IMG/VR virus record: IMGVR_UViG_3300033141_004135
DNA: 64,000 bases
Origin: an uncultured virus (IMG/VR IMGVR_UViG_3300033141_004135)
Lineage: Duplodnaviria; Heunggongvirae; Uroviricota; Caudoviricetes
Reading direction: 5' to 3' (one strand)
Positions 1 through 64,000 of the stretch are shown here, one piece after another. Positions within the stretch are counted from its first letter, which is position 1, and every line of letters begins with the position of its first letter. The notes beneath the pieces were generated by a model. That model was given only the letters and a program-made list of their open reading frames with translations. It did no database searches and was not told the origin of the DNA. Both the position numbers and the translations under genes were made by a program.

Positions 1-6
1 CATAAC

Positions 7-540
7 CGATCATCATGTGCTCGAAATTGATCATGTGATGATCAGGTCCGATCATTTTGATCGAAACTGATCAAATCCGATCGTTTTTGATCATTTTGAT
101 CGTTTTTGATCATTTTGATCAGGTCCGATCATTTTGATCATAACCGATCACCGTGTGATCAAAAATAATCACCGTGTGATCGTAAACGATCAATTTGATC
201 GAAATTGAACGAAATGATCGAAATTGAACAAAATGATCGATCACGATCTTTTTGATCAGACCCGATCATTTTGATCAGATTAAAACAATTTTGATCGATC
301 TCCTCCATTTTTATAGTTTTTGATAATTTTGTTTGAACCCGATCATTTTGATCAGATTCAAACAATTTTGATCTACATTAATCATTTTGATCATTTTTGA
401 AAAAAATGATCAAAACAATAAATAATAAGTTTTTTTTTTGATCAAAAACGATTAATGTAGATCCAAAAATTATTGTTTTTGATCACATTCATGACGATTG
501 ATAAACAAAATGATGATCAACCGCCATGAATGTGATCAAT
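7..540. repeat. Dense array of YGATCR hexamers, mostly 9-11 bp apart, with duplicated higher-order blocks
   Basis: About 27 GATC in nt 1-300 (8, 29, 40, 50, 59, 69, 79, 89, 98, 108, 117, 127, 136, 146, 157...) and about 10 more up to 537. Duplicated blocks at 40-62/117-139 and 261-296/338-373. Confidence 0.95.
365..538. repeat. Two inverted-repeat hairpins adjoining the GATC array
   Basis: GATCTACATTAATC (370-383) pairs with GATTAATGTAGATC (450-463); TGATCACATTCATG (480-493) pairs with CATGAATGTGATCA (525-538). Confidence 0.85.
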
Positions 541-574
541 ATTATTAAAAAAGAAAAAAAATGATTAAATTTGA

Positions 575-958
575 TTATTTTTGATTATTTTGTTTTTTTG
601 TAAAAGTTTTTATGATCTTTTTCTTAAATTCACTTGCCGAAAATGTTAAATATGTTGTCGATTTACCTTCATTTTTAAGCCGATATGCTAAATCCTCATC
701 GATATCGGCTATTTCTTTAAGGTAATTTTTTAAATCGCCTTTTACGTCAATACCCTTGCTTATTAACACCAAGGATATTAACTTTTTTTCACTGTCATTC
801 AATGGTTTAACCGTAGACGTTTTTTCTTTAGCACATTCAAGGATAAGTCGTTCTGGTAAACCAGATAGCTCATCCTTACTAAAGGTAAGAACAAGCTTAT
901 CCTTAAAACTAAATAATTCATTTGGGTTAATTTTTGGTGTATTTGGCTTTTTAGCCAT
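575..958 (-). CDS. Hypothetical basic protein (127 aa)
   Basis: Open frame with AGTGA-like RBS upstream and an oligo-T tract downstream on the minus strand; no family recognised. Confidence 0.7.
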   Translation of the reverse strand: MAKKPNTPKINPNELFSFKDKLVLTFSKDELSGLPERLILECAKEKTSTVKPLNDSEKKLISLVLISKGIDVKGDLKNYLKEIADIDEDLAYRLKNEGKSTTYLTFSASEFKKKIIKTFTKKQNNQK

Positions 959-1344
959 TTTGCATCACTTTTGTTTTAAAATTTGTTTTAGTTACTACTA
1001 TAATGCATGTTTGGGGATCGTTAAATTTTGCGGTTCCTACAGCCTCTACGTTCAAATTTGCGTTTTGCGAAAAAAACTGATCGATGGAAATTTCAGGTTT
1101 CATGTTTCGGTTAAACGTTTAAAAGATTGCGTTTTACACGGCTTTAAATTCAGACTTCACGCAAAATTCAAATTTTATGGTTAGAAAACGTCTACTATTT
1201 AAAATTTAAGACATATGGATATGGGTAGTTTGAGGCTTGAAAACACGCAAGAATAAGGTTTTTTGTAAAATAAAGGCTTAAGGCTTAAAAACATAAAAAA
1301 ATAAGAAAAAAAGGAAAAATAATATTAAAAAAAAGCTTATTTAG

Positions 1345-3183
1345 TTATTTCCCCAGATAATAACCGTTATCGCCTTCTAACACCGCAAATTCCTCAAAAC
1401 CGAATGGAAAAAGGGTTTTGATTAATTTACGTGTTAAAAAGTTTTTTAGATTGCCATCCTCAAGCCGTTCCCAGATCTTGTAAACGCAACTAATGAATTC
1501 TTTTGAATTTATTGTTTTGCTGGTGTTTTGCGTAAATTTACTCATGAATTCATCGCAATCGTTTTCTATGCTTATGTCCTCGCCTTTTGCGTTTCTCAAG
1601 GCTAAGGATAAGAAGTGCTTTAATGTGGTTCCTGTTTTTGTTTCTACCTTTACCGTAGTTTCACTGAAATTAATGATTAAACCGCAAATTAACCGATAGA
1701 CACTATCGGTTAATCTTTTCAGTTCTTTTCCCTTTTGGGCTTTAATCTTTAAAAGATTCAAGCCCATTCTTAAGGAAAACACTGAAAATACCCGTTTTTG
1801 CGTTATTTTTGCGTTTTTGCGTTTCATGGCGTTTATTTGCGTAATTCTTGTTTTTAAAGCGTTATCTACGCAATCAATGAATCTTAGAACCATGTTTTTA
1901 TTAGCTTTTACCAGATCATTGATTATGGCTACTAAATTGTTTTTTAACGTATTAGTGTTGTTTTTGCTAATGTGTACATCGGTAAACCCTTGAGAAATTA
2001 CAGAATTTAAGAAAAACTGAATTTGCTCTGCGTAATTGTTTTTTCGGTAAATTGTTTCGGTGTAAATTCCACGTGGCTTATATATTTGTTTAGCCTTCAT
2101 GAACTGCGGATATTCAATGTTCTTAACGTATTTATTGTATTTGCGTATTTTATTACCCACATTACTATAAACTAAGTTGTAGGTAAATTTTACATAAGGA
2201 TCTGCGGTTTTGGTCTTAGGTTTTGTCATGTGTTCTAACGTTTTAATGTGTTTGTCGTTTAATCTAATGTTATAACTGTATATTATGTAATTTGTTAACC
2301 GTGTGCGATTGTTTTTGTTTGTACCAAACCCATATAAACGTGTATATGGGTTTTGGTTAATGTAAGCCGTCCACTGCTTAAACCCTTTTATGTTTTTACG
2401 GCTATTAGCCTTTTTGTAAACATAAAAAGTGTTTAATCTATTGTATTTGATGATCTCATCGCCCAGATCCATCATAGCTTGATCTGTGGCTAAATCTAAC
2501 AACATTTTGTTAAAAAGAATAATGTTGTTAAATTTTTCCCCATCAAAACCAAGCTTTTTAACGATCTGGGTTAATTGGTTGTTTTCCTTGATGATCTGTG
2601 CGTTATATTGTTTAATTTGTTTTATCGTTTTTTCTACGTCAATTTTGGTTCTACGTTTATCTAATTTACTCATGTTGCGTAGATCTTCAATGTATTTAAC
2701 GTTTTTGACTAATTCCTCGAAACTATGCTTACAGTCCCAGTATTCAATGTTTTCTTGTTTGATCTGCGTGTTTAACGCCTTTTCGGTGTTTTTTGCGTAT
2801 TTTTGCTTGATCTGTGACCTCAATTTGTTTCTTAAGTGTATTTCCCCGGTGTTTTCTAAGATATAATCAACGTAATCAAGGAACTTAGCAAATTCTTTTT
2901 TGCTAAGCCGTTTCTTAGCTTTTTCTATTTCGCTGAAAACTGCGTTAAATTGCTCATTTTCAGTGATCTCAACGATTGAATGTTTTAAATGTTTGCTGTA
3001 AATGACTGTGTTTGAGAAATGCACCGTTTGACATTTTCCGCATAGATAATTGTCGTATCGCATGAACCGTGAATTTATTAGTTTTTCAATTGTTTTTCTA
3101 ACGTTTTTTTGCTGGAATTTGATGTATTTGCGTTTTAGTTTAGCTAGATTTGGTTTATTTGCGTTCAAGATTTGCCATTTCAC
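1345..3183 (-). CDS. Orphan Lys/Asn-rich basic protein (612 aa) with possible N-terminal Cys/His metal site
   Basis: Long ORF; CGKCQTVH...HLKH near the N-terminus; T-rich tract downstream; no catalytic motif recognised. Confidence 0.8.
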   Translation of the reverse strand: MKWQILNANKPNLAKLKRKYIKFQQKNVRKTIEKLINSRFMRYDNYLCGKCQTVHFSNTVIYSKHLKHSIVEITENEQFNAVFSEIEKAKKRLSKKEFAKFLDYVDYILENTGEIHLRNKLRSQIKQKYAKNTEKALNTQIKQENIEYWDCKHSFEELVKNVKYIEDLRNMSKLDKRRTKIDVEKTIKQIKQYNAQIIKENNQLTQIVKKLGFDGEKFNNIILFNKMLLDLATDQAMMDLGDEIIKYNRLNTFYVYKKANSRKNIKGFKQWTAYINQNPYTRLYGFGTNKNNRTRLTNYIIYSYNIRLNDKHIKTLEHMTKPKTKTADPYVKFTYNLVYSNVGNKIRKYNKYVKNIEYPQFMKAKQIYKPRGIYTETIYRKNNYAEQIQFFLNSVISQGFTDVHISKNNTNTLKNNLVAIINDLVKANKNMVLRFIDCVDNALKTRITQINAMKRKNAKITQKRVFSVFSLRMGLNLLKIKAQKGKELKRLTDSVYRLICGLIINFSETTVKVETKTGTTLKHFLSLALRNAKGEDISIENDCDEFMSKFTQNTSKTINSKEFISCVYKIWERLEDGNLKNFLTRKLIKTLFPFGFEEFAVLEGDNGYYLGK

Positions 3184-3231
3184 TTGTTTGTTTAAAAGAT
3201 TATGCGTTTCTAGGGCTAGGATTAGGGTTAA

Positions 3232-3392
3232 TTTTGACGAATCAAATGTCGTAGCACATCACCCATGAATGTTGCTGTGACGGTTCTATTAATGAACCGC
3301 ACACTTTTGTTAAACATGAGCCCGCAGGTCGTCTACGAGCCTCAATTCTAAAGAGAACTAACGCAAAAGCCGTTCTAACCTTAGAATTGATA
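3232..3392 (-). ncRNA. Putative structured 5' leader or ncRNA upstream of the 612-aa ORF
   Basis: Consecutive stems: 3342-3351/3381-3390 (10-bp perfect), 3320-3327/3333-3340 (complete only with G-U on the minus strand), 3281-3286/3294-3299, 3253-3260/3268-3276. AT-rich TATA-like segment at ~3425-3450. Confidence 0.45.
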
Positions 3393-3595
3393 AAACAATG
3401 AGAAAAAGGTGTAAACATACAATATATATATGTTTTTTAAATATTTAAATTAAATGCATGAAAATTAAGGGTTTAAGATTAAGGAAATATATGTTTTCTG
3501 TATATTCCTTGAAGCACGTTTATTATGTTGGGGATTTGGTTGATTAGATTAATGATAAGAAGTGGGTTCAAATTAGTGTAGGATTGGAAAATAAT

Positions 3596-3930
3596 AGGGG
3601 ATAGTGGCAGAGCTCCTCTCCCCGTTTTGCTAACCGGTCCCACGATTTAACGCACAGCCGTTTCTGAATCTCCCCACTGGTGCCGTTCTTAAAGCCTCTA
3701 CTCCGCAAATAAGATCTCACGGGAAAATTGAGCACGGGTCAAAAAAATTAAGGACCGCAAAGTCTGAATAAGAATGCGGCTATTTCTGTTGCGGGTTCTG
3801 AACCATGGGTCTGTAGGTCGGTGATTTGGGCGATGTGGTTAGATCGCCCCAAAGTTCTGTAGATCCAAGCTGATTAGCCGAAATTCGGGGCCCGCCGCGC
3901 ATGGCTCTGCCAGATCGCCAATTCCCCCTA
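3596..3930. other. GC-rich non-coding block bounded by short inverted repeats, between divergent transcription units
   Basis: TGGCAGAGC (3605-3613) / GCTCTGCCA (3904-3912); internal hairpin 3825-3853; C-run-rich left half and G-run-rich right half. Confidence 0.5.
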
Positions 3931-4072
3931 TAAGAATTCTTTTTTTTGGGTTCAGGAAGGCGAGTCATCCCCCACGATATCCACTCCCCCAACCATTAAT
4001 TCGACACCTCTCAAATATCTATATGCCGCAAATCCTTTGAACACACTCAAATCAGTCCGTTTTCTTACAAAC

Positions 4073-4160
4073 CACTTTATATAAAGTGCTCCCAATTCAT
4101 TACTTTAATTCTACTAATATTGTAAACGCCTATATATATTAATATTAATACCGTTTACAT
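4073..4160. promoter_or_regulatory. Palindromic operator-like sites upstream of the morphogenesis operon
   Basis: Perfect 16-bp palindrome CACTTTATATAAAGTG (4073-4088); inverted pair TGTAAACG (4121-4128) / CGTTTACA (4152-4159) around an AT palindrome. Confidence 0.5.
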
Positions 4161-4224
4161 TAATAATATCTTCAAACTAATAAATATCCACTTCTTATAT
4201 ATTATTTAAACCCCCTCAAAAATC

Positions 4225-4243
4225 GGGGAAAAGTTTATAAAAG
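4225..4243 (+). promoter_or_regulatory. Archaeal-type BRE+TATA promoter candidate
   Basis: GGGGAAAAG-TTTATAAA; spacing fits a leaderless start at ATG 4266 better than ATG 4248. Confidence 0.45.
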
Positions 4244-4247
4244 AAGA

Positions 4248-4691
4248 ATGACATTAACAACTCAAATGACGACCGATGAAAATAAAATGATCGAATCCTT
4301 CGACGAAACCATCCTAGTCAGGATCAACCCCAAAGAATCCACTCTCCCGATCGATACTGCCGCCGAATGGTCTAAAGGCTTCATGCTCGTGAACCTCCTC
4401 ATCAAAGAAATGGCAAAATCCAGATACGAAGAAGTCTACACCGACGGCAGCGGTTCCAAAAGAAAAAGAATCGTGATCCACCCCCAATTACTCGGCTACC
4501 TCCAAGAAAGAAGAAAAATGCTCGACCAAATCTACAAGATGTCGGGCGGAGAAGCCTACAACGAGGCTAAAAAAGAAGCGGTGAAAAAATTCGCCCACTT
4601 CTTATTCAAGATGCAAAACGACGACAAAATTAAAAAAAAATATGAAAAAGAAGTAAAAAAAATAATACAATCAGAGGTTAAAAATGAATGA
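4248..4691 (+). CDS. Putative terminase small subunit
   Basis: First gene of the operon, shortly upstream of TerL; helical, ~140 aa, with an 'IVIHP' segment typical of TerS; start may be 4266. Confidence 0.5.
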   Translation: MTLTTQMTTDENKMIESFDETILVRINPKESTLPIDTAAEWSKGFMLVNLLIKEMAKSRYEEVYTDGSGSKRKRIVIHPQLLGYLQERRKMLDQIYKMSGGEAYNEAKKEAVKKFAHFLFKMQNDDKIKKKYEKEVKKIIQSEVKNE

Positions 4692-4828
4692 AAAAGGTAA
4701 AAATCGAATTAGGAGGAGAAGAAATAGAAGATTTCAAGCAGTTCCTTTACGACAGCTTGGAAAATCCCCTCTACGATCCATATATAATAGAATACGTCCT
4801 AAAACAATTAGAAGAAGAAGAAGATTGA
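4688..4828 (+). CDS. Small acidic protein (46 aa, MKKVKIELGGEEIEDF...EEEED), not in the ORF track
   Basis: ATGA overlap with the upstream stop; codon style matches neighbouring genes. Confidence 0.65.
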   Translation: MKKVKIELGGEEIEDFKQFLYDSLENPLYDPYIIEYVLKQLEEEED

Positions 4829-4834
4829 ACCAAA

Positions 4835-5128
4835 ATGCCCGAAAATTCAGACAAAAAACCCCCGGAACAAAAATTAACAATCGTTTTCGATAAAAACCAC
4901 TACCCTTATATCGTTCTAGATCAGCGGTTTTACAGTCCCAAAAAAACCTTGTTCCCAGGAAATACCTTCTACTTCTACCACCTAGATAACGGCGAATCTT
5001 ATTTTAATCGTTTATATAAGGAAATGTTCGAAGCTCTCGAAAAAAACACGAATAACTTCGAAAATGACAACAACGACGACGATGATGACGACGATGATGA
5101 CAACCCAATGACAATAAGGTTCTTCTAA
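4835..5128 (+). CDS. Hypothetical protein with poly-Asp tract
   Basis: ORF tightly packed before terL. Confidence 0.7.
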   Translation: MPENSDKKPPEQKLTIVFDKNHYPYIVLDQRFYSPKKTLFPGNTFYFYHLDNGESYFNRLYKEMFEALEKNTNNFENDNNDDDDDDDDDNPMTIRFF

Positions 5129-5131
5129 TAA

Positions 5132-6871
5132 ATGGACTTGACAGAAAAATATCTGGAACGCCTCCCGCAAGATACTCTCAACAAGCTAAAACTAGCCAGT
5201 TATAGAGCCGTCGATCTAATAGAACTCTTCTTCCCCGATCCAAACGACTACTCCAAAAAAATAAAACTAGACCCCTTCCAAAAAGACTTCATAGATACAA
5301 TCCAATTCGGGTTCCCGGTAAGCAAGTTCAGCTTCTCGGAAGTAATCAATCCGCCTAGCGGCGTGATCGCCATATCAAGAAGACAAATAGGAAAAAGCAT
5401 CTGCTGCGGGTACGCCTCTGCTGCCCTAATGATCCTCGGTGCCACATCCGTCGGTAAACCCCCCTGTAAGAACGGGATCATAGCCGCTTCTCAAGAAGAA
5501 TCACAAATCCTCATCGAAAAAGTAAAACTTTGCTTCGACGAATCCGACTTCAACGAATTCGTCATAGGACGTCCAAAACTCGACTTCATAAGATTAATGA
5601 ACGGCTCGTTCACTAAATCACACGCCTGCTCGCACAAATCAATCAGAGGTGCCTCATACCACTACCTCCTAATAGATGAAGCCGCCATAATGGACGAATC
5701 CGTCTTGTTCTCTGCCGCAATCCCGACAGTCGAACACGGCGAAAGATGGATCGTCATAACAACACCTCAAGGCTCGAGAGGAAAAATGATACAAATGTTC
5801 TGTAAAGCCGTCGAATCACGCCCAATAACATGCACCAAGTGTGGAGCTGAATATTCGCAAACCAGCTTCATTGGAGCTAAATTCCCGGAAAAAAACGAGA
5901 TATGGAAGATGCCCAAGCTACCACCTTGTGAAATGTGCGGTTCCACTTCTTATAAATACGGAATCGGGCTGTGGGCAACACCCTGGTTCAACCCCTGGGA
6001 AATGGAAATAATCGACAACAAAAAACTGAAACAAACACTAGATTCCTTTTCCTGGTCTCCCTGGGCTAGACAAGAATACCTCGGCGAAATACTCGACGAA
6101 GCTGCCATGGTCATATTGGAAGAATGGATCGATAACTGCACCAACCAAAATCTAAGAAACGTGATGTCATTCGACGAAAACGTTCGATACATCTTAGGTC
6201 TCGACTACGGAAGACTACATGACGCTTCCAGCTTCTGCATAACACACTTCGATAAGAAAACCAAAAAAATAACCCTCGATTACATGAGGACAGTCTCCGG
6301 AGAATTCGACTATGAAACAGACTACGACAAGATCCACGAACACCTAGAACAAATAGTAAAATTCTATAAGCCCGTTCTAATAATCCCCGATGCCACTGGG
6401 TTAGGCTACAGCCAAGTAGAAAGGATGCAAAAAGATCTTAAGAAATGGGGTGTTAGATCCAAGATCTATACGAACGTTAAATCAAAAAAGGACAATCCGA
6501 GATTAGGATTCGTGATAAGTAAAACAGTCAAGCAAGAGCTAATATCAAACCTAATAACCAAGTTCTCAATGAACCCTCCCGTCTTACAAATACCTCCCAA
6601 AACCGAACCAGAAATAGGAGAACTAATAAAAGAACTCCTGAGGTTCGAATGCGAAGTAAAAGAAGGAGGCTACATTAAATACGGAACTCAAGATTATCAC
6701 GACGATAGAGTGATAGCTCTGGCTTTAAGCCTTTGGGGTCATAACACGAAAAGAGTGCCGGTCGGCAAGCCCAGAGGTGTGATATATGATGTAATCGGTA
6801 CTCAAAATCATTATGGAAGAAATATAACAAAATCAAACTCAAAATACAAGTTAATAGATGACATGTTTTAA
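5132..6871 (+). CDS. terL: Terminase large subunit
   Basis: Walker A SRRQIGKS, Walker B YLLIDEAA, motif III ITTPQG, RNase H-like nuclease motifs GLDYG / PDATG / HDDRVIALAL; CxxC...CxxC insertion. Confidence 0.95.
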   Translation: MDLTEKYLERLPQDTLNKLKLASYRAVDLIELFFPDPNDYSKKIKLDPFQKDFIDTIQFGFPVSKFSFSEVINPPSGVIAISRRQIGKSICCGYASAALMILGATSVGKPPCKNGIIAASQEESQILIEKVKLCFDESDFNEFVIGRPKLDFIRLMNGSFTKSHACSHKSIRGASYHYLLIDEAAIMDESVLFSAAIPTVEHGERWIVITTPQGSRGKMIQMFCKAVESRPITCTKCGAEYSQTSFIGAKFPEKNEIWKMPKLPPCEMCGSTSYKYGIGLWATPWFNPWEMEIIDNKKLKQTLDSFSWSPWARQEYLGEILDEAAMVILEEWIDNCTNQNLRNVMSFDENVRYILGLDYGRLHDASSFCITHFDKKTKKITLDYMRTVSGEFDYETDYDKIHEHLEQIVKFYKPVLIIPDATGLGYSQVERMQKDLKKWGVRSKIYTNVKSKKDNPRLGFVISKTVKQELISNLITKFSMNPPVLQIPPKTEPEIGELIKELLRFECEVKEGGYIKYGTQDYHDDRVIALALSLWGHNTKRVPVGKPRGVIYDVIGTQNHYGRNITKSNSKYKLIDDMF

Positions 6872-6894
6872 AAAAAATTCATGGTAATGTAAAA

Positions 6895-8325
6895 ATGATA
6901 ACAGATAACATACTCGGCAACGATAAAATAGAAAACAGATCACTATATAAGCCGAGCAGAAAACCAATATTGGTGGAATTCAAAGAAAGATATTACAATC
7001 TAGATCCCGAACTAAAAAAACTTAGACATGTTCTCATAAAAGACACCGTCGACAACAGAGAATACTGCTTCTGGAGCGATTCAATATCCCAAACCATAGT
7101 AACCATGATCTCCTCGATGACCACCGGGACCGGACTTAGAATCGCCTCTACAAACACCAGAGCCAGAGAAATAATAAGAGAATGGAACGAAGAGATAAAC
7201 GTCAATAGAAAAAGCATCGAAGATTACTATCTTCACAGCTGGATTGACGAGATAATCTACGCCGATTCTTACTGGAGAGCTGAGAGAACAAAAGAAATGT
7301 CCACTAACATAGACATTCAGAGAATAGATCCAAAAACAATAACAATCAGAAAAGATTATAAATACGGCTGGGAAAAACTCATACAATCAGTTCCCGATTA
7401 TAAATCTTATAGATCAAAGAAAAAATTCTATAGAGAAGCTTCGGCTAATGAGATAGACAACTCGTTAAGAGCACAAATAAAAGAAATCCACATCCCCGAT
7501 GAACCTTCAATTCTTCTTAGAACAAACTTCTTCATACGACCTCCTATTTCATCGGCTCTACACTACATAAGCTACAAGAGGTACATATTGTATTTCATGA
7601 GAAAGTTCTCGCAGAAATTCTGGCTCCCCTTCATCTTATTCCTAGTAGGTGATCCGAAAACTAATTATTACCCGGAGGACGACGAGATGCAGGAACAAAT
7701 AAACGATATAGCCGAAATCGTCCCGAAAATTTCTAACTTCGGTAGTGCTGTATTCCCCGGAAACGTTAGGATCGAGGAAGTCGGGAAACAAACAGCTAAA
7801 AGCTCAGAAATATACACGACTTACGTAGAAGCACTCGATAGACAAATAGCCATTTCTCTCTATTACTCGATGGGTTTAATGGAAGCCCGAGGAAATGAAC
7901 TCTCCACTCAAAGATCGATAAAAGAAAGCACGATGCAGTTCATTCAAGGCATAAGAAAACGATATAAAAACAAGCTCGAAACTTTCTACGTTAAATGCCT
8001 CTTGCCCGCTAACGGGATTAAATTAACGAGAAAAGACATTGAAATACTATATCCACCGCTGAAATTCGAAGCCTCCGAAGAATACATGAGAGCCGTCGAA
8101 CTCGGAAGAAGAACCGGTCTGTTCGTCGATAGAAACGAGCTTAGAAAAGCCGCTCAGTCTGTCTGGAACTGGCTTGAACCCGTCGACGAAAAATTGAACG
8201 AAAAAATAAATTTTCAAACCCCCGTATCTACCGGAATGGGAAGCTCCCTTTTCGGAGGAACGAGGAGCAAGGAACAAGATACCAGACAAAAGGTGAAATC
8301 ATTAACAAGTACCACCAATATATGA
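6895..8325 (+). CDS. Portal protein
   Basis: 476 aa directly after terL; 'IQRIDPKTI' motif and overall layout typical of portals. Confidence 0.8.
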   Translation: MITDNILGNDKIENRSLYKPSRKPILVEFKERYYNLDPELKKLRHVLIKDTVDNREYCFWSDSISQTIVTMISSMTTGTGLRIASTNTRAREIIREWNEEINVNRKSIEDYYLHSWIDEIIYADSYWRAERTKEMSTNIDIQRIDPKTITIRKDYKYGWEKLIQSVPDYKSYRSKKKFYREASANEIDNSLRAQIKEIHIPDEPSILLRTNFFIRPPISSALHYISYKRYILYFMRKFSQKFWLPFILFLVGDPKTNYYPEDDEMQEQINDIAEIVPKISNFGSAVFPGNVRIEEVGKQTAKSSEIYTTYVEALDRQIAISLYYSMGLMEARGNELSTQRSIKESTMQFIQGIRKRYKNKLETFYVKCLLPANGIKLTRKDIEILYPPLKFEASEEYMRAVELGRRTGLFVDRNELRKAAQSVWNWLEPVDEKLNEKINFQTPVSTGMGSSLFGGTRSKEQDTRQKVKSLTSTTNI

Positions 8326-8337
8326 AGATGAGATGAT

Positions 8338-8685
8338 TTGGAAGGCTTAAAAAAAGAATTAAAAAACGACATTTGGAAAATAATAGATGGAACCGAACCA
8401 ATAAAAAAAGAAGCAAATAAATTCTTAGTATTGGTAATACAGTTCTTATTGGAAACTAAAGGATTCAGAATGGAAGAAGTAGTTAAAATAGCGGTTGAAA
8501 TGGAAAAAAGATACAACGAGATAATAAGCGGTTTTTCTGATTACATGCGGGATTCTAACGGCGACTTGCTGAAAATGCTCAGAAAAATAAACGAAGATTA
8601 CGATTCTAAAATAAAACCTTTATTCGAAAAAATAGAATTAATAAGAAATAGAGACAAAAAACACGTTGAAAACGCAAATGAGTGA
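8338..8685 (+). CDS. Hypothetical helical protein
   Basis: ORF within the operon. Confidence 0.65.
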   Translation: MEGLKKELKNDIWKIIDGTEPIKKEANKFLVLVIQFLLETKGFRMEEVVKIAVEMEKRYNEIISGFSDYMRDSNGDLLKMLRKINEDYDSKIKPLFEKIELIRNRDKKHVENANE

Positions 8686-8691
8686 TAAAAC

Positions 8692-8793
8692 ATGGAAATA
8701 ATGTCCAAAAAATACGAGTTTGTAGTAATAATTAAGAATAAAACCAGATTCGTCGGTAAATTGATTAATAAGAGAAAAATGGTGGTCGAATGA
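8692..8793 (+). CDS. Small protein (33 aa, MEIMSKKYEFVVIIKNK...), not in the ORF track
   Basis: GAGTGA RBS; fills the gap; ATGA overlap with the next gene. Confidence 0.5.
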   Translation: MEIMSKKYEFVVIIKNKTRFVGKLINKRKMVVE

Positions 8794-9149
8794 GCTATAA
8801 AATAAAAATGTATAAAGGAGATAACGAGGACATTGAAATAACCTTAGTAGATGAAAACGGAGACCCGATAGATTTGACCGGATCTTCAATCACATTTACA
8901 GTTAAAGAAAATGTCGCAGATGAGGTACCGGTAATTCAAAGAAAAAACGAGGCTGCGGGAGGTGATGATTCACAAATAGAAATGACAGATCCCGCTAATG
9001 GGGTCTTTGAAATTCACATGATACCGGAAAACACCAGTTCTCTTACTGCAAAGGGTTATGCGTACGATATTCAAGTGATCTTATCATCCGGTAAAGTAAA
9101 AACGGTAATAAAAGATCGAATTTATCTGGAGGAAGATGTGACTAAATAA
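8790..9149 (+). CDS. BppU-N-like Ig-fold virion protein
   Basis: KGDN...ITLVDENGDPIDLTG...NGVFEI...YAYDIQV pattern resembles phage BppU N-terminal domains. Confidence 0.6.
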   Translation: MSYKIKMYKGDNEDIEITLVDENGDPIDLTGSSITFTVKENVADEVPVIQRKNEAAGGDDSQIEMTDPANGVFEIHMIPENTSSLTAKGYAYDIQVILSSGKVKTVIKDRIYLEEDVTK

Positions 9150-9667
9150 TGGAGATCAAGATAACCTTAGGGCAAGCAAGTAAATTATTAAAATCGATAG
9201 AATGGGGAGGAGTCACCTTTAGAGCTTTGAAAAAATGTGAAAAAATACTAGCTCAACACTACATAAATCAGTTTAAGAAACCGCATTCTGATACGTATAA
9301 GATAGAGAACATGAGAGAACTAGAAAGGCTTATTAGGGGTGGTACAAAACACGAGCCGCTTGAACCAGAACCAGGAGCCCCCTACAGCGAGAAATATCTA
9401 TCTTTAAAAGAAAGATACGGGGAAGAATACCCCCACAAGTTCATGGAATACGGATTTTGGGGTAATTGGGATATATACACCTCCAGCAAGAGCTTGAGGC
9501 TAAAAGTCGAGAAATTTTATAAAAGAGGATTTGATTACATGGAGCACCACGAGCAAAGAAGATCCGTTCTAAAAGCAGCATTCGTGGATGCTTGGCAAGA
9601 CATGATAAAAATGATAATTTTACAGATAGCATACGAGGCGATGAGATATAGGGATCCAAAAGTATAG
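9149..9667 (+). CDS. Hypothetical protein, possibly head/neck morphogenesis
   Basis: Position in the head module only. Confidence 0.6.
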   Translation: MEIKITLGQASKLLKSIEWGGVTFRALKKCEKILAQHYINQFKKPHSDTYKIENMRELERLIRGGTKHEPLEPEPGAPYSEKYLSLKERYGEEYPHKFMEYGFWGNWDIYTSSKSLRLKVEKFYKRGFDYMEHHEQRRSVLKAAFVDAWQDMIKMIILQIAYEAMRYRDPKV

Positions 9668-9692
9668 ATTCGGTAAAATACCGAAAATAGGA

Positions 9693-10046
9693 ATGAAAAT
9701 ACCTACGGATAAGGATAGAAAAAGACAGATAAGAAAACTAGGAGGAGTCGACGATTCTTACCTTGATAAGAAGGGATGGAAATCACTAGGGAACACTTGG
9801 AGATGTTATTGGTGTAAGGAGTTTCTAAAGCCGAAGATGTTCAACCACAGAGATGGATCAATATTAATGGGCTGCGATACTCCCGACTGCATCGGAAATC
9901 CAGATACTAGTGAAACATTAAGAAAAAAGAAGTTAAGAGCTTGCGGAGCTAGATTCGTCGATAAAAAACTCGTGATGGATTTTAAGGATCTTCTATACGG
10001 TAGAGATCCGGGAAGAATGTGGGCCGTGCATGACAGAATATGGTAA
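9693..10046 (+). CDS. Zn-ribbon protein
   Basis: CYWC...CDTPDC. Confidence 0.65.
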   Translation: MKIPTDKDRKRQIRKLGGVDDSYLDKKGWKSLGNTWRCYWCKEFLKPKMFNHRDGSILMGCDTPDCIGNPDTSETLRKKKLRACGARFVDKKLVMDFKDLLYGRDPGRMWAVHDRIW

Positions 10047-10098
10047 TCGATGTAATGGAAATATTTAAATTATTTGCTTAATATTAACATCCTTAAAT

Positions 10099-11106
10099 AT
10101 GATAGAAGAAAAAATATTAACTAACGATTACGAACTAGAAAGCATAAATGAAAAAGAAGATAAGTTTTATTTCACGGCGATTTCATTAAATAAGGATTTT
10201 GAGTGTGAGGATTTACTAAAGGCGTTAGCAAAGAAATCCATAGGTAAACCGTACATATGGAGACACCAGCATCCAATACAAGATGGTAATGAAGAAACTC
10301 ACATATTTGGAGAAGTAATAAACTCAAAATTAAGCGAAGATGGAAAAATTATAAGCACTTATGAAGTTTATGGTCATACTAAAGAACATAAAGCTTTAAG
10401 AGATTTAATTAGAGAAAGACACAAGATTGGAGAACCGTTAGGTATTTCTATGAGATATAGAAAATACCTATACGGAGATAAAACAATTCATGTGGATGTA
10501 TTTGAGCATTCTGGAACACCGTATCCTAAATGCGAAAAATGTTCAACAATACAATTTATGGGTGAAAAAAATATGGAGGATAACAAAAAAGAAGATAAAC
10601 CCAAAGATGAATTAAACTCTAAAAATAACGATGAAGCCTTAGAAGAGAGCTTGAAAAAAATAAAAGAAATCGAAGAGCAGCTCAACACTAAGACAAGATT
10701 ATTAGAAGAGTTTAAAACCAAGATCGAAACATTAGAAAAAGAAAAACAGGAAGCGATCGATAGTTTAAACGAAACTAAAAAATCCGAAAAAACATTAGAA
10801 GAAAAAATAAAAGATTTAAGAAACGAAGTTGATTATCTCAGAAAAAAACCGCTGTTAGACGAAATAATGGAAACGGTAGAACTTGACGATAGGGAACTCG
10901 AGTTTTATAAATCTCAGGATGTGGAATATTTGAAAAAGAAAGTAGACGAATTAAAAGAGAAATACGGCTCTTATATTGCGATAAAAACGCAAGAAGAATC
11001 GGCTGAAGAGGCTAGGAGAAAGGCAGAAGAAGAACTTTCTAAGAAGGAACCAACGATGGAAGAATTTACTAAAAATATAAGATATAAGTTTAAGAATAAC
11101 AAATAG
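10099..11106 (+). CDS. Prohead protease-scaffold fusion with internal scaffold start at 10573
   Basis: Protease-like WRH...GISMRY (His/Ser) N-terminal half; E/K coiled-coil C-terminal half; GGTGA RBS at 10561 before in-frame ATG 10573. Confidence 0.75.
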   Translation: MIEEKILTNDYELESINEKEDKFYFTAISLNKDFECEDLLKALAKKSIGKPYIWRHQHPIQDGNEETHIFGEVINSKLSEDGKIISTYEVYGHTKEHKALRDLIRERHKIGEPLGISMRYRKYLYGDKTIHVDVFEHSGTPYPKCEKCSTIQFMGEKNMEDNKKEDKPKDELNSKNNDEALEESLKKIKEIEEQLNTKTRLLEEFKTKIETLEKEKQEAIDSLNETKKSEKTLEEKIKDLRNEVDYLRKKPLLDEIMETVELDDRELEFYKSQDVEYLKKKVDELKEKYGSYIAIKTQEESAEEARRKAEEELSKKEPTMEEFTKNIRYKFKNNK

Positions 11107-11121
11107 ATGGTGATTTTATAA

Positions 11122-11646
11122 ATGTCAGATCCGTTTGCTGATTATACGAGTTATAGTGGAAGATCGGGATTATATTGGGATAAGAGCAAGTGCGTCACCA
11201 CCACGAGAGGCGAATACTTATTAGATGAAAGTTATGATTGCTTTTTCGGTGAGCCAGCTGTTAGAGTCGGAACCGGAACTTCCGAAACTCCGATAATGAA
11301 AAGAACCGTTCGTTCTTATAAAGGGACGGCTGGAGCCAGTGGAGTCTTAGGTGTTTTTATAGATTATAAGAGAGATATTTCCAATTATACGGCTGGAGAT
11401 TTTGCCTTGTATGGAGGTCACCACAACAATAGAGATGTATTAATCGTTTTGAGAGGACCTGTTAAAGTCAAAAACGTAGGAAGTACATATATTTATGCTA
11501 CTCAAACCGTGATCCCGGCGGACGGCGGTTGTGAAAAAATGACAGATAAGACGCAAAAGAGCTTAGGTAAAGCATTACAAGATATTCCAGCTGGAGAATA
11601 CGGATTGGTTTTTGTCGATCCAGAATATGAAAAAGAAAATTTTTAA
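11122..11646 (+). CDS. Putative capsid decoration/cement protein
   Basis: Beta/Gly-rich 174 aa between scaffold and MCP; GGTGA RBS. Confidence 0.6.
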   Translation: MSDPFADYTSYSGRSGLYWDKSKCVTTTRGEYLLDESYDCFFGEPAVRVGTGTSETPIMKRTVRSYKGTAGASGVLGVFIDYKRDISNYTAGDFALYGGHHNNRDVLIVLRGPVKVKNVGSTYIYATQTVIPADGGCEKMTDKTQKSLGKALQDIPAGEYGLVFVDPEYEKENF

Positions 11647-11659
11647 GGTGATTTAAAAA

Positions 11660-12781
11660 ATGTCTGGTAATTTAGGAGATTATATGTTAGTTCCAGATTA
11701 TCTCCGAAGGAGATATTTGGAATTGGTAGATTTGTATGATAAAGAATGGGAACCATACTTTTCTAAATTAATGCCAAAAGTAATCGGTGAAGGAAAGGGC
11801 TCATTAAAATATTGGACGGTTGGTAGAATGGCTGATCCACAAGCGATGGCTAAGTTTTACGCACCCGACGAAGCTATTGAACCAATGAACTTTCCGAGCA
11901 TTCGACCCTGGTCTTTTCAAACTAGGCTAACTGGAAATGCGTTCTTTAGAAGAAGAAACATGTTTGCAGAAGATTTTGAAGATGGTGTGATAGATAAAGC
12001 ACATGCGGAAATGTTAGAAGCTCTAACAAAAATGATCGATAGAACTGTTGAATATACTCTTTGTCAGTTTGCTTTTGGAAATACGACCGTAATGGGTCGT
12101 TTTACAAATCAAGACACTAATAGACAAGGTGTGGTTGAGCTCGCACAAGGAAAATTCAACTCTGCGGCTGCTTCTGAATTAGGTGGTGTTGCTTGGTCCG
12201 ATTTTAGTAGCGGTACACCTCCTGTGTTTAAAGATTTTGCCTACTTAAAGGAGAGATATAAATATTTAGCTAATTCTAATCCGGTATACATGTCGATTGG
12301 TAGAAAAACCGAATATAGTCTTGAAATAAACGATAACTTGTTAAATAGATTAATCAGATTAAAAGATACCACCAACGGTGTGTTAGGAGACTATCTCATG
12401 GGATTGAAGCTGTTAAAAATCACCGCACAAACCTACAAGGAAATTCCTAACACTGATGAGTTGATGGAAGGAATGCCTGGAAAAGGCGACTACCTCGAAT
12501 TAGACTGGAGCAGGATCAATAGAAAAGACATGATGACCCATGATGTCGGCGGGAAAACGTATGAATGGAGTGTGATAGGAGACGACAACGTCGGAGAGAT
12601 CAAGTGTTCATACATTGATGAATATCATAAGGATGAAAGAGGTTCACCGACCCAGATATTCATCGAACAATGGGAGGAAAGAAACCCAAGATCTGTTTGG
12701 ACGACTGCTCAGTTAGAGTTCTGTCCACATGTTAAAGACTACGCAAAAATAATGTTAATAAAAGAAGTAGCTGAGCAGTAA
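11660..12781 (+). CDS. Major capsid protein (HK97 fold inferred)
   Basis: 373 aa, canonical position, strong GGTGA RBS, 'W.D.S...P..D' and 'IDRTVEY' segments reminiscent of gpE-like MCPs. Confidence 0.8.
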   Translation: MSGNLGDYMLVPDYLRRRYLELVDLYDKEWEPYFSKLMPKVIGEGKGSLKYWTVGRMADPQAMAKFYAPDEAIEPMNFPSIRPWSFQTRLTGNAFFRRRNMFAEDFEDGVIDKAHAEMLEALTKMIDRTVEYTLCQFAFGNTTVMGRFTNQDTNRQGVVELAQGKFNSAAASELGGVAWSDFSSGTPPVFKDFAYLKERYKYLANSNPVYMSIGRKTEYSLEINDNLLNRLIRLKDTTNGVLGDYLMGLKLLKITAQTYKEIPNTDELMEGMPGKGDYLELDWSRINRKDMMTHDVGGKTYEWSVIGDDNVGEIKCSYIDEYHKDERGSPTQIFIEQWEERNPRSVWTTAQLEFCPHVKDYAKIMLIKEVAEQ

Positions 12782-13360
12782 ATGGCATACAAATACATGA
12801 CGAAGTCAGATGTAATATCTTGGGTTAAATTACAAAGGGTAGATCTAACCGAAGATGACATACCCGATGAAACAATGGAATTAGCCGAAACGAAAGTAGA
12901 TGCAGAACTAATGATAAAAGGATTCTTAGATCCTTCTACAGGTCTGCCTACAGAAAAAGACGAAAACAATTTTCTTAAGATGGCGGCGATGTGTTTTTGT
13001 CTGGCTTTGTTATGTAAAAATGGGTTGATAACTCAAACATCTGGAGAAATATTATCCAATAGGTTCGGAAATGTAGCATATCAGTATCAAAGAACAAATC
13101 CGCTTTTTTTCTTTGCTACTGGCTCATCAGATCCTTTCATGGAATTAATGCCCTATGAAACTCTAAGAATGTACGCCTATTCTTTTATTAGAGCGTACGG
13201 GAAATATTGGTTTTTCAATAAATACGGGCATAAAAGACCAAAACCAAAATTAGTGATGGATAAAACTTCTAGAGGAGCGTTCTGGAACATCCATTATTCA
13301 GAACACGATTTAGATGATGCGGAATATGGAGAATTACTACCAGAGGAAAACTATTATTAA
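12782..13360 (+). CDS. Putative head-tail adaptor
   Basis: Follows MCP; 'YMTKSDV...AETKVD...S.RFGNVAYQY' adaptor-like pattern. Confidence 0.65.
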   Translation: MAYKYMTKSDVISWVKLQRVDLTEDDIPDETMELAETKVDAELMIKGFLDPSTGLPTEKDENNFLKMAAMCFCLALLCKNGLITQTSGEILSNRFGNVAYQYQRTNPLFFFATGSSDPFMELMPYETLRMYAYSFIRAYGKYWFFNKYGHKRPKPKLVMDKTSRGAFWNIHYSEHDLDDAEYGELLPEENYY

Positions 13361-13741
13361 ATGAGCCTACCTCAATTCAACGCTAGACATTCAATCGAAA
13401 TGACCTTCTACAACGAAGGAGAATCCACCAGAGATGATGGCGGGTTAGTACTAAGAGACAAGGGAGAAGAAGTCAATATTAGAGTTCTTTACATCCACAC
13501 TGAAAACACCAGAGAAATAAGAAAAGAAAACGGCCAAAGATACAGAATCGACGGGTTTACTTTCCAAGTATCTAAAAGAGATTTAGATTCTAATTCGTTT
13601 AGTATTGAAGCCGGGAAAACATTCGTGATAAAAGACGGGTACGTTTATAAAGTTTTATCTGTACAAGATTACAGCATGTTCCCGTTAACAAGAAGCTATG
13701 AATGTAAAGCAATAAGGATGGTGAAGATAAATGCTGACTGA
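13361..13741 (+). CDS. Putative head-closure (stopper) protein
   Basis: Beta-rich 126 aa with 'DGYVYKVLSV'; synteny. Confidence 0.6.
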   Translation: MSLPQFNARHSIEMTFYNEGESTRDDGGLVLRDKGEEVNIRVLYIHTENTREIRKENGQRYRIDGFTFQVSKRDLDSNSFSIEAGKTFVIKDGYVYKVLSVQDYSMFPLTRSYECKAIRMVKINAD

Positions 13742-14357
13742 GGAACAAAGAGCTTATCTAATAGATGATCTGTACAAGAATCTAAACTTCTCATATAAAT
13801 CATTTTCCCCGAGAGTAAATGTCTATAGGTACGGGGAAAGCTTCGACGAATCCTTGCCGTACATATTAGTTGAGTTCTTACCGACCAGTAGAAACAAGTT
13901 TAGGTCAATATCAGACGTCATAGGGTACGCCACTGAGAAGGGGTATTATTATGAATACGGCTTCTGTCAAATAGAGGAGGTCACTTTTTATTGCTATTCC
14001 GGAGAGTTTCACAATAGAAATAGGTTAAACGGTAGGTTGTTCACATATTCTTTGGCTGAAACGGTTCTTAGGTACATTCAAAGGAATTGGGAATATATAT
14101 TGGCTGGAATGAACGCTTCGTTAGATAGGAATGAAACTTATTACGGAATAAGAGATTCAACGTATTATAATGATATAACCAGCACAAAAATATACTGCTA
14201 CTCAATAGAAGTTTTTTTAAGAACGCAAATGAGATGGAATAAAGTTCCGGTTGGTTATGAAGGAGATGATGATAAGATAGTAAAAACTATTGGATCATAT
14301 TCGAAACAATCTGATGAAGATGAATATTCGTTAATAAAAAGGATAAGTATAGAATAA
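13731..14357 (+). CDS. Putative tail terminator/neck protein
   Basis: 'LPYILV' motif; immediately before the sheath gene. Confidence 0.55.
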   Translation: MLTEEQRAYLIDDLYKNLNFSYKSFSPRVNVYRYGESFDESLPYILVEFLPTSRNKFRSISDVIGYATEKGYYYEYGFCQIEEVTFYCYSGEFHNRNRLNGRLFTYSLAETVLRYIQRNWEYILAGMNASLDRNETYYGIRDSTYYNDITSTKIYCYSIEVFLRTQMRWNKVPVGYEGDDDKIVKTIGSYSKQSDEDEYSLIKRISIE

Positions 14358-14430
14358 CGTAAGAATATATTACAATTATTGAAGAATAAACAAAAAATAT
14401 TTTAAATAAAAAATAAAGGTTGATTAAATA

Positions 14431-15864
14431 ATGGGAGATTATATAACAATTTACTATGGTAGCTCAACAGCAGCACCGAAAGCTCCAGAATGGGACAACG
14501 CTATGATAGTAGCCGATGGCTCTCCAGCTCTATCAGAATCTAAGGTTTATGTACTGACTCCCGACGATTATCAAACACAATTAACTGATGACGGGTTTAC
14601 GACCGATGACATGATCTATAAATCCTGTGTGGAATATTTTGCTGCTAGCCCAACTCCTCAAAAATTACATGTTTACGCTCACGTTTCTGGTCAGACCACT
14701 ACCTATGAAGATGTTCCGTTAGAATATGTCTCTGGATATATCTGGGAAACTCCAATAAAACCCGTTTCCGGATTCAAAGATGACTTGGAAGTTGTAAAGT
14801 TTTACGGTTGTGGAGAAAATGTTTCTGATTCTGGCATCTTGAATACATCGGATGGGAGCTCTGGAATAGGGTTTACAGTAGATAAAGATGGTGCGGGAAA
14901 CTGGACTGGTAGATTAGAGTTTACAAACGGGTTAAGCGGTGTTAATGGTGTGGTCAATCCTTTAACCAGTACTTGTAAGGTGACTGCTTCTTTTACTGCT
15001 GGAACTGAATCTGGACTTGGAGACGCTATAGATCAGTACAACATTAATCTAATTTGCTTATCATTAGAAAATAATTCAACGATCGAGCAATACACAGATA
15101 ATGTTTTTGGAAGCCAATTAGATGACTTAATGACGATGGTAAACACAATAGCTGGTAAAAACTGCCAATTCATTTATGCTTTGCCCGGAGGAGCAGATCC
15201 TGAAACTACGATATCCGGTACATCAAATAAATGGAAAGATCTTAAATCTTTAATAGGTGCGAGAAAAGATGTTTCTGCGATAAAAGTGATACCTTCGACG
15301 CTAACGAACGATCCAGCGGCTGGGTATATGGCGATGATAGTAGTAAGCCATCCCCATAAGCAAATGACGTTTGCAGAACCGCATTTTGGGGTTGGGAAAG
15401 CAGAACCTAAAATTAACATGGCTAAATGGAAAGATGGACAAATAGCTTGTTTGATGAAGCAAACTAGGTTGTCTGGTAATCCTTATTTGGTTACATATGG
15501 TTTCACTTTCGGCTCTGGAGATGAAAGTAGAATTGATGGTGTTAGATGCAGATACATAATGGCTCAATCGTTGATAAATAATTTATGGGGTTTATTAGCT
15601 AAAAGAGATACGCTGATGAGTTACGATGGAATGCAGAAGATAAAAAAATGCATAGAAGGTACTTTTAATACTCTAATAAACCAAAAAATAGTTGATAAGC
15701 TAATAGATATTAACATACCTTTAGAAGAAGATTTGAAGAACAATACAGCGGCTGCTAAATTAGCTAGAGCACAAATGACGGTTCCGAGCATTGAGATAAC
15801 GTATGAATGGTATCCAAGCGTAGAGAAAATAATAATTACAAGTGTAGATAATGTAGCAACCTAG
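14431..15864 (+). CDS. Contractile tail sheath protein
   Basis: 477 aa; 'YFAASPTPQKL' N-terminal and 'IDGVR...SYDGMQKI...R..P.I.I.Y...VEKI.I' C-terminal patterns of DUF3383-type sheaths. Confidence 0.8.
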   Translation: MGDYITIYYGSSTAAPKAPEWDNAMIVADGSPALSESKVYVLTPDDYQTQLTDDGFTTDDMIYKSCVEYFAASPTPQKLHVYAHVSGQTTTYEDVPLEYVSGYIWETPIKPVSGFKDDLEVVKFYGCGENVSDSGILNTSDGSSGIGFTVDKDGAGNWTGRLEFTNGLSGVNGVVNPLTSTCKVTASFTAGTESGLGDAIDQYNINLICLSLENNSTIEQYTDNVFGSQLDDLMTMVNTIAGKNCQFIYALPGGADPETTISGTSNKWKDLKSLIGARKDVSAIKVIPSTLTNDPAAGYMAMIVVSHPHKQMTFAEPHFGVGKAEPKINMAKWKDGQIACLMKQTRLSGNPYLVTYGFTFGSGDESRIDGVRCRYIMAQSLINNLWGLLAKRDTLMSYDGMQKIKKCIEGTFNTLINQKIVDKLIDINIPLEEDLKNNTAAAKLARAQMTVPSIEITYEWYPSVEKIIITSVDNVAT

Positions 15865-15879
15865 AGGTGAAAATAAAAA

Positions 15880-16449
15880 ATGGCAATATCGGGAGAATTT
15901 TTAAGATGGGAAGTTAAACCAATATGGAAAATATCATATCCATCTTCTCTACTAGGAGATGTATCAGGAACAGTCACTATTTTCGGTGTGGATAGAGGAA
16001 GCCTTGATGTCTCGAGAAATTGGGAAAAAATAAATTCTGTAGAGGAGTTTAACCAAGGATTTGTGGCTAAACCCACAGATTTTACGATAACAATCGCTGT
16101 AAAAGAAAGAGGAGAAGGATTTGAGACTCTTAGAAGATTATCTTCAGCTGGAACACTATTCGACATAGAATGTGATTTATTAAGAGAAACGGATAACACT
16201 ACGATCGTCGGTGATAGATCAGAAGAAGATGGTATTCAGGGATCAAATTATGAACCTTGGTTGAAAGGATTTGAATCTTATCTAGGGTGTGTTGTTAATA
16301 GAGAAGGTTCTACTGTAGAGATCGCCACGTTTCCAATAAGAGAGTTTGAATGTATATTTCTTAGGAGAACCATTAGAAAGTATGACAGCTTATTGAAGAT
16401 AACGGAAGGTGCTGGAACAACAACTAACTTCTCTGAAATTGGTCTGTAA
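15880..16449 (+). CDS. Tail tube protein
   Basis: Beta-rich 189 aa right after the sheath; GAGGTGA RBS. Confidence 0.65.
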   Translation: MAISGEFLRWEVKPIWKISYPSSLLGDVSGTVTIFGVDRGSLDVSRNWEKINSVEEFNQGFVAKPTDFTITIAVKERGEGFETLRRLSSAGTLFDIECDLLRETDNTTIVGDRSEEDGIQGSNYEPWLKGFESYLGCVVNREGSTVEIATFPIREFECIFLRRTIRKYDSLLKITEGAGTTTNFSEIGL

Positions 16450-16479
16450 TAGCAAATATCATGATCTTAGTGATTAAAG

Positions 16480-17169
16480 ATGCAGTTTGACGAAAGAGAT
16501 GAGATAATAAAACACATAAAACTAGGAACCAACGAAGTATTTTTTTATCCTTACAATGATGGTAAGGATCCACTACCATTGCGTCCCATTTCATCTTATG
16601 AAATGGACCAATCTTTTTATAAAATATTAGAGAAAACCGATCCGAAAATTGGAGAGCTGTTAATAAAGATAAAACTCAAATTAATAGATAAAGATAGAGA
16701 AATAAACATTTTAAGCGAAGATTACCTTAAATTACAAAAAGCCCTAGATGAGTTCGATTATTGGATCGTTTATCATGCGATGAAAGATTTCCAAGGAATC
16801 GAATTCGAAAAACCAGACTTTGAAGATGGCTTGCCGATTGGCTTCAAAGAAATAAGAAAAATGAGCGATGTCCATGAAATAGCCAACACAATATTAGATT
16901 CATCATATAGAAAAAATGAAGTGATAAAAGAAGTTTTTAAAGATGACTTAGGGAGAGAAGTCGCTTATCTAGTTTTTTACCTCAACGTCCCGTTATCAGA
17001 TATAGGAAAAATGACAAAACTCCAAAGAGAATACTTGTTATATGCTAAAGCTCATTTGAAAAAGATAGTAGCTGGAGAAAAAAAGAAAGCTGGTTACATG
17101 GTGTCTGGAGAAAAAATGACCCTTAAAGAATTCTTAGATAGAATGGGAATTAGCTATGGTAACGGTTGA
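16480..17169 (+). CDS. Putative tail assembly chaperone
   Basis: Synteny between tube and TMP; 'LRPIS' motif. Confidence 0.5.
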   Translation: MQFDERDEIIKHIKLGTNEVFFYPYNDGKDPLPLRPISSYEMDQSFYKILEKTDPKIGELLIKIKLKLIDKDREINILSEDYLKLQKALDEFDYWIVYHAMKDFQGIEFEKPDFEDGLPIGFKEIRKMSDVHEIANTILDSSYRKNEVIKEVFKDDLGREVAYLVFYLNVPLSDIGKMTKLQREYLLYAKAHLKKIVAGEKKKAGYMVSGEKMTLKEFLDRMGISYGNG

Positions 17170-19033
17170 TGATCTGGTAATATCCTTAACAATTAAGGAG
17201 ACCAGCAATCTCGGAAAGCTTAAAAAACAACTAGATCAATTAATGTCTACTAAAGCTGGTGGTAAATTCGAATTTAGCATACCTAAAAAATTATTTACAG
17301 ATATAAGATATATAAGAGAAAGTGTAAATTATCTCATACCAAACACTTTATATAGTTTTAAACAAAAAGAACAATTCATGGAACAATCAACAAGAATTGC
17401 TTTACAAATGACTAAAGCTACAGATCAGTTCATAGATTATCTTTTTTCTGGAAGACAAGCAGCTAAAAATATAGAAAGATACGCAAAAACATTCGGAATA
17501 CAATTTGAAAAGGGTAAAACGCCAATAGAAGAAGTAAAACAAGAAGTCGAAAAAATGTTGAGATTATACATCCATCAAGTAATAGAAAAATTTTATATGT
17601 ATTCTGAGGGGATAGGATTGGGTGAAAAGGCAGATGCTATTTCAAAAATGGTTACTCGAATGCTCTCCGAACTTAAATTATCTAGAGTAGATCCGAAGAC
17701 TCTGTTTACTAACTTATACAGTCTATTAGAGGAAGATAGAGCTTTTTGGAGAGATGTTTTTGAAAAAATAGGAGCAACTGTCGAGGAAGAAGTTAAATTA
17801 TATGGCGTTAGAAAAGATTTTTTCGAAAAATATGAAGAATTGAGTAAAAAAGAAAAAAAATTAATAGATATAGATAAATGGTTGGAAGGTACAGATGAAA
17901 AACTAGATAATGTATTTAAATCTCTTGAATCTGGGCAAAGTTCTATGGATGCTTTTCTTAAGATTTTGGGGGAGCAAGATTATACAAAAGGAGAGGAAAC
18001 ATTATTAGACGCAATAAATGAGTTAAGTGAAAAAAGAATAGTAGAAATAATGAAAAGTATGTTCTCTGTTTATAAGAAGACATTAGAAAGAGGAGAATAT
18101 GAACCATTCAAACCAGTGTTAACTACAAAAATGAAGGAACTTTTAATGAAAGAATTAAAAATGAAAGCAGGAATAGGAGATTTAACCGATTTAATAAGCA
18201 TAGACTTATTGATAAGCGGAAAAGTAGATGATCTTAAAGAATCATTAACAAAGTTGTTCGGATCAAATGAGAAATTTCTAAAAAATATTTTGGAAACATT
18301 AAAGAAAACTGGTCAGTTGTTCGTAGAATTAAAGAGTTTGTTCCGTGGAACACAACAACAAGAAAGAAAATTAGAAGCAGAAAAAAGCATAGCTGGTGAA
18401 TCATTAGTAATGATAGCACAAGGAATTACAGAAAAGGGATTTGATCGTTTAGAACATATGTTAATACCTCATATAGAGCTATTGAATCAATACGTAAAGA
18501 AATTGCTGGGAATAGTAGAACCGTTAAAAACAGAAGAAGAGTTATTAGAAAAGATACGGAAACTCGTAAAAGAAAGAGCAGAAAACCTAGATCAAAGATT
18601 AAATGAACTAGCCGATACAGTAAAGGAACTTTTAGAATTTGCTCCTGAAGAAGAAAAGGTAAAAATAAAAAAAGTGATAAAACAAATAAATACCATAACC
18701 CAAAAAACCATAAAAACCGTAGAAACACAAGAATCTGTAGAAAAAACGAATAAATTATTAGAAAATATAATTAACGAATTAAAAGAAACCACATCAGAAG
18801 AAATAGAAAAGCAAAAAATCGAGGATCTAATATCATCCATACAAAAATTAAGGGAGATAAAAAAAGGCGAAGATTTAGAAAATTTAGCAAAAACGACTTT
18901 GAATAAACTAAACGAGCTAGAAAAGAAAGTAGAAGATAAAGACAATGAACTTTTAGAGATGTTAAAAGAGTTAAAAAAGTTATTGAAGTCTGGTAATTTA
19001 CCGCCAAGACAAGAACCAAAAAGAGGTTTCTAA
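17156..19033 (+). CDS. Tape-measure-position helical protein with possible embedded PD-(D/E)xK domain
   Basis: TMP-like N-terminus (VDDLVISLTI), coiled-coil C-terminus, synteny; internal IDLLI...FVELK. Confidence 0.55.
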   Translation: MVTVDDLVISLTIKETSNLGKLKKQLDQLMSTKAGGKFEFSIPKKLFTDIRYIRESVNYLIPNTLYSFKQKEQFMEQSTRIALQMTKATDQFIDYLFSGRQAAKNIERYAKTFGIQFEKGKTPIEEVKQEVEKMLRLYIHQVIEKFYMYSEGIGLGEKADAISKMVTRMLSELKLSRVDPKTLFTNLYSLLEEDRAFWRDVFEKIGATVEEEVKLYGVRKDFFEKYEELSKKEKKLIDIDKWLEGTDEKLDNVFKSLESGQSSMDAFLKILGEQDYTKGEETLLDAINELSEKRIVEIMKSMFSVYKKTLERGEYEPFKPVLTTKMKELLMKELKMKAGIGDLTDLISIDLLISGKVDDLKESLTKLFGSNEKFLKNILETLKKTGQLFVELKSLFRGTQQQERKLEAEKSIAGESLVMIAQGITEKGFDRLEHMLIPHIELLNQYVKKLLGIVEPLKTEEELLEKIRKLVKERAENLDQRLNELADTVKELLEFAPEEEKVKIKKVIKQINTITQKTIKTVETQESVEKTNKLLENIINELKETTSEEIEKQKIEDLISSIQKLREIKKGEDLENLAKTTLNKLNELEKKVEDKDNELLEMLKELKKLLKSGNLPPRQEPKRGF

Positions 19034-19034
19034 A

Positions 19035-20366
19035 ATGGCGAGGAATAGAAACGCTTGGGTTCTTAGAAGAGCTGGTACTCTAGCGGCGTGCCAGGAAGCT
19101 GCATTTGCTGGCATAGATAGAGGTATGGCTACTACTTTTCTATTTAGACTTTCAAGAGCAACTGATAGAAGTAAAGGAAGATATTACCAAGAATTTTTAA
19201 AATTACTTTCCATCGCTAATGATGAGACAAACAGAGAAGCAGCTCAACTAGCACAGAGATATGTAAACTTACTGTTAAATGCCTACACAGATCAACAATT
19301 TAATAGATTGATAATACAGCACGCAAGTATATTTAATATGATACAATCTACAGCTGCTGCTACTCAACCACAATCCGAAGAGGTTGAACCACCGGAATTT
19401 GTAGAACCACCTCCAGAAGATAGTCCAGAACCAGATCCGACTATATTACAAAGGGTTGCCAATATAATTAAGAACTATGTTTCAAGAGGATATAAAATAT
19501 TAAAAACAAACGAATACGTCAAACAGCTGTTATCATACGTTGCCCCACTAACTACATATTACATACAAAATAATCTACCTCTCGTTAGGAAGACTGGAAC
19601 CCAAATGTTTGATGATCTAATGGTCGCCGAACAATCTACAGCCTGCGTCGTCGGTGTTGTTCCTTTAACACATGTGCAGGAAATAGAAGTCGCAAGATCT
19701 GGAAGAATACTAAAATTTAGAGCTACTGGAAGCGTTTTTCTGGCAAACCAAGAAGGCGGCTTGGATGCTATAAGAGTAGAAGGATATTTTATAAGGGGTG
19801 GAATTATGAAACTCATTTCTCTAATAGCTCTTCAAGCTTATTCGACTGGAAAGAGAAAAGAAATAAGCCCTAACATGCTTCAGGGGATAAGTTCATTAAT
19901 ACAACTTAGAAAGGCACTAACCGCTTCCAACATAAACCCGTTAATGGAAAAACCATCTTATGTGTATCATAATACGTTTCCGTTTGTTAGCAAGCATGTG
20001 ATAATCCCAAATGTCTACATAGAAACAATATCGTTTGAAGAAAAAGTCGTATTTGGAAAAGATGTGATAGCATACTCGATCTTGATGAGAACTTATACGA
20101 AACCGACGAGTTTTGTGCTGTATAAACGTTCAGATACGAGTGCTTTTTATGGAATGCTCGACTCAAGAAAAACAAAAACCTTAAGAATGGTGGAATTTTT
20201 TGTTAATGCAGCGAGAAGATTTGCTCAATCACAAAACGTGCTTTTAAACGAGAGAGAATGGAAGATAAAATACAACCAAGCCGGAATGGATGATGTATAT
20301 TATGAGATAGACGCTTTAGATTTAGCCTCAAGCGTCGTATTAGGAATAATAGGGTTGAAATTATGA
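19035..20366 (+). CDS. Putative tube-initiator/baseplate hub protein, paralog 1
   Basis: Shares ILK(F/Y)RATG.xFLA.QEGG and TFP...YIET...YSI..R.Y with the next gene; Pro/Glu linker. Confidence 0.55.
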   Translation: MARNRNAWVLRRAGTLAACQEAAFAGIDRGMATTFLFRLSRATDRSKGRYYQEFLKLLSIANDETNREAAQLAQRYVNLLLNAYTDQQFNRLIIQHASIFNMIQSTAAATQPQSEEVEPPEFVEPPPEDSPEPDPTILQRVANIIKNYVSRGYKILKTNEYVKQLLSYVAPLTTYYIQNNLPLVRKTGTQMFDDLMVAEQSTACVVGVVPLTHVQEIEVARSGRILKFRATGSVFLANQEGGLDAIRVEGYFIRGGIMKLISLIALQAYSTGKRKEISPNMLQGISSLIQLRKALTASNINPLMEKPSYVYHNTFPFVSKHVIIPNVYIETISFEEKVVFGKDVIAYSILMRTYTKPTSFVLYKRSDTSAFYGMLDSRKTKTLRMVEFFVNAARRFAQSQNVLLNEREWKIKYNQAGMDDVYYEIDALDLASSVVLGIIGLKL

Positions 20367-21538
20367 TATTAAAAGGATTGACTTTAGAAGGTCTTTTAAA
20401 TGCTAATTTATCGCCGAAAGATGTTTCAAAAATATCATTAGGAATTGGAGCTACTCTAATACCGTTTATTACTGTTATGGCTCAAGGTCATCTATTAAGT
20501 GTATTAAAGAGGCCAGATCTCCTTTCTACGGAGTTTTATAAAACAGACATAAAGAACATATTCTTAAACATAGCTTCGGTTACTTATTCTCTATTCAAAT
20601 ACTACTTTCCAGGTTATGGCGGTATAACACCAGCTTGTGTTATTGCAGGATTTCCAATGCCGAGCCTTCAAGAAGTAAGTCATGCTTCCTCTGATTTGAT
20701 TCTAAAATATAGAGCTACCGGCGGGATCTTCTTAGCTCATCAAGAAGGCGGTGAACAAACGTTAAGATTGGTCGGAAAAGCTTTCGGACTTAATAGATAT
20801 ATATTCCTAACAGTTTTAGACATGTTGTTTCTATATGGAAGTGCCAGAATATATGACTTGTTCATAAATCTCTTTAATAATAGTAACGTTCAAATAGGAA
20901 ATTTAAACAGTGGTAATTTGGCTCAAGTAGATCCTTGGTTAGAGGTTAGAAAATATCCGATCGATGAAGGTAGAGTCGAAAAACATCTTACTTTTCCAGT
21001 CATAACAAAAACTAGGGTTTATATGAACATGTATATAGAAACGTACGATTATGTCGAAAGTGTAGAAGAAGGAATGAACTGCATAAAATATTCAATATTC
21101 CTAAGAAAATACATACCTCCATATCCCTATAAATTTGCTGAATATGAAACTCCGTCGAAAACTAAATTAAAATACTACGCAGAAAATAAAAACGATGAAA
21201 TAATAAACACATTAAGAATGTTAGATATTTATTTGGATTATTCGTACACATCTCTAATGATATTAAGTAGATTTTTAAATTTAATGAGTCTAACTAGGTA
21301 CCAAAAAGCAGAGGAAAAACAACAATCGTTGAAAACAAAAGGAATAGCAAACACCGAAAGAAAAGAAAGACTTAGCGAAAATATGGCACTAATAACATCT
21401 TTGAACTTGAATAAACAATCTGGAGGAGATGATCATTTTGATAAGATGTTGTCTGATACGGTCTCTACTATAACAGATAGTAATGATTTGGTTAACCTAA
21501 CAATAGAAGAAAAAGAAGAGTTGGTGGTAATTGACTAA
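20363..21538 (+). CDS. Putative tube-initiator/baseplate hub protein, paralog 2
   Basis: Clear paralogy to 19035-20366; synteny. Confidence 0.55.
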   Translation: MILKGLTLEGLLNANLSPKDVSKISLGIGATLIPFITVMAQGHLLSVLKRPDLLSTEFYKTDIKNIFLNIASVTYSLFKYYFPGYGGITPACVIAGFPMPSLQEVSHASSDLILKYRATGGIFLAHQEGGEQTLRLVGKAFGLNRYIFLTVLDMLFLYGSARIYDLFINLFNNSNVQIGNLNSGNLAQVDPWLEVRKYPIDEGRVEKHLTFPVITKTRVYMNMYIETYDYVESVEEGMNCIKYSIFLRKYIPPYPYKFAEYETPSKTKLKYYAENKNDEIINTLRMLDIYLDYSYTSLMILSRFLNLMSLTRYQKAEEKQQSLKTKGIANTERKERLSENMALITSLNLNKQSGGDDHFDKMLSDTVSTITDSNDLVNLTIEEKEELVVID

Positions 21539-23297
21539 TACCGGTTGGGTAATTAGATTCTTTAATGTGAGAGATTATAAAGATACATATCAATTCGTTG
21601 GAAACTATCCACAGTTAGGAGATAGACAAGAAGATGAAATAATCGTTTTTAGCGGAATGTATGGAATAGACGATTATATATTGTGGTACATACACAAAAA
21701 TATCGAATTGTATGATTTTAGTGCCGTCAACATCGAATTGGAACTGCACCTCGATAGAAATACGAGCATGCCGTTTTGGAGAAGAATATATAAAGTAATG
21801 GACGTTACTTATGATCCTAATGAAGGAAAGTATGTATTATACGGCATCTCATTGGAAACAGCGATATTACAAACATTGTTGGTCGAATACGAGATAACTT
21901 CTCTTAATTATAAGGAAAACAGAACTGCCGAAGAAGTATTAAAAGAAGTTTTGGTAGACAACGGAATATTAAAAGGAGTTGTTTATGTAGAGGTTCCTCA
22001 CGAAAAAGAGCTGAGAAACTTTGAATATAGAACTTTATCATTTAATAGAGAATGGTCTGTTTATGATTTCATTTCTTACATAGCCGATCAAAACAAGTTT
22101 GAATGGTTCGTAAGAGATAATGTTTTATATATTGGTAAGGAAATAAAAGCGTTTAAACACATGAACTCGACGAGGAAGTTCGACATAGAAACAGATAACG
22201 TCGCAGATTCGGTTTGGTTTAGAAAATACGTTGGAATGACCAGACCGATGGATGTGATGTCTCATATTGACGGGATTTGGAGATGTGTCTGGGCAAAACA
22301 CTCTGTTGGAGCTAGCGGTGGAATATCGAAAGGCTGCTTTTCTAGAATAGGAATAGGAACACTAAATAAGGAAAATTATTTGAGAACGTTAGAAGGCGAA
22401 TATGAAAGAACCATGGCTTCTAAATTGTTTTCGAAAGATTTAAGTTCTTCTCATTACATCATGATAGGGAATGTGTTAAAAGATGAGGGAGAAGAGAAAC
22501 ATGTGGATATGGTTTCGGTACAAAAAAACAAGGATTTATACAAGATAAACACGCCAAGCGAAATTAAAATAGATAGAGAAGATACGTCGAAATATTTGTT
22601 GTTATATGTTAAAGAAAACGTCGATAGATCAACACCTTACTTGGATTATAAAGCAGGTGTATTATTCCCCTCCTTGCAGTTAGAAGATGATAAATTACCG
22701 CCTAATTGCATCGTTTTCCAGCCTTATGGAAAAGAAGAATCTCCAGTGATCGGACCCTTTGTTTTCGGCAACTCCGAGGATTCTTTTTCGATACCTAAGA
22801 AGGATAAGGATGATTTTAGGTTCCAGCTCCCGGATGGATTCTGCATTTATAAGAAGAAGGGAGGAAAGTTTTATTTACAATTGTTGGATTCGGATTCCGA
22901 ATCGATTCCAGAAGAAGATGAAGAGAAATCATATATTGTGATGGACGAAAACGGCAAGATAAAAATAAACCAAAGTAAAGAGTGTTTCTTAGAGATTGAT
23001 TCTAACAAAAACATAACTTTGCAGAAAGATAATAATACGATCATAAAAATAAACCAAAGTGGAACGATTGATGTGAATACGAGCGGTACTGTAAACATCG
23101 GAGCTAATGCTAGTGCAGTTAATATAGCTGGTGGGGCAAAAGCATTGGCTCACGCATTTCATAAACACGGATTCCCACATGTTCATCCGGTACCGAATGG
23201 TCCTCTTATTACAGGACCTCCAGGTGTTACATCTCAACAAACGACGTTAGAAACCCAACCTTGTACGGATAATACAACAAAAACGAAGGCTGATTAA
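21531..23297 (+). CDS. Baseplate hub-central spike fusion (VgrG-like)
   Basis: Hub-like 'FISYIADQNKFEWFVRDNVLYIG', C-terminal beta-repeat and HxH...HxH apex motif. Confidence 0.7.
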   Translation: MTNTGWVIRFFNVRDYKDTYQFVGNYPQLGDRQEDEIIVFSGMYGIDDYILWYIHKNIELYDFSAVNIELELHLDRNTSMPFWRRIYKVMDVTYDPNEGKYVLYGISLETAILQTLLVEYEITSLNYKENRTAEEVLKEVLVDNGILKGVVYVEVPHEKELRNFEYRTLSFNREWSVYDFISYIADQNKFEWFVRDNVLYIGKEIKAFKHMNSTRKFDIETDNVADSVWFRKYVGMTRPMDVMSHIDGIWRCVWAKHSVGASGGISKGCFSRIGIGTLNKENYLRTLEGEYERTMASKLFSKDLSSSHYIMIGNVLKDEGEEKHVDMVSVQKNKDLYKINTPSEIKIDREDTSKYLLLYVKENVDRSTPYLDYKAGVLFPSLQLEDDKLPPNCIVFQPYGKEESPVIGPFVFGNSEDSFSIPKKDKDDFRFQLPDGFCIYKKKGGKFYLQLLDSDSESIPEEDEEKSYIVMDENGKIKINQSKECFLEIDSNKNITLQKDNNTIIKINQSGTIDVNTSGTVNIGANASAVNIAGGAKALAHAFHKHGFPHVHPVPNGPLITGPPGVTSQQTTLETQPCTDNTTKTKAD

Positions 23298-23299
23298 AA

Positions 23300-25750
23300 A
23301 TGAGTTGGTATGTTAAAGGCGGTTCAGAATATGCGGATGACGACAATCCGAGCATTTGGGCTTATGTAGATATTGACGGATTCCCAACGGGAGATTTTGA
23401 AAATAGAAAATGGAGTGATATCGCCGAAAAGGATCCGTTTTTCTGGTTTGGGAATAGCGGTACTAAAGCCTCTCCAGAGGAAAGGTTCGAAGTCGGATTA
23501 TATGATAATTATAGGTTGAGTTTTAGATCTTCGGGGATATTTGGCTGGCATGAAGCCTCTGGAGAATGGTACAATATGTTTTCTGGTGCTGGTGGTGGTG
23601 GAGGAGATGATCTTGGGAATCATAAAGCCACACAAGATCTCGATATGTCTAATTATTCGATTCTTAACTGCATGAATCATTTAACTGGAGCAACTTACAA
23701 AGATTTGGATGATTGGTTTAATGTTGTGGAATCTGCGGCAGTAATAAGCGGAGGAACCATTACGGATAATGGAGATGGGACGATAACAGTGGCTGCTGGA
23801 AAAGGAATCATAAAATCAGCAGATACTGAAGTTGCTCCATCGTTTTTCTTTGATTGGGCTGAAGATTCATCGGTCTCCCTTACCGATGATTCTCTTAATT
23901 ATATTTACATTGATTATAATGGCGGAAATCCGATCATTTCGGCCACAACAAATCTTTCAAGCATAGATCATAGAACAAAAATGTGCATTGGAAGAGTGTA
24001 TCGGGAAGACACTACACTCAACATAATGAATACTTGTATAACTACCACAGAGATTTCTCTTAATATATGTAGAAGATTAACAGAAGTTTACGGCTTCGAT
24101 AGGAGCTCTGGAATGATAACTTCTGAAACTGGTACTAGAAACATTGCGATTACGGCTGGTGTTTTTTATTACGGATTGAATCGTTATACAACAGAGGCGT
24201 TTGATAGTTCCGGAACGGACGAGTTCATTTATCTATATAGGGATGGTGGTGGCGGATGGACAAAAGTCATAGGGCAAACTCAAATAGATAACACGCATTA
24301 CGACGATAACTCTGGAACGCTGGCAACACTAACGGCTAATAGGTACGGCGTGCATTGGGTCTACATGCTCGAGGACGGAACGGTTTATGTTGTGTATGGG
24401 CAAGGAGATTACAAGCTCGCAGAGGCACTGGCAGTCTTATCTCCCAATAGTCTTCCGGTGTACATTACCGAAATCGGAATGCTAATTGCTAAAATCATAA
24501 TACAAAAAAATTCTTCGAGTTTTTACGATATAATTATTCCGTTTGAAACTGGTGTGGAATTTGCTCCAGCGACGGATCATGGTGGTTTAGCTGGTTTAGG
24601 AGATGATGATCACACTCAATATCTTCTTGCTAACGGAAGTAGGGGATTAACCTCTAATTGGAATGCGGGAAACTACACCATAACAGCTTCAAATTTTGCG
24701 ATACATGATAATGGGGTTAACGAGGGATTAATGGGACCATCTAACGCTTGGGGTTTCCATCATCCGACAACGAGTCAGGGAGGATATGACGCTGTAGAGA
24801 TTAAAATTGACGATCCATTTCAAATAAGATACGGTTCGACCAAAATAATTGAGATAGATACTAGTGGGAACATAACTACTGTTGGTAATGTAGATGGTGT
24901 TGATGTTTCTGCGTTAAAAAGTGATGTGGATGGATTCCCTAATGAGTTGAAAAATTTGGTCACCGCCGAGATCCAACAGTTAGAAAACATAGGTTCTACC
25001 ACAATTTCATCCACTCAATGGGGTTATTTAGGTTCGTTGGATCAATCACTATCAACTTCAGACAGTCCATCATTTAATACTCTTTCATTAGATACGGTAC
25101 CAACAGATCCTGGAACTACCAGTAAAGTAAATATTGGATTGGGTACTTCTACTGTATTAAGAATTTATACGGATTATGGTTATGTTGATATTGGTCCAGC
25201 AAATACTAGTTGGGTTCATTTTAAGACAGACAGACCCAAATTCTATTTTGATAAACCAATACACAGTCATGGAGGATTTAGATGTTATAATGTTGGAGCA
25301 ACCATAACAGAATTTTCCACCGATGGAACTTTAAGCGGTAATTCTGATTCGGCTGTTCCAACGGAAAAAGCTGTTAAAACATATGTTGATAATCATTTTG
25401 TAGCGACATTTAATGCGGGAACGAACCTATCTGCTGGAAAACTTTGTTATCTTGACACTAATGGAAGGATGAGTCTTGCGGATGCGGATTCAGAATCATC
25501 AGCAAAAACTTTATTAGCCATTAGTTTGGATTCCCCAACAACAGGTAATCCAGGAAGGTTTTTATTAAAGGGATATTACACCACCTCCGGATTATCAACC
25601 GGTTCAATGTATTACGTTTCAACAACAGCTGGTGCATGGACGAATACAGCACCTTCTGGTACGGGAGATATTGTTCGCATAATAGGATATGCTCTAAGTT
25701 CTACAAAGTTGTTTTTCGATCCAGATAAAACATATATAGAGGTTACATAA
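23300..25750 (+). CDS. Tail fibre / receptor-binding protein
   Basis: Gly/Thr/Ser-rich mosaic with phage fibre linkers (DHGGLAGLGDDDHTQY; FSTDGTLSGNSDSAVPTEKAVKTYVD). Confidence 0.8.
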   Translation: MSWYVKGGSEYADDDNPSIWAYVDIDGFPTGDFENRKWSDIAEKDPFFWFGNSGTKASPEERFEVGLYDNYRLSFRSSGIFGWHEASGEWYNMFSGAGGGGGDDLGNHKATQDLDMSNYSILNCMNHLTGATYKDLDDWFNVVESAAVISGGTITDNGDGTITVAAGKGIIKSADTEVAPSFFFDWAEDSSVSLTDDSLNYIYIDYNGGNPIISATTNLSSIDHRTKMCIGRVYREDTTLNIMNTCITTTEISLNICRRLTEVYGFDRSSGMITSETGTRNIAITAGVFYYGLNRYTTEAFDSSGTDEFIYLYRDGGGGWTKVIGQTQIDNTHYDDNSGTLATLTANRYGVHWVYMLEDGTVYVVYGQGDYKLAEALAVLSPNSLPVYITEIGMLIAKIIIQKNSSSFYDIIIPFETGVEFAPATDHGGLAGLGDDDHTQYLLANGSRGLTSNWNAGNYTITASNFAIHDNGVNEGLMGPSNAWGFHHPTTSQGGYDAVEIKIDDPFQIRYGSTKIIEIDTSGNITTVGNVDGVDVSALKSDVDGFPNELKNLVTAEIQQLENIGSTTISSTQWGYLGSLDQSLSTSDSPSFNTLSLDTVPTDPGTTSKVNIGLGTSTVLRIYTDYGYVDIGPANTSWVHFKTDRPKFYFDKPIHSHGGFRCYNVGATITEFSTDGTLSGNSDSAVPTEKAVKTYVDNHFVATFNAGTNLSAGKLCYLDTNGRMSLADADSESSAKTLLAISLDSPTTGNPGRFLLKGYYTTSGLSTGSMYYVSTTAGAWTNTAPSGTGDIVRIIGYALSSTKLFFDPDKTYIEVT

Positions 25751-25752
25751 TA

Positions 25753-26190
25753 ATGACTTATCTAACTAAAATAAACGGTGTTTCCATAGAAATTTTATCT
25801 AAAATAAATGGAATCTCAAAGGATAATCTTAAAAAAATTAATTCTTTAGAGCTTCCTCCAACAACTGGATGGTTTTGGAGAGATGTATCAGATGGGTGGG
25901 ATTATTCATTAACTATTGATTCATACTGGCACACATTATCCTTAACGGTTGTTCCAGATGGAACAGTTGGAGTAATAGTAAGATTTTGGGCAAATACTAA
26001 CATTATAGCTTGGGGAGTGAGAAAGGATGGTAGTAATACTGCCAGTATTCTCGATGGTAATAGAAATGCTAATAATTATGTGATTGGAATGCTAGCTTGT
26101 ACATCCTCAAAAACTATTCAATATAATATAATTCCAAATACTGGTGCAACAGAGGCATATTTATCAATATTAGCATATAAAATTGTGTGA
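25753..26190 (+). CDS. Tail-fibre-associated protein (one D.xWH.L.L..VP.G domain)
   Basis: KING repeats at the N-terminus; C-terminal domain homologous to both halves of the next gene. Confidence 0.65.
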   Translation: MTYLTKINGVSIEILSKINGISKDNLKKINSLELPPTTGWFWRDVSDGWDYSLTIDSYWHTLSLTVVPDGTVGVIVRFWANTNIIAWGVRKDGSNTASILDGNRNANNYVIGMLACTSSKTIQYNIIPNTGATEAYLSILAYKIV

Positions 26191-26905
26191 GAAAATGACA
26201 AGACAATGGGTGTTTAGAGGTTCACAAACAACAGATTGGAATCAATCTACTCTACCAAATCAGGATGGTAATTGGCATGATCTAGATATAAGCAGTAAAG
26301 TTCCAGTAGGAACAAAAATTGTTCTTCTTAGAATGGGTATAGGGAGGGAAACTGGCAGACAAATGTGGGTTAGAAAAGATGATGGAAGCATGATTGCGGG
26401 ATTTGTACATAATCCAGGAGCTTCATTTGTTTGTTGGAATAGAGCACAAGTTTTTTGTGGTGTGACAGAAGAGAGAACAATACAGTATAGAGTAAGTAGT
26501 AGCGGAGCAAAAGGATTGGACTTAACAGTTGCAGCTTGGTATTGCGAAACTACGGGATCTAAATCAATAGTTTTTAGAAGTGGAACGGTACCCAATTATG
26601 ATCAAAGACTTTATTCCCCAGATGGAAATTGGCATAGTATTGACTTAAGCTCGGTGGTTCCGAGTGGTGCGACTGCAGTTTATGTGAGATTAAACTATAA
26701 TGCAAGTACAATCAATCAACCTATTTTTAGAGTAAGAAGAAATTCAACCGCTAGTTTCGAACAATACTGTGCTCCATATAATGGCACAAAACAAACTTAT
26801 GTTTTTTTACCATGTAATACTAATAGAAGTATTGAAGCTCGTGTAGATGGTCATCAAGCTTCATATATGTATCCAGAATTTCTTGTTTTGGGGTGGTATA
26901 TATAA
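26183..26905 (+). CDS. Tail-fibre-associated protein (two tandem DGNWH.xDxS..VP.G domains)
   Basis: Internal duplication: DGNWHDLDISSKVPVGT / DGNWHSIDLSSVVPSGA. Confidence 0.7.
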   Translation: MCEKMTRQWVFRGSQTTDWNQSTLPNQDGNWHDLDISSKVPVGTKIVLLRMGIGRETGRQMWVRKDDGSMIAGFVHNPGASFVCWNRAQVFCGVTEERTIQYRVSSSGAKGLDLTVAAWYCETTGSKSIVFRSGTVPNYDQRLYSPDGNWHSIDLSSVVPSGATAVYVRLNYNASTINQPIFRVRRNSTASFEQYCAPYNGTKQTYVFLPCNTNRSIEARVDGHQASYMYPEFLVLGWYI

Positions 26906-26906
26906 A

Positions 26907-27170
26907 ATGAATAAACTAACAAGAGAAGAAAAAAATACAAATTTAGAAGCATTTTATGTTGAAATGAATCTGGATAAAAATAAAATACTAGAAGCAAACA
27001 AGTATTTAGATCCAGAAACAAATGAATTAAAAATGGATTCATACTCTTGCATATGTTGTTTCTGTAAAAACATTGGTTCGGAAATATGTGATAGATCATG
27101 TTGTAAGACTGGGGAAAAATGCGTTAATTTCTCTCCAATGGAAGACGAAATAAATGAATTTAAAAAGTAA
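26907..27170 (+). CDS. Small Cys-rich protein
   Basis: CICCFC...C...CC...C; ATG 26907 directly after the upstream stop. Confidence 0.6.
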   Translation: MNKLTREEKNTNLEAFYVEMNLDKNKILEANKYLDPETNELKMDSYSCICCFCKNIGSEICDRSCCKTGEKCVNFSPMEDEINEFKK

Positions 27171-27265
27171 ATAACAAAAATTAAAAAATCAAGACTTAGA
27201 AAAAATAAATAACGTTTGATTAATGAAAATAAAAACAATATTCTAAATAAAAAAAGGAGCAACCT

Positions 27266-27682
27266 ATGAAATTCAAAAAAGATGAGAAAACCGAAGAAGA
27301 ACAACTTAAATTAATGAAAAAAATAACCGAACTACGAGATAACATCCTAGAAGAATACGACATGATGGAATTAATCGAAGATAGCATAAAAGATATATTC
27401 AATTGTAATTTAGATTGTAGCACTTGTACCAGAGAAGAACAAGGTAAATGCATGCAAAACTTTAAGAAAGCAAATTTATACTGGCTCAGAAAAATAGCCC
27501 AAGATGAAAAAATCCTAATAGATATAGTCGAAAAAATGGTCGAGATGAAAGATGCGTTGTTTGAGCTGGTTAAAAAAACCAAAAGAATACTCTTTGAAGC
27601 AAATGACGAGAAAATTAAAAAACACAAGGAAATAGTGAAAAAAGAGATGATGGATAATAAAAAATTTAATTACTTCACATGA
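27266..27682 (+). CDS. Helical protein with Cx3Cx2Cx7C motif
   Basis: GGAG RBS; CNLDCSTCTREEQGKC. Confidence 0.7.
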   Translation: MKFKKDEKTEEEQLKLMKKITELRDNILEEYDMMELIEDSIKDIFNCNLDCSTCTREEQGKCMQNFKKANLYWLRKIAQDEKILIDIVEKMVEMKDALFELVKKTKRILFEANDEKIKKHKEIVKKEMMDNKKFNYFT

Positions 27683-27743
27683 ACATGTATCGGAAATATT
27701 TTTATGCTTGTGTTCATAAAAGAAACATAATAGTGATTTAAAA

Positions 27744-28115
27744 ATGACATCCATATTAATCGATTTAGACACCGGCGATCCTTATTTAGACGAAAAAAAT
27801 AACGTAGTATACGTTAGCGATTCTAGAGGGTTTAGACAAATAATCGACGGAATATTCCACTGCGAACCCGGTTCGGAAATAATGAATCCTTTATACGGCT
27901 TCGATCTAAGAACCGCAATTAGAGAATCCGGAACTTTAAATTCCGAAATGTTCATAGAATCATTGGTCGTTCAAGCATTAGATCCCTCCTTAGAAAAACT
28001 AATTTCAAAGGTAACATACGTAAAAGCCCAAAAAGATGGAAACACAATGAGAGTAAACGTAGAAGTAGTATCAATATTAGGAGAAGCAACTGCAATAGAT
28101 TTCACACTAATATGA
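27744..28115 (+). CDS. Baseplate wedge / sheath initiator (gp25-like)
   Basis: 'PGSEIMNPLYGFDL' motif; 123 aa; precedes baseplate J. Confidence 0.75.
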   Translation: MTSILIDLDTGDPYLDEKNNVVYVSDSRGFRQIIDGIFHCEPGSEIMNPLYGFDLRTAIRESGTLNSEMFIESLVVQALDPSLEKLISKVTYVKAQKDGNTMRVNVEVVSILGEATAIDFTLI

Positions 28116-28131
28116 GAAAGAGTGATTTATA

Positions 28132-29970
28132 ATGCCGTTTGATGAATACGGTTATACCAAAAAAACAGAAACAGAAATATTAGAAGAAAAAGAAGAATTA
28201 TACAAGGATCTGTTCGAAGTCATAAATAATTCGGTTTCAGATCTAACCTGGCAGTGGATGAAGCTCCAGCTAATAGAAAGAATGGAAATGGAAACCCTAT
28301 TAGAAGTAGCTGCCGAGCAAATGTCAATTTCTGACGCCCAAGGTGCTTTCTTGGACAAATGGGGTATAGAATGCGGGATTACTAGGAAAGGAGAAACAAG
28401 AGCAGAGGGCTATGTAGATGTAACTTATAAGATAACGGATTCGGATTTTTCGATTCCCGCTGGAACTAGATTTGCCTCTTCTACCAACACTTATACAACC
28501 GATGAAGATAGTGTGGTTCCTAGGGTAATAACCATGACTAAAACAAAAACGGGGGAATCGGACGATTATTTTCCATCGTCCATAGTATCTGTAGAAAAGG
28601 TAGATAAAATACTAGATAGTAATTTATCAGAAATCCCCGATTCTTATTGGGTTTTTGATACTACTTATAAAAACAACATTCAATGGACAGAAGACTCCTC
28701 TGAAGTAATAATAAAAAATGAGGTTTATTATGTACATGTTAGTGGGGATGTTACCAAGAGGATAGAGGTGACATCTGTAGAAGCTGGTGTGGACTCAAAC
28801 GCTAGTAAAAATACGGTTAATACTTGTTTGGATTTCCCGACTCTAACTTGCGATAACTCCGAGGAAATAACCGGAGGAGCAGCTCAAGAATCTGACGAAG
28901 ATTATAGATCTAGGTTATTATCTGCGAGGAGAAGAACATTCACATTGGCAAATGTTAGAAGCATAATAATGGGATTGAACGGTGTTAGAGCTGTAAAGGT
29001 TTTTCAAACTTTAGGTGTAGATCAATCTTCGGTTTCTGATTGGGAAAATCCAAATATGGGTAGCTATCTAGAATTGTCTGGTTATGAATATCCCATGTAT
29101 TCACAAGCATTTGTTCCAGGAGAACAAATAGCAACATTAGGTAGGATAACTTTATATGGTAGACCAGTAAATGATCCACCTGGAATTTATTTAGGGATAA
29201 AAAGAGATGTCGATGAATTCGATTCAAACGTCTATAAAGATTATATTAAAGTAGAAAAATATGAAACTGATCAAACAGCAACCGGAGATAGAGATATAGT
29301 ATTCAATGTTAATTATAATGGTTTAGATAAGACAAAAACATATAGAATAGACGTCTGGTGTGACGATCCAAAAAACGAATCATTTAATTGGCTTACTAAT
29401 CATTGGAAACTACGTACATCTAAGGAAGGATATAGAAATGACGATAGAGGTATGTTGTATTATAGAACGAACGCAACTGGAGATTGGATTCCTTATGGAA
29501 ATGATAAGGATCTAATGTTTAAAACTCATTTTAAGGGAGCTGGATTTAATTGCATAATAGCTCCAGAAGATGGCTATGGATTTGAAAATATAAAATCCGA
29601 GGTTGAAAACTATTTAGATTATGTTGAAAACGGAGGATATTCTCCAATATGCATACAACCAACAATAGAAGAGGCCGTAGAAGTTTTAATAGACATAAAA
29701 GCCACAATCTATGTATCCACATTAGTCGATTTCCAAGTAGTTAGAAACAGATTAACCACATCGTTAGAGAGTTATTTAGAAGGCTTAAATATCGGCGACA
29801 ATGTCATATATTCTAGAATATATCAGATAATAATGGACGATGAAGATGTTTATAAAATAGATGATTTGTACATAAAAAGAGGAGATGTCTCCACCTGGGG
29901 TCAATCTGATATAGGAATATTAGATAATGAAATACCAGATTTGGGAACAAAATCTTTCCAAAGAGGATAA
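28132..29970 (+). CDS. Baseplate J-like wedge protein with inserted domains
   Basis: AQGAFLDKWG...GITRK, IPAGTRF, GG...ESDEDYRSR, L.IGDNV.YSRI motifs. Confidence 0.9.
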   Translation: MPFDEYGYTKKTETEILEEKEELYKDLFEVINNSVSDLTWQWMKLQLIERMEMETLLEVAAEQMSISDAQGAFLDKWGIECGITRKGETRAEGYVDVTYKITDSDFSIPAGTRFASSTNTYTTDEDSVVPRVITMTKTKTGESDDYFPSSIVSVEKVDKILDSNLSEIPDSYWVFDTTYKNNIQWTEDSSEVIIKNEVYYVHVSGDVTKRIEVTSVEAGVDSNASKNTVNTCLDFPTLTCDNSEEITGGAAQESDEDYRSRLLSARRRTFTLANVRSIIMGLNGVRAVKVFQTLGVDQSSVSDWENPNMGSYLELSGYEYPMYSQAFVPGEQIATLGRITLYGRPVNDPPGIYLGIKRDVDEFDSNVYKDYIKVEKYETDQTATGDRDIVFNVNYNGLDKTKTYRIDVWCDDPKNESFNWLTNHWKLRTSKEGYRNDDRGMLYYRTNATGDWIPYGNDKDLMFKTHFKGAGFNCIIAPEDGYGFENIKSEVENYLDYVENGGYSPICIQPTIEEAVEVLIDIKATIYVSTLVDFQVVRNRLTTSLESYLEGLNIGDNVIYSRIYQIIMDDEDVYKIDDLYIKRGDVSTWGQSDIGILDNEIPDLGTKSFQRG

Positions 29971-29974
29971 GTAA

Positions 29975-31738
29975 ATGAGAACCAGAGAACTAATAAAACT
30001 ATTACCAACTCAATTCAAAAGAATATCTGAAAATCCACTATACAGCGGACATTACATACCTCATCTAGGTTATTGGAACAAGGATGAGGGATTTGTAAGA
30101 ATACAAGAATTAGAATACAAAGGAGAAACACTAGCTTGTCCAATAATAGCCGTTGTCGGCTCTAAAATAGGAGGAAAAGATCTAAATTTAACAATCACCG
30201 CAAAAACATCAGTATATTATTCAACAACTGAAAAAGAACAAGATGGTTATACATTAAAAAGAAAAACTTATAAGGATAGCGGCGAAACAATACAAACTAC
30301 ATTAACCATACCGAGATTCACGAGGAACTATGCCACTTTTTTAATTACTGGTTTGGGAAAAAACGTGTGGTCAATATCATCAATTACCGCAGATCCAGAG
30401 GATTCTCCCGGAAGCGTTGATTTTTACGCATTAGCATCAAACGGTTCAAAGTTAATTTATTGGTTCGGAATCCATAATCTCGTTGAAGAATTAAGACAAA
30501 TAATAAGACCTTGGATAGCTCCGACAAAGTGCGTTAGATGTGGTGGTACTGGAATAGAGCCAAATACCTCAAATAAGAAATGCGAGGAATGTAAAGGGTA
30601 TAAATATTCTGGATATTCTTCCATTAAATATGTTCAAAGAAAAATAGGGTTCGATTTAAATCTGTCCAGAGAATTATTGGATTGGGATGAGTTAACCGAT
30701 GAAGATCACGAAATAATAAAAAACTTCATAAATAAATGCTGGACTCAAAAATGGTGGGTTACCCCCACAAAAAAAGAGATTAAAAGATTCTTCATGCATT
30801 TTTACCAAGTATCTGAAGATGAAATAAGAATAAACGAGAGATATAGCGACCAAGAGCCCATTTGGACTCTTTTCTTGCCCCAGGATATTAATGAATCCTC
30901 ACCGTTTAAAAGCGATAAGTTCACAGAATTGGACACCACATTAATAAAATATATTGGGGAAACAATAACACCAGCTGGCGTTTCGATTTTCTTAGGGTTT
31001 TATAAAGATTTGGGAACTCTAGGAGATATGGAAGCTCTATCTGATAATAAATATATGAATGCTTTAGAAGGAAGAACTTCTATTATCGAGGAATATTCGT
31101 TGTTTGGAGGTCGGAGGATATTTCCGTTCAACGGTTGGACTAAAGCAATTTACGATTTTGAAGAAGAATCAATAAGTTTAGATAGTAGTGGAGATGTTTC
31201 TCTGTTTAATGCTAACGACATGAATAGACATGTGGTAAAATTAGTGGATGATTCTTATATTGAGACTGATCTGGTTTTGGATTCTGGATATTTTGATTTT
31301 TGGATCCATCCAGTTTCAAACGTCATTAGAGCTGGATTGCGGAAAGATAATAATTGGCTTTTTTATGTGGAATACGATGAAAATGGATTCTATGACAACA
31401 ACGGTTATCTAATAACCTTGGCAACTCCAGATAATGATTATCATGTGAGTGTTTTGTTCAACAATATAACTGGAACACATAATATTAGTATCCACAAAAA
31501 AATAATAGAAACTGGAATACAAAACCTAAATACTGGAATAAGCGGAAAATTAAGAATCGAGTCTATCGGCGATGGTCTTGGGTTTGTAGATGCCATAGGT
31601 TATAACACTGGAGATTATGAAAGATTTGATAACTATCCTAGATTACGTAATATTGGATACGGATTAAATAATGAGTGCATTTATAATAGTATTAACGTCA
31701 CAGATTATGTGAGAAAAGAAAGATTTTGGGAATTATAA
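29975..31738 (+). CDS. Baseplate wedge protein (gpI/gp7 position) with CxxCxGxG Zn finger and C-terminal beta domain
   Basis: Follows baseplate J; 'ITPAGV' motif; CVRCGGTG...CEECKG. Confidence 0.6.
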   Translation: MRTRELIKLLPTQFKRISENPLYSGHYIPHLGYWNKDEGFVRIQELEYKGETLACPIIAVVGSKIGGKDLNLTITAKTSVYYSTTEKEQDGYTLKRKTYKDSGETIQTTLTIPRFTRNYATFLITGLGKNVWSISSITADPEDSPGSVDFYALASNGSKLIYWFGIHNLVEELRQIIRPWIAPTKCVRCGGTGIEPNTSNKKCEECKGYKYSGYSSIKYVQRKIGFDLNLSRELLDWDELTDEDHEIIKNFINKCWTQKWWVTPTKKEIKRFFMHFYQVSEDEIRINERYSDQEPIWTLFLPQDINESSPFKSDKFTELDTTLIKYIGETITPAGVSIFLGFYKDLGTLGDMEALSDNKYMNALEGRTSIIEEYSLFGGRRIFPFNGWTKAIYDFEEESISLDSSGDVSLFNANDMNRHVVKLVDDSYIETDLVLDSGYFDFWIHPVSNVIRAGLRKDNNWLFYVEYDENGFYDNNGYLITLATPDNDYHVSVLFNNITGTHNISIHKKIIETGIQNLNTGISGKLRIESIGDGLGFVDAIGYNTGDYERFDNYPRLRNIGYGLNNECIYNSINVTDYVRKERFWEL

Positions 31739-31739
31739 A

Positions 31740-32441
31740 ATGATCGATAAAGAAAATAAGGAAGATTTTAAATTCGAAGGAAAAGTAAAAATATATGAAA
31801 AAGATGAAAATGGAGATTACACCAAATTAATCAAGACTTCGAAAAATTTATGGGTTGACGATGGTAAAGAGCTGGTTCTCGATTTCTTATGGGGACTTAA
31901 GAGCTGGTGGAATCCAAAAGATTCATATTCTGGCGGAGATTCTGGGTGGAATACTAATCGGTACGTTGGATTCGGCGATTGTATGTTTTCGAATAAGAGC
32001 TTTGAGAGAGCATCTGGAATTAAAGGTGTTCCGTCTGGTGAAGAATATGATTATAAAGTTTCCAATACTTATTTAGTTTCGCCGGAAGACAGCTTCTTAT
32101 CTAACGAAGTAGGAAATAGGATTAAAACAAGCATAACGAGGAGAGATCAAGCAGTAGAGATAACCGCAACTATAGATGTTCCTGGTGATTTGCCAGTAAA
32201 TACAGAAATTAGAGAATTTGCCATGTTCTTAGATTCCACTGGACCAATCAGAGATCCGAGTTTGGACGAAAATAGCAAAAAATATACCATGATCTGTAGA
32301 TCTGCATTATACGGAACTGGTTATTATAATCAATACGGAGCTTGTGATCCAGACGATACTGGTGCAGAATTATGTTATTATGATGATCCTTACATCGCAA
32401 CCGACGATGTACAATTAGTATGGATATTTGGTGAATTGTAA
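31740..32441 (+). CDS. Baseplate/tail-fibre attachment protein
   Basis: 'FEGKVKI...NLWVDDGKE...L.NEV...IREFAMF' pattern of fibre-attachment proteins. Confidence 0.6.
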   Translation: MIDKENKEDFKFEGKVKIYEKDENGDYTKLIKTSKNLWVDDGKELVLDFLWGLKSWWNPKDSYSGGDSGWNTNRYVGFGDCMFSNKSFERASGIKGVPSGEEYDYKVSNTYLVSPEDSFLSNEVGNRIKTSITRRDQAVEITATIDVPGDLPVNTEIREFAMFLDSTGPIRDPSLDENSKKYTMICRSALYGTGYYNQYGACDPDDTGAELCYYDDPYIATDDVQLVWIFGEL

Positions 32442-32874
32442 AATGCCACTACCAACTAAGAAAACGAGCAAGGATTTTAAGGATTGCGTTTCAAAAGCAA
32501 TATCAATCGAAAAATCAGCTCATCCGAATATGGATAGAAAGCAGTTAGTTGCCATAGCATTATCACACTGTAGGAAGGTGTATGGAATGGAAAATGAAAT
32601 AAATGAACTAAAACAAAAAATAGAAAAAGAATTAGAAGAATTAAAAATACAATCAGAAGAATTAGCCACAGCTAAAAAATGGATACAGAAAGCCGTTTCT
32701 CCGAAAACCGAAGGAGATTTTGAAGCTTGGTGTAAGAGACAAGGCTTCAAGGGAGTTTGTCAGGAATGCATCAACAAAGCAGCCAAAGTAGGCGGTAGAG
32801 CAGCTAAGATGGCGTTGTTCGCCGTTAACGTATCCAAGGGGAAGTATACTTATCCGAAAAAGAAGAAAAAATAG
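32428..32874 (+). CDS. Small basic hypothetical protein (probable start MPLP at 32443)
   Basis: GGTGA RBS before 32443; Lys/Ala-rich. Confidence 0.65.
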   Translation: MVNCKMPLPTKKTSKDFKDCVSKAISIEKSAHPNMDRKQLVAIALSHCRKVYGMENEINELKQKIEKELEELKIQSEELATAKKWIQKAVSPKTEGDFEAWCKRQGFKGVCQECINKAAKVGGRAAKMALFAVNVSKGKYTYPKKKKK

Positions 32875-32881
32875 ATGATCC

Positions 32882-33241
32882 ATGCCAACCAATGAATATG
32901 AGAGGGATTTTGAGGAAATCAGCAAAGATCTAGATTTACCAGGATATTATACAAGTGATTTGTTTTCAATAGGATTAGCCAGTGATGGCAAGCCTGGACT
33001 ACAAGGTGCATTCGTAAACTGGACTAAAAGAATATTACACGATGGTGTTTTAGATTTCGATATGGATCTAAACGGATTTAAATTATTACATATAAATGGT
33101 AAGAAAATTAAAAACACCGATAAAATACAAACTAATAAAGATAATGGAGAATATGGATCGTTTTTTCATTCAAAATATAAATGCTTAATGTTTGAAAAGG
33201 ATAATAAAAAATACATAATAGGGGTTTACCAATATGACTAG
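32882..33241 (+). CDS. Virion protein paralogous to the N-terminus of the next gene
   Basis: Shared DGKPGLQ.A..NW.K..L.DGV...D.DLN. Confidence 0.7.
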   Translation: MPTNEYERDFEEISKDLDLPGYYTSDLFSIGLASDGKPGLQGAFVNWTKRILHDGVLDFDMDLNGFKLLHINGKKIKNTDKIQTNKDNGEYGSFFHSKYKCLMFEKDNKKYIIGVYQYD

Positions 33242-34505
33242 CGATAAATATGTGCGGGATTTCTTAGATGCTGATAGATTAAGGAGATTTAATAGACTAG
33301 ATCCGAGGCTTTTTCAAAACACAGATGACGCTGGCGATGGCAAGCCTGGACTTCAAAAGGCGTTGAGGAACTGGGTTAAACATTATCTAAGTGATGGTGT
33401 CAACGAATCTGACATTGATCTTAATAATAATACCATAAAAAATGTGGATGAAATAGATTTCGTAAAAGAAGATGATCAAAATAAGATAGGTAAATTATAT
33501 TATGACGATACATTAGAAAAACTAGTATTTGAAAACGAGGATTCCAAATTCTATGTGATAACATCTCCAGTCAGAGGTATAATGTACTCTGCAGATAATG
33601 GTTTTGCTGGTGGGCTTCCAGAAGTTTTTTCCATAGATATTTTAACATGGAACACTGATGTATCTGATTTACCAGAATTGAGCCAATCTCCGCCCAGCTT
33701 GCCAGCTGGTGTTTCTTCGAAAGTATATGGATTTTTGGCAAACATACTATCTGAATCTGAGACATATGGTAGTGGAGTAATATTTGTTGTGGATCTAACA
33801 TCATCTACTGGAGCAATAGGATCATCAGATGCCACTAGAGGAGGAGGACATGATTATATAGGACCAATAGGTTTGGAAGGATCCTCATACGGATATTTTT
33901 GTGGAGGTAATTATATTTCCGCTGGAACTAATTTTGATGATATATATTGTATAGATCTTACAACTATGTTTTCTTCTACTCTTTCTTTTGCTTCTACCGC
34001 TACAATAAAAAGTGAAGGTGCTGGAGTAAGTGGCTCAAAATACGGATTTCTGTGCGGAGGTCAAATAGATTATGCTGCTTCTGTCTCAACAGATGAAATA
34101 GAATATTTGGATTTAACCACTACCACTATAAACGTTAATGATAGGGGAACCTTATCCACAAATAAAATGCATACATGCGGGATACAAGGGAATAAATACG
34201 GATTCATATGCGGTGGTAGAGAAAATACCGAAGGGAATGAATTCGACGATATCGAATATATTGATATTACAACGACTACTGGAAATGCATTGGATAGTGG
34301 AACTTTATTAAATGCTGTACATTCTCCACATGGGATTAGTGGTCCAGTGTATGGTTTTATTGCTGGTGGAGGAGCTGTAGGAGAAGGAGATTATAGAAAA
34401 TTAACATATATTGATATGACTACAACTGGAACGAATGCTGCAGATAACGGAGCTAGCGATGAACTTTACTTAGGCGGAATGGGAGATGTTCAAATGAAGG
34501 TGTGA
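33234..34505 (+). CDS. Beta-propeller (kelch-like repeat) virion protein
   Basis: About 5-6 repeats of G..YGF.CGG...DDIEYID.TT...NA.D.G.L. Confidence 0.75.
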   Translation: MTSDKYVRDFLDADRLRRFNRLDPRLFQNTDDAGDGKPGLQKALRNWVKHYLSDGVNESDIDLNNNTIKNVDEIDFVKEDDQNKIGKLYYDDTLEKLVFENEDSKFYVITSPVRGIMYSADNGFAGGLPEVFSIDILTWNTDVSDLPELSQSPPSLPAGVSSKVYGFLANILSESETYGSGVIFVVDLTSSTGAIGSSDATRGGGHDYIGPIGLEGSSYGYFCGGNYISAGTNFDDIYCIDLTTMFSSTLSFASTATIKSEGAGVSGSKYGFLCGGQIDYAASVSTDEIEYLDLTTTTINVNDRGTLSTNKMHTCGIQGNKYGFICGGRENTEGNEFDDIEYIDITTTTGNALDSGTLLNAVHSPHGISGPVYGFIAGGGAVGEGDYRKLTYIDMTTTGTNAADNGASDELYLGGMGDVQMKV

Positions 34506-35248
34506 TCAACATGAAAATAAAGGATCTGATGAAAAAGTTTGGAATTCCATCTTTCGAATTTGTAGACGAAAAATGGAATGATTTATATGATCAATTCATG
34601 GAGATGTCTCAACTAAAGAGCAACTTCGACATAGAAAAATTCACCGTAAAAAAACAAGGAAGCTTCATAGCTCACCAATTCCATTTCCTAATGAGACAAT
34701 ATAGTGTAGCTCTATCTACTTTAAACACATTATTGATAAAAAAAGAAGAATTAAATAGGAAAATAGAAGAAACGATAGAATTAATAGAAAAAGGAGTTAA
34801 AAAAACATTAGTTAGAACACCGAGTGGAAAGGTTGAAAAATACACAGATCTTTATTTGAAAGAGCTAGTAAACTTTTTGAAAAACACAGAATTGTCAATA
34901 GTAGATAAATCAATGAGCATAGCCAAATACGAACAACTTAGATTAAGGTTAATAGAACTAAATGGAGGAGAACCACCAACAAACGAACAATATCAAAAAG
35001 AAGAGCCAGAGTATTGGAAATGGTTTCTAGAAAAAGCAGCACTACACCAATATAAGCAAGCTAAAACCGGAATACAAGAAGGTGTGTGGCTAAACATTGA
35101 TCATTTAGAAGAAACCCCACTCATAGAAGAAAACTTTAAAGTAAAAATGCTCGATGAATATGGATTATTAGATATAGAAAAAATAAACAACAAAGTAGAA
35201 AAACTAAAAGATCTGAAAAACAATTCGAATAATCTATACCTAGAATAA
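34502..35248 (+). CDS. Coiled-coil protein
   Basis: Heptad-rich; EEPEYW motif. Confidence 0.7.
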   Translation: MINMKIKDLMKKFGIPSFEFVDEKWNDLYDQFMEMSQLKSNFDIEKFTVKKQGSFIAHQFHFLMRQYSVALSTLNTLLIKKEELNRKIEETIELIEKGVKKTLVRTPSGKVEKYTDLYLKELVNFLKNTELSIVDKSMSIAKYEQLRLRLIELNGGEPPTNEQYQKEEPEYWKWFLEKAALHQYKQAKTGIQEGVWLNIDHLEETPLIEENFKVKMLDEYGLLDIEKINNKVEKLKDLKNNSNNLYLE

Positions 35249-35250
35249 AC

Positions 35251-35856
35251 ATGGGCAAACAAAAAAGAAAAAGAAGAAAGATAAATAAAATATTCTGTAT
35301 CGGGTTACCAAGAACAGGAACCGTAAGCATCACAAATGCTTTGAAAATACTAGGATATGAATCTATACACTTCGTACAATACAGCGACATGTTTTGGCGT
35401 ACTTTAGATATAAAAGACGCCTTTTCAGACATGACGATTTGCTGCATATTTGAATTATTAGATTGTCTATATCCGAATTCAAAATTTATATACACAATAA
35501 GAAGAATGGACGAATGGCTTAAATCCTCTAAAAATAAATTCAGCAAACCACTCGGGAATTGGAGTATATATGGTTCTCTTAAACTCCTATTCGGAAAACG
35601 ATATTACGATGAAGAATTATGGAAAAAAGGCTATATCAAATACGATAAGAGAGTCAGAGATTACTTCAAAGATAGAGAACAAGACTTATTAATAATAAAC
35701 ATATGTGAAGGAAAAGATTCAGAAAAATGGGAAAAAATCTGTACTTTTCTAAATAAACCAATACCAGATGTTGAATTTCCATACCTAAATAAATATAAAA
35801 AAGCTGAAAAAAATGAGCGACATAAAAGAATCCATGATAAAATTCATAGAAAATAA
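35251..35856 (+). CDS. Sulfotransferase-family protein (Sulfotransfer_4-like)
   Basis: KIFCIGLPRTGT.S...AL..LGY, YPNSKFI.T.R...W..S, W..IC.FL..P.P...FP..N. Confidence 0.85.
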   Translation: MGKQKRKRRKINKIFCIGLPRTGTVSITNALKILGYESIHFVQYSDMFWRTLDIKDAFSDMTICCIFELLDCLYPNSKFIYTIRRMDEWLKSSKNKFSKPLGNWSIYGSLKLLFGKRYYDEELWKKGYIKYDKRVRDYFKDREQDLLIINICEGKDSEKWEKICTFLNKPIPDVEFPYLNKYKKAEKNERHKRIHDKIHRK

Positions 35857-36208
35857 CATAAGAACGAACCTCAAAAAAATAATGATAGGATTCGGAACAT
35901 TCCTATCAACAGTGATTACAGCGGTGATAAGCTACTTCATGAGTAAAACACTATCACTACCAGACCCAGAACTCGCAGTATTAATAATAACAATACTAAT
36001 GGGAGTAGAAGGTCTGTCATCTCTATTAATACTGAGCATATTCGGAAAAGCAAAAAACGGCAACGGGTATAATGTTCCGGAAACAAAAACAATTGTAGAA
36101 CTAATAAAAAAGGATGAAGAAGTAAGAGAATACATGCGGGAAAAACTCTTAAGATACTTCAACGAAGAAAGCAAGATATTAAACAACATTAAAAAAGATG
36201 GAGAATAA
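35813..36208 (+). CDS. Two-TM membrane protein, holin-like
   Basis: Two hydrophobic helices and a charged C-terminus; last gene of the late operon. Confidence 0.5.
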   Translation: MSDIKESMIKFIENNIRTNLKKIMIGFGTFLSTVITAVISYFMSKTLSLPDPELAVLIITILMGVEGLSSLLILSIFGKAKNGNGYNVPETKTIVELIKKDEEVREYMREKLLRYFNEESKILNNIKKDGE

Positions 36209-36210
36209 CT

Positions 36211-37479
36211 TCAACGATATAATGAAGTAAAAATTTCACTCCATTCTTTTAATTTTTTACTTCCTGGAAAATAAGAAGAGTAGTTATGCACCGAACCCTT
36301 CGTTTTGGTCTGCCAAGCTGGATCTAAAGCAAGCACCTTTATTTTCTCCTCAAAATCTATCCCGTATTTTCCTATGGATTCTAAAAAAATGTTATCTGGT
36401 GTTATTGGTCTTCTCATATCCCATCTCTTAAAAGTTTTTTCTACAGTATTAATTGTTTTGTATATCATCATTCTCCAATCCTTCTCTAGCTTTTCTAGTG
36501 AAAATTTTTTTTTGGCTTCTTTTCTAGCATTCTCACCTAAATATCTCCGTAGTTCTTCATCTCTTATCAATTCTCTGATATAATCTGCGAACTCATCAAT
36601 ATTATTTGCTATTAACCCGCTCTTCTTATTTATTATCATGTGTTTTTCCATATCATTGTTCAGAGTGATTATTGGAACTCCAGAAGCCATGGCCATTTGG
36701 AGAATTAAATCACAAGTACCGTAGTGATAAGGTGCTAGAGGATAAACGAATATATCGGTTTGTTGTAAGTAGAATTTAAGGAACTCAAAATGAACTCTTC
36801 CAGTGAATATCATCTTTCCAGATAAACCCATATTCTTTGCTTGTTTTTTGATCTCCTCTTGGTTGTCTCCTCCTACTACTCTTATTTCTTTTACTTCATC
36901 ATATATTTCTTTGATGATATTTAAGAATTTTGGATGGAGTTTAGCATAATCTACAGTACCTATATAGGTTAATATTATTCCATTACGATTTATTTTTTCA
37001 AGCTCTAAGAATTCGTCAATTCCAGCCGTTGACCAAATATCTGATAGATGATTCTTCTTATGTAGTTTTACCACTTCTTCTACATTATAACTTAGAGGAG
37101 TAGTAAAAACGAAGTAATCTGGATATAGTAAAATTTTTCTGGGATAAATGTTGGGTGGGATTGATCCAGAGTTATGTGCCCACATTATCAACCTACAATG
37201 AGGTAGTTCATTTCTTATTAAAAAATCGTACAATAATGGATGATTCCAAACATGCATTATTATAACGTCAAAGTTTTTTATCATCGTTAGTATTTGTCTA
37301 TGTGTTTTATTTAAGTGTACTGGAACGTTGTATTTTGATGATCTATCGTAGACATCATCTAAAGCATATCCTAGTATTACTATTTCTTGATGGAAAGCTT
37401 TATTAACACTTAAATAACCGAATATTGTATCTCCAACACCGCCTCCACAATGAGGAGTTATGTGTAAAACCTTATACAT
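36211..37479 (-). CDS. GT-B glycosyltransferase (GT4-like)
   Basis: VLHITPH.GGGVG; DIFVYP...AMASGVPII...GLI. Confidence 0.9.
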   Translation of the reverse strand: MYKVLHITPHCGGGVGDTIFGYLSVNKAFHQEIVILGYALDDVYDRSSKYNVPVHLNKTHRQILTMIKNFDVIIMHVWNHPLLYDFLIRNELPHCRLIMWAHNSGSIPPNIYPRKILLYPDYFVFTTPLSYNVEEVVKLHKKNHLSDIWSTAGIDEFLELEKINRNGIILTYIGTVDYAKLHPKFLNIIKEIYDEVKEIRVVGGDNQEEIKKQAKNMGLSGKMIFTGRVHFEFLKFYLQQTDIFVYPLAPYHYGTCDLILQMAMASGVPIITLNNDMEKHMIINKKSGLIANNIDEFADYIRELIRDEELRRYLGENARKEAKKKFSLEKLEKDWRMMIYKTINTVEKTFKRWDMRRPITPDNIFLESIGKYGIDFEEKIKVLALDPAWQTKTKGSVHNYSSYFPGSKKLKEWSEIFTSLYR

Positions 37480-38641
37480 ATAATATCCTCCCCCTAAATC
37501 CTATTTCATCTGCTCTTTTCTTTAACTTTTCGAAATGAGCAAAAGCTGTTATCAACAAGTAAGAATCATCCTCTGCTTCTCTTAATATTTCACTACCATG
37601 TATTTTAAACCCATCTATCGTATGTCTTTCTTGTTTTGACTTCGTATCATCTATTAAGGCTTTTATGTTGCACTCATTCAATCCTTTTTTCCATAAATAT
37701 AGAAACTCTCTTCCTATTCCCCAAACATAAATTGGTCTGTTTAATTTCTTTAAGAAGTTATTAATTTGTTCTCCTCTATTTAACGAGAGTATGCTCTGCG
37801 TTAATATATAATTCTTAGTTTTAAGCCTCAATTCTTTATATTTACAATCGGTATTTAGAAAGAAAATTGCGTTGATGTTAGGTAATATCATTTTTTCACT
37901 AACCATCGGAGTTTCATACTTGCTGAATCTCATCATTATGAACCCCTCATTTTCGAGCAGCATTTTTAAATGCTCAAAATCAAAATGCTGTACGTGTTCC
38001 CGTAATAAGAACCAATAATATTCGAAGAATTCTATTTCGCCATATCTTGATGCATCTGGAACACCAACACAAACTAAACCCCCATTCTTAAGAACTCTTT
38101 TTACTTCATGTATTCCTTTTTTTAGGTTAACGATATGTTCTAAAACTTGATCCATTATGATTACATCAAATGTCTCATCCTCAAAAGGAATTGAATATAC
38201 ATTTCCAACTTTTATGTTTTCATCCCCAATTTCATCAACATAATCCTTTATGATTTCGATCCCAAAAACATTTTCGAATCCCTTTTCTCTTAGGAATTTT
38301 ATGAATCCGCCTCTGGCACATCCTATATCTAATATTTTATGATCTTCTCTAATGTAATTTTTAATTAGATCATAAAATTGCTCGTATCTTAGATTACTGT
38401 TCTTATTATTACTTCCTGGTCTATCTCCTTCATCATCTTTTAAATCCAAGTTGAACTTCCCGTATTCCTCGTTGTAGTATTTCATGAGATCTTCTTCGTT
38501 TTCTATTTGGTTAAATATGTGACCACAATTAATGCAGTTTAGTATCTTGATATCCTCATATAGTGTAGAGCCGTCAAAACTTTTCGTTTTTAAATACATT
38601 AACTCTTCTAATCTTTCTGAATTACATATCGGACAGTTCAT
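37472..38641 (-). CDS. Class I SAM methyltransferase with N-terminal Zn site and C-terminal Rossmann-like domain (NDP-sugar C-methyltransferase architecture)
   Basis: CPIC...CINC; ILDIGCARG; FDVI...VLEH; EHVQHF; YVWGIG. Confidence 0.85.
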   Translation of the reverse strand: MNCPICNSERLEELMYLKTKSFDGSTLYEDIKILNCINCGHIFNQIENEEDLMKYYNEEYGKFNLDLKDDEGDRPGSNNKNSNLRYEQFYDLIKNYIREDHKILDIGCARGGFIKFLREKGFENVFGIEIIKDYVDEIGDENIKVGNVYSIPFEDETFDVIIMDQVLEHIVNLKKGIHEVKRVLKNGGLVCVGVPDASRYGEIEFFEYYWFLLREHVQHFDFEHLKMLLENEGFIMMRFSKYETPMVSEKMILPNINAIFFLNTDCKYKELRLKTKNYILTQSILSLNRGEQINNFLKKLNRPIYVWGIGREFLYLWKKGLNECNIKALIDDTKSKQERHTIDGFKIHGSEILREAEDDSYLLITAFAHFEKLKKRADEIGFRGRILYV

Positions 38642-39656
38642 ATATTTCTTTACACCTTTTTATTATTTCTTCTGATTTGTCATCCAAATCGACCGGCATC
38701 CCATGCGAAAGCTGGCTGCATTTGGAACAAATTGGATGAGTTTTTCTTAGTTTAAATAAAAACATTTTCCTATAAGAATTCATATTTTTTCCATTCCATA
38801 TTTCTTTAAGTTTTTCTTCATATACATCTCCTATTAGCATTTTTCTAGCCCAATCTAAGAAGCAAACGCTTACTGTACCGTTTGAATTTACGGACATTGA
38901 ATAGAAAACATATGGGCAAATCATTACCTCTTTTATTGGCTGGCCGTATATTCCGACCTCTTCGTTTTGTTTTACTTCTGAATCGAAATCGTACCAGCAG
39001 TTCATCACATGTTCTATGAATATTCCATCCGTTATATCGCCGAAAATTTCGAAGAACTTGGTTTTATCCTCCTCTGACAACAGATCTCCGTTGATTTTAA
39101 TTATCATTTCGCAATCTTTTCTATGATCATAGAAGTGCTCTATGTTTCTTACGAATTTATCAAAATTTATTTTATAACCGCTGAAATCACGGTATTGCTG
39201 TTCGTTCACACCTTCTATGGAGATGTTAATTCTGTCTAGTCCAGCTTCTATTATTTTAAGATTCAGATCTGGGTTTAGCATTGAGGCGTTCGTCGTAGTA
39301 TCTACTTTTTCACAGCACCCGCTGTTTTTGGCGTATTTTACCATTTTCGGGAAGCTAGGATTTAACAAAGGTTCACCATCTTTATATAATCTTAGAACCT
39401 TTATTGGCTTATCGAACTCCTTAATTTGATTTATTATTTTCTCATAAAGATCTAACTTCATGATTGTTGGAGTTCTTCCATATTTTTTCAGTAATTTTAA
39501 GTTTCCAGAGGGACAAAACTTACATCTAAAATTACAAGCATCACTTGGATCTACGAATATAACCCAAGGAGTGGATAAAGGTATGTTTTCTGCTAACGGT
39601 TCTCTATTTTCTAATTGTATTCTTGGTTTTATTTTTGCCTTCATCATGTTCACCAA
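38622..39656 (-). CDS. Radical SAM / SPASM-twitch protein
   Basis: CNFRCKFC, GEPLLNP, C-terminal C...G.V..C...C..C. Confidence 0.92.
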   Translation of the reverse strand: MVNMMKAKIKPRIQLENREPLAENIPLSTPWVIFVDPSDACNFRCKFCPSGNLKLLKKYGRTPTIMKLDLYEKIINQIKEFDKPIKVLRLYKDGEPLLNPSFPKMVKYAKNSGCCEKVDTTTNASMLNPDLNLKIIEAGLDRINISIEGVNEQQYRDFSGYKINFDKFVRNIEHFYDHRKDCEMIIKINGDLLSEEDKTKFFEIFGDITDGIFIEHVMNCWYDFDSEVKQNEEVGIYGQPIKEVMICPYVFYSMSVNSNGTVSVCFLDWARKMLIGDVYEEKLKEIWNGKNMNSYRKMFLFKLRKTHPICSKCSQLSHGMPVDLDDKSEEIIKRCKEIYELSDM

Positions 39657-40369
39657 TAACTATTTTTAACTTTACTAACATCTTTATTTTTTATCAAATC
39701 ATTGACTAAAGCATACGACAATGTTTTATTTTCTTTAGGAGTTTTTATTACGGTTTTTCTCCATCTCGTTCTAATTCTAATGTGCTCTTTATGGATCATT
39801 CCTATGTAGCACTCCTCATATTTTAGATTCCAAAATCTGAGCAATATTTCCGTTCCATATATCCCAACATATGGATAGGTTATTCTCTCATCGAATCCTC
39901 TCACTTCTAGCCAATATGGTTTGTATACTAACCATAAACCGTTTTTAATCCTATTTCCGTATTTTCCCCTTAAGATTAGTATTTTTGTTTTTATATGTTT
40001 TATGTTTTTCTTTAGCCAATTTTTACAAAATTTATCTAATCTCTTAGGATACTTATAATGTATGTTAAGATCAACCAAAAAGTTTTCTCTCATGTTAAAA
40101 ATGATTGCGTTTTCAATTTTTGACTCGTAAAAAGCTATTCCTCTTGTTTTAGGAACTGTTATCACCTTAAATCCGAATTCTTCTGCTAGTTCTTTAGTTC
40201 CATCATCTGATGAATAGTCTCCTACGGTCACATTTAAATGTGAAACTGATTCGAATGATTCTTTTATCCATTTTAAACCACAATATTTTATTGGATTCCA
40301 TAAATAATAATAATATCCTATAGTTTGTTCTAACCCATATTTTTTGATTAACTCATCTTTAGAGATGAT
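39650..40369 (-). CDS. GT-A (GT2-like) glycosyltransferase, paralog of 41630-42400; frame extends upstream of the GTG at 40231
   Basis: GDYSSDDGT; RGFDER; upstream in-frame IKKYG..TIGYYYYLWN...YCG...SFES matches the paralog's N-terminus. Confidence 0.75.
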   Translation of the reverse strand: MISKDELIKKYGLEQTIGYYYYLWNPIKYCGLKWIKESFESVSHLNVTVGDYSSDDGTKELAEEFGFKVITVPKTRGIAFYESKIENAIIFNMRENFLVDLNIHYKYPKRLDKFCKNWLKKNIKHIKTKILILRGKYGNRIKNGLWLVYKPYWLEVRGFDERITYPYVGIYGTEILLRFWNLKYEECYIGMIHKEHIRIRTRWRKTVIKTPKENKTLSYALVNDLIKNKDVSKVKNSYW

Positions 40370-41015
40370 TTTTCCATCCCCTAATTTTATGATGATAAAT
40401 CCAAAAATCCTTTATTACGAATAACCTCCCTCCTAAAGGCAATATTCTATTCCTAAAAGCAACCTCTCCGCCTTTCCACTTATGCTCTAATGAAAACATG
40501 TTTCCATCTTCCATTTTGAATTTTTCATAAAATGTTCTCGTAAAAGCAAATAAGAAACCGTTCAATTCCATTTTATCTGTTATTTCCACCATTCCTTTAC
40601 CCTTCTTCTCGGCTTTCTGTAGATAATTCACTTTCAGAACGCCGTTCGTCAAACACCCATAAACACCAACATCATTGTGTTCATGATTTTTTATTATCTC
40701 TAAGAAAACATTCACATCTTCATTGAAGATTAAATCGTCGTTTGCGATCACTATTATATCGCAATCGTCATTTACAGCCATTTTTACGCCTTCATTTAGA
40801 GGTATGGCAAGTCCATTTTGCTCTTTTATCTTAACGTATTGAGTGTTCCCAAAGTCTGGATAATCACATTCAAAATCCGAGCCGTTGTCAAAAATATAAA
40901 GTTTATATTCTTTTTTACAAGATTCGTTTAGGCTGACGATCATTTGGTTTAAAAGTGAAAAATCTTTTCTACTACATTTCTTACAAGCGTGGGTTACTAC
41001 TACGAAGCCTATCAT
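40359..41015 (-). CDS. GT2 glycosyltransferase
   Basis: IFDNGS, LNEGV, IANDD, IYHH. Confidence 0.85.
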   Translation of the reverse strand: MIGFVVVTHACKKCSRKDFSLLNQMIVSLNESCKKEYKLYIFDNGSDFECDYPDFGNTQYVKIKEQNGLAIPLNEGVKMAVNDDCDIIVIANDDLIFNEDVNVFLEIIKNHEHNDVGVYGCLTNGVLKVNYLQKAEKKGKGMVEITDKMELNGFLFAFTRTFYEKFKMEDGNMFSLEHKWKGGEVAFRNRILPLGGRLFVIKDFWIYHHKIRGWKNHL

Positions 41016-41625
41016 GACCCACTCTCTTAGCTATCTTTCTGAAATTGAATAATCTATATTTAAAATTGTTCTTCCAAGCAACATAATTAAACGAAACTTG
41101 ATCTCTAACGCATCCGTTTTTCAACTCATTCCACCATTCGTTTTCGATTTTGATCATTTTTGGTGTGATTCTTCTTATCAATACGGTTGTTTCCACTAAA
41201 CCGTTGTTCTTAGGATAATTCTCATTTTCGTATTTTTTTACTTGTTCTCTTATCCGTTGTGGATCTCCTTTTCTGATTTCAATACATCTTTTTGCTTCTT
41301 CATATATGCAGTTCCTTTTTGGATGTTTACTAACAACTAGATCTTCTTTAAAATTGAGATAAGGTGTTGGATCTTTGAGTAAAACGCAAGAACCGTCGAT
41401 CCAGATGCTCATCTTCGTATCCGTATAAAGATGTGAAAGAATCTTTATTTTTCTTGCCTGCCTTCTACTATCTGGTTCATCTACCATTGTTTTTATTATT
41501 TTCCACCTATCACTTTTAAAATCTTGATCTGTGTAGCATATGTATTTGAATCTTTTGTTGTCAAAAAATAACGGTTCTTTTAAGGAATCATATACCCCAA
41601 ATATTGCCGTATATATGGTTATCAG
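40981..41625 (-). CDS. TOD1/MUCI70 (DUF616)-like glycosyltransferase; frame extends upstream of ATG 41487
   Basis: Upstream in-frame IYTAIFGVYD.LKEP...YICYTD; SIWIDG, HPKRNCIYEEA, RDQVSFNY. Confidence 0.85.
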   Translation of the reverse strand: MITIYTAIFGVYDSLKEPLFFDNKRFKYICYTDQDFKSDRWKIIKTMVDEPDSRRQARKIKILSHLYTDTKMSIWIDGSCVLLKDPTPYLNFKEDLVVSKHPKRNCIYEEAKRCIEIRKGDPQRIREQVKKYENENYPKNNGLVETTVLIRRITPKMIKIENEWWNELKNGCVRDQVSFNYVAWKNNFKYRLFNFRKIAKRVGHDRLRSSNPRL

Positions 41626-41629
41626 TTGA

Positions 41630-42400
41630 TTACCAATAAGAATTCACCACATTTTTGACGTTTGTTTTGAAATCTTTCTTTAAGTTGGTTATCAAAATGT
41701 TTACTAGTTTTGTTCTTTCCATTTTAATCTCTTTAATGTAGGAATTGTTTAAAATTTTACTAAGCATTTCGAGTTTCATATGGTTGTGGTATTTATGAAC
41801 CATATTACTCTTATATACTAAAGGTGTTAATCTAAAAACTTGTTTCAACAAAGAGGAGCCATATTTCTGCGATCCAAAAGCATAAAACGTTCTCTCATCA
41901 TATCCTCTTGCTAATAACAAATAAGGCTTATAAAACACTATTGAAAAGCCGTATTTCTTCCTTTCTGTACTTCCATCACTAGATTGGAATTTATAACTAA
42001 TATGAATGTATTTTTTTGTTATGTCTGTTTTTTTTAATAACCTTTTAATATGATTGGTTAATCTTTTTTCGTATTCCACATGAATGTTTACCGGAATTAC
42101 AAAATTAGATTTAGATTCTTTTATGCATTTATTTCTTATTTTACTTTCTGGAAATACACAGTATTTGGGTTTCTCGACTTTTAGTGGTTTAAATCCGTAT
42201 TCTAATGCGATTTTTTCTGTTTTGTCGTTCGTATCACAATGTCCCACCAGTACTTCTGAACCTTGATTTGCCAAAGATTCAAATGATTTTCTTACCCTTT
42301 CTTCTCCGCAGTAATCAACAGCATTATATAAATAATAATAATAAGAAATGGTTGGTTTTTTTCCGTATTTTTTTACCAGATTCTGTTTAATTTTTTTCAT
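41630..42400 (-). CDS. GT-A-like glycosyltransferase, paralog of 39650-40369
   Basis: IRNKCIK, YKPY...RGYDER, MVHKYH, C-terminal NSYW. Confidence 0.7.
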   Translation of the reverse strand: MKKIKQNLVKKYGKKPTISYYYYLYNAVDYCGEERVRKSFESLANQGSEVLVGHCDTNDKTEKIALEYGFKPLKVEKPKYCVFPESKIRNKCIKESKSNFVIPVNIHVEYEKRLTNHIKRLLKKTDITKKYIHISYKFQSSDGSTERKKYGFSIVFYKPYLLLARGYDERTFYAFGSQKYGSSLLKQVFRLTPLVYKSNMVHKYHNHMKLEMLSKILNNSYIKEIKMERTKLVNILITNLKKDFKTNVKNVVNSYW

Positions 42401-43136
42401 TCAAAAGATCCTCAATGTATTTAATTGAATCCTCGTTTAGATAGTTTTTATAATCTCCTATTATAGCTACTCTCCTAAATGCTTTATTATCTCTTTCTCC
42501 CCTTTCTCTTCCAGTTTTCGATTTAAAGCTGTTTTTATTTAAAATACTCCTTATTTTTTCGGCGTTTGTTTTTAGGTTTAAGAATAAAGTTATATCTTTG
42601 AAGGTTTTCATTGGTGCGTTTATTAGATCTTCATAGTGAACCAACTTATAATTCGCATGAGAGAATCCATCATTATAAGAGAGCCAACTTTCCACCATTG
42701 TTTTCGTATAGGAACTGTTTAAAACGAAATAGTTTATGTATTCCTTATCTGTTGCTTTTTGGAGGTTTATACTCTTTCTTATTTTTAAGAATCTTTTTAA
42801 TCTAGGCGAAGTCGAAACAACTTGATCATATCTTATGTAGAGGATCATTGATATGATCACATCTTTAAGATCTCTAGTTATCGACAGCACATAGTTTTTT
42901 TTATCGTTTTGTTTAATCTGACTGCATATTGTTCTCGGATGTGTCCAATGCATTTTTATTACATTGTTCTTAGATTTATTCCTATTGATAAATTCTCTGA
43001 ATCTCTTTGATCGTATTTTATCTCCTTTTTCCCAAAAGATCCATTTAGTTTTCAATAAATCTGATAATAAATCGCACAACCATGTACTACCAGTTCTCAT
43101 TTGGGTAGTTACGAACACATTCATACTATTCAGCAC
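42387..43136 (-). CDS. PAPS-dependent sulfotransferase
   Basis: 5'-PSB-like TQMRTGSTWL, 3'-PB RDLKDVIIS, YEDL, FRR...GDYKNYL. Confidence 0.88.
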   Translation of the reverse strand: MLNSMNVFVTTQMRTGSTWLCDLLSDLLKTKWIFWEKGDKIRSKRFREFINRNKSKNNVIKMHWTHPRTICSQIKQNDKKNYVLSITRDLKDVIISMILYIRYDQVVSTSPRLKRFLKIRKSINLQKATDKEYINYFVLNSSYTKTMVESWLSYNDGFSHANYKLVHYEDLINAPMKTFKDITLFLNLKTNAEKIRSILNKNSFKSKTGRERGERDNKAFRRVAIIGDYKNYLNEDSIKYIEDLLNEKN

Positions 43137-43411
43137 CCTTTGTCCTTAAACGGTATCGAAACGGAACAAGAATCACCATCACAGTACTTTAATTCTTCTG
43201 GAAGATAATCCATCCCTACATATTTACCGTTTGATTCTTTTTCTACTTCCACATATTTTGTTTTAAAGAAAATCAATCCATCCACTATCATCGATCTGAT
43301 TACTGCTGCTCTAATGTAGCTTGTCGATGATATTCCTGTTTTCTGTTTATATTCATCTAATTTATCTAAAACTTCTTTTGGAAAACTTATCAATTTTTCT
43401 TTCAATTCCAT
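43130..43411 (-). CDS. Ribbon-helix-helix regulator with C-terminal CDGDSC motif
   Basis: LISFPKEVLDKLDEY..KTGIS.TSYIR.AV; GGTGA RBS. Confidence 0.75.
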   Translation of the reverse strand: MELKEKLISFPKEVLDKLDEYKQKTGISSTSYIRAAVIRSMIVDGLIFFKTKYVEVEKESNGKYVGMDYLPEELKYCDGDSCSVSIPFKDKGC

Positions 43412-43487
43412 ATTTTTTCACCATTACTGCATTGCCATTGCCATTGGCGTATGCGAAAAAAATAATTTTAATAATTGTTAAATTCAT

Positions 43488-43632
43488 ACCCCTCGTAGAA
43501 TACATTCATGAGGCTCGTACACTGTTTCTGTGGCAACTATGTCTGTGTGCACGGATGCCTCTCTGATGATCGTTTAATATATGTTAAACGGAAATGGCGT
43601 ATTTTGACCCCCACAGGATGGGAGCTTGGGGC
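43488..43632 (-). ncRNA. Putative ~145-nt multibranch structured RNA
   Basis: GC-rich intergenic segment closed by GCCCC/GGGGT with four internal stems; strand not certain. Confidence 0.45.
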
Positions 43633-43633
43633 T

Positions 43634-43879
43634 TTAGCTCACCATCCCCATGGCGGCATCGCCGGGATCGGTTTTTTTATCATCCAATATCTGATACTTC
43701 AACAAAAGTTCAACTAGGGATCGTAATTCTATTAGACATTTATCTATCGTTTTTTCACATTTAGAGCAATCCTTAGGACATTTCAACATGTTAAAAAGCA
43801 TGTTAAACTGTTTCTTTTCTTCTTTCGTCAATTTTTTATATTTTTCCAACATTTTTTTTCTTTTTTCTTTTTTACTCAT
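43634..43879 (-). CDS. Small protein with Cx3Cx2Cx6C motif
   Basis: CPKDCSKCEKTIDKC; overlaps the upstream stop. Confidence 0.65.
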   Translation of the reverse strand: MSKKEKRKKMLEKYKKLTKEEKKQFNMLFNMLKCPKDCSKCEKTIDKCLIELRSLVELLLKYQILDDKKTDPGDAAMGMVS

Positions 43880-44892
43880 AAATATTTTACAGCCTCCTTT
43901 AAGTCTGGAAAAGCTAATATTTCTTTTTCTTTATCATCTAATATAACACATGGTAAATAACTACCATATTTCGGGAGATTCTTATGATCTAGAAAATAAT
44001 CGGTCATTTTATAAGAGCCCGTTCTTATGGTCACTATCCATTTATCGCCAATCCAATAGTATTCTATCGAAGGAACATGTCTATGAGCTGCAAATCCCAC
44101 ATCAAATTTTGCTTTTGTTCTATATATATCTTTCAACCCATGCGAAGGATTGTCTCTAGACCATCTTTCACATTTGTGTGTTGCGTATATATCGTAATTA
44201 ACATCCCCTACTTTTATATGTAATAACCCGTTGAACCCGAGCCACGAACCATTACACTTTTTAGCCAAGTATTGGGCGAAATCGAAAGCATCGTTTTCAA
44301 ACATCCATTTATCATGACAACCCAAGCAAATACCTAATATTTTTTCTTTCAACGTTTTTACCATGTACTCCACTCTTTGCTTTTGTTCTGGAACTGTTAT
44401 TACTTGTTCGTATACTCCAGAGCCTCTAGAGGATCTATTAAAATTATCTGCGTAATCGCCGATCAAAACGACATATACATTCGAATAATTTTTTATCATT
44501 TCTAAATCAGAGGCTAATTTTGAATGCTGGGTATGGATGTTGCCTATATGCCAATCTCCCCACGGCATAATTATGCATCTCTCTTCTATCGAAATATATA
44601 CGTCATCATATCCTATCGTTCTAACACAATACCTATCTGTTTCCTCCATCGTATCCATGAACTCTTCAAGACAGCCATAATCCACCAACTCTAATTTCTT
44701 ATTAAGAGTCGTATTATTCATGAACTTGGTTTTAATCCCAAGTCGTTCTTTTTCCCTTAAGAAAGTCGGATATGAAACTCCGAGTAGCTCCGCCGCCTGG
44801 TAAAAATATCTCGTCTTACTTATTGCTTCCGTTATTTCTTCTCTTGTTAGCGTTTTTTTAGGTCTTCCTTTTTTATTTTCCTCCATAATCAC
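43876..44892 (-). CDS. HTH + calcineurin-like metallophosphoesterase
   Basis: AAELLGVS HTH; GDWH, GDYAD, GCHD, TH, AHRH. Confidence 0.85.
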   Translation of the reverse strand: MIMEENKKGRPKKTLTREEITEAISKTRYFYQAAELLGVSYPTFLREKERLGIKTKFMNNTTLNKKLELVDYGCLEEFMDTMEETDRYCVRTIGYDDVYISIEERCIIMPWGDWHIGNIHTQHSKLASDLEMIKNYSNVYVVLIGDYADNFNRSSRGSGVYEQVITVPEQKQRVEYMVKTLKEKILGICLGCHDKWMFENDAFDFAQYLAKKCNGSWLGFNGLLHIKVGDVNYDIYATHKCERWSRDNPSHGLKDIYRTKAKFDVGFAAHRHVPSIEYYWIGDKWIVTIRTGSYKMTDYFLDHKNLPKYGSYLPCVILDDKEKEILAFPDLKEAVKYL

Positions 44893-44952
44893 ACCAGTTC
44901 GATAAAAATATGTAGTAAGTCATATTTTATAAACATTATTATTATATATAAA

Positions 44953-46782
44953 TCATTTAATTATGTATTTAATTCTTTTATTTTTCTCATCATCATAAGT
45001 CCATTTTATGATTCTTTTATAGTTTGATATGAACCCGCCACAATAAAGTTTTTTTAGTTCTGATTTTAAGCTACTAACCGAGCAAACGTCTGAAAGAGCA
45101 TCTCTTAAACCAGAAAACGAAACTTGTTTTTCTTTTCTTATGATATTTTTCAGTATTTCTCCGATTGTTATTATGTTCCCGACATACATGTTCTTATAAT
45201 CTATTAACACAGCTTCATCCATTATTTTATTTTCTTCTCTATTAGCACCAGTCAAGATATACACCTCTATTTTGTCTCTAATCCTTCCAGATTCTGTTAT
45301 CCTTATGTTTTGCCGTATTCTTCCAATAGCTTGTTTGATTTCAGACTTCGTCATTAGTTCGGTTAATAGATCCATATCCCAATCAGTAACCTCTTTCATT
45401 ATTCTTAGTTGTAAAGGGGGTATGTTGGGCTCATGAGTTATTATACAAGTATCACAAGTTTCATAAAACGAATTTCTTGATCTTAGATTATAATAAATAG
45501 CGAATTTATAGTTATCTCTACTGTAATTCTCCTTAAGATATTCAGAAAGTAAATGTGCTATTCTTTTATTAGAACATAAGAGAACGTCATTTTTTTTTCT
45601 ACCACAAATCTTTATTATTAAATCTGATAATTTTTTTCCAACAGCAGATAATTCTCTCTTATCCTTAGAGACATCTACCCAACTTGATGTTGGATATCTA
45701 CCGTTCGATTTAAGTTGATACAGATTCTTATATTCCATATCTATCTTTATCTCTTCACAGTTGCTGTTTAAAAGCATGTTCCAAGCGTTCACATCAGCCG
45801 TAGCATCTAGCCCTATTATTGGTATTGGAATTTTTTGGAAGTATTTTATGTTCGACGTCGTCATATAAAAACATCCTCTACTCCATCCGTCCCATTTTTT
45901 CTTATAGATCATCCATTTTAATTTATCTAATGTTGGTTTGGCTTCGTATACGGTTTTTAAACTATACAATATTGGAAGAGGCGGTGATTCTATTGTTTTA
46001 TGGAAAATCAAATCCAGCAATACTTTTTCGTATTCGTCATAAAAATAATCAAAATCTAACTTGCTCGTTTTCAATAGTTCCAGCATGTCTTTGTATTTTA
46101 ACCCTATATTCTTTGTAGTTAGTGAAAAAAATTCTAAGAATCTATTCACAAAATCCTTTTCGTTCGAATCCTTCATATATGAGATGATGTTTCTCAAATA
46201 ATCGGCATCTTTTTTAGTGAAGCTTACTTGGTTAAAAAGACATTGAAAAGGGAACTCATCTATTATTATTACATCATAATACTTAAACATCTTTTTATCG
46301 TTATACTCTTTTAAGAATAGAAAACTCTGCAAATATGTTGGGATGTGCGAATGAACTCCAGCCCATGATAATGGAAAAGATTCTATCTTTTTCTTAGTTT
46401 CATAATAGGGGCAGCCATTGTCCTTGTAAGGGCACCTTGTTTCGCAAAACGGAGTTATGGAAATATTCATTTCGAGTAATTTTCTATATTGTTCGGCGAA
46501 GCAAACTCCTTCTTGATTTTTCCCTTTTAAGTGTATGAAAGAGTAATCCCAGTGTTTAGAGTATTCTAAGTTCTCGGTTATGATTTCATGGAAAGGCGAA
46601 AGGTATATCCAATTATATCCAGCCTTATCGATCGACTTCATGACTGATACGGTTTTACCAGAACCAGGAAAGGATCTTATTATTAGGTTTTTCACAGTTT
46701 TAGTTTCCTCGCATTTTCTTATATGTTCTACGACTTTATTAGATATTATTCTTCTTACATCTTCTATCTTTGTCGTAGACAT
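44953..46782 (-). CDS. SF2-like helicase with 4-Cys (Fe-S/Zn) insert and C-terminal wHTH; possible origin-binding protein
   Basis: PGSGKT, IIIDE, LDATA, QAIGRIR; C...C.TRCP....CPYY. Confidence 0.75.
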   Translation of the reverse strand: MSTTKIEDVRRIISNKVVEHIRKCEETKTVKNLIIRSFPGSGKTVSVMKSIDKAGYNWIYLSPFHEIITENLEYSKHWDYSFIHLKGKNQEGVCFAEQYRKLLEMNISITPFCETRCPYKDNGCPYYETKKKIESFPLSWAGVHSHIPTYLQSFLFLKEYNDKKMFKYYDVIIIDEFPFQCLFNQVSFTKKDADYLRNIISYMKDSNEKDFVNRFLEFFSLTTKNIGLKYKDMLELLKTSKLDFDYFYDEYEKVLLDLIFHKTIESPPLPILYSLKTVYEAKPTLDKLKWMIYKKKWDGWSRGCFYMTTSNIKYFQKIPIPIIGLDATADVNAWNMLLNSNCEEIKIDMEYKNLYQLKSNGRYPTSSWVDVSKDKRELSAVGKKLSDLIIKICGRKKNDVLLCSNKRIAHLLSEYLKENYSRDNYKFAIYYNLRSRNSFYETCDTCIITHEPNIPPLQLRIMKEVTDWDMDLLTELMTKSEIKQAIGRIRQNIRITESGRIRDKIEVYILTGANREENKIMDEAVLIDYKNMYVGNIITIGEILKNIIRKEKQVSFSGLRDALSDVCSVSSLKSELKKLYCGGFISNYKRIIKWTYDDEKNKRIKYIIK

Positions 46783-47495
46783 TATAAGAAACTTTCTCTT
46801 AGTTTATTGATTGTTTTTTCGCCTATTCCTTTTACTTTCCTAAAGGTTCCGTTTGCCAGATCCATCACCAATTCATATATGCTTTCATAGTTCTCATGGA
46901 TCTTAAATGCGGTTTTGAAGCTAATTCCTTTCACAGAGTTTAATATTTTTATGAAGCTTGGTATTGCTTCGTCCCTACCTTCGTATTTAAGCCTAAGAGC
47001 TGGTAGTTCACCGCATTTATAATCGAAAAATTTCAGCATTCTTATTAACATATATATGTTGTCAACTTGAATGAACGATATGCCGTATTGAATGCAGACA
47101 GATGGTATTGATAATATTTGATTGATCCTATCCTTATAATATGGGTTTGTTAAAAAATCTTCGAATCTTCCTTCGAAAACCAAGGCTACATTTTTGCCAA
47201 AAAACCCGGACAATCTCTCCAATTGATCGTATAATTCGTTGTTGAGTAATGAAGAAGCCAAATTATCTCCTTTTTTTCGTTCTATCGCAAAGTTCCATTT
47301 ACTACCTACTATATCAGCTACTCTATGTTTTGAAAATGTATCTCCGCAACATTCTTCTGGTTCTTCTCCCTCTATGTATATTTTCTTACAAGAATCACAA
47401 ACCAAGAATCTCAGTTGTCTTTTCTCGTACTTAACATTTAGAGAGTCAAAAGCCTCAAAAACATAATCCTTTTCTCCACTATCTATATAATACGT
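46782..47495 (-). CDS. XPF/ERCC4-family structure-specific nuclease with HhH; frame extends upstream of TTG 47405
   Basis: YIDSGE (upstream, in frame), ADIV, AIERK, LVFEG, VKGIS / VKGIG HhH. Confidence 0.85.
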   Translation of the reverse strand, partial: TYYIDSGEKDYVFEAFDSLNVKYEKRQLRFLVCDSCKKIYIEGEEPEECCGDTFSKHRVADIVGSKWNFAIERKKGDNLASSLLNNELYDQLERLSGFFGKNVALVFEGRFEDFLTNPYYKDRINQILSIPSVCIQYGISFIQVDNIYMLIRMLKFFDYKCGELPALRLKYEGRDEAIPSFIKILNSVKGISFKTAFKIHENYESIYELVMDLANGTFRKVKGIGEKTINKLRESFL

Positions 47496-47496
47496 T

Positions 47497-48060
47497 TCAT
47501 CTCGCCTCTATTATTGATCTCAATACTGATAATTTAAACAATACATCACTCCAATCTTTAACTCTAAAGGAGTTAAAAGTTCTTTTATAATATCTATTCC
47601 AAGGCTGATCATATAACAGTAAATACTTATTCTTATGCCTACCTATGCTGTTTATCATATAAGGACAATCATCAATAAAGACATCAAAATCTAAATCCGC
47701 TTTATTATTCTTTACTATTATTAAGTTCATGTATTCTTCTCCTTTTTTTATCCCTTTTTTGTTCAGCATTTTTATTAATTCATGACGATCATATAGACTC
47801 TTCGTAACTATGTAAACATCATATTCATGGCTCAATAAGTACAAGTAATGAGGTACTTCTTCATTTATTAATTGAAAATCAATCTTTTTTTTCCTAACAG
47901 TTTTGTATATCTTATCAAACTTATTTGCCGGCAAGTATGACCACTGATCCACATCTTCTATCTTTATATTCGTTTTATATTTCCTATTATATTCTCTCAA
48001 TATAATGCTGAAGAAATCCCATATTACACCGTCAAGATCAACCGCTAACTTTACTACCAT
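47497..48060 (-). CDS. HAD-family 5'(3')-deoxyribonucleotidase
   Basis: VDLDGVI, IVT, K, FIDDCP, QPWN. Confidence 0.88.
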   Translation of the reverse strand: MVVKLAVDLDGVIWDFFSIILREYNRKYKTNIKIEDVDQWSYLPANKFDKIYKTVRKKKIDFQLINEEVPHYLYLLSHEYDVYIVTKSLYDRHELIKMLNKKGIKKGEEYMNLIIVKNNKADLDFDVFIDDCPYMINSIGRHKNKYLLLYDQPWNRYYKRTFNSFRVKDWSDVLFKLSVLRSIIEAR

Positions 48061-49120
48061 TTTTTATCACCTCATATATTACATTTCTTAATTTTAAACA
48101 TTTATCGCAGTCTAAATCGCAATATCCGAGATATTTTATTTTTCTCGGATTGAACTTCCAATCTCCAGCATAAACATATTTTGCCTGTCCTTCTATCGCA
48201 GAGTGTATTCCCTCACCCTTCAATAACGAAATCATTATTTTTACACAATCCTCGTATTTTACTCCAACTATGGTTTTTAAATATTTAATCAATTCTACTC
48301 TTAACGAGTTTCCTTTATGATCCATCGAAAGTATTTTTTTTATCCCATCGCAGAAATCCTCTATTTCCCAGCCATATTTAATCAAGACATCATTAGCATC
48401 TGTCATCTCGTCAAGCTTTATGTTTATCATGAAATTTTTCATCTTTATTTTGCTTTCATCTATTTTATATGAATTAAAATTGAACGTTTCATTACCGTAA
48501 ACGAATCTCTTATTAAAACGAGGGGTAGAAGCCAGCTTCTTTATTTTCTCATACTCTAAGAATAATTCTTCTTGTTTTAATGGTATGCAGAAACACTTCC
48601 TATGTTCCTTAAAATTGAAGCTATTAGTAACCCTCATCATTCTAGAAGTATCCCCTATAGTCGAGGGATCTATTTCGACATCTAATTCATTAGATAAGCT
48701 AAGTTCAAAATCCCTTAGTTTTAACGGATCTCCCTTAGCCGAAAATATGAAATAAAACCCACCGCCACTAAACCTATATTCTCTCATTAAATCTAATTTT
48801 TCAGCCCATTCTTCCAATTTTCTAATGTCCTCTAACGGTTTCTCATCATAATACTCATATTTCTTATCCCCTAGTATCGATGTCTTATAAGAATCCAAAT
48901 CTAGAACGACTTTATTTATTATTGCAGAACCATAATCTATTCCTTCATATTTGATTCCGGTTAAATGGTTAATCTTTGTTTCCAAGTTCCTAAACCAATA
49001 TATGCTGTGATAAACGTTTGAATAATTCTTATATTTGTTTATATCCTTAATTGCCTCAATCTCATCAGAGAATACTCTTCTAAACGGCATCCTAATTGAT
49101 ACTCCAGTCTCAACATACAT
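48038..49120 (-). CDS. AEP primase with fused PriL-C-like domain
   Basis: LDLD, FSGGGF, D....D..RMMRV..S.N; C-terminal C..I...R.EL..YL...GYCDLDCDKC. Confidence 0.85.
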   Translation of the reverse strand: MYVETGVSIRMPFRRVFSDEIEAIKDINKYKNYSNVYHSIYWFRNLETKINHLTGIKYEGIDYGSAIINKVVLDLDSYKTSILGDKKYEYYDEKPLEDIRKLEEWAEKLDLMREYRFSGGGFYFIFSAKGDPLKLRDFELSLSNELDVEIDPSTIGDTSRMMRVTNSFNFKEHRKCFCIPLKQEELFLEYEKIKKLASTPRFNKRFVYGNETFNFNSYKIDESKIKMKNFMINIKLDEMTDANDVLIKYGWEIEDFCDGIKKILSMDHKGNSLRVELIKYLKTIVGVKYEDCVKIMISLLKGEGIHSAIEGQAKYVYAGDWKFNPRKIKYLGYCDLDCDKCLKLRNVIYEVIKNGSKVSG

Positions 49121-49136
49121 TTTTCCAACATGATGA

Positions 49137-50177
49137 TTAGTATTTCCTTTCTACCATCTCTTTACACCTATCATAATGGAAGCAGTTCTTAAACTTACAT
49201 CCCTTCTCGTCAAAAATTTCAGAAGGATGCCTAATAAAATTTTTGTTGTATACCATGCTTCTATATTCGTTTATGGCTAAGAGAACGCTTTTATAACTCG
49301 CATAATTGAACTCTTTAGTCGGTCTAAACCCCCTTTCACCGCTTAAATAATAGAATCCGAGCAATATATCACCTTTCTTAACGAATTTCCCAATCTTATA
49401 AGGTTTGTATTTATCCTTAAGATTTGTCAAATATTGCTTTTTTTTCTTATATTCGTTTTTTCCTACCGTCCAATATTTAGGATCGTTTATGAACTCCAGC
49501 ACTTCGTCTGACAATTTCCATCCAACAGCTAATAAATATAACAAGCCATAAAAATGGATTTCCCTCATTAGATCTGCTCTAAGCCGCCAACCGAACGGAT
49601 CTCCAATACTCCTATAATTTTTAATTTGTAAAGGAGTATTCCCAGTTTTATAATCATATATTGCTACTTTTTTAGTACCGTCCAGCATTACTTCTATATT
49701 TACCCTATCTATTGTTCCAAAAAGTTTACCTCTATTATATTCTATTCTCCTCTCTATTAAAAACGGCTTAAAACAATCAAATATCTCATTCTTACTCGTA
49801 AGAAACGAGTTTAATTGAACCCATCTTTCTGTTTCGATTGTCGCAAAATTGGATATTATGTTTTTATACTTCCCCCAATTCCTTTGAGTGGGCTTTACAA
49901 ACCGCATGCAGGCTTCATATATAAACCTTCTAAACGGATGCTGGCTTATCGGGGTTCTTTGTGATAAAAATTCATCTCTAAAAACGTGTTCTGGTTTTAA
50001 ATGCCTAAAAAAATTGGCGAAAACCATGTGTAGGTTTGTTCCTTCAATTGATTTTCTTCTATCGTATTCTGGTTTTTCTCCTTTTATATATCTTAAATAA
50101 AACTCATATTTGCAGAAATCTATTGATTTAAGCTTGCTTTTTGAAACCCATGGGAATGGTTTATCTATATATTCCAT
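49137..50177 (-). CDS. Cas4/AddB-like PD-(D/E)xK exonuclease
   Basis: SKS.L...FC, GT.LH, GTIDRV, DYKTG, FYG, C-terminal C...C....C. Confidence 0.85.
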   Translation of the reverse strand: MEYIDKPFPWVSKSKLKSIDFCKYEFYLRYIKGEKPEYDRRKSIEGTNLHMVFANFFRHLKPEHVFRDEFLSQRTPISQHPFRRFIYEACMRFVKPTQRNWGKYKNIISNFATIETERWVQLNSFLTSKNEIFDCFKPFLIERRIEYNRGKLFGTIDRVNIEVMLDGTKKVAIYDYKTGNTPLQIKNYRSIGDPFGWRLRADLMREIHFYGLLYLLAVGWKLSDEVLEFINDPKYWTVGKNEYKKKKQYLTNLKDKYKPYKIGKFVKKGDILLGFYYLSGERGFRPTKEFNYASYKSVLLAINEYRSMVYNKNFIRHPSEIFDEKGCKFKNCFHYDRCKEMVERKY

Positions 50178-50180
50178 TTT

Positions 50181-50312
50181 TCAACCACCTATTCTTACTT
50201 CTATTGTTGGTCCAAAATTAATCCATAAGAGATATGTGATAAACATTCCGAGTAATATGCCGTTAAAAAACCCAAATAAATATATCAAAAATTCTTTTTT
50301 GTCTATATTAAT
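50181..50312 (-). CDS. Small single-TM protein (~43 aa), not in the ORF track
   Basis: Fills the gap; FLIYLFGFFNGILLGMFITYLLWI; GAGGAGG RBS followed by ATT/ATA. Confidence 0.55.
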   Translation of the reverse strand: MNIDKKEFLIYLFGFFNGILLGMFITYLLWINFGPTIEVRIGG

Positions 50313-50590
50313 AGTAATCCTCCTCTTTTTTCCTCTTTTTCAGATTTTGAACTAATACTTTTCTTCTTATTCATGGTTTCTATTTTGATCAAGTTCACAT
50401 CATCTCTTTCAATGAGAATATCAGTAGCACATGAATCGCATAAAAAAACTTCGCTTATTTTTATGTTTCTTTTCATAACAGCGTATTTTTTAACATTTTT
50501 TATGGCTTTACATACTTCGCATTCGTGAATTTTCAATTTGCTAGGATCAAACTTTGGATAATCCCTAATTCCCTTCTCGTTTAAATACAT
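50303..50590 (-). CDS. Zn-finger protein
   Basis: CEVC...LCDSC. Confidence 0.7.
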   Translation of the reverse strand: MYLNEKGIRDYPKFDPSKLKIHECEVCKAIKNVKKYAVMKRNIKISEVFLCDSCATDILIERDDVNLIKIETMNKKKSISSKSEKEEKRGGLLLI

Positions 50591-51453
50591 AATACACGTC
50601 CCACTTTTTCTTTATTAGGATTCATTATTCTCCCTACTTCGTCTATCTTATAGTTCATTACCACCTTCGTTCTAACGAACTTTCTACTATTAAGAAAACC
50701 GCAAACCTTTCTTTCTATTCTTCTAACTACTGTGTTTTTCATTCCGTCGAAAAACGGATTATTATTATCGCATGTTATCATCCACATGGTACCTCCTTCC
50801 GTTTGTTTTTCTAATAATTCTCTCATTTTCTTGTATTCTTCTTCTCCGAAATACTCACCCGTTCTATGATCCCTATCATATTGATGCTTGTTGTAATAAG
50901 GCGGATCTAAGAAAATAAAAGCATCATCTCTTGGTCTTATTTCTTTTAAGAAATCGGCGAAATCGTAATCATAAAAAATTACATCTTTAATTCTCTCATG
51001 GAATTTTTTAAATTTTCTGGCTGCTGTTCTAATACTTAAACTTGCGTTTTTCATCTTTGAAACATCGTGAGATAACGGGTTCCTATAAGTATTAGGGAGT
51101 GAATTAAACCCAAACCTAATCAAATATAAAAACATGTACGCTTTATCAACGATGCTCAGATCATCTTCATTGATTTTTTCCATGAATGTTCTATAAGCTA
51201 ACGACGATTCTAATGTAAACAAGCACCTCTTTTTTAATTCTTTCATTTTCTCCTCATCTTGTAGGCATAGCCAAAAACTAATCAGTTTTGAATCCAAGTC
51301 ATTCACAAACTCTTGTTCTACTTTCGGTTTATTAAGTAAGACAGTGCCGCTTCCAAAAAATGGTTCATAATAGTATTTATGAACTGGCATCATCGGTAAT
51401 AACCACTTTAATTCGTAAAATTTACCCCCCATCCAAGGATAGGGTCCATACAT
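50581..51453 (-). CDS. D12-class (Dam-like) DNA adenine methyltransferase
   Basis: PWMGGK, YEPFFGSG, VNDLD, FLDPPY. Confidence 0.92.
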   Translation of the reverse strand: MYGPYPWMGGKFYELKWLLPMMPVHKYYYEPFFGSGTVLLNKPKVEQEFVNDLDSKLISFWLCLQDEEKMKELKKRCLFTLESSLAYRTFMEKINEDDLSIVDKAYMFLYLIRFGFNSLPNTYRNPLSHDVSKMKNASLSIRTAARKFKKFHERIKDVIFYDYDFADFLKEIRPRDDAFIFLDPPYYNKHQYDRDHRTGEYFGEEEYKKMRELLEKQTEGGTMWMITCDNNNPFFDGMKNTVVRRIERKVCGFLNSRKFVRTKVVMNYKIDEVGRIMNPNKEKVGRVLCI

Positions 51454-51473
51454 TGGAATTTATCATTCACCTC

Positions 51474-52487
51474 TCATATTAGTGTAGTTTTCCCCATTTT
51501 TTCTTTTTTATCATAAATTGATCTTGCCAAATGATAAGCTAGCAATGGCGGAACCGCATTTCCTACCATTTTATATTGGTTTGTTTTAGATCCGAAGAAT
51601 ATGAAGTCATCTTCAAAGGATTGGATTCTAGCTGCTTCTCTTACCGTTATTTTTCGATATACCTTGTTATTATAAATTTTTGGATTTGATGACGATGTTA
51701 TTACTTGATTTGGTTCTGTCAATCTATTGAAGGGTTTATTACCTTTATTATTGAAACTTCTAGAATTCAAAACCTTATACTCTTCTATTTCTATTCTACT
51801 TCTTGGATGTAGATATCCATCTTTATATAATCCCGCAATTATAGTTTTCGATGGTTCTGATAGAATAAGAGGTTTGTGTATTCCTATTATTTTTTTATTA
51901 ATCTGGTCAGATATTGATCTCCATCTAGGAATCTCATGATTCTCAACGTTTTTGCTGTTATCGAACATTATATCGCCGATTGCTTCATACACGCTCACAT
52001 ATTCCTCTTTTTTTAGAATTTTCGGTGGAGGGCAGAAATCTCCGGTGAATACTCTCTTCCTTTTCTGCGGAACACCATAATCAGCCGCATTTAGTATGCT
52101 AACCACTGGATAATTTCCAAAAACTAAATGCTTTAATACTCCTTCGACATTTTCCATTATCCATTTTTTGGGGTTTATCACACTAATCCATTTTCTAAAT
52201 TCCTTTACCAACCCCATCCCTTTCTCTGGATCTGGATTGCTTTTGGCATAACTGAACTCTATACAAGGAGGACTTCCTATTACTATATCAACATCCTTAA
52301 AATCGTTCGGATCTAATTCTCTAACGTCAGCTAATATGAACTCAGAATTTGGATGATTATATTCATACGTTTTCTTTACTGCTTTATCATTGTCTATTCC
52401 ATACTTAACCTCGAATCCAGCTTTTAAGAAGCCAGTACTAAACCCCCCGCACCCGCAAAATAAATCCAACACTTTCTTAATATTCAT
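51474..52487 (-). CDS. DNA cytosine-C5 methyltransferase
   Basis: DLFCGCGG, GSPPC, MENV, YGVPQ.RKR, REAARIQSF, GNAVPP; GGAGG RBS before ATG 52487. Confidence 0.95.
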   Translation of the reverse strand: MNIKKVLDLFCGCGGFSTGFLKAGFEVKYGIDNDKAVKKTYEYNHPNSEFILADVRELDPNDFKDVDIVIGSPPCIEFSYAKSNPDPEKGMGLVKEFRKWISVINPKKWIMENVEGVLKHLVFGNYPVVSILNAADYGVPQKRKRVFTGDFCPPPKILKKEEYVSVYEAIGDIMFDNSKNVENHEIPRWRSISDQINKKIIGIHKPLILSEPSKTIIAGLYKDGYLHPRSRIEIEEYKVLNSRSFNNKGNKPFNRLTEPNQVITSSSNPKIYNNKVYRKITVREAARIQSFEDDFIFFGSKTNQYKMVGNAVPPLLAYHLARSIYDKKEKMGKTTLI

Positions 52488-52671
52488 AACCTCCTTCATC
52501 GAAGCAAGACATGCAAATTGGAACATCTTCGTCATTAAACATTTGACAATGAGCACATATGACTATTCCGCAGATTTGACATTCGTTTGTTTCGTCAACC
52601 CCAACATAAGAACCACAAAACTCGCATTTAACAACACTGCTTCTATTATTCATTTTACTCACCATACTCAC
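52477..52671 (-). CDS. Small multi-CxxC Zn-finger protein
   Basis: Four CxxC pairs. Confidence 0.65.
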   Translation of the reverse strand: MSMVSKMNNRSSVVKCEFCGSYVGVDETNECQICGIVICAHCQMFNDEDVPICMSCFDEGGYEY

Positions 52672-53426
52672 TATATATCAATAATTGTCGATTTGAACTC
52701 TTCTTTTTTCAAAAACTCGGTTCTGTATTTCTCTATTCTTTTTTTCGCTACTTCTACCCATTTCTCATCTAAATCTATCCCTATAAAATTTCTATTTAGT
52801 TTAACAGCAGAAGCTCCGACGCTTCCAGAGCCCATGAAAGGATCCAAAACCGTATCTCCGATGTTAGATGAGGTTTTAACAAACAAATCAGTTATTTTCA
52901 TCGGTTTCTCATTTAAATGTTCTGTCTCTTTATAATTACATCTACAAGGAGTGATCATGTAGTTTACCATCTCTTTCTGGGATAAAAAGTTTGGTATTCT
53001 ACATTCCCCCTTACTACCAACCCATACTGTTTCTATTGAGCTTCTCCAGTTATACTTCCTAAATGAAGTAGCGGGGTTTAACTTAACCCATGTGAACAAA
53101 GTTCTCATCATTACATCAGCATCATTTGTTATGAATTCCAACATCCAGAGTTTTTTATAATCGAAGAAAACATAAAACCATCCATTCTCTTTTAAAATTC
53201 TACAGCATTCGGAAACCCATTTATTCGTAAAATCGAAGTAATCATTTTCTGTTTTGAAGAAATCCCATTCGCCGAAATTCATCATTATATCTGAAGAACC
53301 TTTTATTTGAATATTACCTCTTTTGGATATGTTGTACGGTGGATCTGTTATTATTAGATCAACCGATTCATCATCCATTTTTTCTAATATTTCAAGTGAA
53401 TTTCCATTAATTAATTTAACATTCAT
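52671..53426 (-). CDS. Beta-class N4/N6 DNA methyltransferase
   Basis: ITDPPY precedes H..EKP and VLDPFMGSGS. Confidence 0.93.
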   Translation of the reverse strand: MNVKLINGNSLEILEKMDDESVDLIITDPPYNISKRGNIQIKGSSDIMMNFGEWDFFKTENDYFDFTNKWVSECCRILKENGWFYVFFDYKKLWMLEFITNDADVMMRTLFTWVKLNPATSFRKYNWRSSIETVWVGSKGECRIPNFLSQKEMVNYMITPCRCNYKETEHLNEKPMKITDLFVKTSSNIGDTVLDPFMGSGSVGASAVKLNRNFIGIDLDEKWVEVAKKRIEKYRTEFLKKEEFKSTIIDI

Positions 53427-56317
53427 ATTGCCAACAATCCCTTAATATTTGTTCCTTCTATTATATCATAATAATTAGTATTAAATAATGATAATAAGTG
53501 TTTTGTTTTCGTAAAACACTCTGTTTTCCTTATTCTTTTCCAATTTAAATCGAAACCCATTTTTTTTAAATACTCCTCATCCTCCTCGTCAAAAGACATG
53601 ACAAAATCTCCATTACACCTTATGACCTTATTATTCATCATTTGAGGATAACGAGAAAATACTCCTAAGAATGGATTACTACCCGGTTCATAATATTTTC
53701 CTAAATACTTGAATGTATTCCTCGCCGCAACAGCAGATTGATTATTAGTATAATATTCACTCAACTTCTTATTAATTGCTCCTCTTTTACACACATCTAT
53801 CCATTTTCTCTGCTCTAAATTTTTATCGAATTCTTTTATGTATTTCTTAATATCTTCCAACTCATTCTCGGATTCGAAAATGATCTTAACTATATTTTCT
53901 TGCAGTTCTGATGCTATTTTTGAAGTTGCTCTTTTCTTAAGATCCATACCTTTTATTTCCATCTCTGGTTTATCTAATTTAACCCCATTGACGTACACGT
54001 TTCTTTTTATGTAGTGCTTCATGGTGTCCATGTAGAGCTTATCACTAATGGTTTCCAAGTCTATAAAGATGCTATGATCTTGAATGTTATAAACCTCATC
54101 CAAATATTTATCAAGATTTTCATTAAGAAACTCCACATATTCGTTCGCCTCTTTTATCTGATCATCCAAATCTTTAGATTTTAAATCTATGAAAAGCGAA
54201 TCAGTGTCTCCGTATATTACATCTACATTTTTTTCTTCCGTTATGATCTTGATGCAAAACATTAGTAAATCCCTACAAGTTAAAGTGCATGAATTAAAAC
54301 ATAATTCAGAATAAGTTCTATCTATTTGGAGTCCTAAAACACCAAAGGCTGCATTTAAGAAGTTCTTCAAGTTATATTGTTCTGAATACAGCATTTTATA
54401 TTCATTGGTTTCGGTAGTTTTATGCTTTTCAAAATATTCTTTTAGTTTTTCTTGTGCTTTTACCCTATTATTTATCCACAAATCAAAAAGATCGGAGTTT
54501 ATTGATTTTACATCTTTTCTAAAGAATGCTATCGGAGTTTCTATTAAACTTTTCCTATCATATTTATTTCCGTTAACATCATAGACGAATTCATCATCAT
54601 AATGATCTAGATCTATTGCCGTTTCTATTCCAGCATTGGTCGATTTTATGACATTAGGGTAGAACTTTGAAAAATCTATTACAGCTACTCCTTCGTATAT
54701 TTTCCTACAGCTAGGCTGCGGCACAAATCCCCCTATTTTACCTATCGAAGTTAGATCCGTTATTTTTTTCTTAGAACCCCTAAGTATCAACTTTTCTCTT
54801 ATATCATCTAGCGTTATTGTGAATTTATCCCCTATCTGCGTTTTACCATTTTTTTCTCTCTTATTCTTTTTCTGATATTTACTATCAAAACTATAAGAAT
54901 CTTGATAAAAGGTCAATTTAAAATGATCGTGTAGTTTAGAAGCCACAAGCCCATCTTCTGGCGGTGAGATCGAGACTTCTGATCTACCTACTTGTTTCCC
55001 TATTACGTCGAACTTTATGTCTAGATCATAACAAATTTTTACATCTATCAAATTATAATCTAATAAAAATTCAATCCCTTTATTTTTTACCCTTTTAACA
55101 TTATTAACTATTTCAAATTCATCCTCGTCAGAAACATCTTTCTGTTTCCAATATTCCCATACCTTTAGCTTTTCTTTATCTAATTTACCGTAATCTAAGA
55201 AATAGGAAGCCCAATCAGATAGTTTATGACCCCTAAAATCATAATACTCGTAAGAGAGCCTTAAAGTTTTCTCCGAAAAAACGAAATCTATTTGACAAAC
55301 ACCTTTAATGTAAACCTCTTTCTTTTTCTCCCCTTTATTTTCTCTTAGATACACGGAATACCCCCCGTTCGGGATCCAAACACAAGGTGATAGCCTTTGC
55401 ATGTACTCTTTCAACCCGAGCTTTCTAGATCTTAAATAAAAACACAGCGAATCAAAACCGTTTATCCATGTTTTAGCTCCAGCATTCTTGCTCCATCCTC
55501 CATAACTAAAAAACCCGAACATATAATCAAACTTATTTTTAGAAAAATAAGAAATAAACCCCTTCAACATATCTATTTCAGTTCTATATTCTCTCCTTCT
55601 TATTTTTCTTATGTTTATTTCTTTTCCTCCGTTTAAGGCGTTTGGAATCACATAATTTTCGTATTCTCTGGTTTCTTCATTAATGAATCCTTCATGCCAA
55701 ACAAATTGATCGTAAACATCATCATAATCATCATATGTCGTTATAGATATTATCGGCATGTCTTCCATATCTTCGGGTTTTAAATTATACTCGATTATTT
55801 TGCTCGTATCTACTTCTATATCCCAATAGCAAGTTCTACCTCTGATATAAAACTTTTTGTCATCTGGTAATGGCAGTATGTCTTTTATCTTAAGAAATCT
55901 ATATTCATAATCATTAGGTATTAAAATATATGGGTTTTTTAACCCGTTCTTTTTTATTATCTTGCTCATCGCCATTTTTTCCCATTTTACATCGGCTTGA
56001 AAAGTTTTAGTAAATTTGTCTCTAATCTTATTTACTATGAAGGGGAATTCAACATAAACGTTAATTACGTTTTCGCCATATAACGATTTCGGAGCTTTTT
56101 CATGTTTTACAATCCTTGGTTCGTTTTTTATTTTCCACAATTCTTCTTCCAGTATTCCGAATCTCGGCATTAGTTCTCCTTTGTCGAGTATTTGGATCAA
56201 GTAATGTTTTTTATTTTCATCTCGACATTTCAAGCACAAAACTGGAGAATTTAATTCCTCATTTTCTTGGTCGAAATTGTTATAGTAAAAATAATTTATT
56301 ATCTTTAAAGCTATCAT
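53423..56317 (-). CDS. polB: Family B DNA polymerase (RNA-primed type)
   Basis: Exo motifs WDIEV, GFD, YN..DV; polymerase motifs DFSKFYP, K.FLNAAFG, YGDTDS, K.Y, KG. Confidence 0.96.
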   Translation of the reverse strand: MIALKIINYFYYNNFDQENEELNSPVLCLKCRDENKKHYLIQILDKGELMPRFGILEEELWKIKNEPRIVKHEKAPKSLYGENVINVYVEFPFIVNKIRDKFTKTFQADVKWEKMAMSKIIKKNGLKNPYILIPNDYEYRFLKIKDILPLPDDKKFYIRGRTCYWDIEVDTSKIIEYNLKPEDMEDMPIISITTYDDYDDVYDQFVWHEGFINEETREYENYVIPNALNGGKEINIRKIRRREYRTEIDMLKGFISYFSKNKFDYMFGFFSYGGWSKNAGAKTWINGFDSLCFYLRSRKLGLKEYMQRLSPCVWIPNGGYSVYLRENKGEKKKEVYIKGVCQIDFVFSEKTLRLSYEYYDFRGHKLSDWASYFLDYGKLDKEKLKVWEYWKQKDVSDEDEFEIVNNVKRVKNKGIEFLLDYNLIDVKICYDLDIKFDVIGKQVGRSEVSISPPEDGLVASKLHDHFKLTFYQDSYSFDSKYQKKNKREKNGKTQIGDKFTITLDDIREKLILRGSKKKITDLTSIGKIGGFVPQPSCRKIYEGVAVIDFSKFYPNVIKSTNAGIETAIDLDHYDDEFVYDVNGNKYDRKSLIETPIAFFRKDVKSINSDLFDLWINNRVKAQEKLKEYFEKHKTTETNEYKMLYSEQYNLKNFLNAAFGVLGLQIDRTYSELCFNSCTLTCRDLLMFCIKIITEEKNVDVIYGDTDSLFIDLKSKDLDDQIKEANEYVEFLNENLDKYLDEVYNIQDHSIFIDLETISDKLYMDTMKHYIKRNVYVNGVKLDKPEMEIKGMDLKKRATSKIASELQENIVKIIFESENELEDIKKYIKEFDKNLEQRKWIDVCKRGAINKKLSEYYTNNQSAVAARNTFKYLGKYYEPGSNPFLGVFSRYPQMMNNKVIRCNGDFVMSFDEEDEEYLKKMGFDLNWKRIRKTECFTKTKHLLSLFNTNYYDIIEGTNIKGLLAI

Positions 56318-56547
56318 TCTTCTTCTTCTCTTTTCACTCTTAATATGTCTCTATATATTCTCATTTCAGTTTTTCCGTCTCTTTCAATTATCCTATGTTG
56401 TTCCATGCTATAAGCTTTACATTTAGGGCAAAAAACGATGTATATATAATAGCTTTCATTCTTAGATCCACATTCGCATCTAAAATCTACGCCCACTCCT
56501 TGTAATTCTTCCTCGCAAATAAGACAAACTTCCCCGCTGTAGTACAT
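56314..56547 (-). CDS. Small Zn-finger protein
   Basis: CLIC, CEC, CPKC. Confidence 0.6.
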   Translation of the reverse strand: MYYSGEVCLICEEELQGVGVDFRCECGSKNESYYIYIVFCPKCKAYSMEQHRIIERDGKTEMRIYRDILRVKREEEE

Positions 56548-56553
56548 TTCACA

Positions 56554-56808
56554 TCATTTTCTCCATTTATTTGCCAATACATTACTCATGTACTTAACTA
56601 ACTTTTCTTTAAGGATCTGTTTTGCCTCTTTTGAGAGAGACAAGAAACGTTCTTTGTTTTCTACGATATAATCATCTATAATACTTTCGACGTTTTTATA
56701 TTCCTTCGGGATTAATTCTTTTACCGATTTATCTACAAAGATGTACCAAACAGCTCCTAGATTAGATTCTTTGATCAAGTCTTCATCGTTCCAAAAAATT
56801 TTTATCAC
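56554..56808 (-). CDS. Hypothetical protein
   Basis: Packed ORF. Confidence 0.6.
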   Translation of the reverse strand: MIKIFWNDEDLIKESNLGAVWYIFVDKSVKELIPKEYKNVESIIDDYIVENKERFLSLSKEAKQILKEKLVKYMSNVLANKWRK

Positions 56809-57211
56809 CTTTTTCTAGTATTTTTTGTAATTCTTGTGCTAATAATTTTTGTACTAATAGTTTCCTCGTTCTAAATAAACGTGATTTGGTATAATTACAA
56901 AATGCGATGATTCGAACATATAACCTAGCTCTTGGACATTCTTCACAAAAATCAATATTCCAAATACATTCTTTACATATCTTAGCAGAACACTCATCAC
57001 AAATTTTTTGTAATATCCCACATCCTGCTGGATATCCATCTTTATAATACCCTTTAATATTACATGGGCAGACAAATATAGTATCGTTTAGATTTTTTAT
57101 CCATGTTTTTAAAATAGTCTCATTAAACGGAGTTTCATTCTCAAATTTTAAAAAAAGCTTAAGATTTTCACGGAATATTCGATATTCGTATTTAACACAT
57201 TTTTCTTTCAT
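56783..57211 (-). CDS. Cys-rich hypothetical protein
   Basis: Multiple CxxC; ATGA-type packing. Confidence 0.6.
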   Translation of the reverse strand: MKEKCVKYEYRIFRENLKLFLKFENETPFNETILKTWIKNLNDTIFVCPCNIKGYYKDGYPAGCGILQKICDECSAKICKECIWNIDFCEECPRARLYVRIIAFCNYTKSRLFRTRKLLVQKLLAQELQKILEKGDKNFLER

Positions 57212-57390
57212 TTGTAATCCTCTTTTTTTTTATTTTCTTCTTCTTCCTTTTCAAAACACATGAACTTAGCGATTTCGGTAATTTTATCGAACTCGCTACA
57301 TTTATTCTTATGTTTGCACTTACTACAATACTCGTCATCTAAGAATTTCATCGTTTTCTCCCTCAAAACACATGCACTTATTTTTTCCAT
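57208..57390 (-). CDS. Small Cys-containing protein
   Basis: CSKCKHKNKC...MCFE, repeated at the end of the upstream gene. Confidence 0.5.
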   Translation of the reverse strand: MEKISACVLREKTMKFLDDEYCSKCKHKNKCSEFDKITEIAKFMCFEKEEEENKKKEDYK

Positions 57391-57820
57391 TCATTGGTAT
57401 TGATTCACATTCATCATTATGTTTACACTTGCTGCAGTGTTTAAAAACAAAACTAAATATTTTAAGAAACCTATCTTCTTCTTCAGTATAATAAAATCTA
57501 GGTGCTCGTATGTAGTGCCATTCTTTTTCATATGTGACTTTATAATCTAAAGGAAATATCCTAGGATTTAATTCTATTACTAATGTTCCGTATGTTAATT
57601 TGGTTTTACCGCTCGATGAAGCTAAATATAATTTAGTATCGTAATAAAACCTATTCAACGTCAACGAATGGGAGAAACCTATCGTCTTTAAATGTTCTAA
57701 TATTTCCTTTGAATGCTTGAATTTTTTTAGCTGTTCTTTATCCACAAAGAAGCTAGCTATATCTCTCCATAACATTCTAAGTTTTAATTCCAAAATTTCA
57801 TCTTCTATTTTCATATTCAT
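57335..57820 (-). CDS. Hypothetical protein with C-terminal CSKCKH...C...CMCFE
   Basis: Packed ORF. Confidence 0.65.
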   Translation of the reverse strand: MNMKIEDEILELKLRMLWRDIASFFVDKEQLKKFKHSKEILEHLKTIGFSHSLTLNRFYYDTKLYLASSSGKTKLTYGTLVIELNPRIFPLDYKVTYEKEWHYIRAPRFYYTEEEDRFLKIFSFVFKHCSKCKHNDECESIPMNGKNKCMCFEGENDEILR

Positions 57821-58034
57821 CCATTAGATCACCAAACAAATATATTTCCTCACCAGTCTCCTCTATTTTGTAGAGGGGAACTGTAAGTTTTATTGGCTTG
57901 TAATTATCATCTAATACTTCCACATCTATCTTATTATTTAGCGGTTTTAGAGTTGCTGTTATTTTTTTATCGCTAATAAGATTTCTTATTTTATCTAAAA
58001 TCTTGTATAAAAAAAACTTCAAACAAATTTTCAT
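57798..58034 (-). CDS. Hypothetical protein
   Basis: Packed ORF. Confidence 0.55.
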   Translation of the reverse strand: MKICLKFFLYKILDKIRNLISDKKITATLKPLNNKIDVEVLDDNYKPIKLTVPLYKIEETGEEIYLFGDLMDEYENRR

Positions 58035-58234
58035 TTTAATTCATCCTCATATATTTTTAGAGTAAGAAGAATTCCTTCCTCCACCTGATGAAGGCGAAAT
58101 GTCTTCATTGTATCATTCTCCAGAGCATCCCTAATAACAGATATTATGTGTTTTTTCTCTTCTATAGGAAGATTGTTAAAATGTTTAACAGTATTATTCC
58201 ATATCTTCCAGAAAGATTCTATCTTGTTCATCAT
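58031..58234 (-). CDS. Hypothetical protein (probable start MMNKIE)
   Basis: The upstream part of the tracked ORF overlaps a better-looking gene in another frame. Confidence 0.5.
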   Translation of the reverse strand: MMNKIESFWKIWNNTVKHFNNLPIEEKKHIISVIRDALENDTMKTFRLHQVEEGILLTLKIYEDELK

Positions 58235-58484
58235 TCGTCGAATCTGTTGTATGATGCATGTATTTTGGAATTTCTTCATCTTGATATTTCGTCGAATCTG
58301 TTGTATAATACATGTACTTCGGCTTTTCTTCATCCAAATATTTCTCCACAATTCTCAACGTTTTTTCAGTTTCCTCCCAAGCTTTAAGGACCTCCTTATT
58401 ATATGGTTCTTCTGATAGCTCTTTTAATCTCCTACGCAATTCTTCCTCACTCATATCGGATTTTTCTCGTATATCTTTCGACAT
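58194..58484 (-). CDS. Acidic protein with an 18-aa internal duplication
   Basis: DEEKPKYMYYTTDST / DEEIPKYMHHTTDST. Confidence 0.65.
   Translation of the reverse strand: MSKDIREKSDMSEEELRRRLKELSEEPYNKEVLKAWEETEKTLRIVEKYLDEEKPKYMYYTTDSTKYQDEEIPKYMHHTTDSTNDEQDRIFLEDME
58234..58334. repeat. 54-bp-period direct repeat (2 copies)
   Basis: TTCGTCGAATCTGTTGTAT at 58234 and 58288. Confidence 0.9.
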
Positions 58485-58803
58485 CTTTTTAAATACTCTT
58501 TTTGTTTTTTTGTTAAAGGTTTTTTATCCCTCTTAATAAATTCTTTTGCTTCCTTTCCTTCTAAAACAAACATATTTTCTCTGATAGTCGTATTTCACTT
58601 TTAAAAACTTACTTATCTTATATTCTATAACTAAATCTCATATCCCAATACATCGTTAGTGGTTGACGGTATACGTACTTTACTCTATACTTTTCTATGA
58701 AAAAACTTAACACGCTTAACCACAGCGATTTAAGATTCGATTCTAATATATCTTCTTTAAACGTACGTTTACTTATATCTTTCAAATTAATTTTAACCAT
58801 TTT

Positions 58804-59892
58804 CTAACCATCTAATTTCATAAAGTCTATCTTTTTTAATAGAAACGATTTCAAAAGCTTTAATAGATGCAGAGCATCCTCATATTCAAAACTCTCAATA
58901 TTAGTATGCATATATCTCAAAGGTGTTCCAATTAAAGCACAAGGAATTCCCTCTTTCGTCATTTGAATCGCACGAGCATCGGTGGGTGTAGGATGTGCTT
59001 CTGCTTCTAAAACAAAAGGAATAGATTCCTCTCTTGCCACATTGATCAAGGCTTTTGTTAATTTTGGATCTAAATTTGGCCCGACTGCAATCGCTGCTCC
59101 ACAACCTAAATAACATTCTCGATGTTTACTCTTATTTACCCCAGGATAATCAATCGCATGTGTAACGTCTAATGCAATAGCAAAATTAGGGTTTAATTTA
59201 TACGCTCCTACTGTAGCACCCCTCACGCCAATTTCTTCTTGAACCGCAAAGAGGAAAATTAGATTTTTATCTAAATCATCCCGGATTGATGCTAATTCCT
59301 TTATTAATTTTATCAAAATAAAACAACTTAATCTATTATCCAAAGCCTTAGCAAAAATTCTCTTTTTAGTAATAAAGAAATGACATTCCTGTTTTAAAGT
59401 AATGTAATCTCCCACAGCTATATATTCTTTCGCTTCCTCATCACTCGAAAGCCCTACATCAATGAATAAATCTTCAACAGAATTAACTTTCTTTCTCTCG
59501 TCTTTTGAAATTAAATGAATAGCCTTCTCTCCTATTACACCAATAATATCCTTTCCAGAGCTTGAGTGAATAACAACGGTTTGACCGGGTAATATTCGGG
59601 CGTTCTGTCCTCCCACAGACACAAACCGAATAAACCCATCTTTATCAATGTATCGTACCATAAACCCGATTTCATCCATGTGAGCGTCCAATAAAATATT
59701 ATGTTTAGGCTCACTTGTATTCTTTTTGCCATTAAGATGACAAATTAAATTTCCAATCGTATCTATTTCGATATTATCACAATAACTCTTTACTTGATCG
59801 AAAATATATTGGCGAATTTTTGCTTCATTTCCCGTACATCCTTGAATTTCTGTTAAATCCTTAATTAATTGAAAATCTTCTTTAAAACTCAT
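58804..59892 (-). CDS. M42 family (TET-type) metallo-aminopeptidase
   Basis: AHMDEIG, KALDNR, VQEEIG.RGA, IALDVT, TDA, RYMHT: all metal ligands present. Confidence 0.95.
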   Translation of the reverse strand: MSFKEDFQLIKDLTEIQGCTGNEAKIRQYIFDQVKSYCDNIEIDTIGNLICHLNGKKNTSEPKHNILLDAHMDEIGFMVRYIDKDGFIRFVSVGGQNARILPGQTVVIHSSSGKDIIGVIGEKAIHLISKDERKKVNSVEDLFIDVGLSSDEEAKEYIAVGDYITLKQECHFFITKKRIFAKALDNRLSCFILIKLIKELASIRDDLDKNLIFLFAVQEEIGVRGATVGAYKLNPNFAIALDVTHAIDYPGVNKSKHRECYLGCGAAIAVGPNLDPKLTKALINVAREESIPFVLEAEAHPTPTDARAIQMTKEGIPCALIGTPLRYMHTNIESFEYEDALHLLKLLKSFLLKKIDFMKLDG

Positions 59893-59956
59893 ATTAAATT
59901 TTCTCTCCTTTTAATTTTCTATAATTCTTAGCTGTATAAGAGTAAATAAAAAAAAG

Positions 59957-60856
59957 TTATTTGATGATAGAGCCCATTCCTATGTTGATTTCGATTTTCG
60001 ATTCTTGATCTTCACTCACGATGTAAAGAGCTATTACATTGTTAGATTTTACTCTTCTTATGTTAAACTCTATATCTTCGAACATATTTGGGATGATCGT
60101 GTGAATGTTATAGAACTCTTCATCAAATTGGATCACATCTTCATCATCAAGCAAGTTTAAATACCCTATCTCATGGCTCGATTTGATCTTCGCATTTTTT
60201 TCTCCTTTCATGAATCTAAGAATGCCGTTTTCAGAAACTATTCTTGTCTTATTATCCTTGGTGATCTTAAGAGTATCATCAACGCACTTCATGATGCTGT
60301 CTTTCTTCACAACTATTCTCATAGGGTATGGTACTTTTGCCTTAGGATGGTTCATGAAAAGCATTATTTTTCCATCTTCTGTTCTTTCAAATTCATGCCA
60401 TTCATCCCAGTTTCTAAGTTCTTCTATCAAACCAGCTTTATTTTCTTCGCTCATTTCCAACTCATCTATGAAAAACTTCCCTCTCTGCCTAATCTCATAT
60501 AGATCATTTTCTGTTTCTATGAATATCGTTGTTGGGTTTCTTTGATCGTTGTACACCAAGATTTCATCAGAAAGCCCTTTTCCTCCCAGACAATCATCTA
60601 TCAGATCGTAATCGCTTATGAGCATGAATCCTTCTTCTAATATGTCGGCGTCTTTCTTTACAAACTTGCCTTGTATTCCCCTCATGTATGGATCCATCGT
60701 CAAGACTTTTAGTTTTCCATCTCTTACTTCTATATTAAAATTATAGAAGAGACAATTCTTTATCGGTTTTGAATCTTGATATTGAATTATCCCTTTCATG
60801 CTACAACATTTTAAATATTCTCTAAATTCCTTTTTATTAATTCTAAACTTAGTCAT
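59957..60856 (-). CDS. Putative divergent sliding clamp (PCNA-like)
   Basis: 299 aa with two alpha/beta repeats; 'IEVRDGKLKVLTMDP' resembles the PCNA N-domain; lies in the replication module. Confidence 0.55.
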   Translation of the reverse strand: MTKFRINKKEFREYLKCCSMKGIIQYQDSKPIKNCLFYNFNIEVRDGKLKVLTMDPYMRGIQGKFVKKDADILEEGFMLISDYDLIDDCLGGKGLSDEILVYNDQRNPTTIFIETENDLYEIRQRGKFFIDELEMSEENKAGLIEELRNWDEWHEFERTEDGKIMLFMNHPKAKVPYPMRIVVKKDSIMKCVDDTLKITKDNKTRIVSENGILRFMKGEKNAKIKSSHEIGYLNLLDDEDVIQFDEEFYNIHTIIPNMFEDIEFNIRRVKSNNVIALYIVSEDQESKIEINIGMGSIIK

Positions 60857-61927
60857 TTATATTTTACCCCATAATTCTTCTTGAGTTAATTCTTTTCCAT
60901 CTACCTCGCCCATTATTGCTGGAGCTAGCTCTTCTAGGATCTCAAAAGCCGCATATCTCCTATTAGGAGTATAATACACTCTCTTATTTTGAGGTATGTT
61001 TCCTTCGAATCTACTTTCTACATTACACCAATAATGTTCTTTATCATTGTCTACCATTAATATGAAATCCATTTCATATTTTGTTTTTGGAGCCCAATGA
61101 ATCGTATAATTCTCCAATTCCTCGATAGATTTATTCTTGGTTTTAGCTTCTTTTTCAAGCCACAAATCGGATTTCGGAGTTATTTTATACGTATCTATTT
61201 GCCAACCCCTATAGTTTCTCTTATCTCTCAGCGTTTCGATCCACCAAGCATTCCTTATCATCCAATAGTTTTGTCTTATTCCTTTAAGAGAAGTAGCGAG
61301 TCCTCTTTCCTCTTCAGCTGCTATCACATTTTCAAAGAGTATTCTAAACTTATCGTTTAAAAGCTCATCATAAGAACTCATCGAATCTATGATGAACAAT
61401 ACCTCGGGGCCATTATCTCTCGTAGCAATGGTTATTTCGTTTTCTATTCTAATTTTTGTCTTATCAATATCCATCAAAGCAACTTCTCTTATTTCATTAT
61501 TTAAGAAATTTTGCTGCCTCTTAGGGATCTTAATCGTCTTTCTCTTTATTTTATTTTCATCATATAGCGGCTTAACTAATTTATAAAATATGCCAGAATG
61601 GGATAAAGTTCTATAAGAAGCGTCCAAATCAAGAACTTGTATTTCCTCTACTTCTGGAACGAGACCCGAATGGATCATTTCATAGGATTTGGGGAACTTT
61701 TCTTTTATTCCCATCTTATCAAAATATTTGGAATTAAGAAACCCGAACAGAGTAGCTAATAACGTTTTTCCTTTCCATTCATAACCGGGAATGGCTATGT
61801 TATAGCCATTTGTTCCGATTGTTTTTGATCCGTCATTTTCCCATTCTATGGGCTTGATCTCTTCTTTTTCTCTACTTTTTTTTGGAACATCCATCCATTG
61901 ACTATCGTCAAACTTGAACTCCTTCAT
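60857..61927 (-). CDS. RecA-fold ATPase (Sak4/RadB-like)
   Basis: Walker A GYEWKGKT, VLDLD, Walker B FIIDSMS. Confidence 0.75.
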   Translation of the reverse strand: MKEFKFDDSQWMDVPKKSREKEEIKPIEWENDGSKTIGTNGYNIAIPGYEWKGKTLLATLFGFLNSKYFDKMGIKEKFPKSYEMIHSGLVPEVEEIQVLDLDASYRTLSHSGIFYKLVKPLYDENKIKRKTIKIPKRQQNFLNNEIREVALMDIDKTKIRIENEITIATRDNGPEVLFIIDSMSSYDELLNDKFRILFENVIAAEEERGLATSLKGIRQNYWMIRNAWWIETLRDKRNYRGWQIDTYKITPKSDLWLEKEAKTKNKSIEELENYTIHWAPKTKYEMDFILMVDNDKEHYWCNVESRFEGNIPQNKRVYYTPNRRYAAFEILEELAPAIMGEVDGKELTQEELWGKI

Positions 61928-61941
61928 GAAATCATCAGAAA

Positions 61942-63444
61942 TTACAAATCACCTATTAACTGATCAATGTCGAGTTTTGTGAAATCCATGATCACACCAA
62001 TCCCCTTTATTTTAGGGATGGCAACAGCATTCTCTGGATCAACGATGAATTGTTTCGTATCTTCATCATAAGATCTATTTCCTCTGCTCGTGGTTAACGA
62101 AATATAAACCGTAGAGGACGGTAGATCAACGTCCAATCCATTACTATACTTAGCGAACACATTTTGATTACTTTCCAGCGAATAATCAGTCAATATTAAT
62201 TTTGGCGATGAGCCTTCTCTACTATAAACACCAGAAAACGCACATTCACAGATCGCAAAGGAATTGAAGTCTATCTTGTCCCAGACACCACCATCATCCT
62301 TAATGATCTCTCCATCCTCATCCTTTAGGGCTCTATATTTCATGTGGTAATCGTTAATATCGGCTAAATCAATTATCGGTATGTAATCAAGCTCCGTATA
62401 TTTCTTATAAAGATTATATAATTCTTTTATTTTCTTCGTTTTATCATCTTCTGATAAGGAGTTATAATGTTCTACGATCGCTAAAGCTTTTGCTCTAATC
62501 CTTTTATTTATGGCTCTAATGATATCAGTGATCTTGATTTTCGATTCGCTAACATCTATCGACTCTCCAGACATGTTCACTTGTAAGAAAAGATCATTCG
62601 AGTATTTCGTTTCAACCGCCTTTATTTTACAACCCTTAAACCAAATTCCCTTTTTACAAATGAACTTTGGGGAGCTAGGGTTTGCTTGATCTCCATATAA
62701 AGTAACCCTTGTGATCAACGCATCTTCAATAGGATTTTTCTGTTTTTTGGTTATAGTACCGTCATCATTCTTGATCTCCTTCACACCAGTGAAAAATCCA
62801 ATTCCGAAAATACTCATTTTCCAATTCGGAACTAATGGTCGGCTCCAATTTCTATTCTTATAAACCTCGCCATCCTCCGTATATTGGATTGTTTTCCTAT
62901 AATCTCTGGCAACAGGAGTATCTCCCGGTTCCCATAATTCTCCATCAACAACAACCCACTCTCCGTTATTTAGCATCGTCATCTTATTAATGCTCCTCAC
63001 TGGCTTATAAACATCGTTGAAAAACACGTTTTTATTGTCTATTACAGCATCTTTAATTTTCATCAACATGACCTTACTATCACTTCCATCACCGCTTTCT
63101 CCCAATATCATCTTCAACCTATTTTGCGGGTTGGAAAACTCTTTTATGATCTCGTTTCTCATTTTTTCGTTCGTATCGAGTGGTTCTTGGAAGATTCCAA
63201 ATGGGATGATTATGAATTCTTTTCCTCTATTGAACTTTTTGTTTGAATAATAATTTAATAATCCGTTGTAAGTTCTAATATTTATCTTAAAATCGGAGAG
63301 ATTTGGTTCTAAATCAACTATTTTTTCTCTCAAAGCATAAAACAATAATAGTACATCTTGAAAGTCAACATCATTATCATCCGCTATTTTCCTTAATTTT
63401 TCTTTTAAGTTTTCATCTATTTTATCCATTATTATTTTCTTCAC
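61942..63444 (-). CDS. Putative ssDNA-binding/recombination protein
   Basis: 500 aa, helical N-terminus and beta-rich body, adjacent to the RecA-like ATPase; function inferred from context only. Confidence 0.4.
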   Translation of the reverse strand: MKKIIMDKIDENLKEKLRKIADDNDVDFQDVLLLFYALREKIVDLEPNLSDFKINIRTYNGLLNYYSNKKFNRGKEFIIIPFGIFQEPLDTNEKMRNEIIKEFSNPQNRLKMILGESGDGSDSKVMLMKIKDAVIDNKNVFFNDVYKPVRSINKMTMLNNGEWVVVDGELWEPGDTPVARDYRKTIQYTEDGEVYKNRNWSRPLVPNWKMSIFGIGFFTGVKEIKNDDGTITKKQKNPIEDALITRVTLYGDQANPSSPKFICKKGIWFKGCKIKAVETKYSNDLFLQVNMSGESIDVSESKIKITDIIRAINKRIRAKALAIVEHYNSLSEDDKTKKIKELYNLYKKYTELDYIPIIDLADINDYHMKYRALKDEDGEIIKDDGGVWDKIDFNSFAICECAFSGVYSREGSSPKLILTDYSLESNQNVFAKYSNGLDVDLPSSTVYISLTTSRGNRSYDEDTKQFIVDPENAVAIPKIKGIGVIMDFTKLDIDQLIGDL

Positions 63445-63739
63445 CTATTATTACTGTTATTTTTTTTGTTTTAATTTTAGGCATTTTTTTATTCTTGCCC
63501 AATAATCCTTTACCAAGATCCTCATATATCAATCCGGCATCCAACAAATAAGAAATGTGGAAACTAACAGTTCCCGATGTTATGCCGAGTTTTTCCGCAA
63601 GTTCTTTATGAGACAATCCGTCATTATTTCTAATTACGTCTAACATTTCCAATCTTTTTTCGTTTGCCAAAGATTCGGCAATCACTTTTATTTTTTCCTT
63701 ATCTTTATTCAATTCTAAAAATTCTTCCATATCCATCAT
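63422..63739 (-). CDS. ArsR-type winged-HTH regulator
   Basis: LANEKRLEML...LS.KELAEKLGIT.GTVSFHI..L..AGLI. Confidence 0.88.
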   Translation of the reverse strand: MMDMEEFLELNKDKEKIKVIAESLANEKRLEMLDVIRNNDGLSHKELAEKLGITSGTVSFHISYLLDAGLIYEDLGKGLLGKNKKMPKIKTKKITVIIGEENNNG

Positions 63740-63963
63740 TCATATTTTTTTTCTATAAATTCATCAATCTTATTAAAGAACGAACCAAGATCCCTTTTAT
63801 CATTCTCTATTACATAATCTGGTGTTATATCTTTATATTCGTTTTCCGAAACATGAACATCAACTTCTTCGTCCACAGAATTTACCTTCATCGATATTTC
63901 TTCTCCAGAAACATCTTTTATCAATACTTCTTTTCCAGAAACATCTTTTACCAATAAGATCAC
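63736..63963 (-). CDS. Small acidic protein with a 10-aa duplication
   Basis: VKDVSGKEVL / IKDVSGEEIS (30-bp repeat at 63898-63956). Confidence 0.6.
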   Translation of the reverse strand: MILLVKDVSGKEVLIKDVSGEEISMKVNSVDEEVDVHVSENEYKDITPDYVIENDKRDLGSFFNKIDEFIEKKYE

Positions 63964-64000
63964 GACATTTTTTTGAAGTTTTCTTAAAAACTCTACTTCT

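Follow-up and report, generated by a model that had tools for sequence, protein, structure and literature searches.

A dense array of paired TGATCR sites in an uncultured tailed virus, most likely a protein-docking lattice and possibly a replication origin

For uncultured viruses, hardly any cis-acting control DNA is known. The DNA analyzed here, a 64,000-nt stretch of the genome of an uncultured tailed virus (hereafter the window), opens with several hundred base pairs crowded with the tetranucleotide GATC, and the question raised by this locus is whether the crowding marks a functional site and, if so, of which kind. The preliminary description of the sequence had proposed a methylation-read element that serves as a packaging start, an origin or a genome end. 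The virus itself has few close neighbors. The window encodes a large terminase subunit (TerL), a portal protein, a family B DNA polymerase, a PD-(D/E)XK exonuclease and an ERCC4-HhH nuclease, together with three consecutive DNA methylases (D12, C5 and N6/N4 types), a cluster of genes for sugar modification and, at 63422-63739, a wHTH protein. Searched against the phage collection, TerL matched one record, at 24% identity, and the polymerase matched nothing above about 24%; 93 metagenome relatives of TerL were found at E<=1e-10, and neither TerL nor a 612-aa ORF close to the array, used as single queries, had close relatives among viral contigs. Relatives of TerL in binned contigs were assigned to Saprospiraceae (64% identical) and to Hadarchaeia and Thermoplasmata (32-33%), assignments that share the unreliability of binning for viral contigs. 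In a family that so far has metagenomic members only, a single, easily recognized element such as this array would mark a functional site.

The first 540 nt of the window contain 37 GATC sites, as had been estimated, whereas 540-bp windows across the remaining sequence average 2.53 and never exceed 9; with a Poisson background of lambda 2.5, the probability of finding 37 or more is numerically 0. Nearly all sites had been described as YGATCR, and 33/37 are, with the hexamer TGATCA/G (TGATCR) repeated at 24/37; outside the array, YGATCR makes up 50 of 296 GATC sites, a background of about 17%. The basic unit of the array is two GATC sites 9-10 bp apart with a T-tract between them, recurring every 19-20 bp. 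All 18 of the 9-10-bp-spaced pairs lie inside the array and none in the other 63.4 kb, and the 13-mer GATCATTTTGATC has six copies in the window, every one of them in the array. Gaps between GATC sites measure 9-11 bp across sites 40-157 and 19-21 bp for most of the remainder. The duplicated blocks noted earlier were resolved by TRF into a tandem repeat of iteron length (17-22 bp), i.e., period 19 with 11.7 copies and 71% matches at nt 50-276, and into repeats of period 39 (3.7 copies, nt 250-393) and period 21 (nt 135-192). Degenerate copies of the unit, e.g., AATC, TTGAAC and TTGATA, can also be picked out by eye.

It had further been claimed that the 9-11-bp spacing places the sites on one face of the DNA. 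The periodicity was borne out: the 27 sites of nt 1-300 are fitted best by a period of 9.75 bp, at a coherence of 0.72, a value matched by 0/10,000 random placements, and nine T-tracts follow the same 9.75-bp period with a coherence of 0.97. The single face was not, because a period of 9.75 bp falls short of the 10.5-bp helical repeat and the GATC sites therefore drift round the helix. Duplication of 19/39-bp units may be an alternative source of the lattice, and would be sufficient alone. From nt 355 on the array is of a different make-up, with nested inverted repeats (366-388/445-467 and 470-507/511-548) placed around an A+T tract at nt 393-440; the A+T content is 88% in this tract and 90% at nt 541-612, adjoining the array, compared to 66% in the rest of the window. 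Folded as single-stranded DNA, nt 355-560 are predicted to form two long hairpins (-45.7 kcal/mol, z -7.8). There is one array per 64 kb here, and one each in the two relatives described below, with no dispersed hr-like copies. No Rfam family reached the gathering score in nt 1-4500, no tRNA genes were found, and a scan for sigma-70 promoters gave no signal above shuffles. By blastn the array had no match among phages and, among plasmids, only a 49-nt A+T-rich match to two E. coli records; megablast of nt 1-6000 against phages found no match. The features of the locus are collected in the table.

Table. Coordinates of the array and of the features discussed with it, in positions of the 64,000-nt window
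Feature	Position	Strand	Remarks
Dense array part	1..300	.	27 GATC, mostly TGATCR/CGATCA; 19-20-bp units; left edge cut by window start
Looser array part	301..545	.	10 GATC and decayed copies; nested inverted repeats
A+T-rich spacer	541..612	.	90% A+T; from array to 3' end of 127-aa ORF
127-aa ORF	575..958	-	Transcribed towards array; no known family
612-aa ORF	1345..3183	-	No known family; hypervariable cassette
G/T-rich short repeats, then C-rich motif at ~3611	3200..3625	.	Repeats read by eye; candidate physical genome end
Conserved non-coding element	3885..3985	+	AAGAATGCTT-type core, T-run, GGCGAGTC-type box; ~0.3 kb upstream of terS-like gene
terS-like ORF, 147 aa	4248..4691	+	Directly upstream of TerL; name by position only
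Large terminase subunit TerL	5132..6871	+	PF03237 E 1.4e-6; phrog_2 E 9.7e-28
D12-class N6-adenine DNA methyltransferase	50581..51453	-	PF02086 E 5.7e-23

The array stands at the very start of the window, and since nt 1-12 repeat nt 139-150, i.e., the window begins within the array, an assembler could well break there; another assembly does break within the array. An assembly or library artefact, whether Hi-C concatemers of DpnII/Sau3AI junctions or the collapse of a contig end, is nonetheless scarcely credible, and we regard a Hi-C or ligation artefact as excluded. The DpnII/Sau3AI fill-in junction motif GATCGATC is present at only 2/37 array sites. In run X2, a second sample of the same study, one Logan contig matches the window without differences from nt 154 on, and another, of 7,223 nt, abuts the array from the left, ending on a segment that resembles nt 79-118 and carrying more GATC-bearing letters further to the left of that segment. 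In run X3, a true metagenome from an independent study, array-like contigs are present along with a relative 90-95% identical to the window virus. The repeat unit is moreover shared with two more distant relatives, G002 and G003, from other data sets. The array extends past nt 1, a continuation that the preliminary description had left to be checked, and does not lie at an end in another assembly, where 7.2 kb or more of sequence precedes it; its unit content differs in detail between strains and samples. The contig from which the window is taken is probably about 89 kb long, an exact match to the 612-aa ORF being recorded on a contig of 89,152 nt and the longest contig of run X1, the likely source, measuring 89,116 nt.

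Conservation of the array was assessed at 78 metagenome loci around TerL relatives and in five whole IMG/VR records (G001-G005) with TerL 43-46% identical to that of the window, and the answer was divided. More than 6 GATC per 300 bp were present in only two of the 78 loci, L076 (15) and L048 (12), which represent viruses identical or almost identical to G002 and G003. The cluster in G002 comprises 28 GATC in 705 bp (20/28 YGATCR) and that in G003 19 in 620 bp (13/19 YGATCR). G005 has a weak cluster, with a maximum of 10 per 500 bp; G001 and G004, with a maximum of 5 per 500 bp, have no array, nor a comparable array of any 6-mer near TerL. A further locus, L055, carries orthologous terS and terL without the array. 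The array is present or absent by lineage, with terS and terL orthologous throughout. Where it is present, the unit is recognizably the same: the exact 13-mer of the window occurs twice in G003 and as one-base variants in G002, and the closely spaced GATC pairs fall in the array region in 4/4 cases in G002 and 7/8 in G003, with zero pairs in G001 and G004. Away from the arrays the relatives avoid GATC, with a Markov observed-to-expected ratio (O/E) of 0.56-0.77 (G002 0.66, G003 0.77); the window virus is neutral (1.02).

The distance from the array to the terS-like gene downstream of it is 0.45-0.65 kb in G002 and G003. In both viruses the array also overlaps a small ORF (170 aa in G002, 145 aa in G003), the two products being 29% identical (E 2e-4). 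This ORF family has four members, which carry 17 GATC per gene in G002, 12 in G003, 2 in G001 and 0 in L055. In the G002 member, isoleucine is encoded by ATC at 15/26 positions, compared to 84/1143 genome-wide in long ORFs. A DNA-binding domain was not demonstrable in the family (AF2 pLDDT 67, no Foldseek match). The conservation of the TGATCR-pair unit, and its being coded against codon usage in genomes that avoid GATC, show that selection acting on the DNA itself maintains the sites; that the unit is conserved also speaks for a reader protein that is conserved in turn. The proposal that the array is a real cis-element is thereby upheld. The G002 array and the weaker G005 cluster are each found where late and early gene blocks diverge; the G003 record stops about 0.2 kb past its array, so that such a divergence cannot be seen there. 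Among the early ORFs next to the array in G002 and to the cluster in G005 there was no credible Pfam match, PF04973 being sub-threshold at 19.1 bits vs 27.3.

Going by these patterns in the DNA, the array is most likely a docking lattice for a putative sequence-specific DNA-binding protein. Our tentative first choice among its possible functions is an iteron-type replication origin or replication-control region, which is ranked first on the grounds of anatomy (19-20-bp units, A+T tracts and inverted repeats), of the lineage-wise presence of the array and of the early/late boundary in G002 and G005. A viral or host initiator would coat the phased TGATCR sites and bend or wrap the DNA; the coating would help to melt the adjoining 88-90% A+T tracts, at which the large inverted repeats could extrude. 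Because every array site contains GATC, occupancy could depend on adenine methylation, a speculation prompted by RctB at oriCII. In Vibrio cholerae oriCII each 11/12-mer iteron contains GATC, and RctB binds only fully methylated DNA (PMC2865523). The likeness is in the tandem short GATC-bearing sites adjoining an A+T-rich region; oriCII differs in having six 12-mers and a few 11-mers beside its own rctB (PMC2865523). The window array, by comparison, has 37 or more sites arranged as hexamer pairs and no recognizable initiator, in a virus with a family B polymerase. A second precedent, besides oriCII, is the unrelated viral contig L154, whose GATC-pair repeats are described below.

Two further kinds of origin invite comparison. 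In a lambda-type origin, ori lies within the initiator gene O, and phased direct repeats adjoin an A+T tract. The window has phased direct repeats and an A+T tract as well, and the arrays of G002 and G003 overlap an ORF; however, no ORF overlaps the array of the window, and the ORF in G002 and G003 is without a demonstrable DNA-binding domain. In E. coli, SeqA reads dense GATC at about one-turn spacing, and the array is a dense run of this sort. In contrast to oriC, no SeqA- or Dam-bearing host is indicated for the window virus, and the extended TGATCR pair context is not known to be an oriC feature. Both GATC-bearing iterons and the P1 hexamers are textbook elements. A search of the literature found no array of comparable size and regularity that diverged uncultured viruses share and that is embedded in a coding region, and the literature on clustered GATC, judged by title or abstract, held no phage or virus arrays. 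Should the array be an origin or packaging signal read via adenine methylation, it would offer a way of finding the initiator or terminase partner; as a docking array and no more, it would still be a clean case of a DNA motif selected in coding sequence against codon usage where that motif is otherwise avoided.

Several observations speak against an origin. Neither family nor fold searches revealed a recognizable initiator in the two flanking ORFs, and the recognizable replication genes of the window are more than 40 kb from the array. The GC skew follows gene direction and provides no independent origin signal. The A+T tracts and hairpins, placed as they are just downstream of a gene, could be nothing more than terminators, and unit duplication may have produced the 9.75-bp lattice as a side effect. 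G001 and G004 are without a comparable array, and the distance of 0.45-0.65 kb between array and terS in G002 and G003 fits packaging equally well. As to the flanking ORFs themselves, the 127-aa ORF had no Pfam, PHROG or NCBIfam match and one real homologue among 1.84 billion representatives; its AF2 model (pLDDT 75.5) had no Foldseek match in the PDB at E<=0.001. For the 612-aa ORF only a 76% identical variant was found, with nothing in Atlas, and hhalign gave a probability of 3.6% for a relationship with an ORF family of about 800 aa in G001, G002 and G005. The two are lineage-specific genes on the opposite strand that form a cassette between the array and the terS region. This cassette is 76% identical on another contig whose TerL is 100% identical to that of the window, and segment 1378-3454 is inverted in the 90-95% identical relative from run X3.

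A docking array need not serve replication. It could instead be a partition centromere (parC/tubC-like), an early/late operator bank, or an hr-like enhancer or chromatin-nucleation site, a group of functions that we consider rather doubtful. The array resembles type II/III centromeres in its unbroken succession of repeats of about 10 bp, which exceeds 100 bp; its place at or near a boundary between transcription blocks and the variation of its unit content between samples would also suit such functions. A partition system, however, should bring its proteins with it, and among the scanned ORFs of the 64-kb window, a set lacking most plus-strand ORFs of ~8.3-36.2 kb, there was no ParA, ParM, TubZ, ParR or ParB-like match and no adjacent pair of adaptor and NTPase genes. 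The array is a single copy in 64 kb, unlike the dispersed hrs, and the virus shows no sign of a plasmid-like lifestyle.

In the packaging reading, TGATCR sites would be recognized by the terminase as in phage P1, with cleavage gated by GATC methylation through the D12 enzyme of the virus. P1 pac is described as seven TGATCA/G hexamers in 161 bp inside pacA, a site that needs Dam methylation and is proposed to bend (PMC10028697), with the hexamers arranged 4+3 around an IHF site and the cut site (PMC10028697). The repeated hexamer of the window array is identical to that of pac (PMC10028697), and a D12 methylase is encoded. The relatives add to the resemblance, since pac lies in a gene that heads the packaging operon, and G002 and G003 have their arrays, 0.45-0.65 kb ahead of terS-terL, within a small ORF that heads the late block. 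Even so, a P1-like pac site is unlikely, and it ranks second to the iteron-type origin. Compared to pac, the window array is at least five times larger and is non-coding; its 37 or more sites, over more than 540 bp, run in 19/39-bp tandem units past the window start and show no 4+3 two-cluster layout. Nor is it within a small-terminase gene in G002 and G003, where the ORF overlapped is a different one. In the window the terminase operon is indeed about 3.7 kb away, as had been noted, and two unrelated opposite-strand genes occupy the interval. Furthermore, G001, G004 and L055 have orthologous terS and terL and no array, and the methylase falls under the Dam cut-off (see below).

A different element stands beside terS in all sequences aligned. 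Its AAGAATGCTT-type core is present in 10/10 and its GGCGAGTC-type box in 9/10, with or without the array alike. The terS-like ORF downstream of it, which had no family match, is kept in position and sequence in 5/5 whole relatives. Contigs of relatives tend to end at the place homologous to nt 3200-3625. In a tally of 60 contigs that end upstream at a contig end (21/81 rows having been left out by hand), 19/60 start 1,424-1,939 nt upstream of TerL, and 6/60 begin with an identical three bases, 1,497-2,852 nt upstream of TerL. The clustering of contig starts and the shared three bases point to fixed ends near terS. The array of the window lies a further 2.7-3.6 kb from this region. Because the element is conserved in all and contig ends are piled up there, the terS-side region is a better candidate than the GATC array for a fixed terminus or terminase signal. 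The claim that the array is a genome end or packaging start is weakened by these findings, as well as by the two unrelated genes between array and terS and by the internal position of the array, at least 7.2 kb from the left end, elsewhere. The start of one relative's contig resembles the C-rich motif at nt 3611.

Gating by methylation would be possible under any reading of the array. The D12-class methylase that had been named as the partner of the array was confirmed as such: the ORF is intact, and the FGSG and DPPY motifs are visible when it is aligned to E. coli Dam. It does not reach the Dam subfamily (TIGR00571, 86.7 bits vs a cut-off of 114.85) and scores 44.5 vs 441 with the E. coli Dam equivalog model. 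In E. coli Dam, residues K9 and R124 contact GATC; the positions of K9 and R124 face P and N, respectively, in a phmmer alignment at about 20% identity, in which loops are unreliably aligned. Homologues of the enzyme, 28-31% identical, are encoded in G001, G003, G004 and G005 (the G002 record is without that region), and so are present in the array-less G001 and G004. With the score below the Dam cut-off and homologues in viruses that have no array, the proposed link between methylase and array is left unsupported and weakened. Self-protection at GATC would be consistent with the neutral frequency of this site in the window virus but is not proved by it. It is quite improbable that the D12 enzyme writes m6A on the TGATCR-pair lattice and that an initiator or terminase-associated protein reads the state, timing replication or packaging in these deep-branching tailed viruses of sediment, whose host is possibly archaeal. 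If such an epigenetic switch were true, the principle of P1 pac and oriCII would be extended far beyond enterobacteria, on a much larger wrapped array.

We know of no precedent for a viral array that acts as a decoy or sponge for a GATC-directed host enzyme, be it a restriction enzyme, a methyl-directed nuclease or a methylase, and we judge this very improbable here: the relatives do avoid GATC genome-wide (O/E 0.56-0.77) and two of them concentrate it in one place, but GATC is not avoided by the window virus (1.02), neither the YGATCR context nor the 9-10-bp A/T-linked pairing and phase kept across diverged viruses would be required of a decoy, and clustered cleavable sites would be a liability.

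Similar arrays were also looked for by pattern in viral contigs. The exact double-unit pattern had no match; a degenerate four-hexamer pattern was present at 120 or more loci, of which 80 were examined and proved to be mostly exact 9-nt tandem repeats. The four arrays that were read included coding collagen-like or acidic repeats. Since the loci are mostly 9-nt tandem or coding repeats, the scan is uninformative on the window array. The exception was L154, an unrelated viral contig with 20-22-bp repeats of GATC pairs; these fall within an HTH_36 ORF that has a Toprim primase on one side and a DnaB-like helicase on the other.

About 0.3 kb 5' of the terS-like gene, which is named by its position only, lies a non-coding element that is deeply conserved and was recovered in all 10 aligned relatives. 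It is laid out as a AAGAATGCTT-type core, a T-run and a GGCGAGTC-type box; it gave no match to Rfam, and it may act as a late promoter or terminase signal, or encode a small RNA. Contig starts pile up in the same neighborhood: among 60 relatives' contigs whose upstream end is the contig end (21 of the 81 rows having been left out by hand), 19 begin 1.4-1.9 kb 5' of the gene for the large terminase subunit (TerL), and GCT forms the first three bases in six. The window itself carries a C-rich motif at ~3611, preceded by short G/T-rich repeats, and this region, together with the pile-up, possibly represents a physical genome end. Some of the TerL relatives (P0016, P0062 and P0084) are ~960-975 aa long, with intein and LAGLIDADG domains (PF14890, PF14528).

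The 612-aa ORF forms a hypervariable cassette. In a relative from an independent metagenome study (run X3), 90-95% identical to the window, the segment 1378-3454, comprising this ORF and its upstream region, is inverted relative to its flanks; the joints lie at 1225/3454 and 1378/3486, and no inverted repeat was found to border them. On another contig the counterpart of the ORF is 693 aa long and only 76% identical, although TerL there is 100% identical. By eye, a CxxC...HxxH pattern resembling a C2H2 zinc finger is seen close to the N-terminus of the 612-aa ORF. A few kb 5' of terS, three of the whole-genome relatives (G001, G002 and G005) encode a conserved family of ~800-aa ORFs, 27-36% identical, in which no known domain was found and for which no relationship to the 612-aa ORF was detectable.

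Coordinates of features in the window and in loci of relatives (L handles)
Feature	Window	Other loci	Remark
Non-coding element near terS	3885-3985	L076 8925-9010; L079 8990-9100; L109 1495-1600	
Candidate genome-end region	~3200-3625	contig starts of L002, L004, L006, L048, L055, L109	
612-aa ORF	1345-3183		hypervariable cassette
~800-aa ORF family members		L094 7382-9874; L090 3108-5567; L105 12298-14649	
Three consecutive DNA methyltransferase genes	50581-53426		minus strand
Host-like gene block, and separate M42 aminopeptidase gene	36211-43136 and 58804-59892		

The three methyltransferases are of the D12 adenine, C5 cytosine and N6/N4 (CcrM-like) types. Certain 4-base palindromes are strongly avoided in window 701-64000 and in the five whole-genome relatives (G001-G005). 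Within window 701-64000, CGCG occurs once against 32 expected, GCGC once against 29 and GGCC 10 times against 53. Both G003 and G005 lack ACGT altogether, as G001 and G003 do CCGG.

Pattern searches for phased GATC were swamped because many viral contigs, including L175, L188, L173 and many others of L112-L191, have exact 9-nt GATC-containing tandem repeats. Among the four arrays that were read, that of L175 is a collagen-like coding repeat, and those of L188 and L173 resemble coding acidic repeats. In the unrelated viral contig L154, 20-22-bp repeats with two GATC each (3270-3400) lie within a 416-aa ORF bearing an HTH_36 domain, flanked by Toprim primase and DnaB-like helicase genes, a layout that resembles an origin within an initiator gene.

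The window also holds a host-like block of genes for glycosyltransferases, a SAM methyltransferase, a radical SAM/SPASM enzyme and a sulfotransferase, with the M42 aminopeptidase gene lying apart from it.
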